Assembly (NCBI GenBank): GCA_001805105.1
Contig: MHEE01000012.1
Location: 25,590-89,589 of the forward strand
DNA: 64,000 nucleotides
Reading direction: 5' to 3'
Source: Nitrospirae bacterium GWF2_44_13
Lineage (GTDB): Bacteria > Nitrospirota > Thermodesulfovibrionia > Thermodesulfovibrionales > UBA1546
Of this stretch, positions 1 through 64,000 are shown one piece after another; the stretch's first letter is position 1; the number at the start of each line of letters is the position of its first letter. The notes under the pieces are model-generated. The model was given only the letters and a program-made list of their open reading frames with translations. It ran no database searches and was not told the origin of the DNA. The position numbers and the translations under genes were made by a program.

Positions 1-138
1 TTCCCGCAGCAGATGAAAAAGTGGCTGTCTTTTCCGTATTGCGAGCAATGAATGCATTATGCTATTATGGCGCAAATAGTTTGAATCTACCTGTGAGGTA
101 GATTATATGTTATGTGAGAAAATAAATGAGGATATAAC

Positions 139-552
139 ATGAAAGATACATTTTTATTTGTTGGGCCAATAATTGCCGGATTAGTAGGTTCGTATTTAAC
201 TTATTATTTCACAATGAAATCAAAACAGCAAGAATCAATTCTAAAATTTAAAGAAGAAAAATATTCTAATCTTTTAATACTCCTCCAAGGTTTTATCGGT
301 AATACAGTTTCCACAGAAACAAAAAGAAAATTTTTTGAAGAACAATATAAATCATGGCTTTATTGCTCAGATGAGGTTGTGAAAGCAATAAATAATATGG
401 TTCGTCTTGTGATTGAATCTCACGGTGAAAATCAAAATCATGAGGCAGGACGTAAAGCTGTTGGTGAAATCGTATTGGCTATGCGTAAAGACCTATTAGG
501 AAAAACAAATTTAAATTACGATGCTTTTATATATACAAGTGTTATTAAATAG
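139..552 (+). CDS. hypothetical small membrane-anchored protein
   Basis: 137-aa ORF with an N-terminal hydrophobic helix (FLFVGPIIAGLVGSYLTYYF). AT-rich, no recognised domain. Confidence 0.4.
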   Translation: MKDTFLFVGPIIAGLVGSYLTYYFTMKSKQQESILKFKEEKYSNLLILLQGFIGNTVSTETKRKFFEEQYKSWLYCSDEVVKAINNMVRLVIESHGENQNHEAGRKAVGEIVLAMRKDLLGKTNLNYDAFIYTSVIK

Positions 553-561
553 AAATGCACT

Positions 562-590
562 TCAGAGGACGGGCAGTAGCCCGCCTCTGA
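562..590. terminator. stem-loop between convergent genes (possible bidirectional terminator)
   Basis: TCAGAGGaCGGGC-AGTA-GCCCGcCTCTGA hairpin just after the stop at 552 and downstream of the aroE 3' end. No strong U-tract. Confidence 0.35.
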
Positions 591-644
591 GTTTCGGACG
601 TCACATAACAATCAGACAAGGAATCCAATGGCACAAGCTGTTAA

Positions 645-1484
645 TCAAATATTTGAAACCAGCGCCTTTCGCATCACTTCAACAGGCGGTTTTTTGCCTG
701 TCCATAATTCAAACGCAAATGCCCCCTGCCACAAGAGCATTCCGAGACCGTTAAGAGTTTTGCATCCTCTTTTTGACGCCATGTCCAGCAACTTCGTCTT
801 TTTATAAATCAAATCGCAGACAACATGCCGCGGTTTCAAAAGATTTATATCAACAGGCAACGGGTCGCCTTTTTTCAAGCCGAGCGGCGTGGCGTTTATT
901 ATTATGTCAATGTCATCAAGCTGATGGCTGAAAGCTGATGGCTGAAAGCTGAAAGAGAACACGTTGTTATTTATTTTCTTCAACGACCTTATAAGCCTTC
1001 CTGCCTTCTTTTTGTCTATGTCATACAAGAATAATTTAGATGCGCTCTGGCAAAGGTAATATCCTATTGCCCGCGATGCCCCGCCCGCGCCAACTATAAG
1101 AACATTCTTATTTTTTACTGATATGTGAGATTCGGACAACAACCCCATAAAGCCTCTGCCGTCAGTGTTATAACCAATAAGTTTATCACACTGATTTACT
1201 ATAGTATTTACGGCTCCTATAAAAGCTGCCTCTTTGTCCACTTTGTCAAGAAATGGAATTACCTTTTCCTTGTGCGGCACAGTCACATTTATCCCCGCAA
1301 GATTAAGCGCCCTCACTGCCTTTACCGCATCCCTTAAGAATTCCGGCTTAACAGGGAATGTCAAATAACAACAGTCAAGCCCGAGATGCTTAAAGGCCGC
1401 ATTGTGCATTGCAGGTGACAGGCTGTGCTCAACAGGCCAGCCAAGCAGGCCCAGCACCTTTGTCTTTCCGCTTATTTTCAGCAT
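645..1484 (-). CDS. aroE: shikimate dehydrogenase
   Basis: N-terminal GWPVEHSLSPAMHNAAF motif, GAGGASRA NAD(P)-binding glycine loop, and NATPLG motif. Carries an in-frame heptamer array (FSFQPSAFSHQL). Confidence 0.9.
   Translation of the reverse strand: MLKISGKTKVLGLLGWPVEHSLSPAMHNAAFKHLGLDCCYLTFPVKPEFLRDAVKAVRALNLAGINVTVPHKEKVIPFLDKVDKEAAFIGAVNTIVNQCDKLIGYNTDGRGFMGLLSESHISVKNKNVLIVGAGGASRAIGYYLCQSASKLFLYDIDKKKAGRLIRSLKKINNNVFSFSFQPSAFSHQLDDIDIIINATPLGLKKGDPLPVDINLLKPRHVVCDLIYKKTKLLDMASKRGCKTLNGLGMLLWQGAFAFELWTGKKPPVEVMRKALVSNI
920..954. repeat. heptanucleotide tandem array, GCTGAWR family, 5 units, inside aroE
   Basis: GCTGATG GCTGAAA GCTGATG GCTGAAA GCTGAAA read directly. Related arrays lie at 30635-30667 and 63452-63486. 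Confidence 0.7.
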
Positions 1485-2776
1485 ACAGCCTCCATTCCTT
1501 TCATAATGCCCTCCGGTGTAGACTCTATCACCTTCACTTTTATGCCAAGGGCGTCTTCAACATCTTTTCTTGAGATATCGTCCAGAAAAACGTCTTCTCC
1601 GTCTCTAAAGACAACATCAGGGATAAGCAGACATTCATGGCCGTCAGTCTTATCCGACAATTCCCTTATCACGTCTCTTCCCGTCAAAAGGCCTGTAACT
1701 GTAATTGCCTTGCCGAAAAAAGTGTTTTCCACAGGGATAACGTTTATATTTATGTCTTCTTTCTCAAGCAGCCTGTCCGTAAATTTCCTGAGATACGGAT
1801 AAAATGAGATTCCTGTAAATGTTAAGCTTGTTTTTTTCTTTCCCGCACTTTGCGGCGCCTTTATTTTTTTGGTCTGTGATATAAAAAGCGGCACCATGCC
1901 AACGCCATTCTCTATCTGGGGCAGCTCTCCATATTCGCTTAATGCAGGGAAATTCACCCCTCCTTTTATATACAACTCGTCTGCGCCATAAACAACAGAG
2001 ACCCCGTGCTTCTTCCTGAACCGTTTCTGAAAAGAGTCAATTATATCAAGCGCCTTCAATGCATCCTCTTTTCCCACAGGTTTTATTGCCTGCTTCCTGT
2101 GCATTGTAAGGCCCACCGGAACAACAGCAATTGAGGATACGTAGGGATAGAACCCATAAAGGTCCCTTATCGTTCTCTGAAGCTCCTTGTCATCGTTGTA
2201 TCCGGGACACAGCACAATCTGAACATGCATCCTGATTTTATTTTCTTTTAAGAACTTCAGCTCCTTCAGGACATCTCCGGCCTTCGAATTCCCAAGCAGC
2301 GTATTGCGGATGGCTTTATTGGTTGAATGCACGGATATATAAAGCGGGCCCAGCCGCTGCTGCGCAATCCTCTTCTTGTCCTGAGCGCTCAGATTTGTGA
2401 GGGTAACATAATTGCCGTAGAGAAATGACATCCTGTAGTCTTCGTCTTTTATATAAAGAGATTTCCTCAAGCCTTTAGGGAGCTGCGACACAAAACAAAA
2501 TATGCAGTTATTAGTGCATCTCTTTATCTTGAAAGATTTTAGTGTGACGCCAATATCTCCTGTTTCTTTTGGCAGGACCTTTAAGGACATTTTTTTGCCC
2601 TTTCTCACAGCGCCGATATTTAGCTCAGGCTCATTCCTGTAAAACATAAAATCTATGCCGTCGTTAAGCCTGTGGCCGTTTATTGAAAGGAGCAAATCTC
2701 CCGGCAGAAGCCCCTCTGCCCCTGCGGCGCTTCCCTGCATAATTGTCTCTATTTCAACTCCGTATTTATTTTGCAT
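1478..2776 (-). CDS. PDZ domain / radical-SAM-like DUF512 family protein
   Basis: N-terminal PDZ-like segment (GSAAGAEGLLPGDLLLSINGHRL), a Cys cluster (CTNNCIFC), and a length and layout typical of DUF512 proteins. Confidence 0.7.
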   Translation of the reverse strand: MQNKYGVEIETIMQGSAAGAEGLLPGDLLLSINGHRLNDGIDFMFYRNEPELNIGAVRKGKKMSLKVLPKETGDIGVTLKSFKIKRCTNNCIFCFVSQLPKGLRKSLYIKDEDYRMSFLYGNYVTLTNLSAQDKKRIAQQRLGPLYISVHSTNKAIRNTLLGNSKAGDVLKELKFLKENKIRMHVQIVLCPGYNDDKELQRTIRDLYGFYPYVSSIAVVPVGLTMHRKQAIKPVGKEDALKALDIIDSFQKRFRKKHGVSVVYGADELYIKGGVNFPALSEYGELPQIENGVGMVPLFISQTKKIKAPQSAGKKKTSLTFTGISFYPYLRKFTDRLLEKEDININVIPVENTFFGKAITVTGLLTGRDVIRELSDKTDGHECLLIPDVVFRDGEDVFLDDISRKDVEDALGIKVKVIESTPEGIMKGMEAVC

Positions 2777-3305
2777 TTGTCAATTTAAACCCTCTGTATA
2801 TATAGTGCAGGCCCGAAACAATTGTCAGCGCCGCTGTCAGCCATATAAGCACATTCTGGATGTCAGGCAGGAAGCCTACGTTTATGTCGAAAAGCACATA
2901 GCATAAAAGAATCAACTGCATAGCTATGGCAGCCTTGCCCGTGGCTGTCGGTTTTACGTTTGATGTATGTGTTATCAGATAAACAAGCACCCATCCTATT
3001 ACCACGATAACATCCCTGCTTATCACGGTTATTGCAAGCCACTTAGGCACCAAATCGTTTAGCGAAAAAAGGATAAATGACGTAACAAGAAGAAATTTGT
3101 CCGCAAGGGGATCAAGAAATGTTCCGAGCTCCGTCTTTTGATTGGTAAGCCTTGCAATAAATCCGTCAAGGGCATCTGTCAGTGCAGCAACAATAAACAT
3201 ATAAAGCGCATAATCATATCTTTTATATATGACCGCTATTGTAAAAAGAGGGATTATTACTATTCTTGCTATTGTAAGCGAATTAGGAAAATTCAGAACT
3301 CTCAC
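2766..3305 (-). CDS. pgsA: CDP-diacylglycerol--glycerol-3-phosphate 3-phosphatidyltransferase (CDP-alcohol phosphatidyltransferase)
   Basis: CDP-alcohol transferase motif DALDGFIAR...G...DPLADK. Multi-pass membrane protein of 179 aa. Confidence 0.85.
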   Translation of the reverse strand: MRVLNFPNSLTIARIVIIPLFTIAVIYKRYDYALYMFIVAALTDALDGFIARLTNQKTELGTFLDPLADKFLLVTSFILFSLNDLVPKWLAITVISRDVIVVIGWVLVYLITHTSNVKPTATGKAAIAMQLILLCYVLFDINVGFLPDIQNVLIWLTAALTIVSGLHYIYRGFKLTNAK

Positions 3306-3316
3306 TTCAACCCCAC

Positions 3317-3389
3317 TTCAGTGTCAGTATTCAGTGTCAATTATCAGTGTCAGTCTTTTAACTGTTTACCTTCACTGTTGACTGACACT
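3317..3389. repeat. inverted heptamer-array element, CAGTGTC/GACACTG family (intergenic)
   Basis: Left arm TTCAGTGTCAGTATTCAGTGTCAATTATCAGTGTCAG, spacer CTTTTAA, right arm with CACTGTTGACTGACACT. Same family as 25441-25497. Confidence 0.6.
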
Positions 3390-3392
3390 TGC

Positions 3393-4478
3393 TTATGGAA
3401 TATTAAACGGAATCCCCGCAAACTTGAGTTTCAATCCAAGTTTATTATAACACCTATTTCCATTCTTTCCATTTTTTTTATTTACAAACGACAACAATGC
3501 ATCAGCATGGCAGTTCTCGACAGAAAATCCATGGAAAAGAGAATCCCTGAACGCAGCATTCAGATTCGCCAGCGCAGAAGAAATCCTGCCTCTTAAAAAT
3601 TCTACCTCGCCCATGCCGAGTTTGCAGTATATAATCCCCCTTGGATCTTTTGTCTTTTTGAAAAAACCTTGCGCCTGTTTAAAATATTCCGCTGCCTTAT
3701 CAAGCCTGCCAAGCATGGTGTAAGTCTTGCCGAGGCTCCAGAGAGTGTATGAGAAACTTACAATATCGCCTATCTTCCTGTAAAGAGCCGTTGCCTTTCT
3801 GAAATGAAGCAGAGCGCCCGAGTAATCACCCTTCATTCTCAGGGCATTCCCGATGCCACAGTGGGAATACGCAATCCCGAATGTATCATTTAATCCGGAA
3901 AATAATTTATTGGCGGCAGTGTAGTATTTAAAGGAATCGCCGAACAGCCCTGCCACCCTGCTCACACCCCCAAGCCCGCACAGATTATAGCCTGTTCCAT
4001 GCTTGTCTCCAAGCTTTCTGAAGAGCTTGAGTGCTTTCTTAAATGACTTAAGTGAAGCTGCTGCATCCCCTTTGATGCGAAAAGCTCCGGCCTTAGCCCA
4101 GAGCACAAATGCAATTCCTTCAGCGTCTTTTCTTTCTCTATAAAACTTCTCAGGACGAGAAAACATCTTGAGCGCCTCTTTCCACCTGCCGAGCCCCCTT
4201 ACTGAAAGGCCGAGACCAACCGCAGCATCAGCCGCAGCTGTCGTGTCCTTCAGTTTCCTGCTAATCTTTATTGCCTCGGAATAATTCTTTTCCGCAAGTT
4301 CAAATTTTCCTGTCATGCGATAGACATCACCGATAGACATAAAACAGCGAAGCCTGCCATCAGTAACATCATCTTTTTCGTATGCCCTCTTTGCCCTCTT
4401 GAAAAGCAGAAGCGCATCTTTGTATCGAGCCCTGTTTTTAAACTCGCTTGCTTTATGAAAAAATCTGTCTGCTGTCAT
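3393..4478 (-). CDS. tetratricopeptide (TPR) repeat protein
   Basis: Recurrent 34-40 aa units of the form G...A...Y..A......D..G.A (for example GDVYRMTGKFELAEKNYSEA) along the whole 361 aa. Confidence 0.8.
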   Translation of the reverse strand: MTADRFFHKASEFKNRARYKDALLLFKRAKRAYEKDDVTDGRLRCFMSIGDVYRMTGKFELAEKNYSEAIKISRKLKDTTAAADAAVGLGLSVRGLGRWKEALKMFSRPEKFYRERKDAEGIAFVLWAKAGAFRIKGDAAASLKSFKKALKLFRKLGDKHGTGYNLCGLGGVSRVAGLFGDSFKYYTAANKLFSGLNDTFGIAYSHCGIGNALRMKGDYSGALLHFRKATALYRKIGDIVSFSYTLWSLGKTYTMLGRLDKAAEYFKQAQGFFKKTKDPRGIIYCKLGMGEVEFLRGRISSALANLNAAFRDSLFHGFSVENCHADALLSFVNKKNGKNGNRCYNKLGLKLKFAGIPFNIP

Positions 4479-5134
4479 GGACGAGCCAGTATTTCACGCA
4501 GTTTCTTTGTAAGTGACGCGTAGTCTTTGGAACTGAAAAATGCCGAACCCATGACAAGCATATCAGCGCCTGCCTCGGCAACCATTCTGGCATTATCGGG
4601 TTTTACGCCGCCGTCAACCTCAATAAGAGTTTGAAGCCCTCTGTCTGAAATCATTTTCTTTAACGCCTTAATCTTGTCTATGACCTGCGGAATAAAACTC
4701 TGCCCCCCAAACCCCGGATTAACAGACATCAGGAGCACAAAATCCACATCCTGAATAATATCGTCAATGCTGCCGAGCGGAGTTGCAGGATTAAGCGATA
4801 CTCCTGCCTTTACCTTGCTTTCTTTTATCTTATTTACTGTGCGGTGCAGATGCCTTGCAGCTTCAAAATGCACCGTAAGATAATCCGCCCCTGCTTTTAT
4901 AAAATCGTTCAGGTATTTGTCAGGCTCTTCTATCATCAGATGCACATCAAGAGGAACAGATGTTATCTTTTTAATTGCTTCTACGATAGAAGGCCCTATC
5001 GTTATATTCGGCACAAAATGGCCGTCCATTATGTCTATGTGAAACATGTCAATCCCTGCAGCCTCCGCAGCCTTTATTTCCTCGCCAAGCCTTAAGAAAT
5101 CCGCAGAAAGTATTGACGGCGCAATTTTAATCAT
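4475..5134 (-). CDS. rpe: ribulose-phosphate 3-epimerase
   Basis: MIKIAPSILSADF...HIDIMDGHFVPN...VNPGFGGQ motifs. 4-nt overlap with the downstream TPR gene. Confidence 0.92.
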   Translation of the reverse strand: MIKIAPSILSADFLRLGEEIKAAEAAGIDMFHIDIMDGHFVPNITIGPSIVEAIKKITSVPLDVHLMIEEPDKYLNDFIKAGADYLTVHFEAARHLHRTVNKIKESKVKAGVSLNPATPLGSIDDIIQDVDFVLLMSVNPGFGGQSFIPQVIDKIKALKKMISDRGLQTLIEVDGGVKPDNARMVAEAGADMLVMGSAFFSSKDYASLTKKLREILARP

Positions 5135-5211
5135 AATGACCTCCGAAAATTAAAATAAAAACTTGTCTCAACTAACTTTAAATTTTCCACTCTTAACTTT
5201 AAACCCTTATT

Positions 5212-5907
5212 CTATTCTCCCTCAAGTATCAGATAAACCGCATCCCCTGTCTTAACCTGAGTGCCCGGTTTAGGTTTCTGCGATTTTACTGTTTCTCCTG
5301 AGCCTGTGATGCTGACTTTTAATCCCAGCTTTTCCGCAAGCTGTTCAGCCTCCTGCTTTATCATTCCCTGAAAATCAGGGCAATAATAAATTGCCTCATA
5401 AGGCCCGGAACTGACAACAAGCGTAACCTTTTCAGTAATCTTCTCGCCGGGAGCCGGTTTCTGTGCGATAACCCTGTCTTTCTCCGCAGACGTTGAATGC
5501 ACACGGATAACCTTAGCTACTTTCAAACCATTCTTTAAAAGTACGGATTCCGCCTTATCCAGAGATTCTCCTACTACCGAGGGAACAGACTGGACTCTCG
5601 GCCCTTTGCTTACAAACACTCTTATACTGCGCTGTTCCTTAACCCTGCTTCCGAAAGGCAAGTCCTGTCTTATTATGTGCCCTGCCGGAACATCCGCATC
5701 ATAATCTTCGCCCTCTATCTTCAGATTAAGCCCTTTTTTGCTCAGAAGCTCATTAACCTCAACAAGGCTTTTACCTGAAAGGTCAGGGACGTCCACCGTC
5801 CTGCTGAAACTCAATAATTTGAATGTGATATATGCAAAAAACAGGACTACAAGAACAAAAGCTAAGGAATAAAGAGAAAATTTTGCTATGTTGCTTACAG
5901 CCTTCAA
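5212..5907 (-). CDS. PASTA domain-containing membrane-anchored protein
   Basis: N-terminal TM helix followed by three roughly 65-aa PASTA-like repeats (VPDLSGKSL.EV...L...GL). Confidence 0.75.
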   Translation of the reverse strand: MKAVSNIAKFSLYSLAFVLVVLFFAYITFKLLSFSRTVDVPDLSGKSLVEVNELLSKKGLNLKIEGEDYDADVPAGHIIRQDLPFGSRVKEQRSIRVFVSKGPRVQSVPSVVGESLDKAESVLLKNGLKVAKVIRVHSTSAEKDRVIAQKPAPGEKITEKVTLVVSSGPYEAIYYCPDFQGMIKQEAEQLAEKLGLKVSITGSGETVKSQKPKPGTQVKTGDAVYLILEGE

Positions 5908-5926
5908 ATTTTAACTCTTCGCCATG

Positions 5927-5991
5927 GATGCACGATGCATGATTCATGATACCCCTTATTGTCCTGCATCCTGTATCTTGCATCCTGCATC
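5927..5991. repeat. paired heptamer-array element, GATGCAT / ATCCTGY family (intergenic copy)
   Basis: GATGCAC GATGCAT GATTCAT GAT, 10-nt spacer, then GTCCTGC ATCCTGT ATCTTGC ATCCTGC ATC, between the PASTA gene start and the gyrA stop. Confidence 0.75.
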
Positions 5992-5993
5992 AG

Positions 5994-8402
5994 TTAGTCC
6001 TTCTCAACCACTTTGCTTATGCTGACGATTTTATCTTCCGCGTCAACATCCATAAGCTTGACCCCCTGCGTATTTCTCCCGAGCAGGGATATATTGTTTG
6101 CGGTAGTCCTTATAATCTTTCCTGAATTTGTAATCATTACTATCTCATCCTCATCGCGTACTTGCATAAGGCCAACCGCCTTCCCGCCTTTCTCTATAAC
6201 CTTTATAGATATTACTCCCTTCCCGCCTCTGCCCTGAACACGGTAATCTTCTATCTTGGTCCGCTTGCCAAGCCCTTTTTCCGTGACTGTCAGCAACGCT
6301 GTTCTTTCCTCGGCGACTTCCGCTGAGACAACCTCGTCTCCTTTTGCAAGACGCATTCCTATAACTCCCTTTGCAGTCCGCCCCATCTCGCGGACATCCT
6401 CTTCATTAAAGCGGATTGAAAGGCCGCTCTTTGTGCCGATAATGAGATCACTCTTGCCATCTGTCTTTTTTACCGCGATAAGTTCGTCTCCCTCTTCAAT
6501 CGTAACTGCTATTATGCCCTTGCCTCTTGGATTGCTGTATTCTTCAAGCGCGGTCTTTTTAACCGTTCCGTTCTTTGTGAACATAACAAGAAATCCCTCT
6601 TTAAAATCCCTCACCGGAAGCGCCGTTGTAATTCTCTCGCCTTCTGATAATTGGAGGAGATTGATAAGCGCCTTGCCTTTTGCAGCGCGCCCTGCTTCGG
6701 GAAGCTGGTAAGTCTTGAGCCAGTAGAGCCTTCCGAGATTGGAAAAGAAGAGCATGTAGTCATGAGTTGAACCTATAAAAAGCTGCTCAACAAAATCTTC
6801 CTCTTTTGTTTCCATTCCGATAAGCCCCTTTCCGCCCCTGCGCTGGCTTCTGTATGCGGACAACGGATTTCTCTTGATATAACCCTGATGAGAGATGGTG
6901 ATAACCATATCTTCTTCTGTTATAAGGTCTTCAATCGTAATCTCTTTTAATTCCGCGGCAATCTCAGTCCTTCTTTCATCAGCATACCGATTTTTTATCT
7001 CATCCAACTCATCTTTGACTATCTTTGCTACAAGGGCGTCGCTTCTCAGTATTGCCTTCAGTCTCTCAATCTCTTTTAATGTCTCTGTGTATTCCTTTAT
7101 TATCTTTTCACGCTCAAGGCCTGTGAGCCTCTGTAATTTCATGTCAAGTATTGCCTGCGCCTGAATCTCAGACAAAGGATAATTATTCATGAGTCCGTGT
7201 TTTGCCTCATCAGGCGTCTTTGACTTTCTTATCAACGCGATAATTGCATCAAGATGATCAAGGGCAACCTTGAGCCCTTCCAGTATATGCGCCCTTTCTT
7301 CCGCCTTTCTAAGTTCAAATCTTGTCCTTCTTATGACAACATCCCGCCTGTGCTGGAGAAAATGGCCGAGTATCTTCTTTAAAGGCATCACCTGAGGCTG
7401 GCCGCTTACAATGGCAAGCATTATAATGCCGAAAGTGGATTCCATCTGCGTATGTTTGTAAAGGTTATTCAGGACTACCTCTGCCATCTCGCCCCTTTTA
7501 AGATCAAGGACCACCCTTATGCCTTCCCTGTCAGATTCATCCCGTATCTCGGATATGCCCTCTATTTTTTTCTCTCTTACAAGCTCGGCAATCTTTTCTA
7601 TCAGCCTTGCCTTATTCACCTGATACGGAACTTCCGTGATTATGATATTTTCTCCGCCTCTGTATTCCTGCTCAATCTTCGCCTTGGCCCTGACCTTAAT
7701 AATGCCCCTGCCTGTGGTGTATGCATCAACAATTCCCTGCATTCCATGAATCAAACCGCCTGTAGGGAAATCAGGCCCCTTTACAGCCTTCATCAGGTCC
7801 TTGACAGTTGCTTCCGAATTATCAAGGAGCATGATAAGCCCGTCTATTATCTCGCCGAGATTATGCGGCGGTATATTGGTTGCCATGCCGACGGCAATGC
7901 CTGAGGAGCCGTTTATTATAAGATTCGGCACTCTTGATGGAAGCACCAACGGCTCTTCCGTGGTCTCATCGAAATTGGATTGAAAGTCAACCGTCTCCTT
8001 ATCTATGTCCGCAAGGATTTCTTCCGAGAGTTTTGCGAGCCTTGCCTCTGTGTAACGGTATGCGGCAGCAGGGTCTCCGTCAATCGAACCAAAGTTGCCC
8101 TGTCCGTCTATAAGCGGGTATCTCATGTTGAAATCCTGCGCAAGCCTCACAAGGGCGTCATAAACAGCAGTGTCGCCATGGGGATGATACTTCTTTAAAA
8201 CCTCTCCGACAACACCGGCGCACTTTGAATACTTCTTGCTCGGAAGGAGGCCCTCCCTGAACATCGCATAAAGTATTCTTCTCTGCACAGGCTTAAGCCC
8301 GTCTCTCACCTCAGGAAGCGCCCTGCCGATTATTACGCTCATGGCGTAATTAAGATAGGACACCTTCATTTCTTCTTCAATACTTACAGGAACCTTTGCC
8401 AT
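5994..8402 (-). CDS. gyrA: DNA gyrase subunit A
   Basis: Full-length 802 aa. Has the AAMRYTE-type active-site region ([11 protein letters not shown]) and QRDR-like [17 protein letters not shown]. Confidence 0.97.
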
Positions 8403-8541
8403 TTTCCCCTCTTCTTACAAGAAATTAATGCTTTTAGCGCTTAAGAAAAACGTTATATTTTACCATAAATAATATGCTAAATAGGCATATATTTGATGCG
8501 CTAAAAACTTTGTCTAATGAGGCTGTGACTGGATCGAGGCT

Positions 8542-11500
8542 TTATGACTTGTGATATTCCTGGATGGATTTTATGCTTATATTTTTCTTGCGGAGCATAT
8601 CTATCGCATTGACCACTGCCTTTGCTCCAGAAACAGTCGTAGTATAAGGCACCCTGTACTGGAGCGCGCTATGCCTTATTGAAAAGGAATCCCTCTGAGC
8701 CTGTGCATCGCTGACTGTATTAATAATGAAATTCACTTCCTTGTTTTTGATTAAATCCACGATATGAGGCCTTCCTTCATTCACCTTATTTATTACTTCA
8801 ACTTCTATTCCTTTGCCGCTGAGATGCTCTGCAGTGCCGCGGGTCGCTATCACCTCAAAACCCATGGCGTGGAGTTTCTTCACAATATCACATATCCCGT
8901 CCTTGTCTTCATCCCTGACGCTTATCACAATCTTACCAGACACAGGTATCCTGTTACTGGATGATAACTGAGCCTTTGCATATGCAATACCGAAATCCTC
9001 GTCTATGCCCATCACTTCTCCTGTGGATTTCATCTCAGGGCCGAGAATTGTATCAACACCGCTGAACCTGTCAAATGGGAACACGGCCTCTTTAACGGCA
9101 ACGTGCTTTATCTCCTTTTCAGTTGTCAGCCCTAGTTCCTTTAATGTTTTTCCGAGCATTGCCTTTGCAGCAAGTTTTGCCAGTGGAACGCCTGTTGCCT
9201 TGCTCACATAAGGTATGGTCCTTGACGCTCTTGGATTTACCTCAAGTATGTATATCTCGTTATCCTTGACTGCGAACTGAATATTCATAAGCCCTATGAC
9301 ATTGAGCTCGCGCGCCAAAGCCTTTGTCTGCTTTTTAATCTCAGCAACAATATCGTTATTCAGAGAATAAGGCGGCAGGGAGCATGCCGAATCACCTGAA
9401 TGTATGCCTGCCTCTTCGATATGTTCCATAACACCGCCGACAATTACATCAACTCCGTCTGAAATAGCATCAACATCCACCTCAACAGCGCCGGACAGAT
9501 ATTTATCAATGAGAACAGGATGCTCCGATGACGCCTTTACAGCCCTTTCCATGTAATCAAGAAGTGAACTCTCATCATAGACAATCTCCATAGCCCTTCC
9601 TCCAAGCACATAAGAAGGCCTCACCATAACAGGATACCCTATCTTCATCGCAATCACTACGGCATCTTGAGGAGACATGGCAGTGTCGCTCTCCGCCTGC
9701 TTGAGATTGAGTTTATGGAGAAGTTCTTTGAATCTCCTCCTGTCTTCTGCGCTGTCTATTGAGTCAGGCGAAGTGCCGAGAATCCTTACGCCCTCTTTTT
9801 CAAGAGGCACCGCCAGTTTTAACGGAGTCTGGCCTCCGAACTGCACTATGATGCCTTCCGGTTTTTCAGCCTCAATAATACTCAGCACATCCTCTATTGT
9901 CAGCGGCTCAAAATATAACCTGTCGGCAGTGTCATAGTCAGTGCTGACTGTCTCAGGATTACAGTTGACCATTATAGTCTCGTAACCAAGCTCCTTCAAA
10001 GCAAAGACTGCATGAACGCAGCAGTAATCAAATTCAATTCCCTGCCCTATCCTGTTAGGGCCGGAGCCGAGGATAATTACCTTTTTGCGCTCAGCGGGAT
10101 TGATTTCGGATTCAACTGATGCATGGTTCTTTTCATCCTGTATCTTGTATCCTGCATCCTGTATCCTGTAAAACGGTTTTTCATACGTTGAATACATATA
10201 CGGAGTATATGCCGCAAATTCCGCTGCGCATGTATCAACCATTTTATAGACAGGTTTTATACTGGATTCATTTCTCAGCTTTCTTATCTCCGCCTCTGTC
10301 TTTCCTGCAAGCTTGGCAATACGCCTGTCAGAGAAGCCGTATTCTTTTGCATCCCGCAATAAATCAGGGGCAAGAGATGCATGATGCATGATGCATGATG
10401 CATCTCTTTTTTTATCCTGTATCTTGTATCCTGCATCCTGTATCTTTTCTTCCATCTCCACAATCTGCCTTATGTTATTCAGGAACCACGGGTCAATCCA
10501 TGTGAGTTCATAAATCTCGTTAACAGACATTCCGTTCCTCATAGCCTGCGCAATATACCAGAGCCTGTCTGCATTAGGCATCTTGAGTTTAGCTTTAAGT
10601 TCTGCTGTGCTTACATCAATTTCTTCAAAACCGTAACTTCCAATCTCAAGGCTCCTCATCGCCTTCTGCAAAGATTCTTTAAAAGTTCTGCCTATAGACA
10701 TAACCTCTCCAACAGATTTCATCTGCGTTGTGAGCGTGGAATCAGCCGCTGGAAATTTTTCAAATGCAAACCTCGGAACCTTTGTCACAACATAATCAAT
10801 CGCAGGTTCAAAGGATGCAGGCGTTTCCCTTGTTATATCATTTGGTATTTCTTCAAGCGTAAGCCCCACTGCAAGCTTTGCGGCAATCTTTGCTATGGGA
10901 AATCCTGTTGCCTTGCTTGCAAGAGCCGATGACCTTGAAACTCGAGGATTCATTTCTATAACGGACATCCTGCCATCTTTCGGATTCAATGCAAACTGGA
11001 TATTCGAACCGCCGGTATCAACTCCTATTTCCCTGATGATTGCTATCGATGCATCGCGCATCCGCTGATATTCCTTGTCTGTCAGGGTCTGTGCGGGCGC
11101 AACTGTGATGGAATCTCCGGTATGAACTCCCATCGGATCAAAATTTTCTATGGAACAGATGATAACGACATTGTCCTTCATATCACGCATCACCTCAAGC
11201 TCATATTCCTTCCATCCGATAACTGATTCTTCCACAAGCACCTGATGAACAGGACTGAGCTTCAGCCCATTGTCAAGAAGCTCCGTGTATTCTTCCATGT
11301 TATATGCAATGCCGCTTCCTGTTCCTCCGAGAGTGAATGAGGGGCGTAATATTGCCGGAAAGCCGATATGTTCAATCGCATCCATCCCTTTTTTCAGGTT
11401 CATGACGGCAGCGCTCTTCGGAACCTCAAGCCCGATTTTTTTCATCGCCTCTTTGAAAAGCTCCCTGTCTTCAGCCTTTTTTATCGCATGAAGTTTTGCG

Positions 11501-11850
11501 CCGATGAGTTCAACCTTATACTTTTCAAGCGCTCCGCTTTCAGCAAGCTCAACAGCAAGGTTAAGCGCGGTCTGCCCGCCCATCGTCGGAAGTAGGGCAT
11601 CAGGCCTTTCTTTCTTTATTATCAGCTCAATGATATCTGCTGTTAACGGCTCTATGTAAGTCGCATCAGCAATATCAGGGTCTGTCATGATTGTTGCGGG
11701 ATTTGAGTTTATAAGAACTACCTTGTAGCCTTCTTCCTTCAATGCCTTGCACGCCTGAGTGCCCGAATAGTCAAACTCGCAGGCCTGTCCTATAACAATA
11801 GGGCCCGAACCGATTAATAAGATTTTTTTAATGTCAGTTCTTTTTGGCAT
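8542..11850 (-). CDS. carB: carbamoyl-phosphate synthase large subunit
   Basis: 1102 aa with two ATP-grasp halves and a C-terminal MGS-like domain. Contains two in-frame repeat-derived inserts ([23 protein letters not shown] and [17 protein letters not shown]). Confidence 0.97.
10118..10169. repeat. paired heptamer-array element (GATGCAT / ATCCTGY family) inside carB, copy 2
   Basis: GATGCATG, spacer GTTCTTTTC, then ATCCTGT ATCTTGT ATCCTGC ATCCTGT ATCCTGT. Confidence 0.75.
10376..10444. repeat. paired heptamer-array element (GATGCAT / ATCCTGY family) inside carB, copy 1
   Basis: (GATGCAT)x4+C, spacer TCTTTTTTT, then ATCCTGT ATCTTGT ATCCTGC ATCCTGT ATC. By hand alignment the arms are 21/27 complementary. 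Confidence 0.8.
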
Positions 11851-12961
11851 AAAATCTTTCTATCATCTCCCTGAATCTTTTGAAGATATGTACAGAATCA
11901 TTCGGCCCCGGCCCTGCCTCAGGATGATGCTGGACAGAGAACACAGGCAGTTCAACATGCTGCATTCCCTCTTCAGTGCCGTCATAAAGATTCTTATGCG
12001 TAAGCTTAACCTGTCCTTTAAGGCTGTTTATGTCAACGCAATAATTGTGGTTTTGTGATGTTATTTCAACTCTTCCTGTTGATAAATCCTTTACGGGATG
12101 GTTTCCGCCGTGATGCCCGAATTTTAATTTATAGGTCCTTCCTCCCATTGCAAGCCCGAGTATCTGATGCCCGAGGCATATTCCCAATGTAGGCTTTTTG
12201 CCCATGAGTTTCTTTGCGCTCTCTATCGCATATGTCACTGTCTGCGGGTCACCGGGCCCGTTGCTTAAAACTATTCCGTCAGGATTCATCTCAAGAACTT
12301 TCTCCGTATCTGTTTGTGCGGGAACAACAGTGACATCAAACCCTGCCTCAACAAGGTTTCTCAGGATATTGAACTTTATGCCAAAGTCATATACAACTAC
12401 TTTTAATACCGCTTTACTTCTTTCTACAACGCACCATTTCCAGCATCCTGCTTCCCATTTATAAATCTTCTTCGTCGTTACTTCTTTTACAAAGTCATAT
12501 GCGGCGATGCCCTGATGTTTCTTCACCTTTTCAAGAAGACTTTCAGGGTTCAAATCCTTTGTTGATATTATCCCCATCTGTACGCCGTGGTTTCTTAAAT
12601 GCCTTGTCAGCGCCCTTGTGTCAATGCCCTGAAGCCCCACGATATTTGATTTCTTCATGTAAGCAACAAGAGATGCCTGAGAACGCCAGTTGCTCGGAAA
12701 CTCGCAAACCTCTTTCACGATAAAACCCTCTGCTTTAATCCCGCCCTGCGATTCTATGTCCTCTTCGTTTATGCCGTAATTTCCAATCTGGGGATAAGTC
12801 ATTGTAACAATCTGTCCCTTATATGATGAGTCGGTGAGTATTTCCTGATACCCTGTCATAGAGGTATTAAAGACAACCTCAGCGATAGCTTCGCCTTCAG
12901 AGCCAAATCCCTCGCCTTCAAACACAACCCCATCGGAAAGGACTAATAATGCCTTACTCAT
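11834..12961 (-). CDS. carA: carbamoyl-phosphate synthase small (glutaminase) subunit
   Basis: GATase type-1 motifs (GICLGHQ, HHPE). Overlaps the carB start by 17 nt. Confidence 0.95.
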
Positions 12962-14255
12962 ACACCTTTCCCTTGCATATCGTCATTACCGGCATTCCCT
13001 TCAATATCCAGCCGTCAAAAGGCGTGTTCCTGCCTTTTGAAACAAATCTTTCTGCCTCAACTTTGAATTTTTTATTCGCATCAACCATAACAATATCGGC
13101 ATCAGAGCCAATCTTAAGCGTTCCTTTGTTTATGCCCAAGATTCCTGCGGGCTTCACTGCCATTTTCTCAACAAGCTGCGGCATAGTTAAAACACCTTCA
13201 TGCACAAGCCTCAGACTCAGGCTCAACGCTGTTTCAAGGCCTGATATTCCGGAAGGGGCGCGGTCAAATTCCCGCAGTTTTTCATCCCTGTGATGCGGCG
13301 CATGGTCTGTTGCTATGACATCAATCGTGCCGTCTTTCAGCCCCTGCTTAATTGCATTCACATCTTTATCTGTCCTTAACGGCGGATTCACTTTTGCATT
13401 TGTGTTATATCCTTCAACATTATTCTCTGTAATGCTGAAGTAATGCGGGCATGTTTCTGCAGTTACATTTATTCCTCTTTCCTTAGCGTCTCTGATTATT
13501 CTTACAGAGCCTTCTGTTGAAACATGCGCTATGTGAAGCCTTCCCCTGGCAAGTTTTGCAAGCGAAATGTCCCTGCTTATCATTATCTCTTCTGCTTCAG
13601 AAGGTATCCCCTTTAATCCGAGGGTCAATGACAACAGCCCTTCGTTCATCACACCGCCTTCGGAAAGGCCTATATCTTCGCAATGAGAGATTATCGGGAC
13701 CTTGAAGGCCCTTGAATATTCAAGCGCCCTTCTCATAATAAGGCTGCTCATGACAGGGGTTCCGTCATCTGAAAAAGCGACACAGCCTTCCGAATACATA
13801 ATGCCCATCTCTGCAAGCTCTTCGCCTTTCTGCCCCTTTGTTATCGCGCCAATCGGATAGACAGTGCATGCACCTTCCTGAATCGCCTTCCTTATAATAA
13901 AATCCGTAACGCTTGAATTGTCATTCACAGGGTTTGTATTCGGCATGGCGCAGACTGTTGTGAAACCGCCTTTAACGGCAGCCATGCTCCCTGTTCGTAT
14001 CGTTTCCTTGTATTCAAATCCCGGTTCTCTAAGGTGTGTATGCATGTCTATAAGTCCGGGCAGAACGTATAAGCCGGAAGCATCAATAATATCGCCACCA
14101 GATGCACGATTTTTTATTTTTTTATCTTGCATCTTGTATCTTGCATCTTGTATCTTGATTTCCTTTATTTTTCCCTCTTCAATTAATATATCCCCAATCC
14201 CATCTATTCCCTGTGATGGGTCTGTTATGTGTCCATTCTTAATTAATATTTTCAC
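12954..14255 (-). CDS. pyrC: dihydroorotase
   Basis: DMHTHLREPG metal-binding motif and ATDHAPH. Contains an in-frame repeat-derived insert (KIQDARYKMQDKKIKNRAS). Confidence 0.93.
   Translation of the reverse strand: MKILIKNGHITDPSQGIDGIGDILIEEGKIKEIKIQDARYKMQDKKIKNRASGGDIIDASGLYVLPGLIDMHTHLREPGFEYKETIRTGSMAAVKGGFTTVCAMPNTNPVNDNSSVTDFIIRKAIQEGACTVYPIGAITKGQKGEELAEMGIMYSEGCVAFSDDGTPVMSSLIMRRALEYSRAFKVPIISHCEDIGLSEGGVMNEGLLSLTLGLKGIPSEAEEIMISRDISLAKLARGRLHIAHVSTEGSVRIIRDAKERGINVTAETCPHYFSITENNVEGYNTNAKVNPPLRTDKDVNAIKQGLKDGTIDVIATDHAPHHRDEKLREFDRAPSGISGLETALSLSLRLVHEGVLTMPQLVEKMAVKPAGILGINKGTLKIGSDADIVMVDANKKFKVEAERFVSKGRNTPFDGWILKGMPVMTICKGKVYE
14101..14158. repeat. paired heptamer-array element (GATGCAY / ATCTTGY variant) inside pyrC
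   Basis: GATGCACGAT, a T-rich spacer, then ATCTTGC ATCTTGT ATCTTGC ATCTTGT ATCTTGA. Confidence 0.75.
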
Positions 14256-14259
14256 GCCG

Positions 14260-15183
14260 TTATTCCCTCACCCCTGCCAGCAGATACATCACCGCCATTC
14301 TTACGGCAAGCCCGTTGGTAACCTGCTCAAGTATCACAGACCTCGGCCCGTCAGCAACATCAGAAGCCACCTCCACACCGCGGTTCATAGGCCCCGGGTG
14401 CATCACAATCGCATCCTTGTCAGCCCTGCGAAATCTCTCTGAAGTAAGCCCCCAGTTCTTTGAATATTCAAGTGTGGATGGGAAAAATCCCTTCCCCTGC
14501 CTTTCCATCTGAATCCTCAGCACCATAACCACATTTACGCCGTCCAGCCCTGAATCCATATCATGAAAAATCCTGACGCCGAGTTCTTCGAGTTCCTTCG
14601 GGACTAATGTAGGAGGGCCTATAAGCCTGACCTCTGCGCCGAATTTTGCAAGTAAATATATATTTGATTTTGCTACCCGGCTGTGAAGTATATCCCCGAC
14701 TATCGCAATCTTAAGCCCCTCAATCCTTCCTATCTTTTCTTTGATTGTAAATGCATCAAGCAGAGCCTGCGTGGGATGTTCGTTTATGCCGTCGCCTCCG
14801 TTTATAACAGTGGCGTTAATGTGTTTTGCGATAAGATGCGGCGCGCCTGACGAGGAATGCCTTATCACCATGAAATCCGCGCCAAGCGCCTGAACATTGA
14901 GGGCTGTATCTATAAGGCTTTCTCCCTTAACAACACTGCTTGTTGTAACCGACAGGTTTAAGACATCGAGGCTCAGCCTTTTTTCTGCAAGTTCAAACGA
15001 GGTTCTCGTCCTTGTTGAAGGCTCAAAGAAGAGATTAACAGCGGTCTTTCCACGCAAGGCAGGGACTTTTTTAATATCACGCTTAAGCACGTCCTTAAAT
15101 CCCGATGCTGTATCAAGGATAAGGATTATCTCGTCTTTTGTGAGTTCCTTAATCCCGAGCAAATCTTTTGACAAAAGTTTCAT
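14260..15183 (-). CDS. pyrB: aspartate carbamoyltransferase catalytic subunit
   Basis: FFEPSTRTR carbamoyl-phosphate-binding motif, plus HPTQ and HPGP motifs. Confidence 0.95.
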
Positions 15184-15704
15184 TTTATTGTCACCTTATC
15201 CTCAAGCCCGTTTTCTTCAAGGCTGACCTCTACATTCTCATCTATTGCCGTTGGTATATTTTTGCCTGCGAAATCAGCCTTTACCGGAAGCTCCCTGTGT
15301 CCCCTGTCTATCAAAACCGCAAGCTGTATGCAAGAGGGCCGTCCCATATCCATTAGCGCATCCATAGCAGCCCTTATGGACCTGCCTGTAAAAAGGACAT
15401 CGTCAACGAGAACGACTTTCATATCCGTTATCTCGCAGGGCACCTCTGTCCTTCTGACCGCAGGCTGTTTTTCCCTGATATTCAGGTCATCCCTGTAAAA
15501 GGCTATGTCAAGAGAGCCTACAGGAATATCTTTGCCCTCTATCTCCTTAATTTTGCCTGCAAGCCTCTTTGCAAGATGCACGCCCCCGCTCTGTATGCCT
15601 ACAAGGCAGAGTTCTTTGGTCCCCTTGTTCTTCTCAAGGATTTCATGCGCCATCCGCGCAAGTATTCTGTCTATGTCTTTTTTATCAAGCAGTTCCTTAG
15701 GCAT
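15180..15704 (-). CDS. pyrR: bifunctional pyrimidine operon regulator / uracil phosphoribosyltransferase
   Basis: PRTase motif [13 protein letters not shown] and length typical of PyrR. It is the first gene of the pyr operon, with a 4-nt overlap with pyrB. Confidence 0.92.
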
Positions 15705-15749
15705 AAAGAATCTCCGAAAATGCGTTTATATTGATAGGCTTACGGGCAT

Positions 15750-15855
15750 AAAAAAACCTTCCCGGCTTGCGGCAGGGAAGGTTAATGTGTTTTTCATGCT
15801 TGCAGCTCACGCTGCCTCCTTTGCCTTCTTAACCTCGCGGGGCTATCCTTAAAGG
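15750..15855 (-). promoter_or_regulatory. pyr leader: PyrR-binding-like hairpin plus intrinsic terminator (transcription attenuator)
   Basis: On the minus-strand sense, CCUUUAAGGAUAGCCCCGCGAGGUUAAGAAGG matches 10/14 positions of the remembered PyrR loop consensus AGUCCAGAGAGGCU. It is followed by CCUUCCC-(11 nt)-GGGAAGG plus U7 (15750-15781), about 45 nt before the pyrR ATG. Confidence 0.5.
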
Positions 15856-15931
15856 CATAGATATTAAAGCATAACCGGTATTTTCTTGTCAATTAGTTTT
15901 AATGTGATATACTTTCGTAAAAGGAGGACTT

Positions 15932-17092
15932 ATGGTTAAGTTCACAAAAACTCTTATAATCTCCTTTCTTTTATTCTTCATAGCATTGCCTGCCTCTGCT
16001 CAGGAACCCCTCATAACTATTGGCGTTTCCCTCGGGCTCACAGGAAAATACTCCGAGATGTCGGATATGCAGATGAAGGGCTTTAAGCTGTGGGAAAGCG
16101 CTGTAAACAGCAGAGGCGGCATCCTCGGGAGAAAAATAAAGCTTATAATCTACGATGACAAAAGCGACCCTCAGACAGCAAAATCTCTCTATGAACATCT
16201 TATATTAAATGATAAGGTGGATCTTGCCTTCGGCCCATACTCAAGCGAGATAACAGAGGCGGTACTTCCGATAACTGAAAAACACGGCTATCCTTTGCTT
16301 ATATCGGGAGCATCTGCTGACAGGCTTTGGCAGAAAGGTTATAAATATGCCTTCGGAATTTATACGCCTGCAAGCAAATACTCGGTTGGTTTCCTTGAAT
16401 TGCTGGTCAGAAATGACCTGCAGGATATTGCAATCTTACATGCAGGTGATTCGTTCTCAAAGGACATTGCAAACGGCACAAAGAAATGGGCGGAAAGGTT
16501 CGGGCTTAAGGTAGTTTTGTTTGAAGGCTTTAAAAAAGGCACAGAAAATCTCGATGCTGTTGCTAAAAAGGCAAAGGCATCAAAAGCAAAGGTGCTTATT
16601 GTCTGCGGTCATTTTAACGAGTCGGTAAAAATGAGGAAGTCCCTTAAAAAGATTAACTGGCAGCCGAAGGCATACTTTGCGAGTGTCGGGCCTGCAATGC
16701 CTGCATTCCATACTAATCTTAAATCCGACGCCAACTATGTGTTCTCTTCCTCCCAGTGGGAACATCATGAAGAAACAACAATTCCAGGATGTAAGGAATT
16801 CTATCACGCATATATTCATGCCTATAATGAAATACCGTCCTACCATGCGGCAACGGCATACGCATCAGGGCAGATACTTGAGGCTGCAATAAAGAATGCA
16901 GGAAGCATTGAAGGGGAGCAGTTAAGGGCTGTTTTATTGTCGTTGGACACTATCAGTGTCATCGGCAGGTACAGCGTTGATAAAAAAGGGAAGCAAATAA
17001 AGCACTTTAATGTAATTGTCCAGTGGCAGAATGAAGAGAAAAAAATTGTCTGGCCTGAGGGGCTAAAAACAGCAGACCCGATATTCAGATGA
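15932..17092 (+). CDS. ABC-type branched-chain amino acid-like periplasmic substrate-binding protein (LivJ/Peripla_BP_6 type)
   Basis: Signal peptide (LLFFIALPASA). Has the typical IGV...LTG......G..LA....N..GG..G.K..L...DD pattern. Confidence 0.85.
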   Translation: MVKFTKTLIISFLLFFIALPASAQEPLITIGVSLGLTGKYSEMSDMQMKGFKLWESAVNSRGGILGRKIKLIIYDDKSDPQTAKSLYEHLILNDKVDLAFGPYSSEITEAVLPITEKHGYPLLISGASADRLWQKGYKYAFGIYTPASKYSVGFLELLVRNDLQDIAILHAGDSFSKDIANGTKKWAERFGLKVVLFEGFKKGTENLDAVAKKAKASKAKVLIVCGHFNESVKMRKSLKKINWQPKAYFASVGPAMPAFHTNLKSDANYVFSSSQWEHHEETTIPGCKEFYHAYIHAYNEIPSYHAATAYASGQILEAAIKNAGSIEGEQLRAVLLSLDTISVIGRYSVDKKGKQIKHFNVIVQWQNEEKKIVWPEGLKTADPIFR

Positions 17093-19437
17093 AAGAATAT
17101 TTACGCAGGATAACAAAGAGCCTTGCATTCAGGATTTTCATTTCGATATTTGCAATAGTATTAATATCAGGGCTTGTCCTTTATGTATTCATACTCCGCT
17201 CGGTGTCAGGCTTTGCGGATGAATATATAAAGGGAAATATCGCAGACATATCCGGCGATGTATATAAAATATGCGATAAAAGCCTGAATGACCTTTTAAT
17301 GACACGCTCATCAGAAAATGAGAAACTTGTAAGGCTCAAGAAGGGCCTGACAATAGGCGAGATAGAAAGCTATATGGCAGCGAATGATCTTAAGGGCGGT
17401 ATCATAGAAGATGAAAAGGAAATACTGAGAATCGGCGACTTCAAGACGGAATTTTTACAAACAATAGAAGATACAAAAGAACATACAGTCTCAACCTTAA
17501 AATATGCCGGAGAGAGATATTATGCAATACATTCGCATTTTGAGCCGTGGGGCTGGCATCTGATATTGATAAAAGATGCGGCTGCCTATTCCGGACTGAT
17601 ACATAGGGTGAAGCGTGCATACGCATCAGCAGCCATTATGTTTTTAGTAGTGATTTTCTTCTCCATCTACTTACTCAACAGATATATCAGATACCCTGTA
17701 AGCACAATTATAAAATCCATCAGGAAGAGTGAAAAGCCTGAATACAAGGGCATCTATGAATTTGAATTTCTCAGCGACAACATCAGCCATCTTATAGATT
17801 CCCTTCAACATGAAACAAAGATGCTCAATAACCTTTACTACATAGCAGTGTCAAAAAAAGGCGAGGATTTTTTTGATGAGGTCGTAATGGCTATTGGCAG
17901 GATGTATAACCTGAATTCCTTCATAGCAAGGGTCAGCCCTGATGGAGAAGTCGCAGAGGTTGTATCATTGTATCTAAATGGAGAGATGAAAAAAGGCATG
18001 AACATTTCTCTTAAGGGCACGCCCTGTGAGGGGGTTGTGACTAAGAAGCAAATGTGCGTTATTGAAAGAGACGCTTATAAACAGTTCCCTAATGCGGACC
18101 TCCTGTCATCAATAAAGGCTGACTCTTACATAGGCCTTGCTGTGTTTAATAGAAAAAATGATGTGGCGGGGCTGCTGAGTGCCTTTGGCAAACAAAAAGA
18201 ATTTTTAGAGTCAGACATAAAGGTCTTACAGTCCATAGGACAGATGGTTGCGGCAGAACTTGAGCGATTAAGCGAAGAAGAAGAAAAAGAAGCATTAAAA
18301 GAACAGCTTTTTCAGGCGCAGAAGCTTGAGGCGATAGGGACACTTGCAGGCGGTGTCGCCCATGACTTCAACAACATGCTTCAGGGAATCCTCGGATATG
18401 CGGCATACCTTAAGATGAAGGTTCCGGTTGAGGACCCTATGCATGAGCCGCTCACTGTAATAGAACATTCCGCAGAAAGGGCGGCAGACTTAACAAAGAA
18501 GCTCCTCGGTTTTGCCAGAAAGGGCAAATATCTCATTGGACCTATGAACCTGAATGCAATTGTGGAAAATATAGTGGCAATCACGGCAAGGACCTTTGAC
18601 AGGAAAATAAAAACAGAGACAACCCTTGCGCCAGATATCTATACAATAGAAGGCGACAAGAGCCAGCTTGAACATGTAATCCTGAATATATGCCTCAATT
18701 CAAGGGACGCAATGCCTGAAGGAGGAATCCTGAGTATTGAAACATTCAACGCCGAGATAACGAAAGAAACAAAACCGCACAGTTATATGAAGGAAGGGAA
18801 ATATGTCGTCCTAAAGGTCCTTGACACAGGCACAGGCATGGATGAAGAAACCCAGAAACGCGTCTTTGAGCCGTTTTTCACAACAAAGGAAGTGGGCAAA
18901 GGCACCGGCATGGGGCTTCCGATGGCTTATGGGGTTGTGAAGAACCACAACGGGTTTATAACAGTTGACAGCGCGCCCGGCAAAGGTTCAACTTTTACAA
19001 TATATCTTCCGGCAACTGAGAAAAAGGCTGAAAAAGAGACAGCAGTTTTAAAACCGCTCCATAAGGGAAAGGGAACCATACTTGTTATTGATGATGAAGA
19101 GATTATAAGAAATGTTGCAAGGGATATATTACACGAGCTTGGCTATGATACAATTCTTGCTTCAAGCGGCAAAGAAGGCGTTAAGATTTATGCCGATAAA
19201 AAAGATTTTATAGACCTCGTTATTCTGGATATGATTATGCCGGAAATGGAAGGCAAAGAAACATTCAAGAAGCTGAAAGAAATAAATCCGGACGTGAAGA
19301 TACTCATTTCGTCAGGTTACAATCAGGACAGCCTTCCGGAACAGGTTATGGACAGTGGCGAGGCAGGTTTTATCCAGAAACCATATAACATAAATGAGAT
19401 TGCTGAGATAATTAAAGAGGTTCTTTATACTGCCTGA
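17089..19437 (+). CDS. hybrid sensor histidine kinase / response regulator
   Basis: Two TM segments around a periplasmic domain, a GAF-like region, H-box GGVAHDFNNML, an ATPase N box and G boxes (GTGMGL), and a C-terminal receiver (LVIDDEE...DLVILDMIMPEM). ATGA overlap with the upstream binding protein. Confidence 0.88.
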   Translation: MKEYLRRITKSLAFRIFISIFAIVLISGLVLYVFILRSVSGFADEYIKGNIADISGDVYKICDKSLNDLLMTRSSENEKLVRLKKGLTIGEIESYMAANDLKGGIIEDEKEILRIGDFKTEFLQTIEDTKEHTVSTLKYAGERYYAIHSHFEPWGWHLILIKDAAAYSGLIHRVKRAYASAAIMFLVVIFFSIYLLNRYIRYPVSTIIKSIRKSEKPEYKGIYEFEFLSDNISHLIDSLQHETKMLNNLYYIAVSKKGEDFFDEVVMAIGRMYNLNSFIARVSPDGEVAEVVSLYLNGEMKKGMNISLKGTPCEGVVTKKQMCVIERDAYKQFPNADLLSSIKADSYIGLAVFNRKNDVAGLLSAFGKQKEFLESDIKVLQSIGQMVAAELERLSEEEEKEALKEQLFQAQKLEAIGTLAGGVAHDFNNMLQGILGYAAYLKMKVPVEDPMHEPLTVIEHSAERAADLTKKLLGFARKGKYLIGPMNLNAIVENIVAITARTFDRKIKTETTLAPDIYTIEGDKSQLEHVILNICLNSRDAMPEGGILSIETFNAEITKETKPHSYMKEGKYVVLKVLDTGTGMDEETQKRVFEPFFTTKEVGKGTGMGLPMAYGVVKNHNGFITVDSAPGKGSTFTIYLPATEKKAEKETAVLKPLHKGKGTILVIDDEEIIRNVARDILHELGYDTILASSGKEGVKIYADKKDFIDLVILDMIMPEMEGKETFKKLKEINPDVKILISSGYNQDSLPEQVMDSGEAGFIQKPYNINEIAEIIKEVLYTA

Positions 19438-19625
19438 ACCGCCAATATGGCTGATGAGCCTTTTAAGCGGCATCAGAGAATTTTTGGCAACAAATCTCGG
19501 CGAAGTGAAAGATAAGCAATTTCAACTGTTTGAGCCTGAAGGGTGAGTTTTGAAATTGCCTGTAACGAGTTATAGATTTGTCAAAAAGTCTCTGCAGAAA
19601 GCGAAAAGGTTCATAGCCATCTTTG

Positions 19626-20459
19626 CTATTTCAGCAAGCACCCCTTACATTTGTCATCTCCCCGCTTTGAACTGCACAAGCCTGAAATCCCGTAATGGCA
19701 CATTGCAAAATCATATTTAAGCGGGTCCTCGGAATCAAGTTTCTTTAATGCGCTTGTTATCTCCACAGCCATTTTCCAATCCTGAGATTTGCGTTTTGTA
19801 AAGCCGAGGCATCTTGAAATCCTTGCTATGTGCGTGTCCACAGGGATAATGAGCTTGTTTTCAGGTATGCCCTTCCAGATGCCAAAATCAATGTCTTTAT
19901 TCCTTATCATCCACCGCAGAAAAAGATTCATCCTCTTGCATGCGCTTCCTTTTGAAGGTGAAGGAAAGAATTGGAGCAAACCACCCGGCTTTAAATTTTT
20001 CCCGTAAATATCGGATGTGTCTGTCTTAAGGCTGTAATCTATAAAGCCTGTCAGGGCCTTGCCTGTGTCAGAATCGGTTTTTTTATAAAAACTTTTAAAA
20101 ACATTTTCTATGGATTTATGACTTCTCAGCAGATGACTGATGATATGAAGAAGGCAGATGATGTCCTTATTCTCGTTAAACCTGTATTTTATCCCTGAAA
20201 ACAACCTACCGTCTTTTTTTGCTTTAAACTCCATGAGAAAATCATTTGGACTGCCTCGCATTGCCGAAAGGATTTTTTCTATTACAGGCTTGAATAAACC
20301 AACTTTTCCATAGGCAAAACACGAAGATATAAAGCCCGCAATTTCTATGTCTTCGCGCCTTTTATATCTGTGAGGAAATTCAATGGGGTCATGAAGTATC
20401 CTTTCTTTAAAATCGTATTCGCCATAAAACTTATCAAGAACTTGTTTAACCGACAACAT
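19626..20459 (-). CDS. DUF2400 / TIGR02757 family protein
   Basis: SACKRMNLFLRWMIR, IPVDTHIARI and DPLKYDFA motifs match my recollection of the DUF2400 family. 14-nt overlap with the upstream tatD-rSAM gene. Confidence 0.65.
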   Translation of the reverse strand: MLSVKQVLDKFYGEYDFKERILHDPIEFPHRYKRREDIEIAGFISSCFAYGKVGLFKPVIEKILSAMRGSPNDFLMEFKAKKDGRLFSGIKYRFNENKDIICLLHIISHLLRSHKSIENVFKSFYKKTDSDTGKALTGFIDYSLKTDTSDIYGKNLKPGGLLQFFPSPSKGSACKRMNLFLRWMIRNKDIDFGIWKGIPENKLIIPVDTHIARISRCLGFTKRKSQDWKMAVEITSALKKLDSEDPLKYDFAMCHYGISGLCSSKRGDDKCKGCLLK

Positions 20460-21924
20460 CCAGCTTCCTTACCCTGAGCTTAACGCCTAATTCATCCGCT
20501 ATCTTCCTGCACTTCTCAACATCAACGCCTTCCATTTCTACAACAGTAGCCTGAACATCAGGAATATATTTTTTTGATTCTTTTATGAATGCTAGGACCT
20601 CATGAAACGCATTCTTAAAATCAGGCGCGCATATCCTGTCGTAAACCTTCTCATCCTGTGCATCAAGGCTGACAGAGATGACATCCACGAAACCTTTTAA
20701 TTCAGGAAGTATGTTCCGGCGGTTTATAATATTGCCGTGCCCGTTTGTATTAATCCTGACCCTGCCGCCTCTTTCTTTTATCCACCGGGCAATATTTTTA
20801 ACTATTTCAAACCTGAGAAACGGCTCGCCGTAACCGCAGAAAACAATCTCTTTATATTGAACAGGGTCGCCTATTGCCGCCTTAAGTTCTTCCTCAGTAG
20901 GTTCAGAAGAAAGCCTGAGGTTATGCCCCTTCACATAGTCGCTATGAAACCTCACACAGAACGAGCACTTGTTTGTGCATCTGTTCGTTATATTGAGATA
21001 AAGGCTGTCTCGTATCTTATAGGTTATCTCCCCCTGCTGAATGGACTTTCCTATCCTGAAAAGCCGCCTTGCATTGAGTGTCGTAATCCTTGCGATATCT
21101 TCAAGGCTTACCCCCCTCGTCTCAGCTATTTTTTCAGCGGTATTGACCATAAAAGCAGGTTCATTCCTTCTGCCCCTGAATGGTTCAGGCGTGAGATATG
21201 GAGCGTCAGTCTCTATGAGGAGATAATCATCAGGAATCACCTCTGCTGTCTCACGTAATTTGCCTGCATTCTTAAATGTCACCGGCCCCGCTATGGATAT
21301 GTAAAGCCCCATCTCCATAGCCTTTTCCGCCATATCCATGTCTCCTGAGAAGCAGTGCAGAACTCCCCTGTTTATCCCTGAATCTCCGAGTATTTCAAGC
21401 GTATCTTTTTTTGCCTCCCTGCTGTGTATGATTACCGGCAGTGCAAGTTCTTTTGCAAGAAGCAGCTGCTTTTTAAAAACCTCTTTCTGAATATCTCTTG
21501 GTGAGTTATCGTAATGATAATCAAGTCCTGTTTCGCCGATTGCAACAACCTTGGGAAGCGAAGATGCATGATGCATGATGCATGATGCATGGTTTTTTAA
21601 TTCTGTATCCTGTATCCTGTATTTAGTTCCCCATGCCTTTATCTGTTCGTATATTTCCTCTGTAAAATCCTTTGCATCATGAGGATGTATGCCGACTGAC
21701 GAGTAAATGAAATCATATTTTTCAGAAAGCCTTAGGCTCCCGCTATTGCCTTTCATATCAGAGCCGACTGTAATAACAGCTTCTATGCCTGCGTCCCTTG
21801 CCCTTTGGATAACTTTATCCCTGTCCTCATCAAATTCGGTCATCTCGATATGACAATGGGTGTCAATGAAAGTGACGAGTGGCGGCTGTTTTTTACGCAC
21901 CGAATTTTTTGAGACGCAATGCAT
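20446..21924 (-). CDS. TatD-family metal hydrolase fused to a TatD-associated radical SAM domain
   Basis: N-terminal TatD motifs (IDTHCH, GETGLDYHY, HSREA, ETDAPYL). The C-terminal roughly 200 aa carry CTNKCSFC (CxxxCxxC) and a GYGEP glycine motif. In-frame repeat insert [20 protein letters not shown]. Confidence 0.85.
   Translation of the reverse strand: MHCVSKNSVRKKQPPLVTFIDTHCHIEMTEFDEDRDKVIQRARDAGIEAVITVGSDMKGNSGSLRLSEKYDFIYSSVGIHPHDAKDFTEEIYEQIKAWGTKYRIQDTELKNHASCIMHHASSLPKVVAIGETGLDYHYDNSPRDIQKEVFKKQLLLAKELALPVIIHSREAKKDTLEILGDSGINRGVLHCFSGDMDMAEKAMEMGLYISIAGPVTFKNAGKLRETAEVIPDDYLLIETDAPYLTPEPFRGRRNEPAFMVNTAEKIAETRGVSLEDIARITTLNARRLFRIGKSIQQGEITYKIRDSLYLNITNRCTNKCSFCVRFHSDYVKGHNLRLSSEPTEEELKAAIGDPVQYKEIVFCGYGEPFLRFEIVKNIARWIKERGGRVRINTNGHGNIINRRNILPELKGFVDVISVSLDAQDEKVYDRICAPDFKNAFHEVLAFIKESKKYIPDVQATVVEMEGVDVEKCRKIADELGVKLRVRKLDVVG
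21563..21620. repeat. paired heptamer-array element (GATGCAT / ATCCTGT family) inside tatD-rSAM
   Basis: (GATGCAT)x4, spacer GGTTTTTTA, then ATTCTGT ATCCTGT ATCCTGT. Confidence 0.8.
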
Positions 21925-23101
21925 TTGCGAGCGCTAATGGCATGAGATTAACTGTGGAGAATATTCCGAGTTCTCCTTTGGTGCACTCCCTCTCTGAAAA
22001 AGAATTGCAGAGCCCACCAAAAACATAAGCGGAACTGAGGAGCACAGGCACAGGATGCCAGCTATGGCCTTTAAGCAAAGATGGTGTTGAATGGTCGCCT
22101 GTAATGATTAAGACCTCCGGCTCCAGCGCAAGGATTCCCGGCAGGATGTGGTCAAATCTTTCAATCTCCGCCGCCTTCTCTTTGAAATTGCCGTCCTCTC
22201 CGTATGAATCCACCTTCTTTATATGGACAAAAAAGAAGTTATATTTTTTATAATTCTGCTTCAGGAAATCTATCTCTTCTTTTACGCCTCCTGTTACAAC
22301 AGGGGCGTCCATGCCGATGAGTTTTGCAAGCCCCCTGTACATCGGATAAGTTGCAATTGCAACTGATTTAAGTCCGTACACTTCCTCAAAATGCGGAATA
22401 TCAGGCGCCTGAGAAAAGCCTCTGAGCAGGATAAAATTTGCGGTATCCTGATTTTTGATGATTTCTGTCACTGCCTTTATCAGTTTTTCTATTATCTTCG
22501 CAGCCTTTTCTGCCTGCGGACACATCGGTGTAACTTGGACCGGAGCTTCCCCCTCTTTCTGAGGGTCTGTATCCATAATATCCGCTGCGCCCTTTTCCAG
22601 CGGTTCAGGAAATCTCAAAACAACGGCAAACCTGTGTTCCATTCCCTGAGCAAAAATCACCTCTGCGTTTTCAATCTTCCTTATTTTCTTTTGCAGCCCC
22701 TCTGTAATCTTCAGGCTTTTCTCCGTCGGTATCCTGCCGGCGCGCCTGTCTTTAATAACGCCCTTTTCAATTGTTGCATAATTGCACCTGACAGCTATAT
22801 CGGTCTTTTTTAATTCTATGCCAAGCCCGAGAGCCTCAAGCACACCTCTTCCTATCTGCCATTTTATTGTGTCATAACCAAAGAGCGCTAAATGTCCGGG
22901 GCCGCTTCCCGGAGTTATGCCGAAAGACACGGGCGTATGCAGTCCGCACGCTGAATTCTTTGCAAGCATATCAAGATTCGGAATGTCAGCAACTTCCAGT
23001 TCGCTCTTGCCGTGCATCGGAAGCCCTCCGAGGCCGTCAAGAACAACCATCACTATCTTTGAATCATTTTTCTGGATAATACTTTTAACGATGTCCTGCA
23101 T
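21893..23101 (-). CDS. apgM: 2,3-bisphosphoglycerate-independent phosphoglycerate mutase, archaeal/ApgM type
   Basis: Alkaline-phosphatase-superfamily metal motifs (VLDGLGG, TGDHSTP) and a 402-aa length typical of ApgM. Confidence 0.85.
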   Translation of the reverse strand: MQDIVKSIIQKNDSKIVMVVLDGLGGLPMHGKSELEVADIPNLDMLAKNSACGLHTPVSFGITPGSGPGHLALFGYDTIKWQIGRGVLEALGLGIELKKTDIAVRCNYATIEKGVIKDRRAGRIPTEKSLKITEGLQKKIRKIENAEVIFAQGMEHRFAVVLRFPEPLEKGAADIMDTDPQKEGEAPVQVTPMCPQAEKAAKIIEKLIKAVTEIIKNQDTANFILLRGFSQAPDIPHFEEVYGLKSVAIATYPMYRGLAKLIGMDAPVVTGGVKEEIDFLKQNYKKYNFFFVHIKKVDSYGEDGNFKEKAAEIERFDHILPGILALEPEVLIITGDHSTPSLLKGHSWHPVPVLLSSAYVFGGLCNSFSERECTKGELGIFSTVNLMPLALANALRLKKFGA

Positions 23102-23218
23102 AAAATCCTCTGCTTTCTAAAACACTTTTCTCCCCTGAATGACAGCTATAGTAAAATATTACTTTAAAGGAGATTCTGTTTGCAAGCTGAGGCCGTTGTC
23201 TTCTCCTAACGTAAAAAT

Positions 23219-23854
23219 TCATTTATTAATAAGTTTCTTTAGCGCTAAGCCCGATTTCTCCACAATATCACTATGCAGGCTTCTTCCGTGTGCATCCATC
23301 GTCACTATCGCAGGAAAATTCTCCACCTCCAGCAGCCACATCGCCTCAGGAACACCAAACTCTTCGAGCTTCCAGACATCAACAACCCTTTTTACCCTGT
23401 CAGCAAGATACGCTGCTGCGCCCCCGATGGTATGGAAATATACACAGCCATTTTTTTTCATTGCATCCAGAGTGCGCTCGCACATGCCGCCCTTTCCCAT
23501 AATGCCCCTGATTCCGTACGAAGATATTATCCTGTGCTCATACGTCTCAACCCTTATGCTTGTCGTAGGCCCCGACGCAATAATCTTATAGCCGCTATCA
23601 GATTTTTTGACTATAGGCCCGCAATGATAGAAAACCGTCCCGCTGAGATTAAAAGGAATATCCTTCTTTGACGGCCTCTCGTAGAAGAGAAACTTATGTA
23701 TCTTATCCCTGCCGGTTACTATCATGCCGTTTATTAAAACCACATCGCCGACATTAAGTCCCGTGACATCTTTTTTCGATAATGGCAGATTTATTATCTT
23801 TGCTTTTTTACCTGAAACCTGTGACCCGAAACCTGTAACCTGTTTTTCTACCAT
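23219..23854 (-). CDS. class I (Fe-S) fumarate hydratase, beta subunit
   Basis: GPTTS and MGKGG motifs. I chose the ATG at 23854 because GAGGAAGG lies 6-7 nt upstream and the overlap with the alpha subunit is small. The longest ORF starts at 23887. Confidence 0.88.
   Translation of the reverse strand: MVEKQVTGFGSQVSGKKAKIINLPLSKKDVTGLNVGDVVLINGMIVTGRDKIHKFLFYERPSKKDIPFNLSGTVFYHCGPIVKKSDSGYKIIASGPTTSIRVETYEHRIISSYGIRGIMGKGGMCERTLDAMKKNGCVYFHTIGGAAAYLADRVKRVVDVWKLEEFGVPEAMWLLEVENFPAIVTMDAHGRSLHSDIVEKSGLALKKLINK
23810..23844. repeat. heptanucleotide tandem array, ACCYGWR family, 5 units, at the 5' end of the fumarase beta gene
   Basis: ACCTGAA ACCTGTG ACCCGAA ACCTGTA ACCTGTT, which encodes QVTGFGSQVSG. 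Confidence 0.65.
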
Positions 23855-24693
23855 ATCAGCCTTCCTCTTCTGTTGGCCCAGCAGCATACAGATATATCCA
23901 CAAAGTAAGATGCAGGATGGCGGTGGTTAACGCCTATCTTTACCCCGAGAGCAGTTGTTTTTCCTCCAAAACCAATAGGGCCTATGCCGAGGGTGTTTAT
24001 TTCCTTCAGCAGTCTTTTTTCAAGCTTAAAAAGAACCTCAATATTATTCGTATCAGTCAGCCTTCTCATAAGCTGTTCCTTTGCAAGACGAGTAACCTGA
24101 TCCTTTGCCACACCTATTCCAACTCCGATGGTATATGGCGGACATCCCCTGCCCTGTGCCCTATAAACCGCATCAAGAACGCATTTTCTTACGCCGTCAA
24201 GGTCTCTGTCTGCCTTCAATTCTTCTTTGGGAAGCTTGTATGTCTGTCCCACATTTTCACAGCCTGAGCCTTTAAGCATTAGGTCTATTGAAAGTGTGCT
24301 GTCAGGCACTTCCCTGAAATAGATTACGGGAAATCCCATGCCTGTATTGTCCCCTGTATTTTTATCCGTGATTATATCAACGGCATTCGGCCTTAACGGG
24401 ACTTTTTCAGTTGCAATGCGGGTTGCCTCTATGATTGTCTTTTCAAGTTCAATCTGGCTTAGGCCTATCGGGGTTTTAACATAAAAAACAGGCACGCCTG
24501 TATCCTGACAAATAGGCCTTGCAGTCTCTCTTGCAATGCGTATATTTTCAAGGATTATCTCAAGAGCATGCCTTGCATTTGAACCTTTCTTTTCAGAAAC
24601 ACACGCTGCCTTAAGCGCATCCTCAACATCAGGAGGCAATGATGTTGCGACTTTTCTGTAAAGCTCTACTATCCCGTCACGAAGTTTCAGCAT
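23848..24693 (-). CDS. class I (Fe-S) fumarate hydratase, alpha subunit
   Basis: CQDTGVPVFYV motif and Fe-S cysteines. Paired with the beta subunit immediately downstream. Confidence 0.9.
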   Translation of the reverse strand: MLKLRDGIVELYRKVATSLPPDVEDALKAACVSEKKGSNARHALEIILENIRIARETARPICQDTGVPVFYVKTPIGLSQIELEKTIIEATRIATEKVPLRPNAVDIITDKNTGDNTGMGFPVIYFREVPDSTLSIDLMLKGSGCENVGQTYKLPKEELKADRDLDGVRKCVLDAVYRAQGRGCPPYTIGVGIGVAKDQVTRLAKEQLMRRLTDTNNIEVLFKLEKRLLKEINTLGIGPIGFGGKTTALGVKIGVNHRHPASYFVDISVCCWANRRGRLIW

Positions 24694-24769
24694 ATTAGAA
24701 GTATATCATTTATCAGTATGAATTAGGCAATTGAGGAACAGATTTAGGAGCTGCGGATGGATTTGAGAT

Positions 24770-24798
24770 CAGGTTTCCGTGCAAAGCACGGAAACCTG
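24770..24798 (-). terminator. perfect 13-bp stem-loop downstream of the lipoprotein gene
   Basis: CAGGTTTCCGTGC-AAA-GCACGGAAACCTG, 9 nt after the stop at 24807. No clear U-tract. Confidence 0.45.
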
Positions 24799-24806
24799 AA
24801 TACGTT

Positions 24807-25418
24807 TTACTTTTTAGGTGTTTCTTTCTTGGGTTCTTCTTTCTTGGGTTCTTCTTTCTTGGAAAGGCCTGCAATCGCATCCTTGTTCACGTCAATCTTA
24901 TATGACTTCTTAAGATTTTCAACGTAACCGTCAAAAACTTCCTTCTGTTTCTGTGCGGTCAGCCGCTGGGCCAGCATATCCCTTATCTTCTCAAACTCAA
25001 TTGTCTTGCCCTGCACCACGAAATCAGTCTTGTTCTTTTCATAGAAGTCCCTTATGTCTTTATCGGACAGCTTTGCCTTATCCTCTATCTCCTTTTCAAG
25101 AAGCGCACTTATGAGAATCAGCTTCTGGGAATCTGCAACTTTTTTAAGATATGTGGCATCCCTGTCAAGCCCTTTCTTCTTAGCTTCCTGATAGAGAAGC
25201 TCTTTTTTGATGAGTTCATCAATCAGCCTCGCTATTCCTTCCTCACCCTCAAACATCTTCTGCGCAAACGGCGGAAGGGCTTCAATCTCCTTCTTGAGGT
25301 CTTCCTTTGTTATGGTAACGCCGTTTATCTTTACAAGATACTGTCCTTTCTGTTCTTCTTTCTTTGCGCAGCCAAAGACAAGAAAAACAGTTAATACAAA
25401 AAATGCAATCTTTTTCAT
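24807..25418 (-). CDS. SurA N-terminal-domain-like chaperone lipoprotein
   Basis: Lipobox LVFGC, then a helical chaperone-like region. The C-terminal (KKEEP)n tail is encoded by a 15-bp tandem repeat. Confidence 0.6.
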   Translation of the reverse strand: MKKIAFFVLTVFLVFGCAKKEEQKGQYLVKINGVTITKEDLKKEIEALPPFAQKMFEGEEGIARLIDELIKKELLYQEAKKKGLDRDATYLKKVADSQKLILISALLEKEIEDKAKLSDKDIRDFYEKNKTDFVVQGKTIEFEKIRDMLAQRLTAQKQKEVFDGYVENLKKSYKIDVNKDAIAGLSKKEEPKKEEPKKETPKK

Positions 25419-25440
25419 TTGCTCCTCCGTTCTTTTAGTA

Positions 25441-25497
25441 TTCAGTGTCAGCAGTTAGTGTCAGTAAAAAACTGACACGGACACTAATCACTGGCAC
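25441..25497. repeat. inverted heptamer-array element, CAGTGTC/GACACTG family (intergenic)
   Basis: TTCAGTGTCAGCAGTTAGTGTCAG, spacer TAAAAAA, then CTGACACGGACACTAATCACTGGCAC. Same family as 3317-3389. Confidence 0.65.
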
Positions 25498-25498
25498 T

Positions 25499-26086
25499 CT
25501 AATAATGTTTCTTTAGTTCAAGCAAAACCTGCTTGGCAACACCTTTCAGCGTCTCGAAAACCCCTACGCCGGTAGGCGCCACTCCCTCAAACCACTGCAC
25601 GCCGTTTACGTTGAGAAGTTTATTCATCTCTTCGACAGGGGCCACACGAGGAAGGTCTCTCTTGTTGTATTGCACTGCGTATGGCAGCTTTTCTACGGCA
25701 TAGCCCTGCTCCGCAAGATTTATCCTGAGATCATCCAAGCTCTCCATGTTAGCCTCCATCCTCTCTATCTGCGAATCGGCAACGAATATGACCCCATCCA
25801 CGCCCTTAAGAATTAATTTTCTGCTTGCCGCATAGAAGACCTGCCCCGGAACTGTATACAGATGGAACCTAACCTTGAACCCTCTTATGTCGCCAAGCGC
25901 CAGGGGAAGAAAGTCAAAGAACAGAGTTCTCTCACTCTCCGTAGCCAAAGATATAAGCTTGCCCTTCTGTTCAGGGTTTGTCTTCTTGTATATGAATTGA
26001 AGGTTTGTGGTCTTTCCACAAAGCCCCGGGCCGTAATATACAATTTTGCAATTGATTTCTCTGGAAGAATAATTTATAAAAGACAC
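25499..26086 (-). CDS. mglA: Ras-like small GTPase MglA
   Basis: Starts MSFINYSSREINCKIVYYGPGLCGKTTNL and contains LYTVPGQ and NKRD. It is near-colinear with Myxococcus MglA as I remember it. Confidence 0.93.
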   Translation of the reverse strand: MSFINYSSREINCKIVYYGPGLCGKTTNLQFIYKKTNPEQKGKLISLATESERTLFFDFLPLALGDIRGFKVRFHLYTVPGQVFYAASRKLILKGVDGVIFVADSQIERMEANMESLDDLRINLAEQGYAVEKLPYAVQYNKRDLPRVAPVEEMNKLLNVNGVQWFEGVAPTGVGVFETLKGVAKQVLLELKKHY

Positions 26087-26098
26087 TTATCGTTACAC

Positions 26099-26596
26099 CT
26101 ACTTGAAAAGATTATCAATATCCTCATCGCTTATCTCCGCAAAAGGCGAGTCTGCTGATTTGCCGCCTTCCACTTTTTCTTTTTCTGCCTTGCTCGCTAT
26201 TTCGTCAAATATTCTTGCAAGGGCTTCCGCGGCCTTTTTCACCCTGAGCCTTACAAGCCCGAGTGAAGACCTTTGGCCAAATATCACAACAAGTATAACT
26301 CTCTGTCCAATCAATGATATATGGATGTTGTCTTTTTCTCCTTCGTGGAAGAGGATAGTAAATTCCTTTTCTCCAAGAAGCCTTGCAATTCCCCCTGTGG
26401 CTGCAATATTGCCGGCTGTAAGCGATGCAAGGGATGTGGTATCAATATTGTGGGTATCTCCTGCAGAGGCTATAAGCTGGCCGTTTTTATCCACAAGGAA
26501 GACAACGTTTGCATTTGCCTGCTGGTGAAGTCTCTGGAGTTCCCCGTCAATCTTCTGGAACTCATTATCATGCATTACAAGGTCAGAACCGGCCAT
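26099..26596 (-). CDS. mglB: Roadblock/LC7 domain protein (MglB-like GAP)
   Basis: 165 aa with a Roadblock/LC7-like core, directly upstream of mglA in the same operon. Confidence 0.85.
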   Translation of the reverse strand: MAGSDLVMHDNEFQKIDGELQRLHQQANANVVFLVDKNGQLIASAGDTHNIDTTSLASLTAGNIAATGGIARLLGEKEFTILFHEGEKDNIHISLIGQRVILVVIFGQRSSLGLVRLRVKKAAEALARIFDEIASKAEKEKVEGGKSADSPFAEISDEDIDNLFK

Positions 26597-26690
26597 CCTC
26601 TATCTCCTCTTAATCGCCATCCTGCCGCATTAAAAAACGCAGGGATTTTCATCTAAATTATCAGAAACACTACTAATAAGCAACTGTAAA

Positions 26691-27623
26691 CTATTCTGTT
26701 CCTGACGCCTTAAGCAGAACTCCCCACTCTTTATCCACCATTTCCTGAAAATTTTTAAGCATGTTTTCATTTTCAGGAGCAAAAAGGTGCTTAAATCTTC
26801 CCTGAGGCTTAAGGAAATCCACAAGGGGCTTCTTTTCCTTTGGCTTAAAGGTTACTTTTGTGACTCCGTTCTCTATCTCATAAAGCGGCCAGTAGCATGT
26901 CTCAACGGCAAGCCTGCTGAGCATTATAGCGTCGTCTGTCCTTGACCGCCATCCGCGGTTACATGGCGAAAGTATGTTCATAAACTTAGGGCCCTTAATT
27001 TCAAGCGCCTTTTTTACTTTCTTTACAAGATCGCTCCAATTGCTCGGTGATGCCTGCGCAACGTATGGAATATCATGCGCAGCCATTATCTTTGTAAGGT
27101 TTTTTCTCGGCTGGGGCTTGCCATGGATAACGCTTCCCGCAGGACAGGTTGTCGTGTCCGCACCGTAAGGAGTGGCGCTTGAACGCTGAATGCCTGTATT
27201 CATATATGCGCCGTTGTCATAGCAGACATAAAGCATGTCATGCCCGCGCTCCATTGCGCCTGAAAGGCTCTGCAACCCTATGTCATAAGTGCCTCCATCG
27301 CCGCCGAATGCGATGAACTTAATCTCCTTATCAATCTTACCCTGCTTTTTCAAAGACCTGTACATCGTCTCTACGCCTGAAAGCGTTGCAGCGGCATTCT
27401 CAAAGGCATTGTGTATCCATGGGATTTTCCAAGCAGTATAATCAGATATGCAGGTAGAGACTTCAAGACATCCGGTTGCATTGGCTGCAACTATGGGATA
27501 GTCCGAAGCAAGAAGAACCATCTTTACAATAATAGGAGCGCCGCAGCCTGAACACATCCTATGCCCTGAAGTTAACAATATTTCTTTTTTTGAAAGTTCT
27601 TTTAATGTAAGTGGTGTCGCCAT
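26691..27623 (-). CDS. porB: pyruvate/2-oxoacid:ferredoxin oxidoreductase beta subunit (TPP-binding)
   Basis: CSGCG near the N-terminus and the GDGG thiamine-diphosphate-binding motif. Confidence 0.92.
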   Translation of the reverse strand: MATPLTLKELSKKEILLTSGHRMCSGCGAPIIVKMVLLASDYPIVAANATGCLEVSTCISDYTAWKIPWIHNAFENAAATLSGVETMYRSLKKQGKIDKEIKFIAFGGDGGTYDIGLQSLSGAMERGHDMLYVCYDNGAYMNTGIQRSSATPYGADTTTCPAGSVIHGKPQPRKNLTKIMAAHDIPYVAQASPSNWSDLVKKVKKALEIKGPKFMNILSPCNRGWRSRTDDAIMLSRLAVETCYWPLYEIENGVTKVTFKPKEKKPLVDFLKPQGRFKHLFAPENENMLKNFQEMVDKEWGVLLKASGTE

Positions 27624-27624
27624 A

Positions 27625-28821
27625 TTATTCCCTCACCGCGATATATTCTTTAATCATTTTTACTTTTCCTGTCTTTACTATCTCAACAAGCTCATTAAGC
27701 ACAAGCTCCGCATGACTTGGCATGTAATCCCTTCCTCCGAGGCCGTATATCTTATTGATAAGAACCGGCCCATTTTTATGAGGATAAAGGCTTGCGGCAA
27801 TATCAATGAAGAGCGGCCCGTAAGAGCCTCCGAATGCATCAGCCCTGTCAAGTACACAGATTGCTTTCAGGTGCTTTAACGCATTTCCTATTTCATCGTA
27901 CGGGAACGGCCTGAACAACCTCGGCTTTAACAAGCCAGCCTTTATTCCTTTTTCTCTGAACGAATCAATAACATCCTTTGACGTGCCTGCAGCGGAGTTC
28001 AGTATAACAAGCCCTATCTCAGCGTCATCAAGCCTGTACTCTTCAAAGAGCCCGTATTTCCTGCCGGATATTTTTTCAAAGTCTTTAGCGACATCCAATA
28101 CAATGCCGGGAACCTTTGACATAACCTCAGCATGCGCCTTTCTGTATTCCATATAATAGTCCGGGAGTATCAAAGGCCCGTAACTCACAGGATGCTCCAG
28201 ATCAAGCAAAGGATTCAACTGCTTATACTCACCGACAAGTTTGCTGACAGCGTCATCGTCGATATATTCAATCCTCTCTATTGAATGGCTTATGATAAAG
28301 CCGTCAAGACACACCATGATCGGAAGCCTTATATCCATGTGCTCTGCAATGCGGAATGCCTGAATTGTATTGTCATACGCCTCCTGAGCGTTCTCAGACC
28401 AGAGCTGTATCCATCCGCAGTCCCTTGCGCCCATTCCATCCGAGTGGTCTCCGTGGATATTTAATGGCGCTGACAAGGCCCTGTTCACCAGAGCCATGAC
28501 TATCGGCAGCCTTGTGCCTGAAGCTATGAATAATTCTTCCCACATAAGCGCAAGCCCCTGCGAAGAGGTAGCGGTCATAACCCTTCCGCCTGCGGCAGCG
28601 GCTCCTATGCACCCGCTCATCGCGCTGTGTTCGCTTTCAACAAGAATCATCTCGGTCTTTACCTTGCCGTCTGATACAAAACCTGTAAATCTCTGCATAA
28701 TATCTGTCGCAGGGGTTATGGGATATGCTGCGCTTACATCAGGGTTTATCTGTCTCAGCGCCTCTGCAACAGCCTCGTTTCCTGTAACCGCAACTATTCT
28801 TCCGGATTTCTGGGCCATCAT
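27625..28821 (-). CDS. porA: pyruvate/2-oxoacid:ferredoxin oxidoreductase alpha subunit
   Basis: GNEA...AYPITP motif. I chose the ATG at 28821 (GGAGG upstream, ATGA overlap with the porD stop). The longest ORF starts at 28872. Confidence 0.92.
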   Translation of the reverse strand: MMAQKSGRIVAVTGNEAVAEALRQINPDVSAAYPITPATDIMQRFTGFVSDGKVKTEMILVESEHSAMSGCIGAAAAGGRVMTATSSQGLALMWEELFIASGTRLPIVMALVNRALSAPLNIHGDHSDGMGARDCGWIQLWSENAQEAYDNTIQAFRIAEHMDIRLPIMVCLDGFIISHSIERIEYIDDDAVSKLVGEYKQLNPLLDLEHPVSYGPLILPDYYMEYRKAHAEVMSKVPGIVLDVAKDFEKISGRKYGLFEEYRLDDAEIGLVILNSAAGTSKDVIDSFREKGIKAGLLKPRLFRPFPYDEIGNALKHLKAICVLDRADAFGGSYGPLFIDIAASLYPHKNGPVLINKIYGLGGRDYMPSHAELVLNELVEIVKTGKVKMIKEYIAVRE

Positions 28822-29111
28822 TTCCCCTCCTCTTCCATGACTATCGCCTTGTTCCCTTTTTTCCCCGGACACTCAAGAGCGCATATTCCACAGCCCTTGC
28901 AATAGTCATAATTAAACCCTGTCATTTTACCGTCCTTGACATTAACAGCCATGTCAGGGCAGTACGCCCAGCAGAAAAGACACTGGATGCAGTTTTCCTC
29001 TATCCATTTCGGCCTGTAGGCCCTCCATGAGCCTGTCTTAAACTGTAAAGCGCTTCCTGCCTCTGTGCAGACAGCTCCGGGATTCACATTCTTCCATCCT
29101 TTAAGCTTCAT
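28818..29111 (-). CDS. porD: pyruvate:ferredoxin oxidoreductase delta subunit (2x[4Fe-4S] ferredoxin)
   Basis: Two ferredoxin Cys clusters (CIQCLFCWAYCP and CKGCGICALECP). Confidence 0.9.
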   Translation of the reverse strand: MKLKGWKNVNPGAVCTEAGSALQFKTGSWRAYRPKWIEENCIQCLFCWAYCPDMAVNVKDGKMTGFNYDYCKGCGICALECPGKKGNKAIVMEEEGK

Positions 29112-29683
29112 CCTTCTTTTACCTCCCCGTATCCGCGCTTTGTAGCCTCAAGATTGCCGTCTATTATCTTCTGGGAGAATTTCTTTCCGAAGCTTTTCCT
29201 GACATCTTCGAGAAGACTATCAATGCTTACAATGTTCGTGGCCTTGCATATTGCTCCAAGCATCGGCGCATTAGGCAAAGACCTTCCGATGCAATCCATC
29301 GCTATCTTTGAAGCGTCTATTGTAAAAACCTTCTGTGAAGATTCCGCTTTGAGTTTTGCTCTTATTTCTTTAGGTTCTTTTGATGTATTTACCACAAAAA
29401 TAGCGTCCTTTGTTGCCCCGTCGGCAACATTGATGCTGTCAAGCAAAGTAGCGTCAACAACACTAACAATCTGAGGATTTAAAACAGGACAATGCATCCT
29501 GAGTTCTTTAGAACTAATCCTGTTATATGCACGCAGAGGCGCACCGGCCCTTTCAGGCCCGTATTCAGGGAAGGCCTGCACATGCCTTCCGCTGCTGAGG
29601 CATGCGTCAGCAAGCACCTTTGCGGCAGTGACCGTTCCCTGTCCGCCTCTTCCATGCCACCGGATTTCAACCATATCAGCCAT
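29108..29683 (-). CDS. porG: pyruvate:ferredoxin oxidoreductase gamma subunit
   Basis: HGRGGQG motif. The ATG at 29683 is preceded by GGAGGAAAGAT. The track start at 29698 is a TTG. Confidence 0.9.
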   Translation of the reverse strand: MADMVEIRWHGRGGQGTVTAAKVLADACLSSGRHVQAFPEYGPERAGAPLRAYNRISSKELRMHCPVLNPQIVSVVDATLLDSINVADGATKDAIFVVNTSKEPKEIRAKLKAESSQKVFTIDASKIAMDCIGRSLPNAPMLGAICKATNIVSIDSLLEDVRKSFGKKFSQKIIDGNLEATKRGYGEVKEG

Positions 29684-29959
29684 ATCTTTCCTCCACAATA
29701 AAGTTTATCATTTTATCCAATTATCCGCTTATTTTGCAAGACATCAAACTTAATAGGTTTATTTATTTTTGTGATAGAAGAAACACGGGTGTTTTTTTAT
29801 GAGACTTTTAGCGCATTATGTGTCAAGTAAGTTAGTTTATTGATCACTGAGCTTGATATTGAGATGAAGGTCTTTTTTAACCTTGCAAATTAAAGGCCTA
29901 CCTTTTAAATTACAAGCAGATAAAACGGGCATTGAGGCTGAGATTGAGATGAGGCTTAG

Positions 29960-30199
29960 TCAGGCGCTTTTTCTATATCGCGTAGCGTACCAGTCAATAA
30001 CCTGTCTAATCATTTTTTGGTAGGAAGTATGATGTTTTTGCGCCTCCTTTTTAAAAAAATCAATACTCGCTTTTTTTAGGGCAATTGTCACCTTAATATT
30101 TTCTTCCTTCAGCACGAGTTGATCCGGAGGAGGCAGAAAATCATTAACAATCCTGAGATTGCCCATGGGTTCTTCGCTATATTTCATTTTGCTCTTCAT
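29960..30199 (-). CDS. brnA: BrnA-type antitoxin (CopG/RHH-like)
   Basis: PPPDQL...KVTIALK....DFFKKEA pattern typical of BrnA. The ATG at 30199 follows GGGAGGAAAA and overlaps the brnT 3' end. Confidence 0.75.
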   Translation of the reverse strand: MKSKMKYSEEPMGNLRIVNDFLPPPDQLVLKEENIKVTIALKKASIDFFKKEAQKHHTSYQKMIRQVIDWYATRYRKSA

Positions 30200-30461
30200 A
30201 TATTTTCCTCCCTTTTCTCCAATATCCCGCACCATAAATGCGGATAACATTACCTCTATACGTAAACCTCACGGTCATTATGCCCTCGCCGACCCTGCCG
30301 ATGCAGTAAAACCTTTCTTCCTCGGTACTATGGTTAATGTCTTCGACAATTACACGCATAGGGTCAAGAAAGGCATATTGAGCCAATGAAAAAGAGACAT
30401 TGTGCTTGGCATGGTTTTCCCTATCCTTCTCCTCGTCCCATTCGAAATGGGTCTTTTTCAT
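30177..30461 (-). CDS. brnT: BrnT-family toxin (DUF497)
   Basis: FEWDEEKDRENHAKHNVSF...DINHSTEEERFYCIGRV...IRIYGAGYW is the canonical DUF497 pattern. Confidence 0.85.
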   Translation of the reverse strand: MKKTHFEWDEEKDRENHAKHNVSFSLAQYAFLDPMRVIVEDINHSTEEERFYCIGRVGEGIMTVRFTYRGNVIRIYGAGYWRKGRKIYEEQNEI

Positions 30462-30634
30462 GGTTTTATGATACTACGGAATGAGCTAAAAAGCAATATG
30501 AAAGTATGGCTGTTTATATGGTCTATTTGAAACTGAAACTCAACTGATATCGCAAAGGGCAGGATTGAGAAACGCGTACACCGCCGCGCGGCTTGGTATC
30601 TCCTACTCTATTGCCCTCTTGCCCGCTCTTTCTT

Positions 30635-30667
30635 GCTGATAGCTGATCGCTGAAGGCTGAAGCTGAG
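30635..30667. repeat. heptanucleotide tandem array, GCTGAWR family (intergenic)
   Basis: GCTGATA GCTGATC GCTGAAG GCTGAAG CTGAG. Confidence 0.65.
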
Positions 30668-30868
30668 TTAGCGAATAGATTACGGCACTTTGAGACTGTC
30701 ATGCAGTGACTCACCGAGGCAGTGGAACTATTAAAAAACCGGCCGCTGTCCCTAATTAGTCACCGATACATTTATCAACGACAGTCAATCTATCTTTCCC
30801 GCTTAGATAGGGCTATCATGAATGGCCATACTTCTTCAAAAAAACTTGATAAATATATCACTTGTATG

Positions 30869-30877
30869 TGTTATAAT
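30869..30877 (+). promoter_or_regulatory. possible extended -10 promoter (TGtTATAAT) for the methyltransferase cassette
   Basis: TGTTATAAT lies 60 nt upstream of the ATG at 30937. No well-spaced -35 was found. Confidence 0.3.
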
Positions 30878-30936
30878 TTGACAACTTTTAATAGTGCGGA
30901 GGCAATTTTCAGGGAACTCAGAGTGAGAAATAAATA

Positions 30937-32223
30937 ATGCCCTTAAATAACAAGACAAGGATAAACAAAAAACTTGAATGGGGGAAATATGTATCCCCTC
31001 TCTCCGATAAAAATATTACCCCCTTCAACTGGTATTCATTCAAACACAGATTCGGCAGTGAGCTTGTCTCAAAGATATTTTTCATGTTTGGATTATCAGA
31101 AGGAGACTCGATTTTCGACCCCTATTGCGGCGGGGGCACGACCCTTATTAAATCAAAATTAGACGGATACAATGCAGTTGGCTTGGATATTTCCCCTTTT
31201 TCTACTTTCTTAACAAACACCTTAACAAAATCATATGACGCAAACAGATTAAACAAAGCATTAAAAAAAATTTCCCATAAAGTTAATTCAAAAGTTGATA
31301 TCCCAGATGTTGCTATTCTGCAAAAATCGTTTTCTGACAGAACATTGCAATATATTTACTCATTAAAAGATTCAATCAATTCATTATCTATGCCCGAGAG
31401 AGATTTTTTTCTTTTTTCCTTGTTGAGAATCTTGGATAGTGCAAGCAAAGCAAAAAAATCAGGAGGATTTCTTCGAATAACTGATCAAAAAAGGGTTCCG
31501 CTGGAAGTCGTTAAAAAAATGTTTGTTGATTCTTCTGAAAAACTCATGAGCGATATTAAGACCTTTAAATATACAGATACTTTTACCAAGGCGGTAATTG
31601 GTGACGCAAGAGATTATCCATATGAAGTGAAAGACAAGAAATATGATGCTATATTAACGTCACCACCATATCCGAACAGACACGACTATACACGGATATA
31701 TGAGCTAGAATTATTGGTTGGTTTTATAAAAGACAACAAATCTCTTAAAAACCTCCGGTACGAAACTTTAAGATCGCATGTAGAGGCCAAAGAGAAATAC
31801 AAAGCAGATGGCTATATTAGACCTATGCTGCTTGAGAAAAAGATAAAAGAGTTAAATAAGCGTGAGATGAATAATTCTAAAGTTATTTCAACAATCGATG
31901 GATATTTTGAAGATATGTACTTGTCTTTGAAAGAAATGGCCAATGTTTTAAAACCCGGCGGCCATATTGGGCTTGTTGTCAGCAATGTTCGCTTTGCGGG
32001 TGTTATGATTCCAGTTGATGAATTGCTGACACAAATAGGAACACAGGTAGGCTTAGAAAATGAGGGTATTTATGTTCTTCGATATAGAGGGAATAGCTCT
32101 CAGCAAATGGGCAGACATAAAAGAGAGCCAGCCCGAGAAAGTCTGATAGTCTGGGGAAAATTAAAAATATGCAACAAAAGAAAAAAACAACAAGCCAGCC
32201 TAAACAAATCGTTTACCTTTTAG
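30937..32223 (+). CDS. DNA methyltransferase (N6-adenine or N4-cytosine type, SPPY catalytic motif)
   Basis: AdoMet motif I IFDPYCGGGTTLI followed by GYNAVGLDISP. Catalytic motif IV ILTSPPYPNRHDY sits about 170 aa downstream, and LKPGGHIGLVVSN follows later. K/N/I-rich and AT-rich. Confidence 0.8.
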   Translation: MPLNNKTRINKKLEWGKYVSPLSDKNITPFNWYSFKHRFGSELVSKIFFMFGLSEGDSIFDPYCGGGTTLIKSKLDGYNAVGLDISPFSTFLTNTLTKSYDANRLNKALKKISHKVNSKVDIPDVAILQKSFSDRTLQYIYSLKDSINSLSMPERDFFLFSLLRILDSASKAKKSGGFLRITDQKRVPLEVVKKMFVDSSEKLMSDIKTFKYTDTFTKAVIGDARDYPYEVKDKKYDAILTSPPYPNRHDYTRIYELELLVGFIKDNKSLKNLRYETLRSHVEAKEKYKADGYIRPMLLEKKIKELNKREMNNSKVISTIDGYFEDMYLSLKEMANVLKPGGHIGLVVSNVRFAGVMIPVDELLTQIGTQVGLENEGIYVLRYRGNSSQQMGRHKREPARESLIVWGKLKICNKRKKQQASLNKSFTF

Positions 32224-33248
32224 GTGCAGGCGCAACACAAGCAGAGGTTGCCCATCAAGGAGTAAAAGTTAATCTTCTCATGCAGGGCATTTCTTCTCAT
32301 ATTTTAAAAAGGGCTAATACGGATAGGCATTTAAACCTAAAAGAAGAAGCTGATATTGAAAAATTAATAAGCCTACTTGCTGCAACTGGTATCGATAAAT
32401 ATAAACAAGAGGCAGAAAACTTAAGAGAGGCTTATTTCGCGGAGATACTGGACGGTTTGATTAACGCAGGCATATTAGATAATCCAGAGCTTGCTATGGG
32501 TCTATTTGAGATGCACAATAATGCACTATTTAAGAAAAAAACCGAAACGCTATCAGGAATCATTAGCTTAAACCATGATAACCTTTTTCAGGTTGCATCG
32601 CAAAACATTTATAAATGTATTAACCTTGGCTTTAAATTTGAGTCCGATTCCACTCATTTTTTGCCCGGAAGCAACAAAAAAGCACCACGCATAATACAAT
32701 TGCATGGTTCCTTTAATTGGCTGAATTCTTTACCTATAAAAGTTTCATTGCTAACGCGTCATAGCAAATATGATAAGGACATGCTGTGGATACCACCAAC
32801 CATTTTAAAAGAGTCAAAAGATTATCCATATAATAAGTTAATGGCATTAGCATATGAAATATTATTGAGGAAGTGCAACATTTTGAGAATTATAGGCTGC
32901 TCATTAAGTCAAAACGATTGGAATATTATTTCTCTTATATTTAACGCGCAATATAATCAATATCGCAATGATAACACTTGCTTTAAAATTGAATTGATAA
33001 TGGATGAAGATAAATGCCAGGAGATTATCAGGGAGTATTCATACTTAAAAAATATTTTCCCTATTAGCCAATTAAAAGATGGCAATTTTGATGAATACAA
33101 AAACTCCGATAAAATATCGAAAACGTCTGAACTTAACAATCCGTTTAAGTATTGGCTTAAAACGAAGGTTCAGTACCATCGGAATAAGGGCACATTTGAT
33201 GGTAAAAGCATAAGTAAAACTTTGAAAAAAATAATGGGAGCAAGGTAA
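32169..33248 (+). CDS. SIR2-like (SIR2_2/DHS-like NAD-binding fold) protein, putative NADase effector
   Basis: Ordered motifs YLLGAGATQ, SLNHDNLF, IIQLHGSFNW and LRIIGCSLSQNDWNI parallel the GAGxS / TNYD / HG / GxSxxD pattern of ThsA-type SIR2 domains. Overlaps the methyltransferase by 55 nt. Confidence 0.7.
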   Translation: MQQKKKTTSQPKQIVYLLGAGATQAEVAHQGVKVNLLMQGISSHILKRANTDRHLNLKEEADIEKLISLLAATGIDKYKQEAENLREAYFAEILDGLINAGILDNPELAMGLFEMHNNALFKKKTETLSGIISLNHDNLFQVASQNIYKCINLGFKFESDSTHFLPGSNKKAPRIIQLHGSFNWLNSLPIKVSLLTRHSKYDKDMLWIPPTILKESKDYPYNKLMALAYEILLRKCNILRIIGCSLSQNDWNIISLIFNAQYNQYRNDNTCFKIELIMDEDKCQEIIREYSYLKNIFPISQLKDGNFDEYKNSDKISKTSELNNPFKYWLKTKVQYHRNKGTFDGKSISKTLKKIMGAR

Positions 33249-34282
33249 TGAAAAGAAGGTTTGAAGAATGGCGCATAAATAAACTACTTGAATCGAGGGA
33301 GAATATTTCTTTTCCTGATTACCAAAGAGAACCTAAATTGTGGGGCTTGAAAGAAAAACAGTTATTAATAGATTCGATAATAATCGATATGGATATTCCT
33401 AAACTCTACTTTAACGAGATAAAAAAAGGCGACTATGAAGTGGTTGATGGGCAACAAAGATTATGGGCAATATGGGGATTTATTAACAATGAATATAAAT
33501 ATGAAATAGATGGTAAGAATAAATATTTTAACGAGCTGTCTTCGACTCTAAAGGAACACATACTTTCATATAGATTACAAATTACTATAATCACTAATGC
33601 ATCTGAGAAAGATTTAAGGGAACTTTTTTTAAGGTTGCAATTAGGCCTTCTTTTAATTACTGGAGAAAAGCTAAATGCGACAGTTGGTTTAATGAAAGAT
33701 TTTGTGTTTAAAAAGATGGTAAAACATTCTTTTATTAAATCAATCGCAATCCCGGAACGCAGATTTGCAAAACAAACATTATGCGCTCAAATTTGTATCA
33801 ATATATTTTCTAAGGAAAATATTAATGATTTCTCTCGTACACGATATGAAGATTTAAATTATTTTTTCAAAAACTATGAACATCTGCAAGGGGAAGAGTT
33901 GAAGCTGTTTGAAAACCTGTGCAAACACATTCTTGATGTTCTTGACACTCTAAATTTTTATTTTAAGGAAAAGGCTGAGTTGTTGAAAAACAGATCTTTT
34001 ATCCTCTCTGTATATTTATTTGTTGAAGAGATGACAAAAACTCACAGCAAGCAAGCATTAGATCTTGCAATGCCTAAGTTTATTGAATTTGCAATTACGC
34101 TCTTGGAGCGGTTAAGGTCTGAAGCCCAGGCAGGGTTCGACAGAAGAAATGAGGAATTATATATTTTTGAATCTTTCCTAAGCAATGCGCCTGGAGAGAA
34201 ATATCAAATTAAAAGAAGGCATGACAAATTAAAAGATTTCTTTAAATACTATCAAAAAACTGGCAAAATAAAGGGTGATTAA
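33248..34282 (+). CDS. DUF262 (ParB/Srx-like, GmrSD N-terminal type) protein lacking a DUF1524/HNH nuclease domain
   Basis: FPDYQREPKLW...LIDSI...IPKLYF...YEVVDGQQRL and LFLRLQLG motifs. I saw no His-Me/HNH motif in the C-terminal helical half. TAATG overlap with the SIR2-like gene. Confidence 0.85.
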   Translation: MKRRFEEWRINKLLESRENISFPDYQREPKLWGLKEKQLLIDSIIIDMDIPKLYFNEIKKGDYEVVDGQQRLWAIWGFINNEYKYEIDGKNKYFNELSSTLKEHILSYRLQITIITNASEKDLRELFLRLQLGLLLITGEKLNATVGLMKDFVFKKMVKHSFIKSIAIPERRFAKQTLCAQICINIFSKENINDFSRTRYEDLNYFFKNYEHLQGEELKLFENLCKHILDVLDTLNFYFKEKAELLKNRSFILSVYLFVEEMTKTHSKQALDLAMPKFIEFAITLLERLRSEAQAGFDRRNEELYIFESFLSNAPGEKYQIKRRHDKLKDFFKYYQKTGKIKGD

Positions 34283-34365
34283 TGGCTTAATCACTCGTTG
34301 CTCAACACTTTTGGGTCAGCATTTTATGAAAAAAATAGTAAAAAATTAGAAAAAATTAGGGAACA

Positions 34366-35393
34366 TGTACTAGCTCACTAATTCGGTAACTTTCTGGAGT
34401 TTATCAAAAGGTGTTTCATAGTTCAAGCCCCCATGTTTCCTCAGATGATTATATTCAAATAAAAAGTTCCCAAGATTCATGAGCAAGTCTTTCTCGGACT
34501 CGAATGAATTGGGATAAAAAAACTCGTTCTTAATTATCTTCCAGAATGCCTCTACTTTTCCATTTGTCTGAGGCCGGTAGGGCCTAGTGCATATGTGTTT
34601 TATTCCTAATTCAGCGCACATTGTCTCAAAAGGATGCTCCCGAGCAAGTGAGCCCTTAAATTCGGGACCATTGTCAGACAATATAGCTTCAAATTCAAAA
34701 TTATATATTTGTTTAAACCATGATAATGAACGAGCCATAAAGTATGTCAGGGTTGAGGCCTTTTTGTCTTTAACTATTTCGGCATAGACAAGTCTTGTGC
34801 AATCATCGCAGCATCCAGCAACATAGAGTTCTTTGATTTTAAACGAGCATCTTATATCTTTTGGGATCTTGGTCATATCTATATGGGCAAGCTCTCCGGG
34901 CGCCTGCTTTTCATAACGCTTTATTATTTGCTTCTGTGCCTCATTCAGAGGATAACGTGCCTTTATTCTGTCCATGGTGGCAGGAGAAGGTGTTTTATCC
35001 AGATAGTAAGGTTTAAAAAGAAGAACCAGTTCGTACCTGTTTGAACCAAATCTTCTGTAAGCTTTGATTATGTTTCGCTCTACCTCTTTAGGTGTCCGTC
35101 TTGAACCGGGTTTAGCTCCTCTTTTACTCGGCAGAAGTGATTCAGCCTTCTTTCCGCCTTCTATCCATTTGACATAGTACCGCCTGAGTTCTTTTGCGCT
35201 GATATGGTGCGCTTTACAAAGGTCTTTTACAAACCTGAATGGTCGAGGTGTAATTTTGGAACGCGTCCGCTCATATTCCTTTAAAATCGGCAGCCATCTT
35301 TTAAGAATAATTTGATACTCGTAATGCATAACAGCCCTCCTTTGGTTAATTTTTACTATACCAAAAGAGTTACCTAATTACTGAGCATGAACA
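34366..35393 (-). mobile_element. IS481-family insertion sequence (1028 bp) with 26-bp imperfect terminal inverted repeats
   Basis: Left end TGTACTAGCTCACTAATTCGGTAACT (34366-34391) matches the reverse complement of the right end TGTTCATGCTCAGTAATTAGGTAACT (35368-35393), with 21 of 26 positions identical. TGT termini and a single rve transposase ORF. Confidence 0.85.
34370..35329 (-). CDS. IS481-family transposase (HTH + rve/DDE integrase core)
   Basis: HIDMTKIP (D), SDNGPEFKG (D) and RPYRPQTNGKVEAFWKIIKNEF (E) motifs. The stop codon lies inside the left IR. Confidence 0.92.
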   Translation of the reverse strand: MHYEYQIILKRWLPILKEYERTRSKITPRPFRFVKDLCKAHHISAKELRRYYVKWIEGGKKAESLLPSKRGAKPGSRRTPKEVERNIIKAYRRFGSNRYELVLLFKPYYLDKTPSPATMDRIKARYPLNEAQKQIIKRYEKQAPGELAHIDMTKIPKDIRCSFKIKELYVAGCCDDCTRLVYAEIVKDKKASTLTYFMARSLSWFKQIYNFEFEAILSDNGPEFKGSLAREHPFETMCAELGIKHICTRPYRPQTNGKVEAFWKIIKNEFFYPNSFESEKDLLMNLGNFLFEYNHLRKHGGLNYETPFDKLQKVTELVS

Positions 35394-35472
35394 ACACATC
35401 CCATATTTTTCATGCTCCTTAATTGCAACAATTCCTCTCCCAAAACCTGCCGCATTATAACATTTAAAAAAT

Positions 35473-35733
35473 CTATTTCAAAGGTTCAATCTTTCTGGGG
35501 ATTTGATAGCTGGATGCCTGCTCCCATGCTTTCATGAGTTCATTTTGATGCATGGTTGCCCATTCCGTCACAAGACCCAGTGCCCGTGGCGGCAGGCTGC
35601 CGGTTAAAACCCCAAGCGTTTTTATTTCGATTAATGCCTCGGTTTCTCCGTAAACAGCGTGGAAATGCGGCGGGTTATGTTCTCTGAAGTAGATGAAAAT
35701 GACAATTCCGAAAAACCTGCTTATCTCAGGCAT
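35473..35733 (-). CDS. DUF4160 domain protein
   Basis: MPEISRFFGIVIFIYFREHNPPHFHAVYGE is the hallmark DUF4160 N-terminus. Confidence 0.85.
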   Translation of the reverse strand: MPEISRFFGIVIFIYFREHNPPHFHAVYGETEALIEIKTLGVLTGSLPPRALGLVTEWATMHQNELMKAWEQASSYQIPRKIEPLK

Positions 35734-35992
35734 GTGTCAGTTGGGCGGTGATTTTGGTTCCTGTTAATTCGGCATAAAGAGAATCCGGGCATAAATCAAT
35801 GCCGCCCGGCCATGCCACTGTATGACTCACGGGATCAATGAATGCAGCCTCAAAAACCGCGCGGTCTTTCCAAACTGAAAAAACACCCTTATCGGCAACA
35901 TCGGACAAATCAACAACGCCTTCAACGTTATCCGAAAATTTTATCCAAATCCGGAATCCTTCAAGTGTCTTTACATCGGTTATCTTATGCAT
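35726..35992 (-). CDS. DUF2442 domain protein
   Basis: Small beta-rich protein (ITDVKTLEGFRIWIKFSDN.EGVVDLS). 8-nt overlap with the DUF4160 partner, which is the typical pairing. Confidence 0.8.
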   Translation of the reverse strand: MHKITDVKTLEGFRIWIKFSDNVEGVVDLSDVADKGVFSVWKDRAVFEAAFIDPVSHTVAWPGGIDLCPDSLYAELTGTKITAQLTHA

Positions 35993-36090
35993 AAAATACC
36001 TCCAACATAGCTACATTTTACCATATCCTGTTTTATAATTTTTAACAAACTTTCATATTTTCCAAAAAACACCGTCACCCTTTTCAATTT

Positions 36091-36903
36091 CTATATCAAC
36101 CCCAACTCTTCCGAAAACTTCCTGAAAAGCTCAAGACCCTTTCTGTGTTCGTCTCCGAAGTCATAGGAAATCTGCTTCCAGTAGGATATAAGCTCATTCT
36201 CTGTCAAAATACCTTTTAGCGGTGATTCCGGGGCAATTATTTTGAAGTTTTCCAATGCGAGCTTTTTTGCTTTGTTCAAATCGCTTTTAAATCTCTTCAG
36301 AAGTTCAGCCTTTTCTTTGCAGCAGTCTTTTTTGTAAATCCACAATGCAAATGTGAACGGCAGCCCTGTGTTTTTATTCCATAACTCCCCGAGGTCATAA
36401 ATGTAAAAAAGTCGGGAGCTGAAACCTTTAACTGCTTTTAATGCATCATCGCCAATCAGAAGATACGCCTCTGCTGAAGAGGGCAATGAATCCAGACGAA
36501 TATCCGCAGTCTTTAAATTGCATTTCACATTATAAAATCTTTCAAAAATAATTCTCAGCAAGCCAACAGACGTCTCAGACTGGGATGATGTAAGAACCGG
36601 CAGTCCGTTTAATTCCTCTATTGGTTTTCTGCTGAGAAGAATGATACTGCCGACAGGCCCGATTGAGCTTATTGAATGGTTATCTATAATCTCATATTGA
36701 TTGCTGTATCTCAGATATTCTATGGATGACGAAGGGCTGACATCAACCTCTCCTGTCCTGAGCATCTTGTTGAGCGCGGAAGGCACGCCCGCTATAAATT
36801 CGTATCCGGAACAATCGCATTCCCTCTCAAGTATATAAAATATCGGGAACAGGTTTGCATAAGGAATTTTGCCTATTCTGAGTTTCTGTTCGGGTGTTTG
36901 CAC
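36091..36903 (-). CDS. MqnA/MqnD-family (PF02621-like, periplasmic-binding-protein fold) protein, chorismate dehydratase-like
   Basis: N-terminal LRIGKIPYANLFPIFY, and a size and layout like futalosine-pathway MqnA. Its position next to bioD is atypical. Confidence 0.6.
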   Translation of the reverse strand: MQTPEQKLRIGKIPYANLFPIFYILERECDCSGYEFIAGVPSALNKMLRTGEVDVSPSSSIEYLRYSNQYEIIDNHSISSIGPVGSIILLSRKPIEELNGLPVLTSSQSETSVGLLRIIFERFYNVKCNLKTADIRLDSLPSSAEAYLLIGDDALKAVKGFSSRLFYIYDLGELWNKNTGLPFTFALWIYKKDCCKEKAELLKRFKSDLNKAKKLALENFKIIAPESPLKGILTENELISYWKQISYDFGDEHRKGLELFRKFSEELGLI

Positions 36904-36910
36904 TTTAAGC

Positions 36911-37612
36911 CTAAAGATACTTTCTGATAATTTCCATGTTCAGATTTTTTAAGACTGTTTTCTCAAATGCCTCATCCGACATGTCATCAAGAAAAGGGAA
37001 AATACCGATAAGAGGCACAGGGCTTAGCTGCTCTATAGCCTTAGGGTTCGTTTCCTCTGCCATGCCGTCCTCGGACTGGTATGTATGGTTTATAATTATA
37101 CCAGCGACCTCAAGCCCTTGTTTCAGGGCATAATTTACGGTGAGCAATGTGTGGTTTATCGTTCCGAGCCCCGGCCTTGCCACAACAACCAGCGGAAGCC
37201 CCATTTCTCTGGCAAGGTCCAGAACAAAGTAATCTTTGTTTATGGGGACTAATAATCCTCCGACTCCTTCTACTATAATTGCCTGATAGGCCCTTCCGAG
37301 CTTATCAAATGCTCCTCGTATCTTGTTAATATCAACGCTTGTGCCTTCCATTTCAGCAGAGACCATCGGCGCAAGCTCATGTTCAAAACAGCAGGGGGTT
37401 ATATGGCTTACTGTCTCGTCCATGTGCGCAATTTTTTTAAGGAACATGCCGTCAGAAGGCGCCATTACGTTTCCTTCTCTGATACAGCCTGTTTCAACGG
37501 GCTTCATACCGCACGCCTTCACCCCAAGAAGGCCCGCAGCTTTTATTAAGGCAGCGGCAACTACGGTTTTTCCAACGCCTGTGTCAGTCCCCGTTACAAA
37601 AAAACCTTTCAT
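36911..37612 (-). CDS. bioD: dethiobiotin synthase
   Basis: GTDTGVGKT P-loop and a length typical of BioD. Confidence 0.9.
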   Translation of the reverse strand: MKGFFVTGTDTGVGKTVVAAALIKAAGLLGVKACGMKPVETGCIREGNVMAPSDGMFLKKIAHMDETVSHITPCCFEHELAPMVSAEMEGTSVDINKIRGAFDKLGRAYQAIIVEGVGGLLVPINKDYFVLDLAREMGLPLVVVARPGLGTINHTLLTVNYALKQGLEVAGIIINHTYQSEDGMAEETNPKAIEQLSPVPLIGIFPFLDDMSDEAFEKTVLKNLNMEIIRKYL

Positions 37613-38319
37613 ACAATCCTGCTGTCAAGACAAAAAACCTGTCCTGTTATATTATCCGTCGTCAAGAGATAAACAATAAACCCTGCCGCATCCTTTGGAC
37701 CGGATAATTTTCCTGTAATACTCTCCATCTTTGCCGTCGTCATTGCCTTCTCAGACGCCTTTCCCATTTCAGTCTGCATATATCCCGGAAGCAGCGCATT
37801 AACTCTGATATTGTATCCGGCAAGCTCTTTCGCCGCAGTATAAGTCAGGCCGAGAACCGCAGCCTTTGAGGCGCTGTATGCCGCCTGCCCCTCTCTTCCT
37901 TTAAGCCCTGAATACGAGGAGATATTTATAATATGCCCTCCTCCTGATTTTATCATAAAATGAGAGAAGGCCCTGATAGTATTGCAGCATCCTTTAAGAT
38001 TTACCCTCAGAACCTCGTCCCAATCTTCCTCTTTCAGTTTAATCATCAAACCGTCTTTTATTATCCCTGCGTTATTTACAAGGACATCCACCCTTCCCCA
38101 CTTCTCATAAACCGCCTCTGCCATTTTCTCAACATGCTTTATGTCACCGACATCAGCCTTTATTAATAGCGTATCTGAGGCAATCTCATCAGCCACTTTC
38201 GCCGCCTCTTTCTCTGATGCAAGGTAATTCACGGCAACATTATAACCGCTTTCCCCGAGCGTTAAGGCAATCTCCTTTCCGAGCCCTCTTGATGAGCCTG
38301 TGACTACTGCAACACGCAA
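37609..38319 (-). CDS. short-chain dehydrogenase/reductase, FabG-like 3-oxoacyl-ACP reductase
   Basis: TGSSRGLG cofactor motif, NNAG, and catalytic YSASK. 4-nt overlap with bioD. Confidence 0.85.
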   Translation of the reverse strand: MRVAVVTGSSRGLGKEIALTLGESGYNVAVNYLASEKEAAKVADEIASDTLLIKADVGDIKHVEKMAEAVYEKWGRVDVLVNNAGIIKDGLMIKLKEEDWDEVLRVNLKGCCNTIRAFSHFMIKSGGGHIINISSYSGLKGREGQAAYSASKAAVLGLTYTAAKELAGYNIRVNALLPGYMQTEMGKASEKAMTTAKMESITGKLSGPKDAAGFIVYLLTTDNITGQVFCLDSRIV

Positions 38320-38421
38320 TATTATTCCTCCAATCTCAGGATTTTAGCATATCACAAAAACTTGCAGATTATAGGGAAATAATGTAACTTTAATCAGTAA
38401 TATTCCAAAGGAGAAATTATT

Positions 38422-38904
38422 ATGAAAACCCTATGGGCGCCGTGGAGAATGGAGTACATACTTGGCAAGAAAGAGCCTGAGTGCATATTCTGTTCTTATC
38501 CAAAGAAAACCAATGACAGGGACAATCTGATACTCTACAGAAGCGCTCACAACTTTGTGATGATGAACAAATACCCTTACAACAACGGGCATATCATGGT
38601 CGTGCCTTACATCCACACATCAACAATAGACAATCTGACCGATGAAGTCCTGTTGGATTTTATGAAGGTCACACAATATTCCCTTAAATGTCTCAAGGAA
38701 GCATTCAGGCCTGAAGGGTTTAATATAGGGATTAACATCGGCGCTGTTGCAGGTGCAGGAATGGAAGAGCATGTCCATCTTCACATGGTGCCGCGATGGG
38801 CGGGAGATACGAGCTTCATGTCAGTTCTCGGTGAGATAAAAGTAATACCCGAGTATATAATGGAGACATACGACAAACTATTTCCGGTATTTAACAAGAG
38901 ATAA
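38422..38904 (+). CDS. HIT-family nucleotide hydrolase/transferase
   Basis: Histidine triad HVHLHMVPR. The N-terminal CIFC motif resembles AP4A-phosphorylase/GalT-branch HIT proteins. Confidence 0.85.
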   Translation: MKTLWAPWRMEYILGKKEPECIFCSYPKKTNDRDNLILYRSAHNFVMMNKYPYNNGHIMVVPYIHTSTIDNLTDEVLLDFMKVTQYSLKCLKEAFRPEGFNIGINIGAVAGAGMEEHVHLHMVPRWAGDTSFMSVLGEIKVIPEYIMETYDKLFPVFNKR

Positions 38905-38911
38905 CAGGAGG

Positions 38912-39709
38912 CTATCGTGTTTTAGCGTATTTTTTGCGGCGGTATTCTTTCTTCTTTGCCTCATCCCAGAGTTTATCCATCTCTTTAAGCGTCATATCGG
39001 AGAGGTTTCTCTTGTTATCCGCTGCCTTCATCTCAATATAGCGGAATCTTGAGATGAACTTGCTTATGGTCTTCCTCAGCGCGTCCTCGGGGTTGACGCC
39101 CACAAACCTTGAAATATTCACAAGCATAAAGAATATGTCTCCAAGCTCATCTTCTATCTCCGGTTGTTTTTTATTCTTAAGCGCTTTTCTAAATTCTTTT
39201 AATTCTTCATTCATCTTTTCAAAGACATCCCCTGTCTTCTTCCAGTCAAACCCTACCCTCGCAGCTTTTTTCTGAAGCTTATGCGCCCTCAGAAGTGACG
39301 GCAGCGCCTTCGGCACTCCTTCAAGAATTGATTCCTTATGTTTTCCCTCTCTCTTCTTTTCTTCATCCCAATATTTACGGAAATGTTCTTTGCTCTTGAA
39401 TTTTCTTTTTCCGAAAACATGAGGATGACGGTTCAGCATCTTCCGGCTTATCTCATCTATAACATCATCAATATCAAATTCATTCTTTTCCTTTGCAAGC
39501 TGGCAGTGAAATACTATCTGAAATAGGAGGTCTCCAAGTTCTTCCTTTATCTTCTCACTGTCTCCTTCATCCAGAGCCTCAAGGACTTCATATGTCTCCT
39601 CAAGAAGAAAGGGCTTAAGGGAATCCCTTGTCTGCTCCTTATCCCACGGACAGCCTTTATCCCCCCTGAGAGCGGACATTATGTCAATGAGTTTTTTAAG
39701 ATTCGTCAT
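38912..39709 (-). CDS. mazG: nucleoside triphosphate pyrophosphohydrolase MazG
   Basis: Two tandem MazG EExxE/ELGD motifs (ETYEVLEA...ELGDLLFQ and ELKEF...ELGDIFF). Confidence 0.9.
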   Translation of the reverse strand: MTNLKKLIDIMSALRGDKGCPWDKEQTRDSLKPFLLEETYEVLEALDEGDSEKIKEELGDLLFQIVFHCQLAKEKNEFDIDDVIDEISRKMLNRHPHVFGKRKFKSKEHFRKYWDEEKKREGKHKESILEGVPKALPSLLRAHKLQKKAARVGFDWKKTGDVFEKMNEELKEFRKALKNKKQPEIEDELGDIFFMLVNISRFVGVNPEDALRKTISKFISRFRYIEMKAADNKRNLSDMTLKEMDKLWDEAKKKEYRRKKYAKTR

Positions 39710-39842
39710 CTAACTATGATAGCAGATGAGAGACCCGTTCCGCCTCAGGCGGATTGCCTTAATCCAAACACAGCCTGCTGAATGAAACTCATTGACATTA
39801 AGACGCTGTGGATTTATTCTTAATAAAGAGGAGGGCAGAGAA

Positions 39843-40043
39843 ATGAAACACATACATAAATACACATCAGTTTCCCATCCCGGCCTTACATCCGAAGCAA
39901 CGTCTCTCGGTATCAAAGCAGCAGAAATCAGAAAATGCGAATCCTGTCAGAAAGAAATGACGTTTATCCAGACAAAAAAAGATAAATGGATTCCGCTGTT
40001 TAAAGATGACGCTGCCGACGAACAGAATATACTCTTAGCGTAG
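39843..40043 (+). CDS. hypothetical small protein
   Basis: 66-aa ORF whose ATG is preceded by AAAGAGGAGGG. No recognised domain. Confidence 0.3.
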   Translation: MKHIHKYTSVSHPGLTSEATSLGIKAAEIRKCESCQKEMTFIQTKKDKWIPLFKDDAADEQNILLA

Positions 40044-40052
40044 GACACGCTT

Positions 40053-41300
40053 TTAGTGCACCGAACACGAAAAACACGGGTCATACGCCCGCACGAGCAT
40101 CTCACACATGAGAATCAGTTCATCTTCCGGCTTATCTATATTTTCAGTCACAAGCTTTTTGAGAGACTCTTCAAGATTTAGAAAGTTGTGCGCTGTCGGC
40201 GTCACGATATTTGCCTTTGTTATTATTCCGCTCCTATCTATCTCATAATAGTGATAAAGCATCCCGCGCGGCGCCTCTGTCAAAGCAGAGCCGACGCCTT
40301 CCCTCACCTTAAAATCAGCAAAGTACTCTTTTAACGTAAGCCCTCTGAGAAGTATGGCGCACTCCTGAAAAGCATGGACTATCTCAACAGCCTGTGCAAG
40401 ATTATTAAGGAAAGGGTTGCCGCCGCCTTTAAAACCAATGTCCTCCGAAGCCTTTTTTGCATCAGGCAAGAGATTATCAAAGCCAAGATTGATTCTTGCA
40501 AGCGCTCCAGCCATGAGAGAGCCTCTATCTTTTATAACTGTCCTCTTTGCATTTGAGTAAGGGACTTCGTCCTCAATAAAATAAGATGGGTATTCGTGCT
40601 CTTTGATATTCAGCCCCTTTGTTGATGAAATTATGCCTCCGTTTATCGCATATTCACCTTTGCCTGTCAGCGCCACGAACTCCGCATCATTTTCCAGAGC
40701 AGGGCATTTAAGTTCCGACGCCATCTTTAATGTTTCGAGGGCATCCTCATGCAGAGATTCAAGCTCTTTTGCAGCTTTCTCTGTGTCGGCTTTTGACGGA
40801 AGCTTTGTAAAACCGCCGACAACCATTGAAACAGGATGCAATGCCCTGCCTCCGAAAAGGGAGGTAATGCTGTTAGCCGCATCCTTTAATCTCAGAAATC
40901 TTTTAATCTCCTTTTCATAACGTGGAAGCATCTCCACTACGGAATTAAGCTTGAAAAAATCCGGAAGCGCAAAGATATAAAGATGTGCGAGATGGCTTGA
41001 GAGAATCTGGCTTAAGGCAAGTATCTTCCGTATTTTCTTAACTTCAGTAGAAGGCTTAAAGCCGAATGCATTTTCCATGGCCCTTATCGCCGTTGTCATA
41101 TGAGACACAGGACATATGCCGCATATCCTTGCAACTATGTCCGGAACCTCGTCAAATTTCCTTCCCACAAGAAAACCTTCGAAGAAACGCGGAGGCTCCC
41201 AGATATTAAGCCTGAGTTCTTTGAGTTTTCCTCCTTCTATCTCAAGCTTTACAGAACTCTCACCCTCAACGCGGGCTATGTAATTTATATCAATCTTCAT
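40053..41300 (-). CDS. [NiFe] hydrogenase large (alpha) subunit, group 3b/sulfhydrogenase-like
   Basis: N-terminal RICGICPVSH and C-terminal DPCFSCSVH Ni-binding motifs. I chose the start MKIDINYIARVEGE (ATG at 41300). The track start at 41330 is a TTG. Confidence 0.9.
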   Translation of the reverse strand: MKIDINYIARVEGESSVKLEIEGGKLKELRLNIWEPPRFFEGFLVGRKFDEVPDIVARICGICPVSHMTTAIRAMENAFGFKPSTEVKKIRKILALSQILSSHLAHLYIFALPDFFKLNSVVEMLPRYEKEIKRFLRLKDAANSITSLFGGRALHPVSMVVGGFTKLPSKADTEKAAKELESLHEDALETLKMASELKCPALENDAEFVALTGKGEYAINGGIISSTKGLNIKEHEYPSYFIEDEVPYSNAKRTVIKDRGSLMAGALARINLGFDNLLPDAKKASEDIGFKGGGNPFLNNLAQAVEIVHAFQECAILLRGLTLKEYFADFKVREGVGSALTEAPRGMLYHYYEIDRSGIITKANIVTPTAHNFLNLEESLKKLVTENIDKPEDELILMCEMLVRAYDPCFSCSVH

Positions 41301-42063
41301 ATACCATCTCCACTGCTTTTCTGAATTCAATTGTATCAGCTCCGAACTCTGTAAACTTCCTTATGATGTCATCCCGCGATATTCCCATTGCCTTGAATTT
41401 TTTCGCAAGCGCAGGCCCATTTGCCTGCTTCATAGGACCGAAGCATGAATAACACGCCCTGTTCATAGAAGGACAGAGCGCTCCGCAGCCTGCATTTGTC
41501 ACAGGCCCCATACACGGCATATTATCTGCAATCAGAACACACAGATTTCCTTTCAGCTTGCACTCAATGCAAACGCTGTGCTGAGGAAAATCAGGCTTCC
41601 TTCCTGTCAGGACAGACGTCAGCGCTTCATACAAGTCCCTCTCAGCAGGGGGGCATCCCCTTATATAACCGTCCACTTTCACATACGCATCCACTGCATG
41701 GGGTTTAATTGAATGTATTGAAGAGAGATTTTTATAAACTCTTTTCTCAACCTCCAGTTCCGGCGCTGTCGCCTTTATTGCCGGAATGCCGCCGATTACC
41801 GCGCATGAGCCTATTGCAAAAAGCTTTTTGCTCTGTCCTCTTATAATCTTCAGCTCATCAGCCTGCCATGCCTCTGTTATTGTGCCTTCGACAAGAGCTA
41901 TATCAAACGGCCCGTCAGGAATGCCTTTACGTGAAAGCATCTTTATAAATACAAAATCGAAACTTGCAAGAACTTCAGGGACATGTTTATGAACATACGC
42001 AAAAAAATAAGAACAGCCCATGCAGCATGAATACTTAAAGAATCCAAGCCTGAGTTTATTCAT
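41290..42063 (-). CDS. [NiFe] hydrogenase small (delta) subunit
   Basis: NuoB/20-kDa-like Cys pattern (CCMGC...GSCA...GCPP) plus distal cluster cysteines. Confidence 0.88.
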   Translation of the reverse strand: MNKLRLGFFKYSCCMGCSYFFAYVHKHVPEVLASFDFVFIKMLSRKGIPDGPFDIALVEGTITEAWQADELKIIRGQSKKLFAIGSCAVIGGIPAIKATAPELEVEKRVYKNLSSIHSIKPHAVDAYVKVDGYIRGCPPAERDLYEALTSVLTGRKPDFPQHSVCIECKLKGNLCVLIADNMPCMGPVTNAGCGALCPSMNRACYSCFGPMKQANGPALAKKFKAMGISRDDIIRKFTEFGADTIEFRKAVEMVYED

Positions 42064-42066
42064 AAG

Positions 42067-42876
42067 TTACAGCACCCCGTCCGGCAGCCCGCGCACTTCT
42101 TTATATGAAAATACAGGGCCGTCCTTGCACACAAATAAACCTGAATGCTGGCAGTGCCCGCACTGGGCAATACCGCACTTCATCCTTCTTTCAAGCGATA
42201 CATAAAGCGATGACTGTGACATGCCATGCATGATAAGCCCCCTGCATATAAAACGCATCATTATCTCAGGCCCGCAGACAAAAGCAATGGCCCTTTCAGG
42301 TTTTATCTTCACCCTGTCAATTAAATCAGTAACAAGTCCTACATAATATTTCCATCTGTCCGGCTGCACGGCTTCGTCAACTGTCAGATAAACCGCAATC
42401 TTTTCCGCCCATCCGTCAAACTCATCCATAAAGAGCACATTCTTTTCGTTTCTTGCGCCGCAGATGAGGCTTACATCACCGAATGATCCTCTGCTGTTTA
42501 AGATTAAATGAATAACAGGCCTGAGCGGTGCAAGCCCCACGCCTCCTGCAATGATGAGAACATCTTTCTTCTCTGCCTTCTTAACAGGCCAGCCCCTGCC
42601 ATAGGGCCCCCTGAAGAAAAGCTCATCGCCTTTTTTAAAATCTTTCAAAAAATCCGTCACTCTTCCTACGGACTTTATCGTGTGTTTAAAAGAGCCGTCC
42701 CGCATAATTGCGCTCAGGGATATGGGCGCCTCGCCAACACCCGGGTAACCTACCATATTAAACTGTCCCGGTTCTGCAACAAATGGAAACTCTGTTGAGA
42801 GAGTGTATGTCTTAACTCCCTCTGCCTCAGTTTTCACATCCTCTACCTTTGCCCTTAACGGCTTAAGCGGGTTCAT
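42067..42876 (-). CDS. hydrogenase gamma subunit (FAD/NAD(P)-binding, 2Fe-2S)
   Basis: Ferredoxin-reductase-like fold (GGVGLAPL) with a C-terminal CGIAQCGHCQ cluster. Confidence 0.85.
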   Translation of the reverse strand: MNPLKPLRAKVEDVKTEAEGVKTYTLSTEFPFVAEPGQFNMVGYPGVGEAPISLSAIMRDGSFKHTIKSVGRVTDFLKDFKKGDELFFRGPYGRGWPVKKAEKKDVLIIAGGVGLAPLRPVIHLILNSRGSFGDVSLICGARNEKNVLFMDEFDGWAEKIAVYLTVDEAVQPDRWKYYVGLVTDLIDRVKIKPERAIAFVCGPEIMMRFICRGLIMHGMSQSSLYVSLERRMKCGIAQCGHCQHSGLFVCKDGPVFSYKEVRGLPDGVL

Positions 42877-43936
42877 GTTTTTGTATCTCTTTTGTTATCT
42901 CCGTAAGGTCAATTCCTGTCGGACACCATGTTATGCACCTGCCGCACCCGACAGTTCCGAAAACTCCGTACTGATTTGTCTGGCCTAACTTATGCGTAAC
43001 AAACTGCCTGAGCCTTGCAGCCCTCCTCTGTCTGAAATTGCCTCCGTGGACTTCTGCAAACCTTATGTCCTGACATGCATCAAAACACCTGTATCTTGTT
43101 ACTGTCTTAAGATCCATGCTCATCTCATCTCTCAGATCATAGCAAAAACACGTCGGGCATACCATGACACAGTTTGAGCATGAAAGACATTTCTCTTCCG
43201 CTGTCTGCTGCCAGACAGGGTGTCCCATGTTCTCCACAAAAATATTGTCAAGCCCTGAAACATTTATAGTTTTTCTAAATTTACCCTGCATTGCTTTTTC
43301 CTTTTCTGCTTTAAGTCTCAGCTCATCCCTGCCGGCGCCTCTGCCTTCAAGCCCGAATAATTCCTCTGCCTCTCTGCTTTTTATCTCTACGAGATATTCG
43401 TTTTCAAAGTCGGTTAGGAGCATGTCATAACCTCCTGCTGCATGAAGAAAAGGCCCGGCGCCAACCGATGAGCAGAAACAGTTGTCTCCAACGTTTGTAC
43501 AATTTAACGAGATGATTAGAGTATTTTTCCGCCTTGCTTCATAGTGCGGGTCTTTAAACGCACCGAGAAATGTCCTGTCAAGGTAGAGTATTGCATTCAC
43601 ATCGCAGGGATGCACTCCTACAATTACCTGCTTTTCTGCAATCGGAGCAATTTCATCTATTGTTATCTTCCCATTCATAGCAAATCTGAAAAGCTCGTCA
43701 TTCGGTTTATAGAGAAAAAGTTTTCCCGGAGAGAGCATGGTGGTTTCATACTCCATGAAAAGCTCTTCTGAAGAATCCACTTCTTTAAAAACAGCATGAT
43801 TGCCCCGATAATATCGGGGGCCTATAAGCTTGTAATCTTTCTTCAGAGAATCAAGCCACAGCAGAAAAGCCTTTTTTGAAATCAGACGTTTAAATTTTTG
43901 GAAAGTGCGTTCCCCAGTCATACCATTTCCAGACAT
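42863..43936 (-). CDS. hydrogenase beta subunit (4Fe-4S dicluster electron-transfer subunit)
   Basis: CLSCSNCVMVCPTCFC and CGRCITWCP motifs. The start is uncertain (alternative MTGERTF at 43921). Confidence 0.8.
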   Translation of the reverse strand: MSGNGMTGERTFQKFKRLISKKAFLLWLDSLKKDYKLIGPRYYRGNHAVFKEVDSSEELFMEYETTMLSPGKLFLYKPNDELFRFAMNGKITIDEIAPIAEKQVIVGVHPCDVNAILYLDRTFLGAFKDPHYEARRKNTLIISLNCTNVGDNCFCSSVGAGPFLHAAGGYDMLLTDFENEYLVEIKSREAEELFGLEGRGAGRDELRLKAEKEKAMQGKFRKTINVSGLDNIFVENMGHPVWQQTAEEKCLSCSNCVMVCPTCFCYDLRDEMSMDLKTVTRYRCFDACQDIRFAEVHGGNFRQRRAARLRQFVTHKLGQTNQYGVFGTVGCGRCITWCPTGIDLTEITKEIQKHEPA

Positions 43937-44951
43937 CCCTTGTCAGGTCTTTATATTCTGTTTTTATATGCTCAAACAGGCGTGCATTTTCTATTGCGAT
44001 AGCGCCCTGACAGGCAAGGGCAGAAAGAAAATCTCTCTCTGACTCGCTGAAGGTATAAGGGACAGACGTATAAACCCTGAGAACTCCTATCGCTTTTCCC
44101 CTGACAGTAAGGGGCAGAGAAAGAAGCGACATTATGCCTTCCCTTATTATTTCATCCGGATACTGAAGCCTTTTGTCTTTCCTGATGTCCCGAACTGCCA
44201 TAGATACAACCTTACATTTCAGGCACTCCCTGTCTATGGGGCTCTTCGCAACTTCAACCGGCCCTTTTTCCAGATATGCCCTGCTCAGTCCGTAAGCCGC
44301 CTTGACCTCAAGCGTCCCTTTTTCCTCGTCAAGAAGCCTGATTGATGAAGCCCTCAGCCTTAACGTCTTAGCGGCATTTTCCACTATCATCTGGAGAACT
44401 TTCTCAAGTGAAAGGGTTGAACTTATTGACTGTGATATTTTTATCAGAGCGCGCATTTCATCCCATATCCTTGCCCTGTCTGCAAGTATGCCTCCCAGAA
44501 AGGCAAGCGCCCTGAGCTTCGCTGTCTCTCCGGCAGTAAAATCATGAGGCTCTGCCGTATAGACCCTGACAACGCCTATAGCCCTCTTATCCGCCATAAG
44601 CGGAACGCTGAGCACTGATTTTATGCCCTCTTTTTTAGCCTCCTCAAGATACAGGACATGAGGCTCCTTTAATATGTTCCTGGTCTTTACAGCCTTTCCT
44701 TTAAGAACCTTTTGGTCAACAAGATGTTTTTTCAGAACAACAGGGCCTTTCTTTAAATACTTCTTGCTCAAGCCGTATGCAGCCACAATCTCAAGGGTCT
44801 GATTCTTTTCATCAAGCAGCCTGATCGTTGAGCCTTTAACATCCATAATCTCTGCGATATTTTTTGCGAGGATGTTCAGTGTGGCATCGAGGTTGCGCGC
44901 CTTAGCCAGTTCACCGCAGAGAGCGCACATATTGTCTTGTTGTCTCTTCAT
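43890..44951 (-). CDS. tandem GAF domain protein (no recognisable output domain)
   Basis: Two internally similar roughly 160-aa halves (…TIRLLDEKNQTLEIVAAYGLSKKYLKKGPV… and …SIRLLDEEKGTLEVKAAYGLSRAYLEKGPV…). Confidence 0.8.
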   Translation of the reverse strand: MKRQQDNMCALCGELAKARNLDATLNILAKNIAEIMDVKGSTIRLLDEKNQTLEIVAAYGLSKKYLKKGPVVLKKHLVDQKVLKGKAVKTRNILKEPHVLYLEEAKKEGIKSVLSVPLMADKRAIGVVRVYTAEPHDFTAGETAKLRALAFLGGILADRARIWDEMRALIKISQSISSTLSLEKVLQMIVENAAKTLRLRASSIRLLDEEKGTLEVKAAYGLSRAYLEKGPVEVAKSPIDRECLKCKVVSMAVRDIRKDKRLQYPDEIIREGIMSLLSLPLTVRGKAIGVLRVYTSVPYTFSESERDFLSALACQGAIAIENARLFEHIKTEYKDLTRDVWKWYDWGTHFPKI

Positions 44952-44986
44952 AAGACAACCCTATCAAACAGAAGAAAGGTTGTCAA

Positions 44987-45026
44987 CCCCGTTAGAAAAT
45001 TGGACGGGGCTTATTTTCTAACGGGG
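44987..45026 (-). terminator. perfect 14-bp stem-loop immediately after the yqeY-like stop
   Basis: CCCCGTTAGAAAAT, 12-nt loop, ATTTTCTAACGGGG. On the minus strand it is followed by TTGACA-17 nt-TAGGGT, a possible promoter for the GAF/hydrogenase genes. Confidence 0.6.
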
Positions 45027-45494
45027 TCAAGAATTAGGGGTGAGAATCTCTTTTACGCGCTGGCTAACGAGTTTTCCGTCTGCCTTGCCTTTTACTTTCG
45101 GCATAAGCTCTTTCATAAGCCTGCCCATGTCCTTCGCGCCAGTGATGCCTGCCTCCTGAATTGTTGCTCTAATGATTTCATCAACCTCTTCAGCAGAAAG
45201 CTGTTCAGGGAGATATTTCTGGATAATCTCTATCTCTTTATTTTCTTTTTCTGCAAGGTCATTCCTGTTTGCCTTTAAATACTGTTCTACAGATTCCTTG
45301 CGCTGCTTGACCATTGTAGAAAGCACACCCGTAATATCTTCTTCAGTAATCTCGCCTTTTCCGCGCTTTGCAATCTCTGCATTCTTTATCGCGGACTTTA
45401 TCATCCTGAGAGTGGAGGTCCTGAGGCCGCTTCCCTCTTCCTTACTCTTCATGCTTGTCACAAGGTCTTCATTTATTTTCTTTAAAATGTCCAT
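45027..45494 (-). CDS. GatB/YqeY domain protein
   Basis: MDILKKINEDLVTSMK...LR.IK.AI is a typical YqeY start. 155 aa. Confidence 0.88.
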   Translation of the reverse strand: MDILKKINEDLVTSMKSKEEGSGLRTSTLRMIKSAIKNAEIAKRGKGEITEEDITGVLSTMVKQRKESVEQYLKANRNDLAEKENKEIEIIQKYLPEQLSAEEVDEIIRATIQEAGITGAKDMGRLMKELMPKVKGKADGKLVSQRVKEILTPNS

Positions 45495-45598
45495 ATAATT
45501 ATTCTCCTTAACGTTTTTATCCTTTAGTATACACCAAACGCAATATCACTAATTAAGACAGCGTTCCATAAATAATATTGCGATTCTTGTTGGTCCCC

Positions 45599-45630
45599 AT
45601 GTAAACCCACAAATGACTTTTAGTTGACAA
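45599..45630 (+). promoter_or_regulatory. putative BirA operator overlapping a TTGACA -35 box upstream of bioB
   Basis: aTGTAAACC-N14-aGTTgACAA compared with the remembered bioO consensus TTGTAAACC-N14-16-GGTTTACAA (8/9 and 7/9 half-site matches). It ends 28 nt before the bioB ATG. Confidence 0.4.
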
Positions 45631-45658
45631 TTCATGCGCCTTTCCGAAAAAATAACCC

Positions 45659-46621
45659 ATGATTGACATTCTTCGAGACAGGGTTATAAGCGGGCAAACT
45701 ATAACAAAAACTGAAGCTGTTCAAATAAGCGCACTCCAAAAAACAGAGATGTCCGGCCTTTTTGCGGCGGCGAACAAAATACGTCAGGCATTCAGAGGAG
45801 ACTTTGTTGACCTATGTGCAATAGTAAACGCAAAATCAGGCGCGTGTCCTGAAGATTGCTCCTACTGCGCCCAATCGTCAAAGAGCAGGACTGAAACAGC
45901 CGTTTACCCTCTCCTCAATAAGAACGCTGTTATTGAAAAGGCAAAAGAAGCGAGGGATGCGGGCGTAAAAAGATTCTGCATTGTCACAAGCGGAAGAAAG
46001 ACAGGGAAAAACGAACTGAAAGAAATATGTTCAATGATAAAAGATATAAGGGAAATCGGTCTGCTGCCGTGTTCAACGCTCGGCTTGCTGAACAAAGATG
46101 AACTTAAATTTCTAAAAGACAGCGGGCTTGAGAGATACCACCACAATCTTGAAACATCAGAGGGATTCTTTCCTGAAATATGCAGAACCCATACATACAG
46201 CGACAAACTCAAAACCATAGATGCTGCAATAGCTGCCGGACTTTCCGTCTGTTCCGGCGGGATATTCGGACTTGGAGAGACATGGGAAGACAGGATTGAC
46301 ATGGCTCTTAAATTAAAAGAACTGCCCATAGATTCTGTTCCGATAAACTATCTTATTCCTGTTAAGGGGACGCCGCTTGGAGAACAGGACATGCTCGACC
46401 CGTTTGAAGCCCTAAAAATCGTGAGCCTTTACAGGTTCATTCTTCCGCAAAAGGAGATACGCGTATGCGGGGGAAGGATGCAGGTTTTAGGTGAATTTAA
46501 TTCAATGGTTTTTATGGCGGGAGCAGACTCTCTCCTTACAGGAAATTATCTTACAGCAACAGGCAGGACATTCAGTGACGACCGGCTTCTGATAAAGGCT
46601 TGCGGGTTGAGGACAGGCTGA
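45659..46621 (+). CDS. bioB: biotin synthase
   Basis: Radical SAM motif CPEDCSYCAQS and the typical BioB length. Confidence 0.95.
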   Translation: MIDILRDRVISGQTITKTEAVQISALQKTEMSGLFAAANKIRQAFRGDFVDLCAIVNAKSGACPEDCSYCAQSSKSRTETAVYPLLNKNAVIEKAKEARDAGVKRFCIVTSGRKTGKNELKEICSMIKDIREIGLLPCSTLGLLNKDELKFLKDSGLERYHHNLETSEGFFPEICRTHTYSDKLKTIDAAIAAGLSVCSGGIFGLGETWEDRIDMALKLKELPIDSVPINYLIPVKGTPLGEQDMLDPFEALKIVSLYRFILPQKEIRVCGGRMQVLGEFNSMVFMAGADSLLTGNYLTATGRTFSDDRLLIKACGLRTG

Positions 46622-46622
46622 G

Positions 46623-47360
46623 ATGTTTAGCATTCGCATGAGGGCGTCAAAGAGCGGCATCCACATCTCCGGCGCTGAAGGAATATGCCAAAAATCTGAA
46701 ATATCAAAGGCCTGCGGTGAATACATAAAAAGGGCTTTGACCCATTCCAGGGGCAAGCCTGACGAGATTGTTATCACAATTGAAAAAATAAAGCAGAAGC
46801 CAAAAACAATTTCATTGCTGCCTGTTGTCACGCTCAAGTGCAATTCTCCCGCGGAAGCAAAAAAAATCATAACACAGAAATCAGAATCACTTGGCATTTC
46901 AAAAAAAGCCATTGACAACGCATTCGTTGTTCTTAATTCGAAAAAGACAATGCGGGGCGCATCACTAATACTTGCAAAATCAGGGAAGAGGGTTGAGCCG
47001 GACAGAAAAAGAGGCGTAAGAGTATCAAGAATGGGAATTAAAAAATCAACTGAAAAAAATCTATCAGAAAAACTGTCAGGAGCAAAGATAAATACAACCC
47101 GCCTGATGCGGGTGAAAGAGGCATTAATGCTTGCATCAAAGGCAGCATCCTGGCCTGATGTTATCGCAGAGGCCTGCATCTCCGATGACCCCGATTATAC
47201 TACAGGGTACATCGCATCAAAGGAATTAGGTTATCTGAGGATACCGAATATCAAGAGAGGGAAAAAAATGCACGGAGGCAGGGTATTCTTTATCAGGGAA
47301 ACCGCTGATATTGCCGGATTAATCTCTTATTTGGAAAGAAAACCTGCTATCATTATATAA
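46623..47360 (+). CDS. bioW: 6-carboxyhexanoate--CoA ligase (pimeloyl-CoA synthetase)
   Basis: MFSIRMRASK...HISGAE start is typical of BioW. It lies immediately downstream of bioB. Confidence 0.85.
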   Translation: MFSIRMRASKSGIHISGAEGICQKSEISKACGEYIKRALTHSRGKPDEIVITIEKIKQKPKTISLLPVVTLKCNSPAEAKKIITQKSESLGISKKAIDNAFVVLNSKKTMRGASLILAKSGKRVEPDRKRGVRVSRMGIKKSTEKNLSEKLSGAKINTTRLMRVKEALMLASKAASWPDVIAEACISDDPDYTTGYIASKELGYLRIPNIKRGKKMHGGRVFFIRETADIAGLISYLERKPAIII

Positions 47361-47414
47361 AAATATCGTAATTGGAACCCAAAAACCGGTTGAGAAAAAA
47401 GCTCGCAAATACAG

Positions 47415-48422
47415 ATGAAACAGACTATATTTCTTATAGGTAATCCCGCAGCAGGCAGGAATGCTCTGAGGAAAATCAACGAAGCAGCAGCAATCATTAA
47501 AAACAAGGGACACAATGTTGAGATGCTGCTTACCGGAAAAAGAGGGGATGCAGAGTCATTTGCAAGGGAAATCGTTCAGAAGTCAGAAGTCAGAAGTCAG
47601 AAACCCAAGATTCAAGATGCAGGATACAAAATTCAGGATAATCATGCATCGTGCATCGTGCATCATGCATCGGAGGACTCCGAACTCCGAACTCCGAACT
47701 CCGAACTTCTAATCATCGCGGCAGGCGGTGATGGAACATACAATGAGGTGATTAACGGCATTGCCTGCACCAACATACCAATGGCAATACTCCCGCTCGG
47801 AACGACAAATGTCCTTGCTAAGGAGCTTGGCATATCGAAATCTATAGAAACCGCCGTCAGCATAGCACTGGAGAGAAACAGCCGTCACGTTTCTTTGGGA
47901 AGAATAACCATTGAAGCAAGCTCTGAGATGCCTCAAAATTCCCGTTACTTCTGCCTGATGGCAGGTATTGGATATGACGCTGAAACAGTTTACGGAATAA
48001 AAGATGAGATAAAAAGATACTCAGGGAAAGGAGCATATATCTTAAGCGGGCTAAAGACACTGCTTAGATGGGCGCCTGATAAATTGACCTTCACCATGAA
48101 CGGCGTATCCTGCGAAGGATACTCGGCAATAATCTGCAAGACATCAAAATATGCGGGAAATTTCAGAATTGCGCCTGATGCAGATATAAAGAACGCCGAT
48201 TTTTATACCTTCATTATGCACGGTAAAAAGCGGCTGGACATTTTCAGATATGTCTCAGGGATAGTTATGGAAAAACACCTAAAATGTACAGACATAACAT
48301 ATAGGAAAATAGAGAACATGGCAGTCAAGGGTAAAGCGCACATACAAATAGACGGAGATTATTTCGGAATGACGCCGGCAAAAATTGAGGTTGTACCCGA
48401 GGCGCTGAGGCTTATATATTAG
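47415..48422 (+). CDS. diacylglycerol/lipid kinase family protein (YegS/BmrU-like)
   Basis: GNPAAG start, AAGGDGT and LPLGTTN motifs. Carries a roughly 45-aa in-frame repeat-derived insert just before AAGGDGT. Confidence 0.85.
   Translation: MKQTIFLIGNPAAGRNALRKINEAAAIIKNKGHNVEMLLTGKRGDAESFAREIVQKSEVRSQKPKIQDAGYKIQDNHASCIVHHASEDSELRTPNSELLIIAAGGDGTYNEVINGIACTNIPMAILPLGTTNVLAKELGISKSIETAVSIALERNSRHVSLGRITIEASSEMPQNSRYFCLMAGIGYDAETVYGIKDEIKRYSGKGAYILSGLKTLLRWAPDKLTFTMNGVSCEGYSAIICKTSKYAGNFRIAPDADIKNADFYTFIMHGKKRLDIFRYVSGIVMEKHLKCTDITYRKIENMAVKGKAHIQIDGDYFGMTPAKIEVVPEALRLIY
47576..47709. repeat. nested composite of four heptamer arrays inside the lipid kinase gene
   Basis: Outer left (TCAGAAG)x3-4, inner TNCAGGA-type units (reverse complement of ATCCTGY), inner (ATGCATC/GTGCATC)x4, and outer right GGAGGAC (TCCGAAC)x4 TTC. 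Confidence 0.8.
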
Positions 48423-48438
48423 ACAAAGGACTTATCTC

Positions 48439-48975
48439 TTACTGCTTCTTCTTTAACAAAGATTCCATTTTTCCGTGGAATGAAAGAAGGGCTTCTCTCA
48501 GTTTATCCTTTGAAACATGCTCCTTTTCGATAAGAGCCATAACATGCAGCAATTCAGCATCGATAGTTTTACGGAAACCTTCCTTATCAAAAGACTTTCT
48601 TTCAAACTCGTCCAGCACCTTATTCATTTCTGAAATAAACGATTTGATATAAAAGTCATCGCTGGTTCTTATATGAAGCCGCCTGTGATAATTGCCCGCC
48701 AGTATAATTTTCATCTCCATCTTCAATCTTTCGAACGGGCCTATAAACCTGTGAGTGAAAAAAAGGGCTAATACAATAACGATAACCACATAACCCAAAA
48801 ACACGGCTATAAAAGAAAAAACTCCATGTTCTATCTTAGCGCCGAGTTCTTTGGTCACATATGTAAAGATGATACCGGCAAGAAGCGACCAGATAACTAT
48901 AAGGGCGATTGAAAGCCGCAGCTCTTTAGCCATAAAAAATATCTGTTTTACACTCTTTGCCTTCCTCTTATCCAT
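48439..48975 (-). CDS. membrane protein with HAMP-like linker
   Basis: Two TM helices followed by FTHRFIGPFERL...AGNYHRRLHIRTSDDF....EMN, a HAMP-like segment. Confidence 0.55.
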   Translation of the reverse strand: MDKRKAKSVKQIFFMAKELRLSIALIVIWSLLAGIIFTYVTKELGAKIEHGVFSFIAVFLGYVVIVIVLALFFTHRFIGPFERLKMEMKIILAGNYHRRLHIRTSDDFYIKSFISEMNKVLDEFERKSFDKEGFRKTIDAELLHVMALIEKEHVSKDKLREALLSFHGKMESLLKKKQ

Positions 48976-49057
48976 CGTATATATTCTATCATTAAACAGA
49001 TTGATATTACCAAGAATTATTATTCTTTTCAGCCCGTGTATACTTTATAATTAATAC

Positions 49058-49603
49058 ATGCACAGAAGAGGCCTGAAGTCAAGCGCACTATTCACAATAT
49101 TGATTGCATTACTGCTTCACAATCTTTGCATTTACGGCAACTCCCCTGCATCTGGTGAGCAAAGGCATGTTAGGGTTAGTAGAGTGCACGACGGCGATAC
49201 TGTAAGCGTAATTCTAAACGGCAGGAAGGAAAAGATAAGATTGATAGGCATGGATGCTCCGGAAATCAAACAAAAACCGTGGGGGACAAAAGCAAGAAAG
49301 CACCTTGAAAAAATGCTGATAGCGTCCAACCGGAAAGTTACCCTTGAATTTGATGTGGAAAAAAGGGACAAATACGGAAGGCTCCTCTGCTATGTATATT
49401 CAACTGACAAAAATATGATAAACCTTCAGATGCTGAAACACGGTTACGCAGTGCTCCTTACCATCTCGCCAAATGTACGCCATGTTGATGAATTCAGAAA
49501 AGCACAGCACGATGCCCGCGAACAAAAACTCGGCATTTGGGGCAGCAGTGGACTCAAGGAAACACCTTCTGAATTCAGAAAAAAACATCCGAGAAATAAC
49601 TGA
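49058..49603 (+). CDS. thermonuclease (staphylococcal nuclease-like, SNase) family protein
   Basis: Signal/anchor segment, VHDGDT...IRLIGMDAPE and GRLL.YV motifs. Confidence 0.85.
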   Translation: MHRRGLKSSALFTILIALLLHNLCIYGNSPASGEQRHVRVSRVHDGDTVSVILNGRKEKIRLIGMDAPEIKQKPWGTKARKHLEKMLIASNRKVTLEFDVEKRDKYGRLLCYVYSTDKNMINLQMLKHGYAVLLTISPNVRHVDEFRKAQHDAREQKLGIWGSSGLKETPSEFRKKHPRNN

Positions 49604-49669
49604 GATACACCTGAGCCTTGACTTCCGGTTTGTTAATGCATAAAATATAGTTTATATAAAGGCCTACGT

Positions 49670-50617
49670 ATGCTCAAAAGATTTGCTGAATATTTAACTT
49701 ACGATATCGTTCGATTGGAGCAGGGGCGTCTTGCCGACGCACTTGTTTTTTTCACCTATGACACAATAAAGATATTCTTCCTCCTCTCTGTTGTCATTTT
49801 CTTCATATCAATTCTCCGAAGTTACTTTTCGCCTGAAAAGACAAGACGCATCCTTTCGCATAAAAAAGAATTTATAGGAAATATCCTTGCAGCCTTACTT
49901 GGAGTTGCGACTCCGTTCTGTTCGTGTTCTGCTGTGCCATTGTTCATCGGTTTTGTCGAGGCCGGCATTCCTCTTGGCGTTACATTCTCATTTCTGATTG
50001 CATCACCCATGGTGAATGAGATCGCAGTTGTGCTCTTGTGGGGACTGCTCGGATGGAAACTCACCGCACTTTATATTGGAACAGGGCTAATTGTTGCAAT
50101 ACTGAGCGGTATCATTATCGGAAGATTACGGCTCGAAAAGTGGGTCGAAGAATATGCATATAAAATCCACATTGCTGAGAATCTTGAGACACCAAACCGT
50201 ACATTCAGGGAAAGAATTGAATACGCCCGGCACAATACAATCGATATCCTGGAACGAATCTGGTTCTTTATCCTTATTGCAATCGGCATCGGCGGTTTTA
50301 TCCATGGATACGTTCCAGAGGACTTCCTGCTCAGATACGCAGGTCCGGACAATCTATTTGCAGTTCCCATGGCAGTTATTATCGGAGTTCCTCTCTATTC
50401 GAATGCTGCCGGAGTCATCCCTATTGTCTCAGCCTTAATCAGCAAAGGACTTGCCGTAGGCACAGTGCTCGCCTTTATGATGGCAGTCACTGCTTTATCA
50501 CTGCCTGAGATGATAATTTTGAGGAAAGTAATAAAACTGCCGCTGCTCGCAGTGTTTATCGGTATAATGACTGTAACAATAATACTGGTTGGTTATCTGT
50601 TCAACGCAATCTTGTAA
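49670..50617 (+). CDS. arsP: DUF318/ArsP-type permease
   Basis: Polytopic membrane protein with the vicinal-cysteine motif TPFCSCSAVPLF. It leads an ars gene cluster. Confidence 0.75.
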   Translation: MLKRFAEYLTYDIVRLEQGRLADALVFFTYDTIKIFFLLSVVIFFISILRSYFSPEKTRRILSHKKEFIGNILAALLGVATPFCSCSAVPLFIGFVEAGIPLGVTFSFLIASPMVNEIAVVLLWGLLGWKLTALYIGTGLIVAILSGIIIGRLRLEKWVEEYAYKIHIAENLETPNRTFRERIEYARHNTIDILERIWFFILIAIGIGGFIHGYVPEDFLLRYAGPDNLFAVPMAVIIGVPLYSNAAGVIPIVSALISKGLAVGTVLAFMMAVTALSLPEMIILRKVIKLPLLAVFIGIMTVTIILVGYLFNAIL

Positions 50618-50635
50618 CAAAATTCAGGAGGGGTA

Positions 50636-50875
50636 ATGGATATTAAAATATTAGGTCCTGGCTGCGCGAACTGCCACAAGATGGAAGAGATGGCAAAAAA
50701 AGCTGCGGCGGATTTGGGCCTCAAAGCAACGATTGAAAAGATTACTGACATTGCGGAGATAATGAAGTATACGATGTCAACTCCCGGTCTTGTGATAAAC
50801 GGCAAACTAAGACATTCAGGCAAACCTTTACCAGACCTTGAAAAGGTAAAGGAACTGATCAGGCAAGAGGCTTAA
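50636..50875 (+). CDS. thioredoxin-fold redox-active disulfide protein (TM0996/MTH895-like)
   Basis: 79 aa with MDIKILGPGCANC (CxxC) and PGLVINGK. Confidence 0.75.
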   Translation: MDIKILGPGCANCHKMEEMAKKAAADLGLKATIEKITDIAEIMKYTMSTPGLVINGKLRHSGKPLPDLEKVKELIRQEA

Positions 50876-50881
50876 CCATCC

Positions 50882-51259
50882 ATGGAAACAATCCTCACAA
50901 TATTTAAGGCGCTCTCTGATGAGACAAGGCTGCGGATATTAAAACTGCTTGAACATGGAGAGTTGTGCGTTTGCGATATTGTCGCAGCTCTGGACATGGT
51001 TCAGCCAAAGGTCTCTTTTCATCTGGGGGTGTTAAAAGAAGCAGGCTTTATAAAGGACTGCAAACACGGAAGGTGGATTCATTACAAACTTGATGATGCC
51101 GACATGTTCAAGAGGTCTTTAATCCTGTCTGTGCTTGAAAGAACATCTAATGCTGCCGCCGCAGAGGATAAAAAACGGCTTGAGAGGTTTCTGAAAAGCA
51201 AAAAAACAAAAACAGATTGCATCAATCTTAAAAATACCGCGAGAGGTAATCATGCTTAA
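50882..51259 (+). CDS. arsR: ArsR/SmtB-family metalloregulator
   Basis: Winged HTH with the ELCVCDI arsenite-binding motif. Confidence 0.88.
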   Translation: METILTIFKALSDETRLRILKLLEHGELCVCDIVAALDMVQPKVSFHLGVLKEAGFIKDCKHGRWIHYKLDDADMFKRSLILSVLERTSNAAAAEDKKRLERFLKSKKTKTDCINLKNTARGNHA

Positions 51260-51698
51260 AGTAATGTTTTTGTGCACGGGGAATTCCTGCAGAAGCCAGA
51301 TGGCAGAGGGCTTTGCAAAACACTACGGGAAAGAACTGTTAGAGGCCTACAGCGCCGGGCTGCTCGCAACTCGGGTGCATCCGCAGGCCATCACGGTGAT
51401 GAAAGAACTTGGGATTGATATCTCTATGCAGAAGTCAAAAACAATAGACATGGAACTGCTCAATAGGATGGATATGATTATCACACTCTGCGGGAATGCG
51501 GAGGCTTCATGCCCGATGACACCCCCGCACATTAAGCGCCTACACTGGTCTATTGATGACCCTGTAGAGACAATCGGTTCGGAGGAGAAAAACGTAAATG
51601 AATTCAGAAGGGCAAGGGATGAGATAAAAAAAAGAATACTCATTTTGACAAAAACGCTCGGTCTACATGAAAAAAGCGAAGCTCAAGGGGAATTATAA
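51252..51698 (+). CDS. arsC: arsenate reductase, LMW-PTP (thioredoxin-coupled) type
   Basis: [14 protein letters not shown]-loop. Additional Cys residues fit the Trx-coupled type. Confidence 0.9.
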
Positions 51699-52777
51699 TG
51701 AAAAAAGGCATCAACAAAAGACTTTCCTTTATCGACCGTTATCTGACAATCTGGATATTTGCTGCGATGGCTCTCGGAGTAGGCATCGGGTATTTCATGC
51801 CTGAAACTGAAGGATTCATCAACAAATTTCAGGTGGGCACCACAAACATCCCTATAGCTGTCGGGCTTATTCTTATGATGTACCCGCCGCTTGCAAAAGT
51901 AAAGTATGAAGAACTCGGCGAGGTCTTCAGAAATAAAAAGGTACTCGGCCTTTCTCTTGTCCAGAACTGGGTAATCGGGCCGGTTCTCATGTTCCTTCTG
52001 GCAATTATTTTTCTCCACGGGTATCCGGAATACATGGTCGGCCTTATAATGATAGGCCTTGCCCGCTGTATTGCCATGGTGATTGTATGGAATGACCTCG
52101 CCTGCGGCGACCCTGAGTATGCTGCCGGTTTAGTTGCCTTCAATTCCATATTTCAGGTGCTCTTCTATTCTGTATATGCCTATATATTTATCACTATACT
52201 GCCGGAATGGTTCGGGCTCAAAGGCGTGGTTGTTGGAGTCACTATCAGCCAGATTGCCGAAAGTGTTTTCATCTATCTGGGAATTCCCTTTATAGCAGGC
52301 ATGATTACTCGTTTCAGCTTGCTCAAAGCAAAGGGGCGGCAGTGGTATGAACAAGTGTTCATCCCAAAAATAAGCCCGGTTACTCTCATCTCGCTGCTCT
52401 TCACTATCATCGTCATGTTCTCTCTCAAGGGCAATTACATAGTCGAACTCCCGCTTGATGTCGTGCGTATTGCGATACCACTTCTCATTTACTTTGTCGT
52501 TATGTTCCTCGTCTCCTTCTATATGGGGCATAAACTCAAGACGGACTACGAAAAGACCACAACACTCTCATTTACTGCAGCAAGCAATAACTTTGAACTC
52601 GCTATTGCAGTTGCTGTTGCCGTCTTCGGTCTTGACTCTGGCATAGCCTTTGCCGCAGTCATAGGGCCTCTCGTAGAAGTGCCTGTGTTGATCGGTCTTG
52701 TCAATGTCGCACGGTATTTTCAGAAACGTTATTTTACTGTGAGATACTGCAGAATCAAGTCAACGGAACCGATGTAA
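51698..52777 (+). CDS. acr3: arsenite efflux transporter ACR3
   Basis: Ten-TM protein with the ACR3 signature region (GLARCIAMV). ATGA overlap with arsC. Confidence 0.92.
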
Positions 52778-52792
52778 CTGATAAAGCATGGA

Positions 52793-53461
52793 TTAAAACA
52801 ACTGCAGAAGCTTCAGAAAAAGATTAACCATTGGAATCACGAAATAGTCTGCTATGTGAGTGTATATAAGGATAATTACGATTATAAAACCAAATGGCTC
52901 TATTTTGCTGAATAATATCGCCTGTTTATACGGAAGAAATCCGACGACAACCCTGCCTCCGTCAAGAGGCGGAATCGGGATGAGATTAAATGATGCCAAC
53001 ACAATGTTTATAATTATACTTGACCTTAGCATCATGGCAATCGGCTCTAAAACTGTAGCTGCTATGCCTTCAGGAGCAGCAATAGAAAGAGGAATAACTG
53101 CAAATTTCAGAATAAGAAGACTCACTATGGCAAGCAATACATTGGTAGTTGGTCCACCTGCTGCTGATATCGCCATATCCCTTCTTGGGTTTTTAAAATT
53201 CATGGGATTTATCGGAATAGGCTTCGCATAACCAAACACAAATTGGCCATTTGTAAAAATAAGCAGCAAAAAAGGCAGTAGTATAGTGCCGAACAGGTCT
53301 ATGTGGGCAATCGGATTTATTGTAAGCCGCCCCATCATCTTGGCAGTCGGGTCACCGAGTTTATTTGCAATAAAGCCATGTGACAGTTCGTGAAATGTTA
53401 TAGCAATCAGCACAGGAAGCGCTGATATAGCCAATTGTCTGAGAATTACAGAGGTGTCCAA
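52793..53461 (-). CDS. site-2 protease family (M50) zinc metalloprotease
   Basis: HELSHG zinc motif inside a TM helix, and the downstream NLIPIPPLDGG motif. Confidence 0.85.
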   Translation of the reverse strand: MDTSVILRQLAISALPVLIAITFHELSHGFIANKLGDPTAKMMGRLTINPIAHIDLFGTILLPFLLLIFTNGQFVFGYAKPIPINPMNFKNPRRDMAISAAGGPTTNVLLAIVSLLILKFAVIPLSIAAPEGIAATVLEPIAMMLRSSIIINIVLASFNLIPIPPLDGGRVVVGFLPYKQAILFSKIEPFGFIIVIILIYTHIADYFVIPMVNLFLKLLQLF

Positions 53462-53701
53462 TTATTTACCTTCTTAAACTTTCAAATAGTGTGCGGTATC
53501 TTCGTCCAAGGCAGTTTTAAATATAATAGTTTTGCCTGTTAAAGTCAATTAAGCTCTTCGAATAAATACTCTGACTGTGCATGGCTCTGGATTTTATGAT
53601 GGCATAATTCGTATAATTGAATATATTTACTGGCACTGAAGGTAACCCCTTTTAAAAAAATATTTCGGCGGCAGCGCCATAATCTTAAAGGAGAAAAACT
53701 G

Positions 53702-55489
53702 ATGCCTGCTTTGACAAAAAATGAAAAACTGAACAACTGGATTAAAGAAACTGCAGAAATGTGCCGGCCCGATGACATTTATTTATGTAACGGGACCAAA
53801 GAAGAATACAACCTCATGATTGAGAAATTGAAAGCAAGCGGCAGCGCCATTCCACTTAAAAAACGTCCTAACAGCTATCTTTTCCGCTCTGACCCCAGCG
53901 ATGTGGCGCGTATCGAAGACCACACATTCATAAGCACATCCTCAAAAGATGAAGCAGGACCTACGAACAACTGGATAGACCCTGTTGAATTGAAAAATAC
54001 AATGAAGAACCTTTACAAGGGCTGCATGAAGGGACGCACAATGTATGTAATCCCTTTTTCAATGGGGCCTGTAGGCTCGCCGATATCAAAGATAGGGGTA
54101 GAGATTACAGACAGCCCTTATGTTGTTATAAGCATGCATGTCATGACCCGTGTTAGCTCACGAGTCATTGAACTTCTTAATGCGGGTGAGGATTTTATTC
54201 CCTGCCTTCATTCAATAGGCGCGCCTTTGGACAAAGGACAGACGGATGTCCAGTGGCCCTGCGCTCCGATAGAAAAAAAATACATTAGCCATTTCCCTGA
54301 GGAAAATCTGATATGGTCTTATGGTTCAGGCTACGGAGGCAACGCTTTGCTCGGGAAAAAATGCCTCGGCCTGAGGATAGCCTCTGCAATTGCCAGAAGA
54401 GAAGGCTGGATGGCGGAACATATGGTGATACTCAGGCTTACCAACCCTGAGGGAAAACAGTATCACATTGCTGCCGCATTCCCGTCTGCCTGCGGCAAGA
54501 CTAATTTAGCCATGATGCTGCCTTCAGTTAAAGGCTGGAAATGCGAATGCATCGGCGACGACATTGCGTGGATGAAGATCGGCGCTGACGGACGCCTTTA
54601 TGCCATTAACCCGGAAAGCGGCTTCTTCGGCGTGGCTACCGGCACTTCTTATGACACCAATCCTATGGCAATGGATACCCTCAAAGAGAATGTTATTTTC
54701 ACTAACTGCGCGCTTACAGATGATGGTGATGTATGGTGGGAAGGTATTAATGATGATGTCCCATCCCATCTCATTGACTGGAAGGGGCAGGATTGGACTC
54801 CTGAAAGCAAGGGTGATGCGGCACATCCTAATGCACGGTTTACCGCGCCTGCGTCCCAGTGCCCCGTTATCTGCAAAGACTGGGAAAACCCTAATGGCGT
54901 TCCTATAGATATTTTTATATTCGGCGGAAGAAGGAGCAGTGTTGTCCCGCTTGTATATGAAGCCTTTTCATGGGATCACGGCGTATTCCTCGGCGCAACA
55001 GCAGCCTCCGAGACCACATTTGCCAATATCGGAGAAGTCGGCAGTCTGAGAAGGGATCCTTTTGCCATGAAACCTTTTTGCAGCTACAATATGGGTGATT
55101 ATTTTCAGCATTGGCTTAACATGGGCGACAGGCTCGGCTCCAAAGCCCCGAGGATTTTTTATGTTAACTGGTTCAGAAAAAACCATGATGGAAGATTTTT
55201 ATGGCCCGGATTCAGCGACAACAGCCGTGCGCTTAAGTGGATGTGCGAACGCATTGATGGCAAGGTTGGCGCAAAGAAATCAGCCATAGGTCTGTTGCCT
55301 GTGGATCGCGGCCTTGACCTTAATGGCATAGGGCTATCTCCTAAAAACATGGAAGAACTGATGGAGGTTGACCTTAAGGAGTGGAAGGCTGAGATACCTG
55401 ATATTGAGAAACATTTTGCAGTGTTCGGAAACCGTCTTCCTGAAAGGCTCAAGAAACAGTTGAAGGAACTCGCAGAGCGCCTTGGATAA
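53702..55489 (+). CDS. pckG: phosphoenolpyruvate carboxykinase (GTP)
   Basis: SACGKTN kinase-1a motif, GDDIAWM, and the FGGRR region. 595 aa. Confidence 0.95.
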   Translation: MPALTKNEKLNNWIKETAEMCRPDDIYLCNGTKEEYNLMIEKLKASGSAIPLKKRPNSYLFRSDPSDVARIEDHTFISTSSKDEAGPTNNWIDPVELKNTMKNLYKGCMKGRTMYVIPFSMGPVGSPISKIGVEITDSPYVVISMHVMTRVSSRVIELLNAGEDFIPCLHSIGAPLDKGQTDVQWPCAPIEKKYISHFPEENLIWSYGSGYGGNALLGKKCLGLRIASAIARREGWMAEHMVILRLTNPEGKQYHIAAAFPSACGKTNLAMMLPSVKGWKCECIGDDIAWMKIGADGRLYAINPESGFFGVATGTSYDTNPMAMDTLKENVIFTNCALTDDGDVWWEGINDDVPSHLIDWKGQDWTPESKGDAAHPNARFTAPASQCPVICKDWENPNGVPIDIFIFGGRRSSVVPLVYEAFSWDHGVFLGATAASETTFANIGEVGSLRRDPFAMKPFCSYNMGDYFQHWLNMGDRLGSKAPRIFYVNWFRKNHDGRFLWPGFSDNSRALKWMCERIDGKVGAKKSAIGLLPVDRGLDLNGIGLSPKNMEELMEVDLKEWKAEIPDIEKHFAVFGNRLPERLKKQLKELAERLG

Positions 55490-55494
55490 TAAGT

Positions 55495-57210
55495 TTGGAA
55501 AAGACACTCTCAAAAAAATCTCTCGTCAATGTCTTAGGGGTTGTGTATGTCCACACAAAAACCAGTGACGGCGGAGACCTGTATCTCACGCGTTTTGCCG
55601 AACCCTATGAAGAACATTTTGATATCACAAACTGGTACGAAAAAAATTGGTTTGACGAGCACAAGATACGGCTTAAAGGCACAAGTTCTGTTTACAGGCT
55701 CCCCACAAAAGAGGTTAAGGGTAAAAGCCTTGACCTTGTAGTCAAAAATTGCCGCGTTGGAGAGGATGTGCCTCTGGATACGCATACGCTGGAAGAATTT
55801 TGTGACGCAGAGTTCAACAGCCCGTGGGAAGAGTTTTCTTTGGTTACGGAAATGCGCGAAAACACCTATGGCCCGAAAGAGATGAGGGTTAACACACAGC
55901 GGCCCATGGCTATTTATGTCCCGCCTGAAAAAATGCAGTTCTGGCAGAGCGGAAGGTCGCGCGAAAAAATCAACCGCATCAGGGCAAAACATCCGGGCAT
56001 TGATCTGGATATATTAAAACAGTACAAACTCATCTACGAATGGATTAAAGGCAAAAATCTTATCGAAGTTTTTGAACTTATCAATGTGGACAGCACTGAG
56101 CTTGTAAGCCATCTCAAAAAGATTAACTACATGGGGATAGGCGACCTAAACAAGAAAGGATACCTCGTTGCTGATATGAAGCCGGAACATATCATAATCA
56201 GTGAAGAGAACACTGAACGCATCAAGGAAATCGGCAGCGCTCAGGATATAGACGCTCCGAGGAAACAGACAGAACTGTTATATCAACTGCTGAATGACGG
56301 CAAATATTCTGTGATTGATTATGAACTCCTTTCACGCACACCGGAGCATGAGGATGCGGTTAAATCTTCCCGGAGGCATTCCTATCTGGATGACCAGCTT
56401 AACCGTTTCACGCCGACTCCTTTGCCCACTCATCTGTCTTATAAAGAAATCTTCGGGGTGCCCTACATTTATGGACACGCAGAGAGCACCGGAGGCAGGT
56501 TGTGGGTTGTTGGAAAAAATGCGCATCTGTTCGATTATTTTCTGCCTGAGAGGTGGAGGAAGACGCCTTCCATCAGATTGTCATTTTCAAAGGAAGTATT
56601 CTATACGATAACAAAAGACAACATTCACCTTGTCTGGAAAACTTCCCGTGTCGGTGAAATGCATAACATAGAGGAGAACGGCAGCTATAATCCTAAAATC
56701 CGCCAGTTCGGGATAAACAGCCCGTTTGAAGAATTTGCTTTATCCTATGAACTTAACAGGACTGGAATCCCCTGTGTTTATGTAAGGGCAATATACATGA
56801 CCGGAAGCGCAAAAATAGAGCCGTCAACTGATATGAGAAGATACGAGTCTCACAAAAGCATTCTTGATCCTGAAGGCAATCCCATTCTTCAGGAGAATCA
56901 TAACTACATAACAATCAGGGGATATTACAACGGGCCGGACCAATGGGTTGCAGAGCACAGCGATGCCTTATACACTCCGATAGATCTTTACAAGGCTACT
57001 TACAGAGGCATTATTGATGGGGCAGAATGTCAGAAACTTTTAGATGAGGTAAAAGAAAAATTAAAGAATGCCGGATATAACGGCTCTTTGCTGAAAACCA
57101 ACGACCTCCTGCTGGCAATAGATGATAAAGGGGATATTATGAAAAACAGTTCAGGAAAACCTGAAGTCATCATCTGTAACTTTGAACTTATCTGGAAAAT
57201 CCCCTCATGA
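55495..57210 (+). CDS. hypothetical protein with two Kdo/RIO-like protein-kinase-fold halves
   Basis: Catalytic-loop-like YLVADMKPEHIII and IDYE in the first half. The halves share VKNCRVGE...FNSPWEEF and WKTSRVGE...INSPFEEF. The second half is degenerate (LKTNDLLL, CNFE). TTG start is uncertain. Confidence 0.5.
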   Translation: MEKTLSKKSLVNVLGVVYVHTKTSDGGDLYLTRFAEPYEEHFDITNWYEKNWFDEHKIRLKGTSSVYRLPTKEVKGKSLDLVVKNCRVGEDVPLDTHTLEEFCDAEFNSPWEEFSLVTEMRENTYGPKEMRVNTQRPMAIYVPPEKMQFWQSGRSREKINRIRAKHPGIDLDILKQYKLIYEWIKGKNLIEVFELINVDSTELVSHLKKINYMGIGDLNKKGYLVADMKPEHIIISEENTERIKEIGSAQDIDAPRKQTELLYQLLNDGKYSVIDYELLSRTPEHEDAVKSSRRHSYLDDQLNRFTPTPLPTHLSYKEIFGVPYIYGHAESTGGRLWVVGKNAHLFDYFLPERWRKTPSIRLSFSKEVFYTITKDNIHLVWKTSRVGEMHNIEENGSYNPKIRQFGINSPFEEFALSYELNRTGIPCVYVRAIYMTGSAKIEPSTDMRRYESHKSILDPEGNPILQENHNYITIRGYYNGPDQWVAEHSDALYTPIDLYKATYRGIIDGAECQKLLDEVKEKLKNAGYNGSLLKTNDLLLAIDDKGDIMKNSSGKPEVIICNFELIWKIPS

Positions 57211-57274
57211 TTTCTCCTTGACTTGTCTGTTCGCTTTCTCCTAAAATTCAATAAAAACAAGAGGAGGATTTAGG

Positions 57275-57514
57275 ATGAAAAACTTAATTGCCGCTGTTGT
57301 TTTGTTGATATTCGCTGCTACGCCTGCATTTGCGCAGATGAAGCCCTGTGAAGAACTCCTGACAGAGATTGACGCCAAGATTCAGGCAAAAGGCGTAAAG
57401 AAGTTTAGCCTTGAAATCGTTCCGAATGAAAAAGCTGTTGATGTCAAGGACGGAAAAGTAGTCGGAACCTGCGACGGCGGGACTAAGAAGATAATTTACA
57501 AACGGGGGAAGTGA
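57275..57514 (+). CDS. DUF1161-like small secreted protein
   Basis: Signal peptide ending AFA-Q, then KPCEEL...I.AK...KGVK.FSLEIV....GKVVGTCDGGTKKI.Y.RG, matching my recollection of the DUF1161 pattern. Confidence 0.7.
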   Translation: MKNLIAAVVLLIFAATPAFAQMKPCEELLTEIDAKIQAKGVKKFSLEIVPNEKAVDVKDGKVVGTCDGGTKKIIYKRGK

Positions 57515-58341
57515 AGACACGCATCAGCAACAAGCGCGACTTTTTTCATTTCCTTAACATCATGAACCCTGATGATGTTTGCGCCGTTTAAAATTGAGAT
57601 TGCAACCGCAGCGGCAGTTCCTTCAAGCCTCTCTGAAGCAGGCGCATCGCCAAGAATCTTTCCTATGAATGCCTTTCTTGATACTCCAACAAGCAATGGT
57701 TTTTCAAGGAGAGTGAACTCATACAGGTTTTTTATTATCTCAAGGTTATGCTCAAAGGTCTTCCCAAAACCAATTCCGGGGTCTATGATAATTTTCTCTT
57801 CTGCAATTCCTGATTTCATGGCAAGTCTTATGCTTTCTCTGAGGTAATCCATAATCTCAGGGATTAACGCCTCGTATTGGGGATTTACCTGCATATTCTT
57901 GGGCGTCCCTTTTATGTGCATGATAACAACAGGGACTTTATATTTCGAGACAACCTTCGGCATCTCAGGGTCAAATCTTAAACCGCTTATGTCATTAACA
58001 ATTGATGCGCCTGCATCCAAGGCCCTTTTTGCAACCTCTGCCTTATATGTGTCAATCGATATTGGGACTTTAAAATTTTTTGCGAGCGCTTCAATGACTG
58101 GGATTGTGCGGCTTATCTCTTCTTCAAGGGGAACAGGCTCAGAGCCGGGCCTTGTTGATTCTCCGCCGATGTCAATGATATCAGCGCCTTCTTCAACCAT
58201 CTCATAAGCCCTTCTGATTGCCACAGATTTGTCAAAATACCGCCCTCCGTCTGAAAAAGAATCAGGCGTGACATTAAGAATGCCCATGAGACAGGTTTTT
58301 TCAGAAAAATCCAGAGAGAAACTTTGCCAGTTCAGCTTCAA
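57496..58341 (-). CDS. folP: dihydropteroate synthase
   Basis: [15 protein letters not shown] and [10 protein letters not shown] motifs. Confidence 0.93.
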
Positions 58342-60146
58342 GCCTGCAAAGCCTTTTTTGATTCAAATTCTTTTACAAGCGCCTCTATCTCTATGGCGTC
58401 CATCGTCTCTTTTTCAAGAAGCGCCTTTGCAAGGGCTTCAAGGAAATCATAATTCTCGGAAACAATTGCCTTTGCGCTTTCATACGCCTCAATGACTAAG
58501 CGTTTTACCTCTTCGTCAATGTCCGTAGCGGTCTTTTCGCTGTAGTCTTTATGCTTTGCTATCTCTCTTCCGAGGAATATCTGCTCGTCTTTCTTGCCGA
58601 ATGTCAGCGGCCCGAGTTTTTCGCTCATGCCCCATTCCGTAACCATCCGCCTTGCAAGCTCGGTAGCTCGTTCAAGGTCATTGCCTGCGCCTGTGGTCAT
58701 ATGTTTTAAGGCAATCTCTTCAGCCGCCCTTCCGCCAAGCAGGACATCAAGCGTCTTTAAGAGATAATCCTTTGAATATGTGTATCTGTCGTCTATGGGA
58801 AGCTGCTGTGTTACGCCAAGCGCCCTTCCGCGGGGAATGATGCTCACCTTATGTATAGGGTCAGTTCCCGGAGTAAGCTTTGCAACAAGCGTATGCCCTG
58901 CCTCATGATAAGCAGTGTTCTTCTTTTCTTCCTCGCTTATTATCATGCTCTTTCGCTCAACACCCATGAGAACTTTATCCTTTGCGAATTCAAAATCAGA
59001 CATATCAACATTGGTCTTTGATTTTCTTGCGGCAAGAAGAGCTGCCTCATTTACAAGATTCGCAAGGTCAGCGCCTGTAAATCCCGGCGCCCCTCTCGCA
59101 ATAACCTCAAGTTTAACGTTTTCATCTAACGGTATATTCTTGGTATGCACCTTTAATATCTCAAGCCTGCCCTTAACATCAGGCACAGGCACCACAACCT
59201 GTCTGTCAAATCTGCCCGGCCTAAGAAGCGCCGGATCAAGCACGTCCGGCCTGTTGGTGGCTGCAAGGATTATCACGCCCTCGTTGCCTTCAAAGCCATC
59301 CATCTCAACCAGCAGCTGATTTAATGTCTGTTCTCTCTCGTCATGGCCGCCGCCGATCCCTGCCCCCCTGTGGCGGCCGACAGCGTCTATCTCATCAATA
59401 AATATTATGCACGGCGCGCTTTTCTTTGCCTGTTCAAATAAATCCCGCACCCGTGATGCGCCGACTCCGACAAACATCTCAACAAAGTCAGAGCCTGATA
59501 TTGAAAAAAACGGGACTCCGGCTTCTCCGGCAATTGCCTTTGCAAGCAGGGTCTTCCCCGTGCCGGGAGCGCCCACAAGAAGCACGCCCTTGGGTATTTT
59601 GCCTCCGAGTTTTGAAAATTTCTGGGGCGACTTTAGAAAATCTATTATCTCCTGAACTTCTTCTTTTGCCTCTTCTATCCCCGCCACATCGGAAAAGTTT
59701 ATTTTTACAGCCTTATCAGACATGAGCTTTGCCTTGCTTTTTCCGAAAGACAATGCCTTATTCCCTCCGGTCTGCATCTGCCGCATAAAGAATATCCATA
59801 TGAGCACAAGAAATATTATAGGCCCCCATGAGAAAAAGAAATTCACATACCACGGATTCTGTTCAGGCGGCTTTGCGGTAATCTTCACTCCTTTTGCCTT
59901 CAAATCCTTCACAAGGTCAGGGTATGCGGCCAGGTATGTTTTAAACTTTTTCCCGTCTCTCAAACGTCCTGTTACATAGTTTTCAGTTATAACAACCTCT
60001 TCAACGCTCCCTGCGTCAAGCTTTGCCATGAATTCGGAGAATATCATCTCCTCTTCAACCTTCTTCGGCGCATTCAGGAGATTAAAGAGGAGAATTGTCA
60101 TCACTATCATCAGCATCCAGACAAAGACATTTCTATACTTGTTCAA
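58338..60146 (-). CDS. ftsH: ATP-dependent zinc metalloprotease FtsH
   Basis: Walker A GAPGTGKT, the SRH region, and the HEAGH zinc motif. Confidence 0.97.
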
Positions 60147-60188
60147 ATCTTCCTCCTTGAATATATTCCTGATATTTTACCACATTAT

Positions 60189-60923
60189 CTAAAAGCTAAG
60201 CACATCATCAATTTTAACAATACTTTTCTGAACTTCCACCAGCTTCTTAATCCCGTCTCCCGCCAAATCTATAAGCCTGTCGTGGGCCTTTCTTGAAAAC
60301 GGAATCCCCTCTGCCGTGCCCTGCACCTCAACAAAATTCCCGCTGCCTGTCATAACGACATTCATATCAACCTCTGCCATGGAATCCTCGGCATAACTCA
60401 GGTCAAGAACAGGCTGTCCGTTCACAATGCCTACGCTGACAGCCGCAAGATAATCTTTTAACGGCATCCTTTCCAGTATCCCTGTTTTAAGGGCATTTCT
60501 GAGCGCATCCGCAAGGCAGATAAATGCGCCTGTTATGCTCACTGTTCTTGTGCTGCCGTCTGCCTCTATTACATCGCAGTCTATCCATACTGTCCTTTCA
60601 CCGAGTATGCCAAGGTCCACAACTGACCTTAACGCCCTTCCTATAAGCCTCTGTATCTCGTGCGTCCTTCCGCCAACCCTTCCCGTGCTTGACTCGCGCA
60701 CTACCCTTGTATGAGACGACTTCGGCAACATTGAATACTCTGCGGTAACCCATCCTTTTTTCTGATCCTTCATGAACTGGGGGACTTTTTCTTCAATTGA
60801 TGCCGTGCAGATAACCCTTGTGTTTCCCATCTCAATAAGCACAGAGCCGTCCGCTGTCCCTACAAATCCCCTTGTGATTTTCAATTTTCTCAGTTCTGTG
60901 TTTGCCCTGTTGTCAATCCTCAT
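60189..60923 (-). CDS. rph: ribonuclease PH
   Basis: Typical N-terminus (R.D.R...LR...I) and the [11 protein letters not shown] phosphate-binding motif. Confidence 0.95.
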
Positions 60924-60936
60924 CTATCCTCCAGAT

Positions 60937-61746
60937 TTATAATTCTATCTTTTCTATCCGTTCTATCTTCTGCTGAAGAAATCTTTCTCCTACATTTACA
61001 AAGCGCTCAGGAGAATCGGTGACATAGAATTCCCTTAATGGTTTTTCCTTCAGCTTTCTCTCCATGCCGTCTTTTTTTAATGTCCCCGCTGTTCTCTTGG
61101 CTGTCTCAACAGCAGAATCAATAAGCCCTATATCAGGGCCCATAACCTCTGCAATAACCTTTTTGAGCAGGGGATAATGCGTACACCCTAAAACAAGCGT
61201 ATCCACCCCCTTCTCTTTCACCTTTCTTAAGTATTTTTCCGCAACCATCACTGCGATTTCTCCTTCTGTCCACCCTTCCTCAACCAGCGGGACAAAGAGA
61301 GGGCATGAAAATCCGAATACCTGCACACTGCCGTCAATCGCTTCTATTGCCTTCTTATATGCGCTGCTTCTGATGGTCGCCTCTGTTCCTATTACGCCGA
61401 TTTTTTTATTCCTTGTGCTCTTTACCGCCTCGCTCGCGCCCGGCTCTATAACGCCGATAACCGGAACTGGCACGCTTTTCCTTATTGCTTCAAGACTGAC
61501 AGAGGATGCGGTATTGCACGCAACAACAAGAAGTTTTATGCCCTTTGACGCGAGAAACCGCACATTCTCAAAAGAATACCTTGTTACGGTTTCGGGTGAC
61601 CTTATGCCGTAAGGCACCCTTGCCGTATCTCCGAGATATATTGTGTTTTCATCCGGCAATAACCTGAATATCTCCTTGAGGGCAGTAAGCCCGCCCACTC
61701 CGGAATCAAAAACACCTATAGGACTGTTGTTATTTATCTCATTCAT
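60937..61746 (-). CDS. murI: glutamate racemase
   Basis: GVFDSGVGGLT, the VVACNTAS catalytic Cys, and the second catalytic Cys in GCTHYP. Confidence 0.93.
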   Translation of the reverse strand: MNEINNNSPIGVFDSGVGGLTALKEIFRLLPDENTIYLGDTARVPYGIRSPETVTRYSFENVRFLASKGIKLLVVACNTASSVSLEAIRKSVPVPVIGVIEPGASEAVKSTRNKKIGVIGTEATIRSSAYKKAIEAIDGSVQVFGFSCPLFVPLVEEGWTEGEIAVMVAEKYLRKVKEKGVDTLVLGCTHYPLLKKVIAEVMGPDIGLIDSAVETAKRTAGTLKKDGMERKLKEKPLREFYVTDSPERFVNVGERFLQQKIERIEKIEL

Positions 61747-62396
61747 CGGAAATTAAATTTATTCTCCTTTTCTCCTGTCGGCCCCGGCATCTCCCCAGCG
61801 GCCCCGAGTTGATCGGGGAATCTCGCCGAGGCGGAAGAAACCATATCCTTTAACGGATAAGAAAGATATAAATGCCCTCCGAGGCTTTCCATCTCTCTCC
61901 CCTCAATCAATATCTTCACATCGGTTATATCATACACATTAGACATAAGGCTCTCATATAACCCTCTCAACAGCAGAAACTCTGCCGCCGCATCGCCGCC
62001 GAAGTTTCTCCTGAATTCATCCGACAGGTCAACATAGAGCATGCCGTCATCACCTTTGTATAAACCTATAAGCCTCGCATCTTTTGGTATTTCCGAAACG
62101 CTTACGTTAACAGGGCCTTTAAAAAATTCGCTTATCACCGCCTCTGCAACGGTCATCTGCGGCGTCTTCCTCTGCGCCTTTCTCTCCTCCATCTGCAATC
62201 TTCCGCCTGCAGGATAGTAGATTCTGAGAGTGAACATCTCTTCTATCATACTGCCAATTTTTTCTTCAGTCTCTTTGTCCCCGATCCGATCGGGGGGCGA
62301 AGGAAACTTTTTTGAGAAATAAAAATAGCCTCCTGTCATGCCCGCCGCAAAAAGCAGGAGGAAGGCCGGTATCCACAAATATTTTTTACTGGCCAT
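61743..62396 (-). CDS. GerMN domain-containing membrane-anchored protein
   Basis: N-terminal TM segment, then a GerMN-like core (FTLRIYY......L..E.R......P..A.I.E...GP). Sits between amidase and murI, with overlaps at both ends. Confidence 0.65.
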   Translation of the reverse strand: MASKKYLWIPAFLLLFAAGMTGGYFYFSKKFPSPPDRIGDKETEEKIGSMIEEMFTLRIYYPAGGRLQMEERKAQRKTPQMTVAEAVISEFFKGPVNVSVSEIPKDARLIGLYKGDDGMLYVDLSDEFRRNFGGDAAAEFLLLRGLYESLMSNVYDITDVKILIEGREMESLGGHLYLSYPLKDMVSSASARFPDQLGAAGEMPGPTGEKENKFNFR

Positions 62397-63339
62397 AATA
62401 AGAAAATCCTTTTATGATTGCCTCCGCAAGCTTTGCGCGGGTCTTCTGGTCATAATTCATAACCTTAAATGACGGAATTTCTATTAAGACAGCAGGCGCT
62501 GCCGCAGAATTAAGTACCGGCAGGGGCATCTCTCTTCGTATGACATTAAGATTAAATTCCTCTTTTACTGCCTTTGATATGCCATCGCCAAGCGCCCTGC
62601 TTTTCTGCAAATATCTCTGCTGCCTCAAGCTTAACGAGTACAAAGCCGCGACAGGGTCATAACCTGCATCGCTGATTTTTGAAACGTATAAAGCAAAGCC
62701 CTCTCCTGATGAAACATGGATGCTTACAAATATTTCAGCAAATTTCTGGCTTGTGAACACTGCCCTGTCTTTGATAGACATAAACTGGTCGCTCTTCCTC
62801 GTAAGAAAAACCTTCTTGCCCTTCTTTGCAAACAAATTTTCAATCTCCCTCGCAATAGAAAGAACAATATCTTTTTCTTTAATATCATCGCCTGCAATGC
62901 CGAAATCATATCCTCCATGCCCCGGATCAATAACATAGATTTTCTGCGCAGGCACAATTTCTGATTCCGACTGCGGTTTTATATCTGCCGCTGCCTTTGG
63001 CACTATGTCTATCACAAACCTCGCAGGAGAAGAAAGCCTCATAATCTTTATATCAAAAGGCTCTTTAAGATTAACGGTCAAGATTCTTTCCTTTACGGAA
63101 GTATCCAGATTGATACCTTTTCTGGAAGCGATGTTAAAAGCTGAGGGGAACTCAACATTCAGCTGCAGGCCTGATACAGCGGCATTTGCCTTCTTCAGGA
63201 ATGCTTCTTCAGACTCAAATACAAGGCGAAGAACTCCGTCCTGTTTGCTTGCCCTCATATTTACATCAGTCTTCGGCTGAGCAAAAACAGCGGCAGCCGT
63301 CACAAAAAAGACTATTGCGATAAATGCTGATTTTTTCAT
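62386..63339 (-). CDS. amiC: N-acetylmuramoyl-L-alanine amidase (AMIN + Amidase_3)
   Basis: IDPGHGG and SIH...... motifs of Amidase_3, with an N-terminal AMIN-like domain. I chose the start MKKSAFIAIVFFV (signal peptide). The longest ORF reaches 63417. Confidence 0.85.
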   Translation of the reverse strand: MKKSAFIAIVFFVTAAAVFAQPKTDVNMRASKQDGVLRLVFESEEAFLKKANAAVSGLQLNVEFPSAFNIASRKGINLDTSVKERILTVNLKEPFDIKIMRLSSPARFVIDIVPKAAADIKPQSESEIVPAQKIYVIDPGHGGYDFGIAGDDIKEKDIVLSIAREIENLFAKKGKKVFLTRKSDQFMSIKDRAVFTSQKFAEIFVSIHVSSGEGFALYVSKISDAGYDPVAALYSLSLRQQRYLQKSRALGDGISKAVKEEFNLNVIRREMPLPVLNSAAAPAVLIEIPSFKVMNYDQKTRAKLAEAIIKGFSYYGQ

Positions 63340-63451
63340 AGCATATACATTTTCCATATATGGCGAATGTTTTGCAACCTTCAGCAAAGTCAAGTTGACT
63401 TGTTCAGGCAATATCAATTATTTTATATACTTAGTCGGTATTAAGTTTCTT

Positions 63452-63486
63452 ATTGCTGCCTGCTGAATACTGATTGCTGATTACTT
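63452..63486. repeat. heptanucleotide tandem array related to the GCTGAWN family (intergenic, just upstream of the tRNAs)
   Basis: ATTGCTG CCTGCTG AATACTG ATTGCTG ATTACTT. Confidence 0.55.
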
Positions 63487-63490
63487 GTTT

Positions 63491-63564
63491 TGGGGAGTCG
63501 TCCAACGGCAGGACGGCAGCCTCTGGAGCTGTTTATAGGGGTTCGAATCCTCTCTCCCCAGCCA
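63491..63564 (+). tRNA. tRNA-Gln (anticodon CUG)
   Basis: Hand-folded cloverleaf. Acceptor TGGGGAG/CTCCCCA, D stem GTCC/GGAC, anticodon loop CU-CUG-GA, T arm AGGGG-TTCGAAT-CCTCT, encoded CCA. 74 nt. Confidence 0.9.
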
Positions 63565-63566
63565 TT

Positions 63567-63644
63567 GGTCCCATCGTCTAGCCCGGTCTAGGACGTGGCC
63601 CTCTCAAGGCTAAAACACGGGTTCGAATCCCGTTGGGACCGCCA
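63567..63644 (+). tRNA. tRNA-Glu (anticodon CUC)
   Basis: Hand-folded cloverleaf. Acceptor GGTCCCA/TGGGACC, D stem GTCT/GGAC, anticodon loop CU-CUC-AA, T arm ACGGG-TTCGAAT-CCCGT, encoded CCA. 78 nt, starting 2 nt after tRNA-Gln. Confidence 0.9.
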
Positions 63645-63787
63645 AATCTGTCTGTAAAGAATGGTTGTCTGCGTTATAAGAAAGCTTTCAAAGGGTAAAA
63701 GACACATCAGCATCACTAATTTATTCAAAAAACCAGCGGCGTATGAGATAATTGAGATTACAAACCTATATTCAAAGGAGAACGATT

Positions 63788-64000
63788 ATGGCGCACATCC
63801 CAAGCCCGAGCTACAGCATAACCATCCGAGTTGAAATAGACAACAAGGTTGGAATGTTCGCAAAGCTTGCGACAGCCTTAAGTTATGCGGGAGGCGACCT
63901 CGGCTCAATTGATATCGTACGAGTTGAAAAAGGAAAGATTATCCGTGACATCACTGTCAATGCCCGCGACGAAAAACACGAAAAGGCTATTGTAACCTCT
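63788..64000 (+). CDS. ACT-domain N-terminus of a larger protein (possibly ACT-fused malic enzyme), truncated by the window end
   Basis: My own translation from the ATG at 63788 (AAAGGAGAA upstream) gives MAHIPSPSYSITIRVEIDNKVGMFAKLATALSYAGGDLGSIDIVRVEKGKIIRDITVNARDEKH, an ACT-like beta-alpha-beta-beta pattern. The frame stays open to the window edge. Confidence 0.5.
   Translation, partial: MAHIPSPSYSITIRVEIDNKVGMFAKLATALSYAGGDLGSIDIVRVEKGKIIRDITVNARDEKHEKAIVTS

Follow-up and report, generated by a model that had tools for sequence, protein, structure and literature searches.

Hairpin-forming heptamer repeats in carB of a Nitrospirota bacterium are probably members of a dispersed family that permissive loops of proteins tolerate

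The carB gene of Nitrospirae bacterium GWF2_44_13 raises the question of what kind of element it is that occurs twice within the reading frame of an essential enzyme, and how it came to reside there. The gene (8542..11850, minus strand), which lies in the stretch of 64,000 nucleotides analysed here (the window, G+C = 0.434), encodes a large subunit of carbamoyl-phosphate synthase of 1102 aa. Its product is 100% identical to a protein recorded for "Nitrospirae bacterium GWF2_44_13" and aligns from end to end with CarB of E. coli (1bxr_A, E = 0). Both copies of the element are located on the plus strand, antisense to carB, about 205 nt apart. The full copy B (10376..10444; site 1, CarB residues 469-492) consists of (GATGCAT)4 at 10376-10403, the T-rich spacer CTCTTTTTTT at 10404-10413 and about 4.5 units of ATCYTGY at 10414-10444. 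The shortened copy A (10118..10170; site 2, residues 562-578) retains a single GATGCAT (10118-10124), followed by the spacer GGTTCTTTTC and (ATCYTGY)5 at 10135-10170. The sequence and position of both elements, which an earlier note had described from the DNA alone, were thus confirmed.

The same note regarded the two copies as in-frame inserts near the oligomerisation and linker region, and this agrees with the alignment to the E. coli protein. Both copies keep the frame of carB and coincide with length excesses of 15 aa in the oligomerisation domain (copy B) and of 21 aa between the motifs STYEE and ECEANP, in the linker preceding the second ATP-grasp half (copy A). These are the only large excesses in that stretch of the alignment, and each site falls on a domain boundary or close to one. 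As to placement in surface loops, in an AlphaFold model the inserts appear as low-confidence coil or helix extension, with pLDDT <50 for residues 479-491 (copy B) and for residues 560-577 (copy A, coil); the model is of moderate quality (mean pLDDT 70.7), has low-confidence patches in conserved regions as well, and lends weak support to a position in loops.

Given that the source is a metagenome-assembled genome (MAG) and that short tandem repeats can confuse assemblers, repeat-induced misassembly or a binning error might have produced the inserts. However, the reading frames are intact, relatives differ in length by whole multiples of 21 nt, 6 contigs on record encode the identical protein, and the same inserts recur at the same codons in independent MAGs and metagenomes of different projects (NCBI, JGI, Logan). 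These observations make an artefact very unlikely.

Within the window the repeats are not a product of chance, since the two arm patterns matched 20 and 19 times compared to 0.07 and 0.73 matches expected from shuffled sequences, and since strict tandem arrays were found at period 7 (8 arrays) and at none of the periods 5, 6 and 8-11. The tandem arrays were also recovered by TRF. Six copies of the family are present in these 64 kb: besides the two in carB, one is found in the spacer between the gyrA and PASTA-domain genes and one each in pyrC, in a TatD-radical-SAM gene and in a lipid kinase gene. The spacer copy (5927..5991, plus strand) is situated between the stop codon of gyrA (5994) and the PASTA-domain gene (5212..5907); its two strands fold alike (-25 and -28 kcal/mol, z about -4.6 and -4.7), and it is kept at the same place in the related loci L004 (6076-6142) and L005 (15985-16058). 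The pyrC copy (14100..14157, plus strand) resides in the dihydroorotase gene (12954..14255, minus strand) and is read as IKIQDARYKMQDKKIKNRAS, and the copy in the TatD-radical-SAM gene (20446..21924, minus strand) occupies 21563..21622 on the plus strand and corresponds to 20 residues. The copy at 47576..47707 (minus strand) lies in the gene for a YegS-type lipid kinase (47415..48422, plus strand) and is composite, the inner arm pair of the family being enclosed by the outer arrays (TCAGAAG)4 and (ACTCCGA)4. On the antisense strand this composite forms a single nested hairpin (-55.5 kcal/mol, z = -5.0; sense strand -33.6 kcal/mol).

On the element strand a full copy consists, in this order, of tandem GATGCAY heptamers, a short T-rich loop and tandem ATYCTGY heptamers, with a median length of about 66 nt (range 31-143) for the copies among the matches listed. 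Full-length copies form a regular hairpin on this strand, in which helices of 6 bp are interrupted by a pyrimidine-pyrimidine mismatch at every seventh base and in which many G-U pairs occur. Other heptamer families have this architecture in common with the GATGCAY/ATYCTGY family, including the regular mismatch. GC-rich palindromes nested in the loop were seen only occasionally (L041; P0096). The earlier view of the carB element as an imperfect palindrome with G-T pairs holds for copy B, the plus strand of which folds as RNA into 28 bp (-33.6 kcal/mol, z = -7.3), but not for copy A, which folded no better than its shuffled versions on the plus strand (z = -1.4). On the sense strand of copy B the two arms remain unpaired, and RNA folds of the copies in the window likewise lack arm-arm pairing for the most part on the mRNA strand. 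A cruciform of single-stranded DNA formed by the arms of copy B is disfavoured, as DNA energy parameters give no pairing of the arms; with these parameters (GATGCAT)4 of copy B folds on itself owing to its palindromic ATGCAT core.

The strand preference extends to the family as a whole, and pairing on the preferred strand obeys RNA-like rules: among the matches listed, 94 of the 115 unique copies are more stable on the element strand. In the same set, opposed bases on this strand are G-T in 237 cases and A-C in 7 for copies in open reading frames, and 82 versus 15 for copies outside them. At unit position 4 an A is opposite T 43 times and opposite C 4 times, while a G is opposite T 180 times and opposite C 110 times (Fisher p = 2.5e-5, among the matches listed), and 298 of the 359 single mismatches listed are of the pyrimidine-pyrimidine type. 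According to a search of the window against Rfam 15 only two tRNAs reached the gathering score and the element matched no family, its nearest hits being sub-threshold miRNA-precursor hairpins (best 31.5 bits, cut-off 62). Searches of the literature on Nitrospirae and Thermodesulfovibrio for heptanucleotide (heptamer) and palindromic repeats returned nothing relevant, nor did those on the repeat sequences themselves. The family, which had not been recognised at first reading, accordingly corresponds to no curated RNA family and to no description in the literature searched.

A scan of species-representative genomes revealed at least 105 stretches with the repeats, mostly in MAGs of the Thermodesulfovibrionia. 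Among the matches listed, the hosts belong to Nitrospirota, Ca. Dadabacteria and a few other groups, so that the same heptamer pair is present in distant phyla; the family is multi-copy in one lineage of the Nitrospirota, the Thermodesulfovibrionia, and sporadic elsewhere. The G+C content of the listed loci ranges from 0.42-0.44 in Dadabacteria and groundwater "Deltaproteobacteria" to 0.56-0.65 in Chloroflexi. Taking an open frame of >=150 aa as the definition of an ORF, 79 of the 115 unique copies listed (about 69%) are located in ORFs, with the element strand antisense to the host in all 79, while 4 of the 115 lie in a frame on the element strand itself and 32 lie outside long ORFs, as do all five Dadabacteria copies. 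The 79 copies are distributed over at least 40 host protein clusters. Hosts assigned by Pfam include CarB, RecJ, MurD (two copies), HemD/CobA, PyrC and TatD; further hosts resemble LeuRS and PurL as judged by eye only. In about a quarter of the host clusters no more than 40 codons separate the element from the beginning of the open frame, and these copies counted as intragenic may really belong to 5' leaders.

The frame in which the spacer is read is nearly always the same among the copies listed (..QD-KK-..HAS..), the encoded peptides are hydrophilic, and the orientation of the copies is biased. An orientation filter imposed by stop codons alone was rejected as the cause of this bias: in non-ORF copies among the matches listed the element strand has 40 open frames and the complement 52, and the ratio of 79:4 is far above what stop codons would predict. 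We infer that a filter for hydrophilicity or for mRNA structure adds to it. One might thus suppose that the inserts were selected as a peptide module or a flexible linker and that the repetitive DNA is secondary. Such a role is highly improbable, though, as 32 of the 115 listed copies and 5 of 5 in Dadabacteria are situated outside long ORFs, it is the nucleotide sequence that is conserved, relatives have unrelated peptides in the same loops, and the modelled inserts appear as coil of low confidence.

The dispersal of the copies also bears on the idea that the arrays arose in place, in the manner of microsatellites from chance heptamers in loop-coding DNA, and resemble each other through convergence or local gene conversion. 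Arrays do lengthen and shorten in place, and neither terminal features nor target duplications nor a mobilising gene turned up around the listed copies (see below). An origin in place is nevertheless improbable, because at least 40 unrelated host genes, and intergenic DNA too, contain one and the same heptamer pair with unchanged order and relative orientation and a T-rich spacer, and because this pair recurs in genomes of widely different G+C content. Furthermore, both carB copies share the order of unit variants beside the spacer (GCAGGAT-ACAAGAT-ACAGGAT).

In the comparison of 120 relatives the two CarB sites proved to be hypervariable, the same loops carrying different heptamer elements or GC-rich palindromic elements. 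At site 2, where the flanks are identical, the loci L004 and L005 exceed the window by 21 nt, which on the coding strand make up three ATCATGC units; judged from these aligned sequences of close relatives, copy A has lost three units from one of its arms. Steps of 21 nt, i.e. three units or 7 aa, were also found at site 1 of carB (P0004) and, between the window and L005, in pyrC and in the TatD gene, the TatD gene of L005 having three units more. All length differences found between relatives amount to 21 nt and keep the frame; the alignment of orthologues that had been proposed for defining the boundaries and for checking lengths in multiples of three thus places the inserts at the CarB excesses and yields frame-keeping steps. 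Replacement as well as presence or absence of elements was observed between identical flanks. The TatD site of L001, whose carB differs from that of the window by about 8% of its nucleotides, is almost empty (TGGGCAG|CATCCTCG). In relatives the pyrC loop is filled by variant copies or by different elements, but by none in L007 of assembly GCA_021373015.1, which has almost no arrays (1 array in 23 kb) and also lacks the inserts in CarB and TatD. The loop of the lipid kinase is occupied by inner-only, shortened or other modules, and no clean pair of "outer arms only" and "outer plus inner arms" was detected there among the relatives.

Distant relatives share alleles of the CarB sites, which from the aligned sequences look to have been exchanged by recombination, and part of the turnover at these sites looks more like a reshuffling of alleles already present than like fresh insertion. 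Since the sites are hypervariable and have alleles in common with distant relatives, what had been described as two insertions may partly reflect inheritance and recombination.

The divergence of orthologous copies is about one third of that at synonymous third positions in carB (16/276 vs 552/3021). This low divergence counts in favour of a genuine repeat family and would also be expected if the hairpins were selected as functional cis elements, acting as structured antisense or sense RNA, as a protein-binding motif in DNA or RNA or as a translational pause at domain boundaries. The maintenance of pairing by G-U as well as by covariation between A-T, G-C and G-T, the pyrimidine-pyrimidine mismatch retained across families, the position of the CarB sites at or near domain boundaries and the presence of one heptamer pair in distant phyla point in the same direction. 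However, the structure forms on the strand that runs antisense to the hosts and the mRNA strand mostly lacks pairing of the arms, close relatives have unrelated sequences in place of the element or lose it at the same site while the gene stays intact, and the shortened carB copy does without a hairpin. Taking furthermore into account that gene conversion among many copies could also lower the divergence, a selected cis function appears rather unlikely.

The elements are instead probably members of a non-autonomous, dispersed family of hairpin-forming heptamer repeats that is tolerated in permissive loops of proteins. Copies would persist in genes only where their length keeps the frame, where the A-rich strand enters the mRNA and where the site is tolerant, presumably a surface loop or an interdomain linker. 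The A-rich strand would bring fewer stop codons and code for hydrophilic residues. Judging from the intact frames, copies within genes are presumably translated as extra residues. The arrays may change in length by replication slippage, with only three-unit steps surviving because the reading frame has to be kept.

How the copies spread was addressed by searching for termini and machinery. The arms themselves are inverted arrays (GATGCA...TGCATC). Around the listed copies no target-site duplications, direct repeats, conserved flanks or target motif were found, the information content of the flanks being near zero on both sides. When the ORFs of about 100 loci, each up to 8 kb long, were clustered, no transposase-like ORF recurred; the ORFs that recur near copies are housekeeping hosts only. 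The only transposase-like gene in the window encodes an rve-type integrase (34370..35329), which is unrelated and has no visible link to the copies, and neither an HUH transposase nor a reverse transcriptase was detected by Pfam annotation of the ORFs of the window. PLSDB plasmids contained no match to the element. IMG/VR contained one short intergenic copy in three related contigs, too little to call phages a vector. No movement event was observed, and since many copies are orthologous the copy counts are not event counts.

The strand-specific pairing that tolerates G-U is a hint that the element strand passes through a single-stranded intermediate, which may be RNA or DNA. As a tentative and rather doubtful extension, the paired arrays might be the work of an undescribed, horizontally transferable copying mechanism with a single-stranded, G-U-tolerant hairpin intermediate of one strand, possibly RNA. 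Such a mechanism would recognise a helix of "6 bp plus pyrimidine-pyrimidine mismatch" instead of a specific sequence, and would write hairpins into several phyla with a preference for loci that already contain hairpins.

Among known systems, the earlier note had pointed to the Rickettsia palindromic elements (RPEs) and the STRR repeats of cyanobacteria, and the likeness is upheld in behaviour for the former (in-frame copies in unrelated genes) and in build for the latter (period-7 arrays). RPEs are about 150 bp long and fall into ten families; R. conorii has 44 copies, of which nearly half lie in ORFs (PMC10969869). The Nitrospirota element is similarly a small palindrome with many copies per genome, inserted in frame into unrelated housekeeping ORFs and adding a peptide at a tolerated site; 79 of the 115 listed copies lie in ORFs of at least 40 clusters, and the hairpins of full copies are significant. 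In contrast to the RPEs, whose non-tandem sequence of about 100-150 bp codes for a conserved peptide (PMC10969869), it has a median length of about 66 nt and is composed of tandem heptamers. It also differs in its phylum, in the larger share of copies in ORFs (about 69%, some of them maybe in 5' leaders) and in its steps of 21 nt. The likeness to RPEs is one of description and behaviour.

STRRs are dispersed tandem arrays of heptanucleotides with about 100 or more copies per genome in heterocyst-forming cyanobacteria, mainly outside protein-coding DNA; they were reportedly described by Mazel et al. in 1990, and an STRR inside the RNase P RNA gene is said to have been found by Vioque in 1997. 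The family shares the dispersed heptanucleotide arrays and the ability to sit in a functional gene that tolerates an extra helix or loop. Its units, GATGCAY and ATYCTGY, differ from those of STRR1-3 (CCCCAGT, TTGGTCA and CAACAGT), and its listed hosts are Nitrospirota, Ca. Dadabacteria and a few others instead of heterocyst-forming cyanobacteria. We know of no description of STRRs that includes an arm-spacer-arm hairpin with a mismatch at the seventh base or a systematic in-frame residence in ORFs. The SDRs of Nostoc, reportedly unique units of 21-27 nt within heptamer arrays whose G-U-compatible variation is said to have hinted at an RNA intermediate (Elhai et al., 2008, Genome Res 18:1484), are similar in being tiny hairpins tied to heptamer arrays, with nested insertion and no known associated transposase; here, however, the arrays themselves form the hairpin.

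The family resembles MITEs and REPs in being non-autonomous, short, built of inverted repeats and present in many copies per genome. Unlike MITEs it displays no target-site duplication or defined termini; a partner IS was not seen near the copies in about 100 loci. Most copies of the family are intragenic, in contrast to REPs, which by definition lie outside genes, and no gene for a RAYT, the HUH Y1 transposase that the repeats flank in REPIN-RAYT systems, was found near copies or among the annotated ORFs of the window. In contingency loci, e.g. of Haemophilus, heptanucleotide repeats likewise lie in ORFs and the slip of one unit shifts the frame. The essential housekeeping hosts, the complementary pairs of arrays and the frame-keeping steps of three units described here argue against such on/off switching.

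If the favoured reading is correct, a whole bacterial lineage tolerates short hairpin repeats, and keeps renewing them, in essential enzymes, for example CarB, PyrC, MurD and RecJ, and LeuRS-like and PurL-like proteins, so assigned by eye, would carry them as well. Beside Rickettsia this would provide a richer in-frame system in which to study the entry of selfish DNA into proteins and to learn which loops accept it, its hot spots being a map of insertion-tolerant positions in well-studied enzymes, and it would extend the biology of heptamer repeats beyond cyanobacteria to other phyla. For Nitrospirota MAGs the inserts are a warning, as they inflate protein length, split Pfam domains and can lead alignments and gene calls astray. 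Handles for finding the mechanism that makes the arrays are offered by the G-U-tolerant pairing of one strand and by the conserved periodic mismatch, and if a copying mechanism of the kind outlined above does exist, the protein loops of the Thermodesulfovibrionia would be a record of its activity.

The carB gene of the window (8542..11850, minus strand) forms an open reading frame of 1102 aa which hosts two copies of a repeat element composed of a GATGCAY heptamer array, a T-rich spacer and an ATYCTGY heptamer array; the strand so read is referred to as the element strand. The predicted protein is identical to one from 'Nitrospirae bacterium GWF2_44_13' and aligns over its full length with E. 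coli CarB (1bxr_A, E = 0). The full copy (site 1, 10376-10444, plus strand) consists of four GATGCAT units, CTCTTTTTTT and about 4.5 ATCYTGY units and specifies residues 469-492, and the truncated copy (site 2, 10118-10170, plus strand) comprises GATGCAT, GGTTCTTTTC and five ATCYTGY units and specifies residues 562-578. Heptamer repeats far exceed chance in the window: the two arm patterns were matched 20 and 19 times versus 0.07 and 0.73 expected matches, and eight strict tandem arrays of period 7 were detected versus none of periods 5, 6 and 8-11.

In a pairwise alignment the two large mid-protein excesses over E. coli CarB fall on the two elements. One of 15 aa lies between ...EVGI and TGL..., presumably in the oligomerisation domain, and one of 21 aa between ...STYEE and ECEANP..., in what we take from the E. 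coli structure to be the linker into the second ATP-grasp half. Together with the intact reading frame this bears out the earlier note, which had described two in-frame paired heptamer inserts in carB. An AlphaFold model of moderate quality based on 56 relatives (mean pLDDT 70.7) assigned pLDDT values below 50 to residues 479-491 and 560-577; the second insert is modelled wholly as coil and the first partly extends a helix (454-483). The location of the inserts in surface loops would fit this model, if weakly, as some conserved stretches score low too.

Six family copies were identified in the window. Besides those in carB they are located in pyrC (14100-14157), in a TatD-radical-SAM gene (21563-21622), in a YegS-type lipid kinase gene (47576-47707), where both the copy and the gene are reversed in orientation, and in the spacer after gyrA (5927-5991). 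When one genome per species was scanned for the exact pattern, at least 105 stretches were recovered. Among the matches listed, the majority derived from MAGs of Nitrospirota/Thermodesulfovibrionia, several from three Ca. Dadabacteria MAGs and one groundwater 'Deltaproteobacteria' MAG, in which the copies are intergenic, and single ones from GC-rich Chloroflexi MAGs, an ANME-1 MAG and others. Such single matches may represent binning errors; the Chloroflexi loci, however, have a G+C content of 0.56-0.65 and are therefore not stray Nitrospirota contigs. A match in Erythrobacter appears to be due to chance. The loci of 'Nitrospinota bacterium KR13_N2.mb.31' (L032, L044, L056, L059) include a CarB fragment carrying the insert and the flank (…HHASVESEI) of the window's lineage, so its phylum label is probably wrong or its contigs are mis-binned.

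Among the matches listed, 79 of the 115 unique copies lie opposite an open frame of 150 codons or more, four have a long frame on the element strand itself and 32 have none. The 79 ORF copies belong to at least 40 host protein clusters, including RecJ, MurD, a HemD/CobA fusion, PyrC and TatD, as confirmed by Pfam, and LeuRS-, PurL-, DapF- and CobQ-like proteins, as judged by eye only. In about a quarter of the clusters the element is located within 40 codons of the frame start and may be a leader rather than coding; the real intragenic share is therefore somewhat below 69%. A MurD-like ORF (L087) harbours two copies in one protein, similar to CarB.

The insert sites vary among relatives. Lengths of 1078 to 1139 aa were found among the 120 closest CarB sequences (77-94% identity), which in residues 455-600 differ in length only at the two sites. 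Some relatives carry the family element there, others repeat-derived peptides (HSVHGSRFTVHG; KVESEKLKVKSE...LSTLNSQLLTS; GIGDWGLGISKTNPQPLTPNP; NPTLPPLKLRGGEEG), and in P0032, P0112 and a few others the sites are nearly empty. In the aligned carB DNA of six relatives the flanks are identical and the contents differ: at site 2, L004 and L005 exceed the window by exactly 21 nt (three units) and (TTCACGG)4 replaces the element in L002 and L006, and site 1 is occupied by a perfect GC-rich palindrome in L004 and by (AAGATTC)4 with a period-8 array in L006. Differences of 21 nt also occur at carB site 1 (P0004), in TatD and in pyrC. The TatD site of L001 is nearly empty (TGGGCAG|CATCCTCG) and resembles a direct junction of the element's two ends, as if by a deletion across the hairpin. 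Furthermore, distant relatives share site alleles although the rest of the gene is nearest to another lineage, such as the site-1 allele of L004, which also occurs in P0021, P0027 and P0031, L004 being otherwise 96.5% identical to L005. Recombination is therefore presumed to add to the turnover. Period-7 arrays numbered one in 23 kb in L007 (GCA_021373015.1), which lacks CarB inserts, 16 in 23 kb in L005 and 13 in 64 kb in the window.

The genes pyrC, carA and the lipid kinase gene have hot-spot loops of their own. The window's carA lacks an insert, and in carA of relatives (L002 3073-4284, L005 8760-9932, L006 8681-9868) the loop is occupied by different paired heptamer arrays, such as (GTAATGA)n...(ACGCATC)n encoding FVMSNELKAENKDASRITHHAS. 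The same protein loops also accommodate another class of element in relatives, perfect GC-rich palindromes like CCCCCTCCCTAACCCTCCCCCTCGAGGGGGGGTTAGGGAGGGGGG (encoding ...PPL.KGG.GGF...), namely in L004 carB site 1 (~1400-1500), at the TatD N-terminus of L005 (3280-3400), in L006 pyrC (~7450-7560) and in a PurL-like ORF of L082, at times nested beside or within heptamer arrays. Period-7 arrays of other units are also present in the window: in frame in the shikimate dehydrogenase gene (645..1484; array 918-955, encoding FSFSFQPSAFSHQ), with a further array in a matching gene of L002 (18328-18353), at the N-terminus of the fumarase beta subunit gene (23219..23887; array 23810-23843), and two outside long ORFs (30635-30666; 63463-63485), the latter closely upstream of two tRNA genes (63491-63561, 63567-63641). 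A SurA-N-like ORF (24807..25418, minus strand) contains at its 3' end an exact 15-nt tandem repeat of 2.7 copies (24822-24862, TTCTTTCTTGGGTTC), which is read in frame as a 5-aa repeat and has no relation to the heptamer family.

RNA folding of the full carB copy gave, on the element strand, a hairpin of 28 bp (-33.6 kcal/mol, z = -7.3) with 6-bp helices separated by single mismatches; on the mRNA strand the arms are not paired with each other. The imperfect palindrome proposed in the earlier note was thus recovered for this copy, but no significant fold was found for the truncated one. In the lipid kinase copy four arrays follow consecutively, (TCAGAAG)4, both family arms and (ACTCCGA)4, and the antisense strand forms one nested hairpin (-55.5 kcal/mol, z = -5.0) whose outer arms, a different heptamer pair, contain two G-U pairs in each 6-bp segment; in relatives this loop holds inner-only or shortened versions. 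The gyrA spacer copy folds equally on either strand.

Counted over 115 copies, which are sequences and not independent events, the element strand is the more stable one in 94, opposed G-T versus A-C on this strand amount to 237 versus 7 in ORF copies and 82 versus 15 in non-ORF copies, A at unit position 4 is opposed by T 43 times and by C 4 times and G by T 180 times and by C 110 times (p = 2.5e-5), and pyrimidine-pyrimidine combinations at the seventh position account for 298 of 359 single mismatches. The strand energies differ more in ORF copies (-28.1 versus -20.5 kcal/mol) than in non-ORF copies (-24.9 versus -22.4). The strand asymmetry thus belongs to the family as such and is sharpened within genes. 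Under DNA energy parameters pairing between the arms is not optimal, and (GATGCAT)n is self-complementary owing to its ATGCAT core. Other heptamer families in the loci examined have a like architecture, and by our own reading five of eight in long ORFs fold better antisense.

Stop codons as the sole cause of the 79:4 orientation bias were ruled out, because the element strand of non-ORF copies has 40 open frames and the complement 52. As mRNA the A-rich strand folds weakly and specifies hydrophilic residues (K, Q, D, N), whereas the T-rich strand would yield hydrophobic residues and a strong fold; residue hydrophilicity or mRNA folding could act as the additional filter. Orthologous carB copies differ at 16 of 276 positions versus 552 of 3021 synonymous third positions of carB, a slowed divergence attributable either to selection or to gene conversion among copies.

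Neither target duplications nor conserved flanks were found around the copies, nor a recurrent transposase-like ORF in about 100 loci, and searches of Rfam and of plasmids (PLSDB) gave no match. Viral contigs (IMG/VR) contained only one short copy, identical in three related contigs (L113 4228-4273, L114 2642-2687, L115 8406-8451; G+C ~0.55) and located directly upstream of a ribosome-binding site and ATG. The only mobile-element gene among the annotated window ORFs encodes an rve-type (DDE) integrase, in an island amid housekeeping genes (30937-35329) together with a DNA methylase fragment-like ORF, an unknown ORF and a GmrSD-type restriction endonuclease. Furthermore, carA and carB, adjacent in the window, are separated in one relative (L002 4278-7543, L003 4181-7446) by a cassette encoding an N6/N4 DNA methylase, an EcoRV-like endonuclease, a second methylase and a flavin reductase.

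The likeness to Rickettsia palindromic elements (RPE) and cyanobacterial heptanucleotide tandem repeats (STRR) recognised in the earlier note stands, yet the family appears to belong to neither. RPE have the same effect on proteins (PMC10969869) but are set apart by size and by the tandem make-up of the heptamer family. The STRR arrays of cyanobacteria and their associated hairpin repeats are built similarly, but unit sequences and hosts differ. The family also appears to differ from MITE, as neither target duplications nor a partner IS were found near the copies, and it differs from REP in its intragenic location. The strand-specific, G-U-tolerant pairing hints that new copies may arise through a single-stranded intermediate. 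These observations are best explained by a non-autonomous, hairpin-forming repeat family of heptamer arrays that is multi-copy in Thermodesulfovibrionia. Its copies would persist inside genes only if inserted in frame, in one orientation and in a permissive loop, where they would be translated; its arrays shift in length by frame-keeping steps of three units.

Follow-up and report, generated by a model that had tools for sequence, protein, structure and literature searches.

A DNA methylase, a SIR2-like protein and a DUF262 protein, encoded by consecutive genes in a Nitrospirae genome, belong to what looks like a widespread restriction-modification-like phage-defence system. The SIR2-DUF262 module is present in bacteria, candidate-phyla-radiation lineages and archaea. 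With confidence slightly above even, we favour the reading that the three genes form one restriction-modification-like system, in which a metabolic effector replaces or accompanies the endonuclease. Observed here are the anatomy of the locus, the obligate pairing and co-divergence of SIR2 and DUF262, intact catalytic motifs, a constant methylase and the absence of a nuclease.

The DNA analysed, here called the window, is a stretch of 64,000 nt from Nitrospirae bacterium GWF2_44_13 (GCA_001805105.1 MHEE01000012.1:25590-89589).

Organization of the operon

The order of the genes is methylase, SIR2, DUF262, all on the (+) strand between 30937 and 34282, and they are followed by an IS481-like element. 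The features, in window positions, are:

30937..32223, +, DNA methyltransferase gene, 428 aa, first gene of the operon (Pfam N6_N4_Mtase, PADLOC MTase_II)
31111-31137, +, methylase motif I, IFDPYCGGG, residues 59-67
31660-31671, +, methylase motif IV, SPPY, residues 242-245
32169..33248, +, SIR2-like gene, 359 aa, predicted NADase effector (Pfam SIR2_2 and conserved motifs)
32223-32237, +, SIR2 motif GAGAT, residues 19-23
32571-32579, +, SIR2 motif N135-x-D137
32703-32708, +, SIR2 motif H179-G180
33248..34282, +, DUF262 (ParB/Srx-like NTPase) gene, 344 aa, predicted NTP-dependent sensor, nuclease-less (PF03235)
33248..33883, +, DUF262 residues 1-212, ParB/DUF262 core and first helices in common with NsnA-like proteins (hhalign)
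33323-33343, +, QRxxxW motif of DUF262 (sequence motif)
33446-33460, +, DGQQR motif of DUF262 (sequence motif)
33884..34279, +, DUF262 residues 213-344, clade-specific helical domain, basic and highly conserved (alignment and model)
34270..34299, +, short inverted repeat across the DUF262 stop codon (repeat search, 13-nt arms, 85% complementary)
34335..35359, -, IS481-like insertion element, operon boundary, outside the system (inverted repeats and transposase)
34370-35329, -, IS481-like transposase gene (NCBIfam IS481, Pfam rve, rve_3)

In the window the SIR2 and DUF262 genes overlap by 1 nt, the final base of the SIR2 stop codon serving also as the first base of DUF262. The GC of the operon is 0.31-0.37 against 0.41-0.49 in the flanks, which is an island feature, and the operon lies between a BrnT/BrnA toxin-antitoxin pair on one side and the insertion element on the other. 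The inverted repeat at the end of the DUF262 gene may, as a weak indication, mark the 3' end of the operon; a terminator scan made no call for it, and the region before the methylase gene gave no consensus sigma-70 promoter in a promoter scan.

The DUF262 protein is complete and no nuclease domain is detected in it

The DUF262 gene starts with ATG, and its 120 best database relatives are 332-365 aa long, cover 95-100% of the query and have PF03235 as their sole domain. Judged by these relatives, the protein is complete and full-length. Truncation of the gene by the insertion element was considered and ruled out: the relatives are equal in length and have the same invariant GD at the C-terminus.

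The sequence-only reading had placed DUF262/ParB signatures in the N-terminal 150 residues or so. These signatures are intact. The whole protein matches Pfam GmrSD_N/DUF262 (PF03235) at E 3.8e-13, above the gathering score, and the N-terminal 149 residues alone match at E 2.6e-16. Among 50 relatives, Q26-R27...W32 and D67-G68-Q69-Q70-R71 are invariant or nearly so, with D67, G68, Q70 and R71 invariant, and the conserved DGQQR nucleotide-binding motif points to an NTPase function. In Foldseek, the best match of the whole AlphaFold model (pLDDT 89.3) is BrxU, which is borderline (E 1.8e-3). Next come ParB, Noc and KorB, with E-values (4e-3 to 1e-2) over the 1e-3 line and low TM-scores of 0.2-0.4, while sulfiredoxin is weaker (E about 0.2 or more). 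The ParB/Srx fold is assigned mainly because of the DUF262 sequence match. There is no match to a Pfam ParB or HTH domain in the protein.

The boundary at 150, on the other hand, has to be moved. The hhalign comparison with NsnA-like proteins gives a probability of 99.5% over residues 22-212 and is significant only to 212. By this profile alignment the homology to other DUF262 proteins reaches about residue 212, not 150, and only residues 213-344 or so appear to be clade-specific.

The remaining part of about 190 residues was described earlier as helical and rich in K, E and F, and this is what we find. Residues 150-344 contain 12.3% K, 9.2% E and 10.3% F and have a pI of 9.2. The AlphaFold model of residues 118-344 is confident (pLDDT 90.8, pTM 0.86), and after residue 116 the DUF262 models contain helices only, so that a beta-beta-alpha His-Me finger is excluded. 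The C-terminal half is as conserved as the N-terminal half. Between 213 and 344 the invariant residues are R249, F281, E292, G296, R299, N301, L304, Y305, F307, P315, G316, E317, Q320, I321, R324, G343 and D344, and this region is a candidate for the surface that contacts DNA or SIR2.

A search of residues 150-344 for a cryptic DUF1524 or HNH domain had been set beforehand as a test that could refute the idea of a nuclease-less protein, and none was detected. A cryptic nuclease in this region was ruled out by Pfam, PADLOC, phmmer and hmmsearch against PDB, hhalign against BrxU, and Foldseek. Residues 150-344 alone have zero matches in Pfam (E <= 10) or PADLOC (E <= 1), the PDB sequence searches with the DUF262 protein give no usable match, and the alignment with BrxU covers residues 20-91 only, with nothing beyond. 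For the C-terminal region, the best Foldseek match in PDB has an E-value of 1.3 and nothing is usable, and the sole borderline match in BFVD is an unnamed viral protein of 442 aa (E 0.026). Residues 213-344 have no family, PDB-sequence or fold match, including to any known DNA-binding domain. Further, DUF1524 (PF07510) is found in none of the eight window ORFs around the DUF262 gene that were scanned with Pfam. In sum, no DUF1524, HNH or other nuclease domain is detected in the protein, by sequence or in the predicted fold, in agreement with the earlier observation that an HNH/His-Me motif and a DUF1524 partner domain are missing.

An all-alpha RNase of the HEPN kind was also considered and ruled out. 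The sole conserved histidine in the C-terminal half is H325 (90%), there is no Rx4-6H motif (Y319, Q320 and I321 sit 4-6 positions before H325), and there is no fold match.

Searching with a profile of residues 118-344 brings up 415 representative proteins at E <= 0.001. In the best 150 of these 415, the domain is nearly always located behind a DUF262 core, the whole protein measuring roughly 330-430 aa; the shorter ones are fragments.

SIR2 and DUF262 form an obligate gene pair

A SIR2 gene lies directly upstream of the DUF262 gene and in the same direction in 64 of 66 full-length relatives, taken from bacterial and archaeal assemblies with one genome per species and 30-63% identical to the window protein. 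The reverse search in metagenomes, seeded with SIR2, gives the same picture: DUF262 follows in all 71 loci where there is space for it. The two genes overlap or abut in most pairs, with a 4-nt overlap as the commonest arrangement. Across 60 loci the BLAST scores of SIR2 and DUF262 are correlated at r = 0.99, while the corresponding value for the methylase is 0.10. SIR2 and DUF262 are an obligate, translationally coupled and co-diverging gene pair, a link much stronger than the mere neighbourhood from which the sequence-only reading started. The pairing has also arisen independently: on a Sinorhizobium plasmid a distant DUF262 protein (27% identity) is followed by a ThsA-like SIR2, which is the opposite gene order. 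Otherwise, plasmids hold distant DUF262 relatives only, and viral contigs hold no close DUF262 relatives and no SIR2 neighbour of the relatives found there. An ATPase gene does not recur in the 66 related loci.

The window SIR2 matches Pfam SIR2_2 at E 2.2e-4 with 21.8 bits, under the cut-off of 24.5 bits, but 55 of 58 SIR2 orthologues match this family (PF13289), the best of them at E 1.9e-12. In the 58 sequences G19, A20, G21, T23, N135, D137 and G180 show no variation, and H179 is conserved in 90% or more. Searched against PDB, the family profile finds the SIR2-like structure 8w9l (E 4.7e-6) and DSR2 (E 0.0047), while Sir2-HerA (E 0.086) and ThsA (E 0.26) fall short of significance. On the basis of these motifs the SIR2 protein is predicted to be an NADase.

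The distance to the proven NADases leaves room for another activity. The sirtuin fold supports both ADP-ribosyl transfer and hydrolysis, and the partner of this SIR2 is a DNA-associated, ParB-like protein. SIR2 might then, instead of being a bulk NADase, spend NAD+ on the ADP-ribosylation or some other modification of a target such as unmethylated sites in DNA, a protein of the phage, or DUF262 itself, with DUF262 guiding it to DNA. We regard this as very unlikely. To our knowledge, every defence-type SIR2_2 protein tested (ThsA, DSR1/2, SIR2-HerA, SIR2-APAZ, Avs5) acts by NAD+ depletion, several of them are reported to do so in the parts of the literature drawn on here, and the locus indicates no specific protein target.

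The methylase is a third component

The methylase upstream of the pair is an integral third component of the locus, overlooked by the sequence-only reading. It matches Pfam N6_N4_Mtase (PF01555) at E 1.1e-10 and PADLOC MTase_II (PDLC03224) at E 3e-72. Among 63 SIR2-DUF262 pairs, 60 have a methylase within 3.5 kb, usually adjacent and often in the same operon; of the three exceptions, two are loci cut by contig ends and one is a degraded locus. Of 60 linked methylases with more than 280 aa, all but one (59) have SPPY, although these methylases span both motif orders, I-then-IV and IV-then-I. SPPY is motif IV of characterised N4-cytosine methylases, while adenine enzymes such as CcrM have DPPY (PMC10406627). 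Because of this motif, the window enzyme is predicted to make N4-methylcytosine. The more distant DUF262-HEPN pairs mostly have no adjoining methylase, indicating a methylase link that is particular to the SIR2 clade.

The methylases are swapped freely between SIR2-DUF262 lineages (r = 0.10). This exchange is awkward for a sequence-specific reader, unless all the linked methylases target related sites. That they do so is only suggested, by the prototype sites of the linked endonuclease families XhoI, BsoBI and XcyI (CTCGAG, CYCGRG and CCCGGG), all of which fall within CYCGRG.

DndB acts as a repressor, and by analogy the DUF262 protein could be no defence sensor at all, but a transcriptional regulator of the methylase operon, or else a nuclease by way of its ParB-like domain. 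We find this barely plausible. A review describes DndB as a ParB-type NTPase of the Dnd system, ParB-like domains have historically been annotated as nucleases (PMC3632139), and the PADLOC model REase_II (PDLC03418) matches the N-terminal domain of DUF262 at E 9e-9. A regulator, however, leaves unexplained why the coupled pairing with SIR2 is obligate and co-diverging while methylases are exchanged. As for a nuclease, the conserved DGQQR points to an NTPase, and the nuclease activity of GmrSD has been reassigned to DUF1524 (PMC4619093).

Endonucleases and the insertion element

A Type II endonuclease of the XhoI, BsoBI or XcyI family, the three families searched, is found anywhere in the locus in 18 of 64 loci. 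These loci place the SIR2-DUF262 module inside Type II restriction-modification units, and there the pair could be an accessory of the endonuclease and not its replacement. The other 46 loci, from many phyla, have a methylase and none of the three families.

The sequence-only reading had noted an IS481 element downstream and had raised the possibility that it displaced a former fourth gene. The element is there, but it starts earlier than the 84 nt given: its inverted repeats are at 34335-34353 and 35341-35359, so the first begins about 52 nt past the DUF262 stop. The transposase has an NCBIfam IS481 match (E 8.4e-53) that stays under the curated cut-off, and it also matches Pfam rve and rve_3; the element is single-copy in the window. 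An identical DUF262 protein is present on 23 contigs, with an rve-type transposase just downstream in all four places listed for this organism.

No gene recurs downstream of DUF262 in the 66 related loci. Since, in addition, an endonuclease is found in only 18 of 64, the element has removed no obligatory fourth gene, and it is not the case that homologous loci free of the element always hold an extra nuclease gene. What survives of the earlier suggestion is that an optional endonuclease may have been lost in the lineage of the window. In locus L002, whose methylase is 75% identical to that of the window, a convergent gene for a BsoBI-family endonuclease lies 223 nt downstream of DUF262, exactly at the position of the insertion element in the window.

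From this locus a stronger reading can be made, in which the ancestor had four genes, a Type II system (methylase and BsoBI-like endonuclease) with SIR2-DUF262 as back-up or guard, and the window is a decayed remnant after the insertion removed the endonuclease. Its support is the gene arrangement of L002, the methylase of which is the closest found, the same arrangement in locus L049, and an insertion element (IS21) directly after DUF262 in locus L009. We nevertheless hold it to be distinctly unlikely. When XhoI- and BsoBI-family proteins of related loci are used as tblastn queries, the window yields no endonuclease or remnant of one, and the loci without the three families are spread over many phyla. 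In the methylase subgroup of the window (DPFCGGG-type motif I) only L002 has an endonuclease, and in locus L011 DUF262 runs straight into uvrC. Further, all three window genes are intact with conserved catalytic residues, and the same arrangement recurs in the four listed of the 23 contigs. The DNA homology to L002, and to the 92%-identical contig L080, ends at the DUF262 stop, and the ancestral downstream sequence was not recovered.

A possible mechanism

In the three-gene system that we favour, the methylase (SPPY, predicted N4-methylcytosine) would mark the DNA of the host itself. DUF262, a ParB-like NTPase whose C-terminal domain is basic and helical, would read DNA, particularly the presence of the mark, and its NTP cycle would control SIR2, probably with both proteins in one complex. 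When unmarked foreign DNA is sensed, SIR2 would be released and degrade NAD+, and both the infected cell and the growth of the phage would stop. In a possible variant similar to SspE, the sensor would be licensed when it binds self DNA carrying the mark.

It should be kept in mind that the DNA sensing, the physical complex and the DNA state acting as trigger are inferred, like the NADase activity, and that the reading of DNA by DUF262 is an assumption, with a C-terminal domain that has no detectable similarity to known DNA-binding domains. The sensor-only role proposed earlier for DUF262 would fit this scheme. What DUF262 senses in GmrSD, in SspE and probably in Dazbog is DNA modification (PMC10952713, bioRxiv 10.1101/2022.08.27.505566), and defence-type SIR2 proteins deplete NAD+ (bioRxiv 10.1101/2021.12.14.472415).

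A counterpoint is that modified, and not unmodified, DNA is what the characterised DUF262 sensors react to; examples are GmrSD, BrxU and probably Dazbog. The pair could therefore be a modification-dependent abortive system of the Type IV/Dazbog kind, where DUF262 senses foreign modified DNA (e.g. 5mC, hydroxymethyl or glucosyl cytosine) and switches on SIR2, and the methylase is a separate restriction-modification unit that provides no self mark. In Dazbog, an abortive system of two genes, the trigger is a phage cytosine methylase, and BrxU complements BREX in a similar manner (PMC10952713). The methylase does not co-diverge with the pair, and the distant DUF262-HEPN pairs stand alone, mostly without a methylase. 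We consider this unlikely. A methylase next to nearly every pair, almost always with SPPY in spite of unrelated methylase lineages, is far beyond what loose clustering in defence islands would give, and in the 46 loci without the three endonuclease families the methylase would be an orphan to which this reading assigns no role.

Within the favoured three-gene reading a more specific form can be put forward tentatively, as possible but short of probable. Here the endonuclease has been swapped for a metabolic kill switch: DUF262 would read N4-methylcytosine at CYCGRG-type sites, and unmarked DNA would unleash the SIR2 NADase, giving an abortive infection gated by methylation. The pair would also punish loss of the methylase and so act as an addiction module. 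The window shows no depletion of CYCGRG sites (29 observed versus 35 +/- 6 expected). As the methylases are of the N4-cytosine type and the linked prototype sites lie within CYCGRG, the trigger would be experimentally tractable.

Relation to known systems

GmrSD, BrxU and SspE likewise have an N-terminal DUF262 NTPase, assigned to the ParB/Srx fold, with QRxxxW and DGQQR, and in the GmrSD family a helical region follows the core (PMC4619093), as in the window protein. In contrast to these, the window DUF262 has no DUF1524, its effector is a separate SIR2 protein, and the locus has a methylase of its own. The CTPase clamps ParB, Noc and KorB have a central HTH for DNA binding, the GERRxR CTP motif and a dimerisation domain at the C-terminus; in the window protein, by contrast, there is no HTH match and the motif is DGQQR, of the DUF262 type.

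Closer in architecture are Menshen NsnA, PD-T4-2_A and Dazbog DzbA, which also consist of a DUF262 core and a helical C-terminus (about 340-390 aa) with the effector in a neighbouring gene. The absence of DUF1524 thus holds, but it is less unusual than the sequence-only reading made it, since Menshen, Dazbog and PD-T4-2 are already known to lack it (PMC10952713, PMC12065111). Over residues 14-334 the PADLOC model of NsnA matches the window protein at E 4e-27 (93.4 bits), but residues 13-130 account for 87.6 of these bits; on their own they give E 2.5e-25, and residues 150-344 on their own give no match. PD-T4-2_A matches at E 1e-7. On a possible identity of the C-terminal domain with the 'ParBDB'/GmrSD middle domain (PMC12065111), homology to NsnA-like proteins is found to residue 212, with no detectable relation beyond. 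The locus has no gene for the NsnB ABC-ATPase or NsnC of Menshen, and no model named DzbA or DzbB is among the PADLOC matches of DUF262 or SIR2 at E <= 0.1. Dazbog acts abortively and has a link to DNA methylation; SIR2 and methylase partners occur in none of the three systems.

On the effector side, ThsA, DSR1/DSR2, SIR2-HerA and SIR2-APAZ/pAgo have a SIR2_2-type domain with the GAGxT, NxD and HG motifs also seen here, although the similarity of the window SIR2 to these known effectors is remote. The sensor here is DUF262 and not SLOG, HerA, Argonaute or a tail-tube sensor, and a methylase is added.

With the Type II systems of BsoBI/AvaI, XhoI and XcyI/XmaI the locus shares an N6_N4_Mtase with SPPY, and XmaI and SmaI family systems use N4-methylcytosine methylases (PMC1920265). 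The difference is that the window and most of its relatives have no endonuclease, although some of the related loci do, and hold the obligate SIR2 and DUF262 in the restriction position. The logic is like that of SspABCD-SspE/Dnd, where a modification module is combined with a DUF262-family reader of that modification (PMC10952713), except for base methylation instead of phosphorothioation and SIR2 in trans instead of a fused DUF1524 nickase.

In the literature searched we found no description of SIR2 paired with DUF262, GmrSD or ParB, Pfam accessions included, and the methylase-SIR2-DUF262 gene context appears to be undescribed there. If the proposed reading is true, it unites self/non-self discrimination by methylation with NAD+ depletion by SIR2, two subjects that are usually treated apart. 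It would also provide a compact three-gene model for studying how a signal of DNA modification, received by a DUF262/ParB-type NTPase, comes to switch on a separate effector, a question that arises for Menshen, Dazbog and PD-T4-2 as well. Further, it would account for many of the apparently orphan m4C methylases in genomes.

Operon anatomy and surroundings

The DUF262 open reading frame starts with ATG, encodes 344 aa, and is the third and last of three co-directional genes that overlap or abut each other.

Genes of the operon and the adjoining insertion element (window coordinates and strand)
30937-32223, + strand: DNA methyltransferase, 428 aa (Pfam N6_N4_Mtase, E 1.1e-10; PADLOC MTase_II, E 3e-72)
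32169-33248, + strand: SIR2-like protein, 359 aa
33248-34282, + strand: DUF262 protein, 344 aa (Pfam GmrSD_N, E 3.8e-13)
34335-34353 and 35341-35359: inverted repeats of an IS481-like element

The GC of the operon is 31-37%, compared with 41-49% in the flanks, and it is bordered by a BrnT/BrnA toxin-antitoxin pair on one side and the IS481-like element on the other. The toxin-antitoxin pair, at 29960-30461 (-), is the direct upstream neighbour of the operon and consists of a BrnT toxin (PF04365, E 5.7e-21) and a small downstream partner with only weak resemblance to BrnA. Just past the IS, overlapping DUF4160 and DUF2442 genes (35473-35992, -; E 6.6e-23 and 4.4e-13) resemble a further small module of two genes on the island's margin. 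Unrelated to the operon is an MglA/MglB-like pair at 25499-26596 (-), where a Ras/Arf-like small GTPase adjoins a Roadblock/LC7 protein.

An identical DUF262 protein is encoded on 23 metagenome or MAG contigs on record. The gene order is the same in the four of these places shown, with an rve-type (IS481-like) transposase gene just 3' of DUF262. In the MAG locus L082 (GCA_003500245.1, 11036-12347) the transposase ORF is shorter (294 aa rather than 319 aa) and the genes beyond it are displaced by some 120 nt; the variant may be real or may stem from assembly.

The SIR2-DUF262 pair

The decisive evidence comes from gene context. A survey using one genome per species returned 79 loci, 66 of them with a full-length DUF262 relative (30-63% identity). 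In 64 of these 66 a homologue of the window SIR2 is found directly upstream on the same strand, usually with a 4-nt overlap or a gap of a few bases. The loci span Nitrospirota, Acidobacteriota, Proteobacteria, Spirochaetota, Verrucomicrobiota, Bacteroidota, Patescibacteria, Methanobacteriaceae and DPANN archaea. In the opposite direction, the SIR2 alignment served as seed for a metagenome scan: wherever 300 nt or more remained downstream of SIR2 (71 loci), the next gene was DUF262. The neighbourhood of the two genes pointed out in the sequence-only reading is thus an obligate pairing.

Further, the two proteins diverge together: over 60 loci the similarities of SIR2 and DUF262 to the window proteins correlate with r = 0.99, while for the methylase r = 0.10. 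This indicates that the pair is one co-inherited module and that the methylase is exchangeable.

The SIR2 family retains its motifs intact (GAGxT, N135-x-D137 and H179-G180, SIR2 numbering), and 55 of 58 members match PF13289. Against the PDB, the family profile finds a SIR2-like protein (8w9l, E 4.7e-6) and DSR2 (E 0.0047); matches to Sir2-HerA and ThsA are not significant. An independent DUF262-SIR2 association is seen in L085, a locus on the Sinorhizobium americanum plasmid NZ_CP013053.1 (3932-5834). Here a distant DUF262 gene (27% identity, 90% coverage) is followed, in reversed order, by a ThsA-like SIR2 (PADLOC ThsA, E 5.5e-26), and no methylase is annotated nearby.

SIR2 effectors are already well known. 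DUF262 without DUF1524, as in the window protein, is also not new, since it occurs in Menshen, Dazbog and PD-T4-2. For the SIR2-DUF262 pair or the three-gene unit we found no description in open-access or bioRxiv full text, although it may be described elsewhere, and neither protein has a specific model in PADLOC v2.

The linked methylase

In 60 of 63 pairs a methylase lies at most 3.5 kb from the pair. Of the other three, two run off a contig end and one is visibly degraded; these aside, the methylase is exchangeable yet never absent. It comes in two architectures with opposite motif order. The first, to which the window methylase belongs, places motif I ahead of motif IV in about 410-500 aa; the second, beta-class and about 335 aa long, begins with motif IV and is matched by PDB 2zie (TTHA0409) with E 1e-108. 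What stays constant is SPPY as motif IV, found in 59 of the 60 linked methylases. Characterised N4-cytosine methylases have SPPY here, while adenine enzymes such as CcrM have DPPY (PMC10406627). Judging from this motif, the linked methylases are predicted to make m4C.

In two loci of other genomes (L001:3712-4341 and L035:3557-4216) a LexA/CI-like regulator (HTH_3 + Peptidase_S24) lies directly upstream of the methylase; in L021 (2584-3189) a member of the same cluster sits some 2.3 kb upstream, on the other strand. Such a regulator, absent from the window, may control the unit in response to damage. A different DUF262 context is seen in L086, on the Rhizobium plasmid NZ_CP072872.1 (1-8175), where SNF2-related, DNA methyltransferase, DUF262 (423 aa) and DEAD/DEAH helicase genes form one operon.

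The DUF262 protein is complete and lacks a nuclease

The best 120 relatives, 332-365 aa long, have PF03235 as their sole domain and cover 95-100% of the query in alignment; by this comparison the DUF262 protein is complete. In an alignment of 50 relatives conservation hardly differs between the C-terminal and N-terminal halves (column mean 0.656 vs 0.684; 26 vs 29 invariant positions), and the family ends in an invariant G-D. The N-terminal core bears the DUF262 motifs QRxxxW (Q26, R27, W32) and DGQQR (D67-R71). Confident AlphaFold models of the whole protein (pLDDT 89.3) and of residues 118-344 (pLDDT 90.8, pTM 0.86) contain only helices past residue 116. The top PDB structure matches of the whole model, BrxU and then ParB/Noc/KorB CTPases, are borderline (E 1.8e-3 to 1e-2) and run through the N-terminal domain; sulfiredoxin is weaker still. 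The PADLOC REase_II model PDLC03418 (372 positions) also matches the core, at residues 23-124 (window 33248-33620; E 9e-9). If the entries behind this model come from REBASE, as we assume, then REBASE lists one or more DUF262-type proteins among putative Type II restriction enzymes.

The earlier proposal that the protein has no DUF1524 or HNH nuclease holds. Residues 150-344 alone match nothing in Pfam or PADLOC, PDB sequence searches gave no match, and the C-terminal model matches no PDB structure (best E 1.3), its sole structural match being one unnamed viral protein (E 0.026). With hhalign only residues 20-91 align to BrxU (taken from plasmid pEFER), and the C-terminal half has a single conserved His. 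A cryptic DUF1524, HNH or PD-(D/E)xK domain is excluded within the reach of sequence, profile and structure methods.

In two-domain GmrSD proteins a helical linker of 200-400 residues frequently joins DUF262 to DUF1524 (Machnicka et al., PMC4619093), and the corresponding part of NsnA (the Menshen DUF262 protein), GmrSD, SspE and DndB has been named a DNA-binding 'ParBDB' domain (Li et al., PMC12065111). The PADLOC NsnA model covers residues 14-334, with nearly the whole score from residues 13-130. A profile-profile comparison with NsnA-like proteins (DUF262 partners of HEPN genes that match the full-length NsnA model, E 3e-80) gives 99.5% probability over residues 22-212 only, and the C-terminal profile alone is not significant against them. 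Searched against 1.84 billion representative proteins, the profile of residues 118-344 has 415 matches with E <= 0.001. Among the best 150, the full-length ones are mostly proteins of 330-430 aa in which a DUF262 core precedes the domain. One match, P0266, has an HNH domain after the helical domain, and DUF1524 was found in none of ten scanned proteins. We conclude that residues up to about 212 are general DUF262 architecture and that residues 213-344 form a clade-specific basic helical domain; the pI of residues 150-344 is 9.2.

An optional endonuclease

Of 64 loci, 18 also have a Type II endonuclease gene, usually between methylase and SIR2 (units L001, L024, L026, L028, L031, L034, L036, L040, L045, L046, L050, L051, L053, L055 and L065 among them). 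These enzymes belong to the XhoI (PF04555) and BsoBI (PF09194) families, with one XcyI-like (PF09571). The prototype sites of the three families are CTCGAG, CYCGRG and CCCGGG. All fall within CYCGRG, a hint at a link of the SIR2-DUF262 module to a single family of sites.

It had been suggested that the IS481 element might have displaced a fourth gene. The counts argue against an obligatory one, as most loci have no endonuclease of these families and no gene recurs downstream of DUF262 among related loci. An optional endonuclease could have been lost in the window lineage: in L002, whose methylase is 75% identical to that of the window, a convergent BsoBI-family gene fragment lies 223 nt after DUF262, in the position held by the IS in the window. 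The window itself contains no remnant of any of these endonucleases, as searched for by tblastn with XhoI- and BsoBI-family proteins. Other loci of the same methylase subgroup are without endonuclease; L011 runs on into uvrC and L009 has IS21.

A possible mechanism

In GmrSD and SspE, and probably also in Dazbog, the DUF262 domain is an NTPase that responds to DNA modification as a sensor (PMC10952713; bioRxiv 10.1101/2022.08.27.505566), and defence-type SIR2 proteins deplete NAD+ (bioRxiv 10.1101/2021.12.14.472415). By analogy we infer the same roles for the two proteins studied here. The methylase would mark self DNA, and the DUF262 protein would read the mark through an NTP cycle and its helical domain. 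Upon contact with unmarked DNA the SIR2 effector would be released, leading to NAD+ depletion and abortive infection. By the same logic, the module would become addictive once the methylase was lost. As main rival we consider a Type IV or Dazbog-like system with foreign modified DNA as trigger; we give it less weight, since it offers no explanation for a methylase that is universal and of one type.

HEPN-linked relatives

Two-gene pairs of DUF262 and HEPN (RiboL-PSP) are common among the distant loci L068-L079, for instance L070:7833-9646. In contrast to the SIR2-DUF262 pairs, they are mostly stand-alone and without an adjacent methylase. Their type of DUF262 partner matches NsnA from end to end (E 3e-80) and the HEPN partner matches no PADLOC model, so these pairs may be another uncatalogued DUF262-effector system.

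A second pair is also embedded in the unit at four loci (L005:10409-12279, L010:5022-6874, L012:4986-6712 and L025:183-1258). It consists of an NsnA/PD-T4-2_A-like DUF262 protein (about 346-385 aa) and a RiboL-PSP-type HEPN protein, and the unit's one SPPY methylase seems common to both pairs. This suggests that in these loci two DUF262-effector modules, one RNase and one NADase, are keyed to one modification.

Follow-up and report, generated by a model that had tools for sequence, protein, structure and literature searches.

Short hairpin-capable repeats inside genes have a precedent in the Rickettsia palindromic elements (RPEs), reportedly described by Ogata et al. in 2000 as selfish DNA in protein-coding genes. 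They measure about 100-150 bp and have a fixed consensus, with no unit slippage or nesting known. In Nostoc, very small mobile-looking repeats, built as unit elements of 21-27 nt and mostly non-coding, are said by Elhai et al. (in 2008) to be nested in others, among them heptamers in tandem and hairpins. In prokaryotes rich in repeats, no long simple-sequence repeats are more frequent than heptanucleotides, and slippage has been proposed to be favoured by a polymerase contact of 7 nt (Mrazek 2007, as given in PMC4679880). The GGGAATC arrays of Xanthomonas form 70-75 convergent array pairs that are able to make stem-loops (PMC4692102), whilst for the TAACTGA repeats of Beggiatoaceae and cyanobacteria stop codons have been argued to limit orientation (PMC4679880). 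In-frame insertion is known for some MITEs, Coxiella's among them (PMC3116915, PMC10969869).

The window analysed here, a 64,000-nt stretch of Nitrospirae bacterium GWF2_44_13 (contig MHEE01000012.1 of GCA_001805105.1, positions 25,590-89,589 of the forward strand), carries a tract that is probably (at about 0.68) a tolerated selfish or neutral hairpin repeat, evolving by 7-nt slippage under frame selection and riding in a lipid kinase gene as a passenger. Four period-7 arrays, 134 nt in all (47576-47709), lie in-frame directly before the GGDGT motif, as a sequence-only reading had proposed and as Tandem Repeats Finder (TRF) agrees. The ORF translation spans all four arrays without a frame break and contains exactly the 42-aa peptide that had been assigned to them. 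The gene and the parts of the tract are arranged as follows.

47415..48422, + strand: YegS/BmrU/DgkB-family lipid kinase, 335 aa (Pfam, PDB, Foldseek)
47576..47602, + strand: outer-left array, (TCAGAAG) x3.9, perfect copies (TRF 100% match), encoding SEVRSQK
47603..47609, + strand: left linker ACCCAAG, within the conserved sub-family 5' end AGTCAG(A/C)AAC(Y)NAAG
47610..47643, + strand: inner-left arm, units ATTCAAG, ATGCAGG, ATACAAA and ATTCAGG, with loop ATAATC, encoding an 11-aa peptide (TRF: degenerate period-7/14 array at 47606-47640)
47644..47671, + strand: inner-right arm, units ATGCATC, GTGCATC, GTGCATC and ATGCATC, encoding HASCIVHHA (TRF: ATGCATC/GTGCATC x4.6 at 47641-47672)
47672..47678, + strand: right linker GGAGGAC, peptide SED, the conserved sub-family 3' end
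47679..47709, + strand: outer-right array, (TCCGAAC) x4 + TTC, perfect copies, encoding SELRTPNSEL (TRF: TCCGAAC x4.4 at 47677-47707, 100% match)

These are heptanucleotide tandem repeats in the usual sense, with 7-nt head-to-tail copies beyond chance and unit numbers that vary between related genomes. Ten regions of the window show period 7 at 17/21 lag matches, whereas the other periods from 3 to 13 give 0-1, as do the shuffles; at other thresholds the figures are 11-12 against 0-1. The inner-left arm pairs with the inner-right arm in every RNA fold, a hairpin potential like that of RPEs. The sequence-only reading had missed that the two inner arrays are inverted repeats of each other: GATGCAG is identical at 6/7 positions to the reverse complement of ATGCATC.

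The core of the tract is one copy of a dispersed family with the consensus (GATRCAR)n-GAT-A-rich-ATC-(RTGCATC)n, an imperfect hairpin whose arms form an inverted repeat; in each unit 6 positions pair and 1 does not. This mismatch, which recurs as G for T, removes a TGA that a perfect palindrome would put in the coding strand. At least 100 matches to the inner pair were found in about 30 MAGs, mostly Thermodesulfovibrionales/Nitrospirota but with several phyla labels among them, and the same units, GAT-A(6-8)-ATC loop and arm order recur at over 100 sites that are unrelated. Of the 101 matches listed, 68 lie in open frames of 150 codons or more in the sense orientation and a further 15 in sense frames of 60-149 codons, with only 5 in antisense frames; in-ORF dispersal of the RPE kind is thus seen in about 80% of the listed copies (83/101). 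The antisense strand has stop codons in all three frames and the sense frame in use has none, so only one orientation survives inside genes. Its hosts include carB, pyrC-like and tatD-like genes, the kinase and a BcrAD-family gene, and the window contains five further copies.

5923..5993, - strand: intergenic copy directly 3' of gyrA, oriented as the flanking genes (TRF); hairpin -28 kcal/mol, z = -4.5
10100..10176, - strand: second copy in carB, with five units in the left arm and one in the right
10369..10450, - strand: inner-family copy in carB, in-frame, 24-aa peptide (TRF and sequence reading)
14090..14162, - strand: copy in a dihydroorotase-like amidohydrolase gene (pyrC-like), KIQDARYKMQDKK
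21555..21630, - strand: copy in a TatD/radical-SAM fusion gene, 21-aa peptide

The carB element, (GATGCAT)4-CTCTTTTTTT-(ATCCTGY)4 at 10376-10444, bears out the earlier identification of the inner pair with it: carB is encoded on the other strand from the arrays as written, and the carB and kinase elements therefore share the same orientation relative to their genes. An orthologous carB copy is present in other MAGs (L048), and the TatD/radical-SAM copy has orthologous copies in L033, L089 and L100 that differ in unit number. The insert peptide is a poor probe: as query against a 5.8-billion-protein word index it gave one candidate, leading to the sister copy described below and of no census value, and an exhaustive HMMER search with a 48-aa peptide, whose shortness and repetitiveness make it unsuited to a survey of host proteins, gave 4 matches. 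Rfam matched two tRNAs only over the whole window, leaving the arrays unmatched. No copies of the element occur in 2.9 million viral contigs, and phage carriage therefore has no backing. The heptamer-array hairpins of this lineage form a large family, apparently one not described before.

Like the RPEs, the family consists of short, dispersed, hairpin-capable repeats that lie in-frame in housekeeping genes, are translated at tolerated surface positions and are inherited across species. Unlike them, it is made of 7-nt unit arrays rather than a fixed consensus and is found in a different phylum; the likeness is one of analogy, not of sequence membership. With the GGGAATC repeats of Xanthomonas, the cyanobacterial STRR and the TAACTGA heptamers it shares the 7-nt unit, the few copies per array, the genome-wide distribution and the stop-limited orientation. 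However, the known heptanucleotide repeats are mainly intergenic and are under-represented on the coding strand in ORFs (PMC4692102), where most of the copies here lie, and the arms of this family use different, mismatch-tuned units and occur in composites. REP/REPIN sequences and bacterial MITEs (PMC3116915, PMC10969869) are likewise hairpin-forming, multi-copy, of non-coding size and non-autonomous in appearance, but the family has variable-length tandem-array arms in place of fixed-end terminal inverted repeats, shows no target-site duplication at the sites compared, and no linked RAYT or transposase was identified in the 64-kb window and the related fragments.

By its conserved ends, 5' AGTCAG-AAC-YNAAG and 3' RGAGGAC-TCCGAAC, the core belongs to a sub-family. 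The same linkers are found in a sister composite in a BcrAD/HGD-family gene (L013/L115): the left linker recurs there as AACTAAAG, in L097 as AACTTGAG and in L118 as GAACTCAAG, and the right end ATGCATC(R)GAGGAC is shared by L013/L115, L114 and L118 and appears as ATGCATCTGAAGAT in L116, there in a different kinase loop. The sub-family-specific linkers have been found at four different sites. Co-occurrence of the outer arrays beyond the kinase, on which the sequence-only reading depended, was also found, since the combination of this inner sub-family with the same outer units and linkers is present in this other gene of the same genome (L013/L115) and, in part, in other genomes (L097, L094/L108).

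Alignment of the kinase orthologues shows an in-frame addition with separable parts: the insert site has the inner arrays only (L007, L011), outer-type arrays only (L010), both (L009, L114) or neither (L008, L012). The shortest close orthologue, L012 (297 aa), already has, at this position, roughly two units resembling TCAGAAG and a single AACTC unit (TCAGGAAGTCAGAAG). The net gain of the window kinase over L012 is 114 nt, or 38 codons, so the earlier figure of about 134 nt is right for the length of the tract but not for the size of the insertion. Unit numbers differ throughout. In the outer-left array L009 and L114 carry CCGGAAG plus 3 units and the sister L013 a single copy; in the outer-right array L009 has one unit where the window has four, a frame-preserving change of 21 nt, and at the corresponding junction of the sister gene L115 has four degenerate units and L118 none. 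In the allele P0122 the inner-right arm is shorter by exactly 3 units (CIVHHAS). Because close relatives have one unit against four, and the four copies are all perfect, the outer arrays seem for the most part to be single flanking heptamers amplified in situ, and less a second intact element, which the sequence-only reading had raised as one possibility. Unit change is also seen in the sister composite, where over 13.8 kb the only difference between L013 and L115 is one ATGCATC unit, the array having 3 units in one strain and 4 in the other. This single unit splits the gene, which is an intact 1454-aa ORF in L115 and two ORFs of 80 and 1384 aa in L013, the downstream one starting at an array AUG 12 nt past AGGA.

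We therefore favour a small hairpin repeat of 7-nt units, probably translated as a passenger in a disordered loop, whose end heptamers would have been amplified by replication slippage into the two perfect 4-unit arrays seen here. Slippage would likewise be the cause of the unit changes. The arrays would gain and lose 7-nt units fast, and in genes whose function is needed a change would persist only if its net effect preserves the frame, as a typical step of 3 units (21 nt) does. The element itself may be selfish or simply neutral. Its dispersal is likely to involve a mobilising or copying process, for which a hairpin-recognising transposase and gene conversion between copies are candidates.

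Comparison of empty with filled sites (bcrAD, L117 with L115/L118; bioW, the window with L114) counts against this explanation. Neither target-site duplication nor sharp ends were seen, a short native stretch having been replaced rather than cleanly interrupted, and the defined terminal inverted repeats with target-site duplication that characterise a MITE are absent at bcrAD and bioW. The lack of transposase, target-site duplication and fixed termini among the 64-kb window and the fragments weighs in the same direction. Furthermore, many other heptamer families, with dozens of unrelated units, likewise form inverted array pairs, so a model of one mobile sequence is insufficient alone; some process producing such an architecture may be at work. 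A wider reading, speculative and on the unlikely side, is that these are an undescribed class of elements in Thermodesulfovibrionales-type Nitrospirota, possibly with Dadabacteria and others, comprising 7-nt-array hairpins that would be made or moved by a dedicated process, would spread and persist by preference in coding sequence, and would act as frame-switchable loci across the genome. The process could be insertion by a hairpin-specific enzyme near AGTCAG-like sites without duplication, or replication and template switching in 7-nt steps. The (AGGAU)n-A-rich-(AUGCAUC)n core would then give a ribosome-binding site and a start in every frame, and split genes could still be expressed.

The same observations could be explained without any mobile element, by in-place 7-nt slippage and intrastrand template switching that copies an arm into its inverted partner, with the likeness between sites due to convergence or gene conversion. 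Such an origin would fit the perfection of the outer arrays and their differing copy number in close relatives, the proto-units already present in L012, the many unrelated inverted heptamer pairs, the want of duplications or fixed termini at the compared sites and the absence from viral contigs. However, the detail shared across more than 100 sites under several phyla labels, together with the sub-family linkers recurring at four of them, makes local convergence implausible, and a purely local origin is improbable.

Folding bears on a further alternative, that the hairpin or the arrays have a function. Single elements fold at -18 to -34 kcal/mol and the antisense kinase composite at -55.5 kcal/mol (z = -5.0). 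The outer units had been described as 4/7 identical to the reverse complement with two further transitions, which recomputation gave again; on the sense strand each forms 4 Watson-Crick pairs with 2 A.C mismatches, and on the antisense strand 6 pairs, 2 of them G.U. Outer-arm complementarity thus exists only via G.U on antisense RNA and is statistically not compelling alone: the chance that one unit pair reaches at least 6/7 pairing is about 0.013 for each register and strand, which makes about 0.17 across 14 trials, and the z-score of the antisense composite is inflated because each array repeats one unit. With DNA parameters only the inner arms pair, the signal is weak and the outer pairing needs G.U, and a whole-composite DNA cruciform was rejected. 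Nesting as a general rule was also rejected, since flank complementarity among 105 inner elements was no better than in shuffled pairings; of the earlier picture of one element within another or of modular arm pairs, the separable modules stand, as the orthologue states show, whilst nesting is rare. The antisense fold is more stable than the sense fold in 87/101 listed copies, an asymmetry partly imposed by the search pattern and not relied on as evidence for an antisense RNA. An intrinsic terminator was rejected by inspection, since neither strand has a run of T following the stem and the T-/A-rich stretch is the loop.

The functions that might be served are a 7-nt phase-variation switch, a regulatory RNA or DNA structure (translation pause, mRNA stabiliser, antisense RNA or protein-binding array), or a restart cassette in which (AGGAU)n, the A-rich spacer and (AUGCAUC)n provide a Shine-Dalgarno-like site and AUG in all three frames. 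Such functions would suit the one-unit change that alone distinguishes L013 from L115 and splits the gene, the array AUG after AGGA in L013, and the stable antisense folds; in addition, several insertions, such as those in tatD and carB, are kept across species. Against this, the hosts are housekeeping enzymes (carB, pyrC, kinase) in which an OFF state would be harmful, the tract is freely missing in orthologues, and the folding signals are subject to the inflation, chance pairing, search-pattern bias and weak DNA-parameter folds just described and find no Rfam match. A single case, in the sister copy, resembles an SSR contingency locus, in that a one-unit change shifts the frame and truncates the gene (L013 against L115), but the family occupies core metabolic genes, not surface or restriction genes. 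The alleles that persist differ by frame-keeping multiples, a pattern more like purifying selection than a working switch, and a function for the hairpin or arrays seems doubtful.

Tandem repeats with a unit that is not a multiple of three would be expected to be purged from essential genes, yet they are common here: within 64 kb they are carried by carB (twice), the pyrC-like and tatD-like genes and the lipid kinase. These metagenomes offer a natural system for the accommodation by proteins of selfish or mutation-generated hairpin DNA, through loops and 21-nt steps, and one in which the array mutation rate can be read, from a single unit change with no substitution in 13.8 kb. They bear on whether enzymes of free-living bacteria gain loop insertions by the same route, which the RPEs had suggested for Rickettsia. 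In practical terms, such tracts split genes in MAG annotation and inflate the apparent divergence of orthologues.

The kinase that accommodates the tract is a member of the YegS/BmrU/DgkB family. It matches DAGK_cat (PF00781, 9e-26) and YegS_C (PF19279, 1e-15) in Pfam and the sequence of DgkB 2qv7 in the PDB (E=1e-20), and its model matches 2qv7 by Foldseek (E=2e-25, TM 0.72/0.79), as well as YegS 2jgr and 2bon. The motif IIAAGGDGT of the DAGK family, at residues 100-108, is invariant across 44 homologues, and the C-terminal NAD-kinase-like beta-sandwich and overall YegS/DgkB fold are recognised by PF19279 and Foldseek. AlphaFold2 models the protein outside the insert with confidence (mean pLDDT 81.8) and gives residues 62-95, between helix 45-61 and strand 98-104, a pLDDT <50 and no secondary structure. 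The insert is thus predicted to be a disordered surface loop, in line with a tolerated position. A selected protein feature, such as a His/Cys-rich metal-binding or regulatory loop beside GGDGT, might be imagined from the HASCIVHHAS encoded directly before the GGDGT strand, but is very unlikely: unrelated enzymes carry the same peptide, and at positions that do not correspond, close orthologues have an entirely different insert or none, disorder is predicted, and the heptamer repeat dictates the amino-acid sequence.

The same 335-aa protein is encoded on 20 contigs of this species (ENA, NCBI, JGI, Logan), whose DNA is 99.8-100% identical. None is polymorphic in the tract, which counts against the reading of a fast-changing passenger repeat; a seeming polymorphic insertion in L002 was rejected, the difference being a scaffold gap of Ns. 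Short tandem repeats are prone to mis-assembly, and the one-unit difference between L013 and L115 could in principle be an error, but an assembly or sequencing artefact has a negligible chance of being the explanation and for the kinase tract is effectively refuted by these identical proteins, which come from independent projects and assemblers, and by the related alleles present in many further assemblies.

Within a widespread and apparently undescribed family of hairpin repeats, here called the inner family, the kinase tract is an unusually elaborate member. The sequence-only reading had described four 7-nt arrays inserted in-frame in a lipid kinase gene; direct reading, repeat finding and translation confirm both this anatomy and the encoded peptide, and its interpretation is supported in part. 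The tract lies between codons 54 and 99 of its host ORF, whose product is related in sequence to the solved DgkB, BmrU and YegS structures. It is translated with the ORF, and LIIAAGGDGT comes next. Its parts, in order, are as follows.

47415..48422, + strand: host ORF, 335 aa, DAGK catalytic domain and YegS C-terminal domain
47576-47602, + strand: outer-left array, (TCAGAAG)x3.9 (Tandem Repeats Finder)
after the TCAGAAG array, + strand: left linker, ACCCAAG (sequence read)
next, + strand: inner-left arm, ATTCAAG ATGCAGG ATACAAA ATTCAGG (sequence read)
between the inner arms, + strand: loop, ATAATC (sequence read)
next, + strand: inner-right arm, ATGCATC GTGCATC GTGCATC ATGCATC (sequence read)
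next, + strand: right linker, GGAGGAC (sequence read)
ending at 47709, + strand: outer-right array, (TCCGAAC)x4 then TTC (sequence read, Tandem Repeats Finder)

The tract is above chance and is no artefact. Among short periods only period 7 was enriched in the window: it gave 10-12 regions, and 0-1 when the window was shuffled. Other short periods gave 0-2 regions, with periods 3-13 counted under the strictest threshold and periods 5, 6, 8 and 9 at thresholds 15-16. Period 14 was also enriched, as the double of 7. Across 783 kb, comprising the window and related loci, 221 period-7 arrays were found against 0-18 for periods 5-11, a figure biased upward because the loci were chosen for one heptamer family. 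The 335-aa kinase recurs unchanged on 20 contigs, drawn from assemblies in ENA, NCBI, JGI and Logan, and the six compared have 99.8-100% DNA identity to the window. The window (43% G+C) matches MAGs named Nitrospirae bacterium RIFOXYB2_FULL_43_5 or Thermodesulfovibrionales.

On the coding strand the inner family has the consensus (GATRCAR)n - GAT-A-rich-ATC - (RTGCATC)n. Besides the kinase copy the window holds five others with the same arrangement, four in-frame in core enzymes and one 3' of gyrA, with right arms of 1 to 4 units.

5923-5993: directly after the gyrA stop codon
10100-10176: in-frame, second carB copy
10369-10450: in-frame, carB
14090-14162: in-frame, dihydroorotase-like gene
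21555-21630: in-frame, TatD/radical-SAM gene

Reverse-complementing the right unit gives GATGCAT, with which the left unit GATGCAG agrees at 6/7 positions, so the arms form a stem with six pairs and one mismatch per unit. TGA is present in a perfect left arm, (GATGCAT)n, and three or more heptamers pass through all three frames; judged from the sequence, the T-to-G change at the mismatch position makes the element readable. When the kinase tract itself is translated, every antisense frame contains stops and the frame in use is free of them. The arms are also rich in recognition-like sequences (the palindrome ATGCAT, GCATC/GATGC and GGATG); a link to restriction-modification or methylation has been discussed for cyanobacterial HIP1.

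A scan of one genome per species gave at least 100 inner-pair matches in about 30 MAGs, and among the matches listed most of these MAGs are labelled Nitrospirota or Thermodesulfovibrionales. Loci from Dadabacteria MAGs (L052, L059, L063, L064 and L066) also carry the family, and since four independent MAGs are involved its presence there is likely to be real. Copies in MAGs of Anaerolineae (L035, L091), Absconditabacterales (L030, L062) and Nanoarchaeota (L038) may be mis-binned contigs. A search of 2.9 million viral contigs found no inner-family copies, and Rfam gave no match to the arrays. Among the matches listed, the open frame around the copy runs in sense orientation and has at least 150 codons in 68 of 101 cases; 15 copies lie in frames of 60-149 codons and just five in long antisense frames. 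The tatD and carB copies occupy orthologous positions in several MAGs with differing unit numbers, and are thus inherited vertically while drifting in length.

The position of the kinase tract is a hotspot, between helix 2 and the GGDGT strand. An AlphaFold2 model built with an alignment of 44 kinase homologues (mean pLDDT 81.8, pTM 0.82; TM 0.72/0.79 to DgkB, 2qv7) leaves residues 62-95 below pLDDT 50 and without secondary structure, flanked by helix 45-61 and by strand 98-104, the strand that runs into GGDGT. Orthologues of 290-297 aa do not have the loop, and on this prediction the insert is a surface loop, disordered and tolerated. DNA was examined for eight of the homologues, and the site takes many forms. 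Locus L008, 90% identical in amino acids elsewhere, has no array, only a weak CAAATCY periodicity; L012 (297 aa) has the minimal form GTCAGGAAGTCAGAAG-C-AAACTCG; L007 and L011 have the inner pair only; and L010 has only an outer-type pair, (AGTTNNG)5-loop-(NNNAACT)4, a true inverted repeat of about -40 kcal/mol on either strand. The full composite is present in the window, L009, L114 and protein P0004. Composite alleles differ by exactly three units: L009 has one unit of array 4, and P0122 has one unit of array 3, exactly three fewer.

A second hotspot is the loop after LGKIT (alignment columns about 170-220; residues about 166-170), where L116 carries another composite with the same inner sub-family and different outer units, GTCARGY and TCATCAC. 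In relatives this loop holds heptamer elements and peptides such as PPLSPLNKGGIKGG that resemble translated C-run/G-run hairpins. C-run/G-run palindromes (e.g. CCCTCCCCCCTCGAGGGGGAGGGG) adjoin heptamer arrays in L016 (about 2036-2090) and L033 (about 1300-1360); they match the PP..KGG insert peptides and look like a second type of hairpin repeat in these genomes.

The insert peptide had a single match in the protein index, which led to a sister composite in a BcrAD/HGD-family gene on the same 252-kb contig, outside the window (L013 10140-10260, contig k141_1395861; L115, same locus, reverse strand). Its left part reads AGTCAGCAACTAAAG ATTCAAG ATGCAGG ATACAGG ATTCAGG ATAATC and its right part (ATGCATC)3 AGAGGAC TCCGAAC TCAAAAC TCTAAAC TCTGG. 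It shares with the kinase tract the linkers, the T-containing left units and the short loop, and has one left and four degenerate right outer units. The sub-family ends, ...AAC-YNAAG|ATTCAAG and ATGCATC-RGAGGAC, are conserved, and recur in L118, which is this bcrAD loop from a different MAG, where the left array differs, (NATGCGT)3, and the right array is lacking, and in L097, with (AGTCAAA)4 on the left only. The sequence-only reading had named outer arrays that never co-occur elsewhere as grounds for refutation; these grounds thus fall away.

The sequence-only reading had left a choice between one element inserted in another and a modular build-up of arm pairs. Nesting is exceptional in the inner family: complementarity between the 35-nt flanks of 105 inner elements does not exceed that of shuffled pairings, with the kinase tract as the strongest outlier and the bcrAD copy as the second. 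All four copies of each outer unit in the kinase tract are perfect, and unit number varies between close relatives (right, 4 vs 1; left, 4 vs 1 in the sister copy), the right array being wholly absent at the homologous junction in L118. Perfect copies in variable number fit a history in which 7-nt slippage amplified single terminal or flanking heptamers in place; they fit less well with one complete element having entered another. The outer-type hairpin of the L010 group and the proto-units of L012 leave room for an older hairpin having occupied the site first. On balance we favour build-up through local amplification over true nesting, by roughly 55 to 35.

The outer arms pair solely on the antisense strand as RNA, with 6/7 pairs per unit, two of them G.U (fold -55.5 kcal/mol, z = -5.0), and are unpaired with DNA parameters (-16 and -18.9 kcal/mol). 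Since an array is one unit repeated, the test amounts to a single 7-nt comparison; by our calculation pairing of at least 6/7 has a probability of about 0.013 per register and strand and about 0.17 overall, so that the complementarity alone is weak evidence. Antisense folds better than sense in 87 of 101 inner-family copies among the matches listed, an asymmetry not accepted as evidence for an antisense RNA, given that only one arm was free to show transitions in the search pattern and that both arms have variable distal units.

A metagenome scan for the inner/outer junction returned L114, a relative's kinase, and L115, the bcrAD locus from another sample. L115 is identical to L013 over 13.8 kb apart from one ATGCATC unit: with four units L115 has an intact 1454-aa ORF, and with three L013 has the gene in two pieces of 80 and 1384 aa, the second of which begins at an AUG inside the array. 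This is one unit change against zero substitutions, in a single case where assembly error is possible. The 21-nt kinase allele differences show the same process after frame selection. Many bcrAD-family homologues of this gene, which is about 1450 aa long, are annotated at 200-450 aa, even where the contig measures 0.1-3 Mb; this suggests that assemblies often split the gene, possibly at repeat arrays.

The best-supported account is that the kinase tract would be a selfish or neutral hairpin repeat, tolerated because its sense strand is stop-free, because it lands, or survives, only in loops, and because 7-nt slippage continually adjusts its length with selection holding the frame. Two comparisons of empty and filled sites gave no target-site duplication or sharp ends, a short native stretch being replaced. 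At one, L114 (about 900-990) has relative to the window (46653-46662, bioW start) an in-frame insert of about 80 nt near the BioW N-terminus, (CAGTAGT-type)n-A-rich-(AACTCCG)3, in place of about 14 native bases. Since many unrelated heptamer units also form inverted array pairs with A/T-rich loops, a general process of slippage and template switching is suggested to make part of the architecture, on top of which particular sequences such as the inner family have spread. Possible functions, which lack support, are those of a contingency switch, an RNA structure or translational restart at the AGGA...AUG arrangement.

For hairpin repeats that sit in-frame in housekeeping genes, the classic case is that of the Rickettsia palindromic elements. 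Among the long SSRs of repeat-rich prokaryotes, heptanucleotides are the most common class according to Mrazek 2007, as cited in PMC4679880, and TAACTGA repeats are intergenic, limited by stop codons (PMC4679880). The present elements combine traits of both systems, as heptamer-array hairpins inside coding sequence, and add composites and visible frame-shifting dynamics. Full-text searches of open-access papers gave no description of such elements in Nitrospirota or Thermodesulfovibrio.

The window also holds heptamer arrays of other unit families (TCAGCYW, NNCAGGT, TCAGNNN), some without an obvious inverted partner, and two longer-period repeats.

918-955: other-family heptamer array, aroE-like gene
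23810-23843: other-family heptamer array, fumarase beta-like gene
30635-30666: other-family heptamer array, intergenic
63463-63485: other-family heptamer array, intergenic, just upstream of two tRNA genes at 63491-63641
3317-3354: 13-nt tandem repeat, TTCAGTGTCAGTA x2.9
24822-24862: 15-nt tandem repeat, TTCTTTCTTGGGTTC x2.7, perfect, by coordinates at the 3' end of minus-strand ORF 24807..25418
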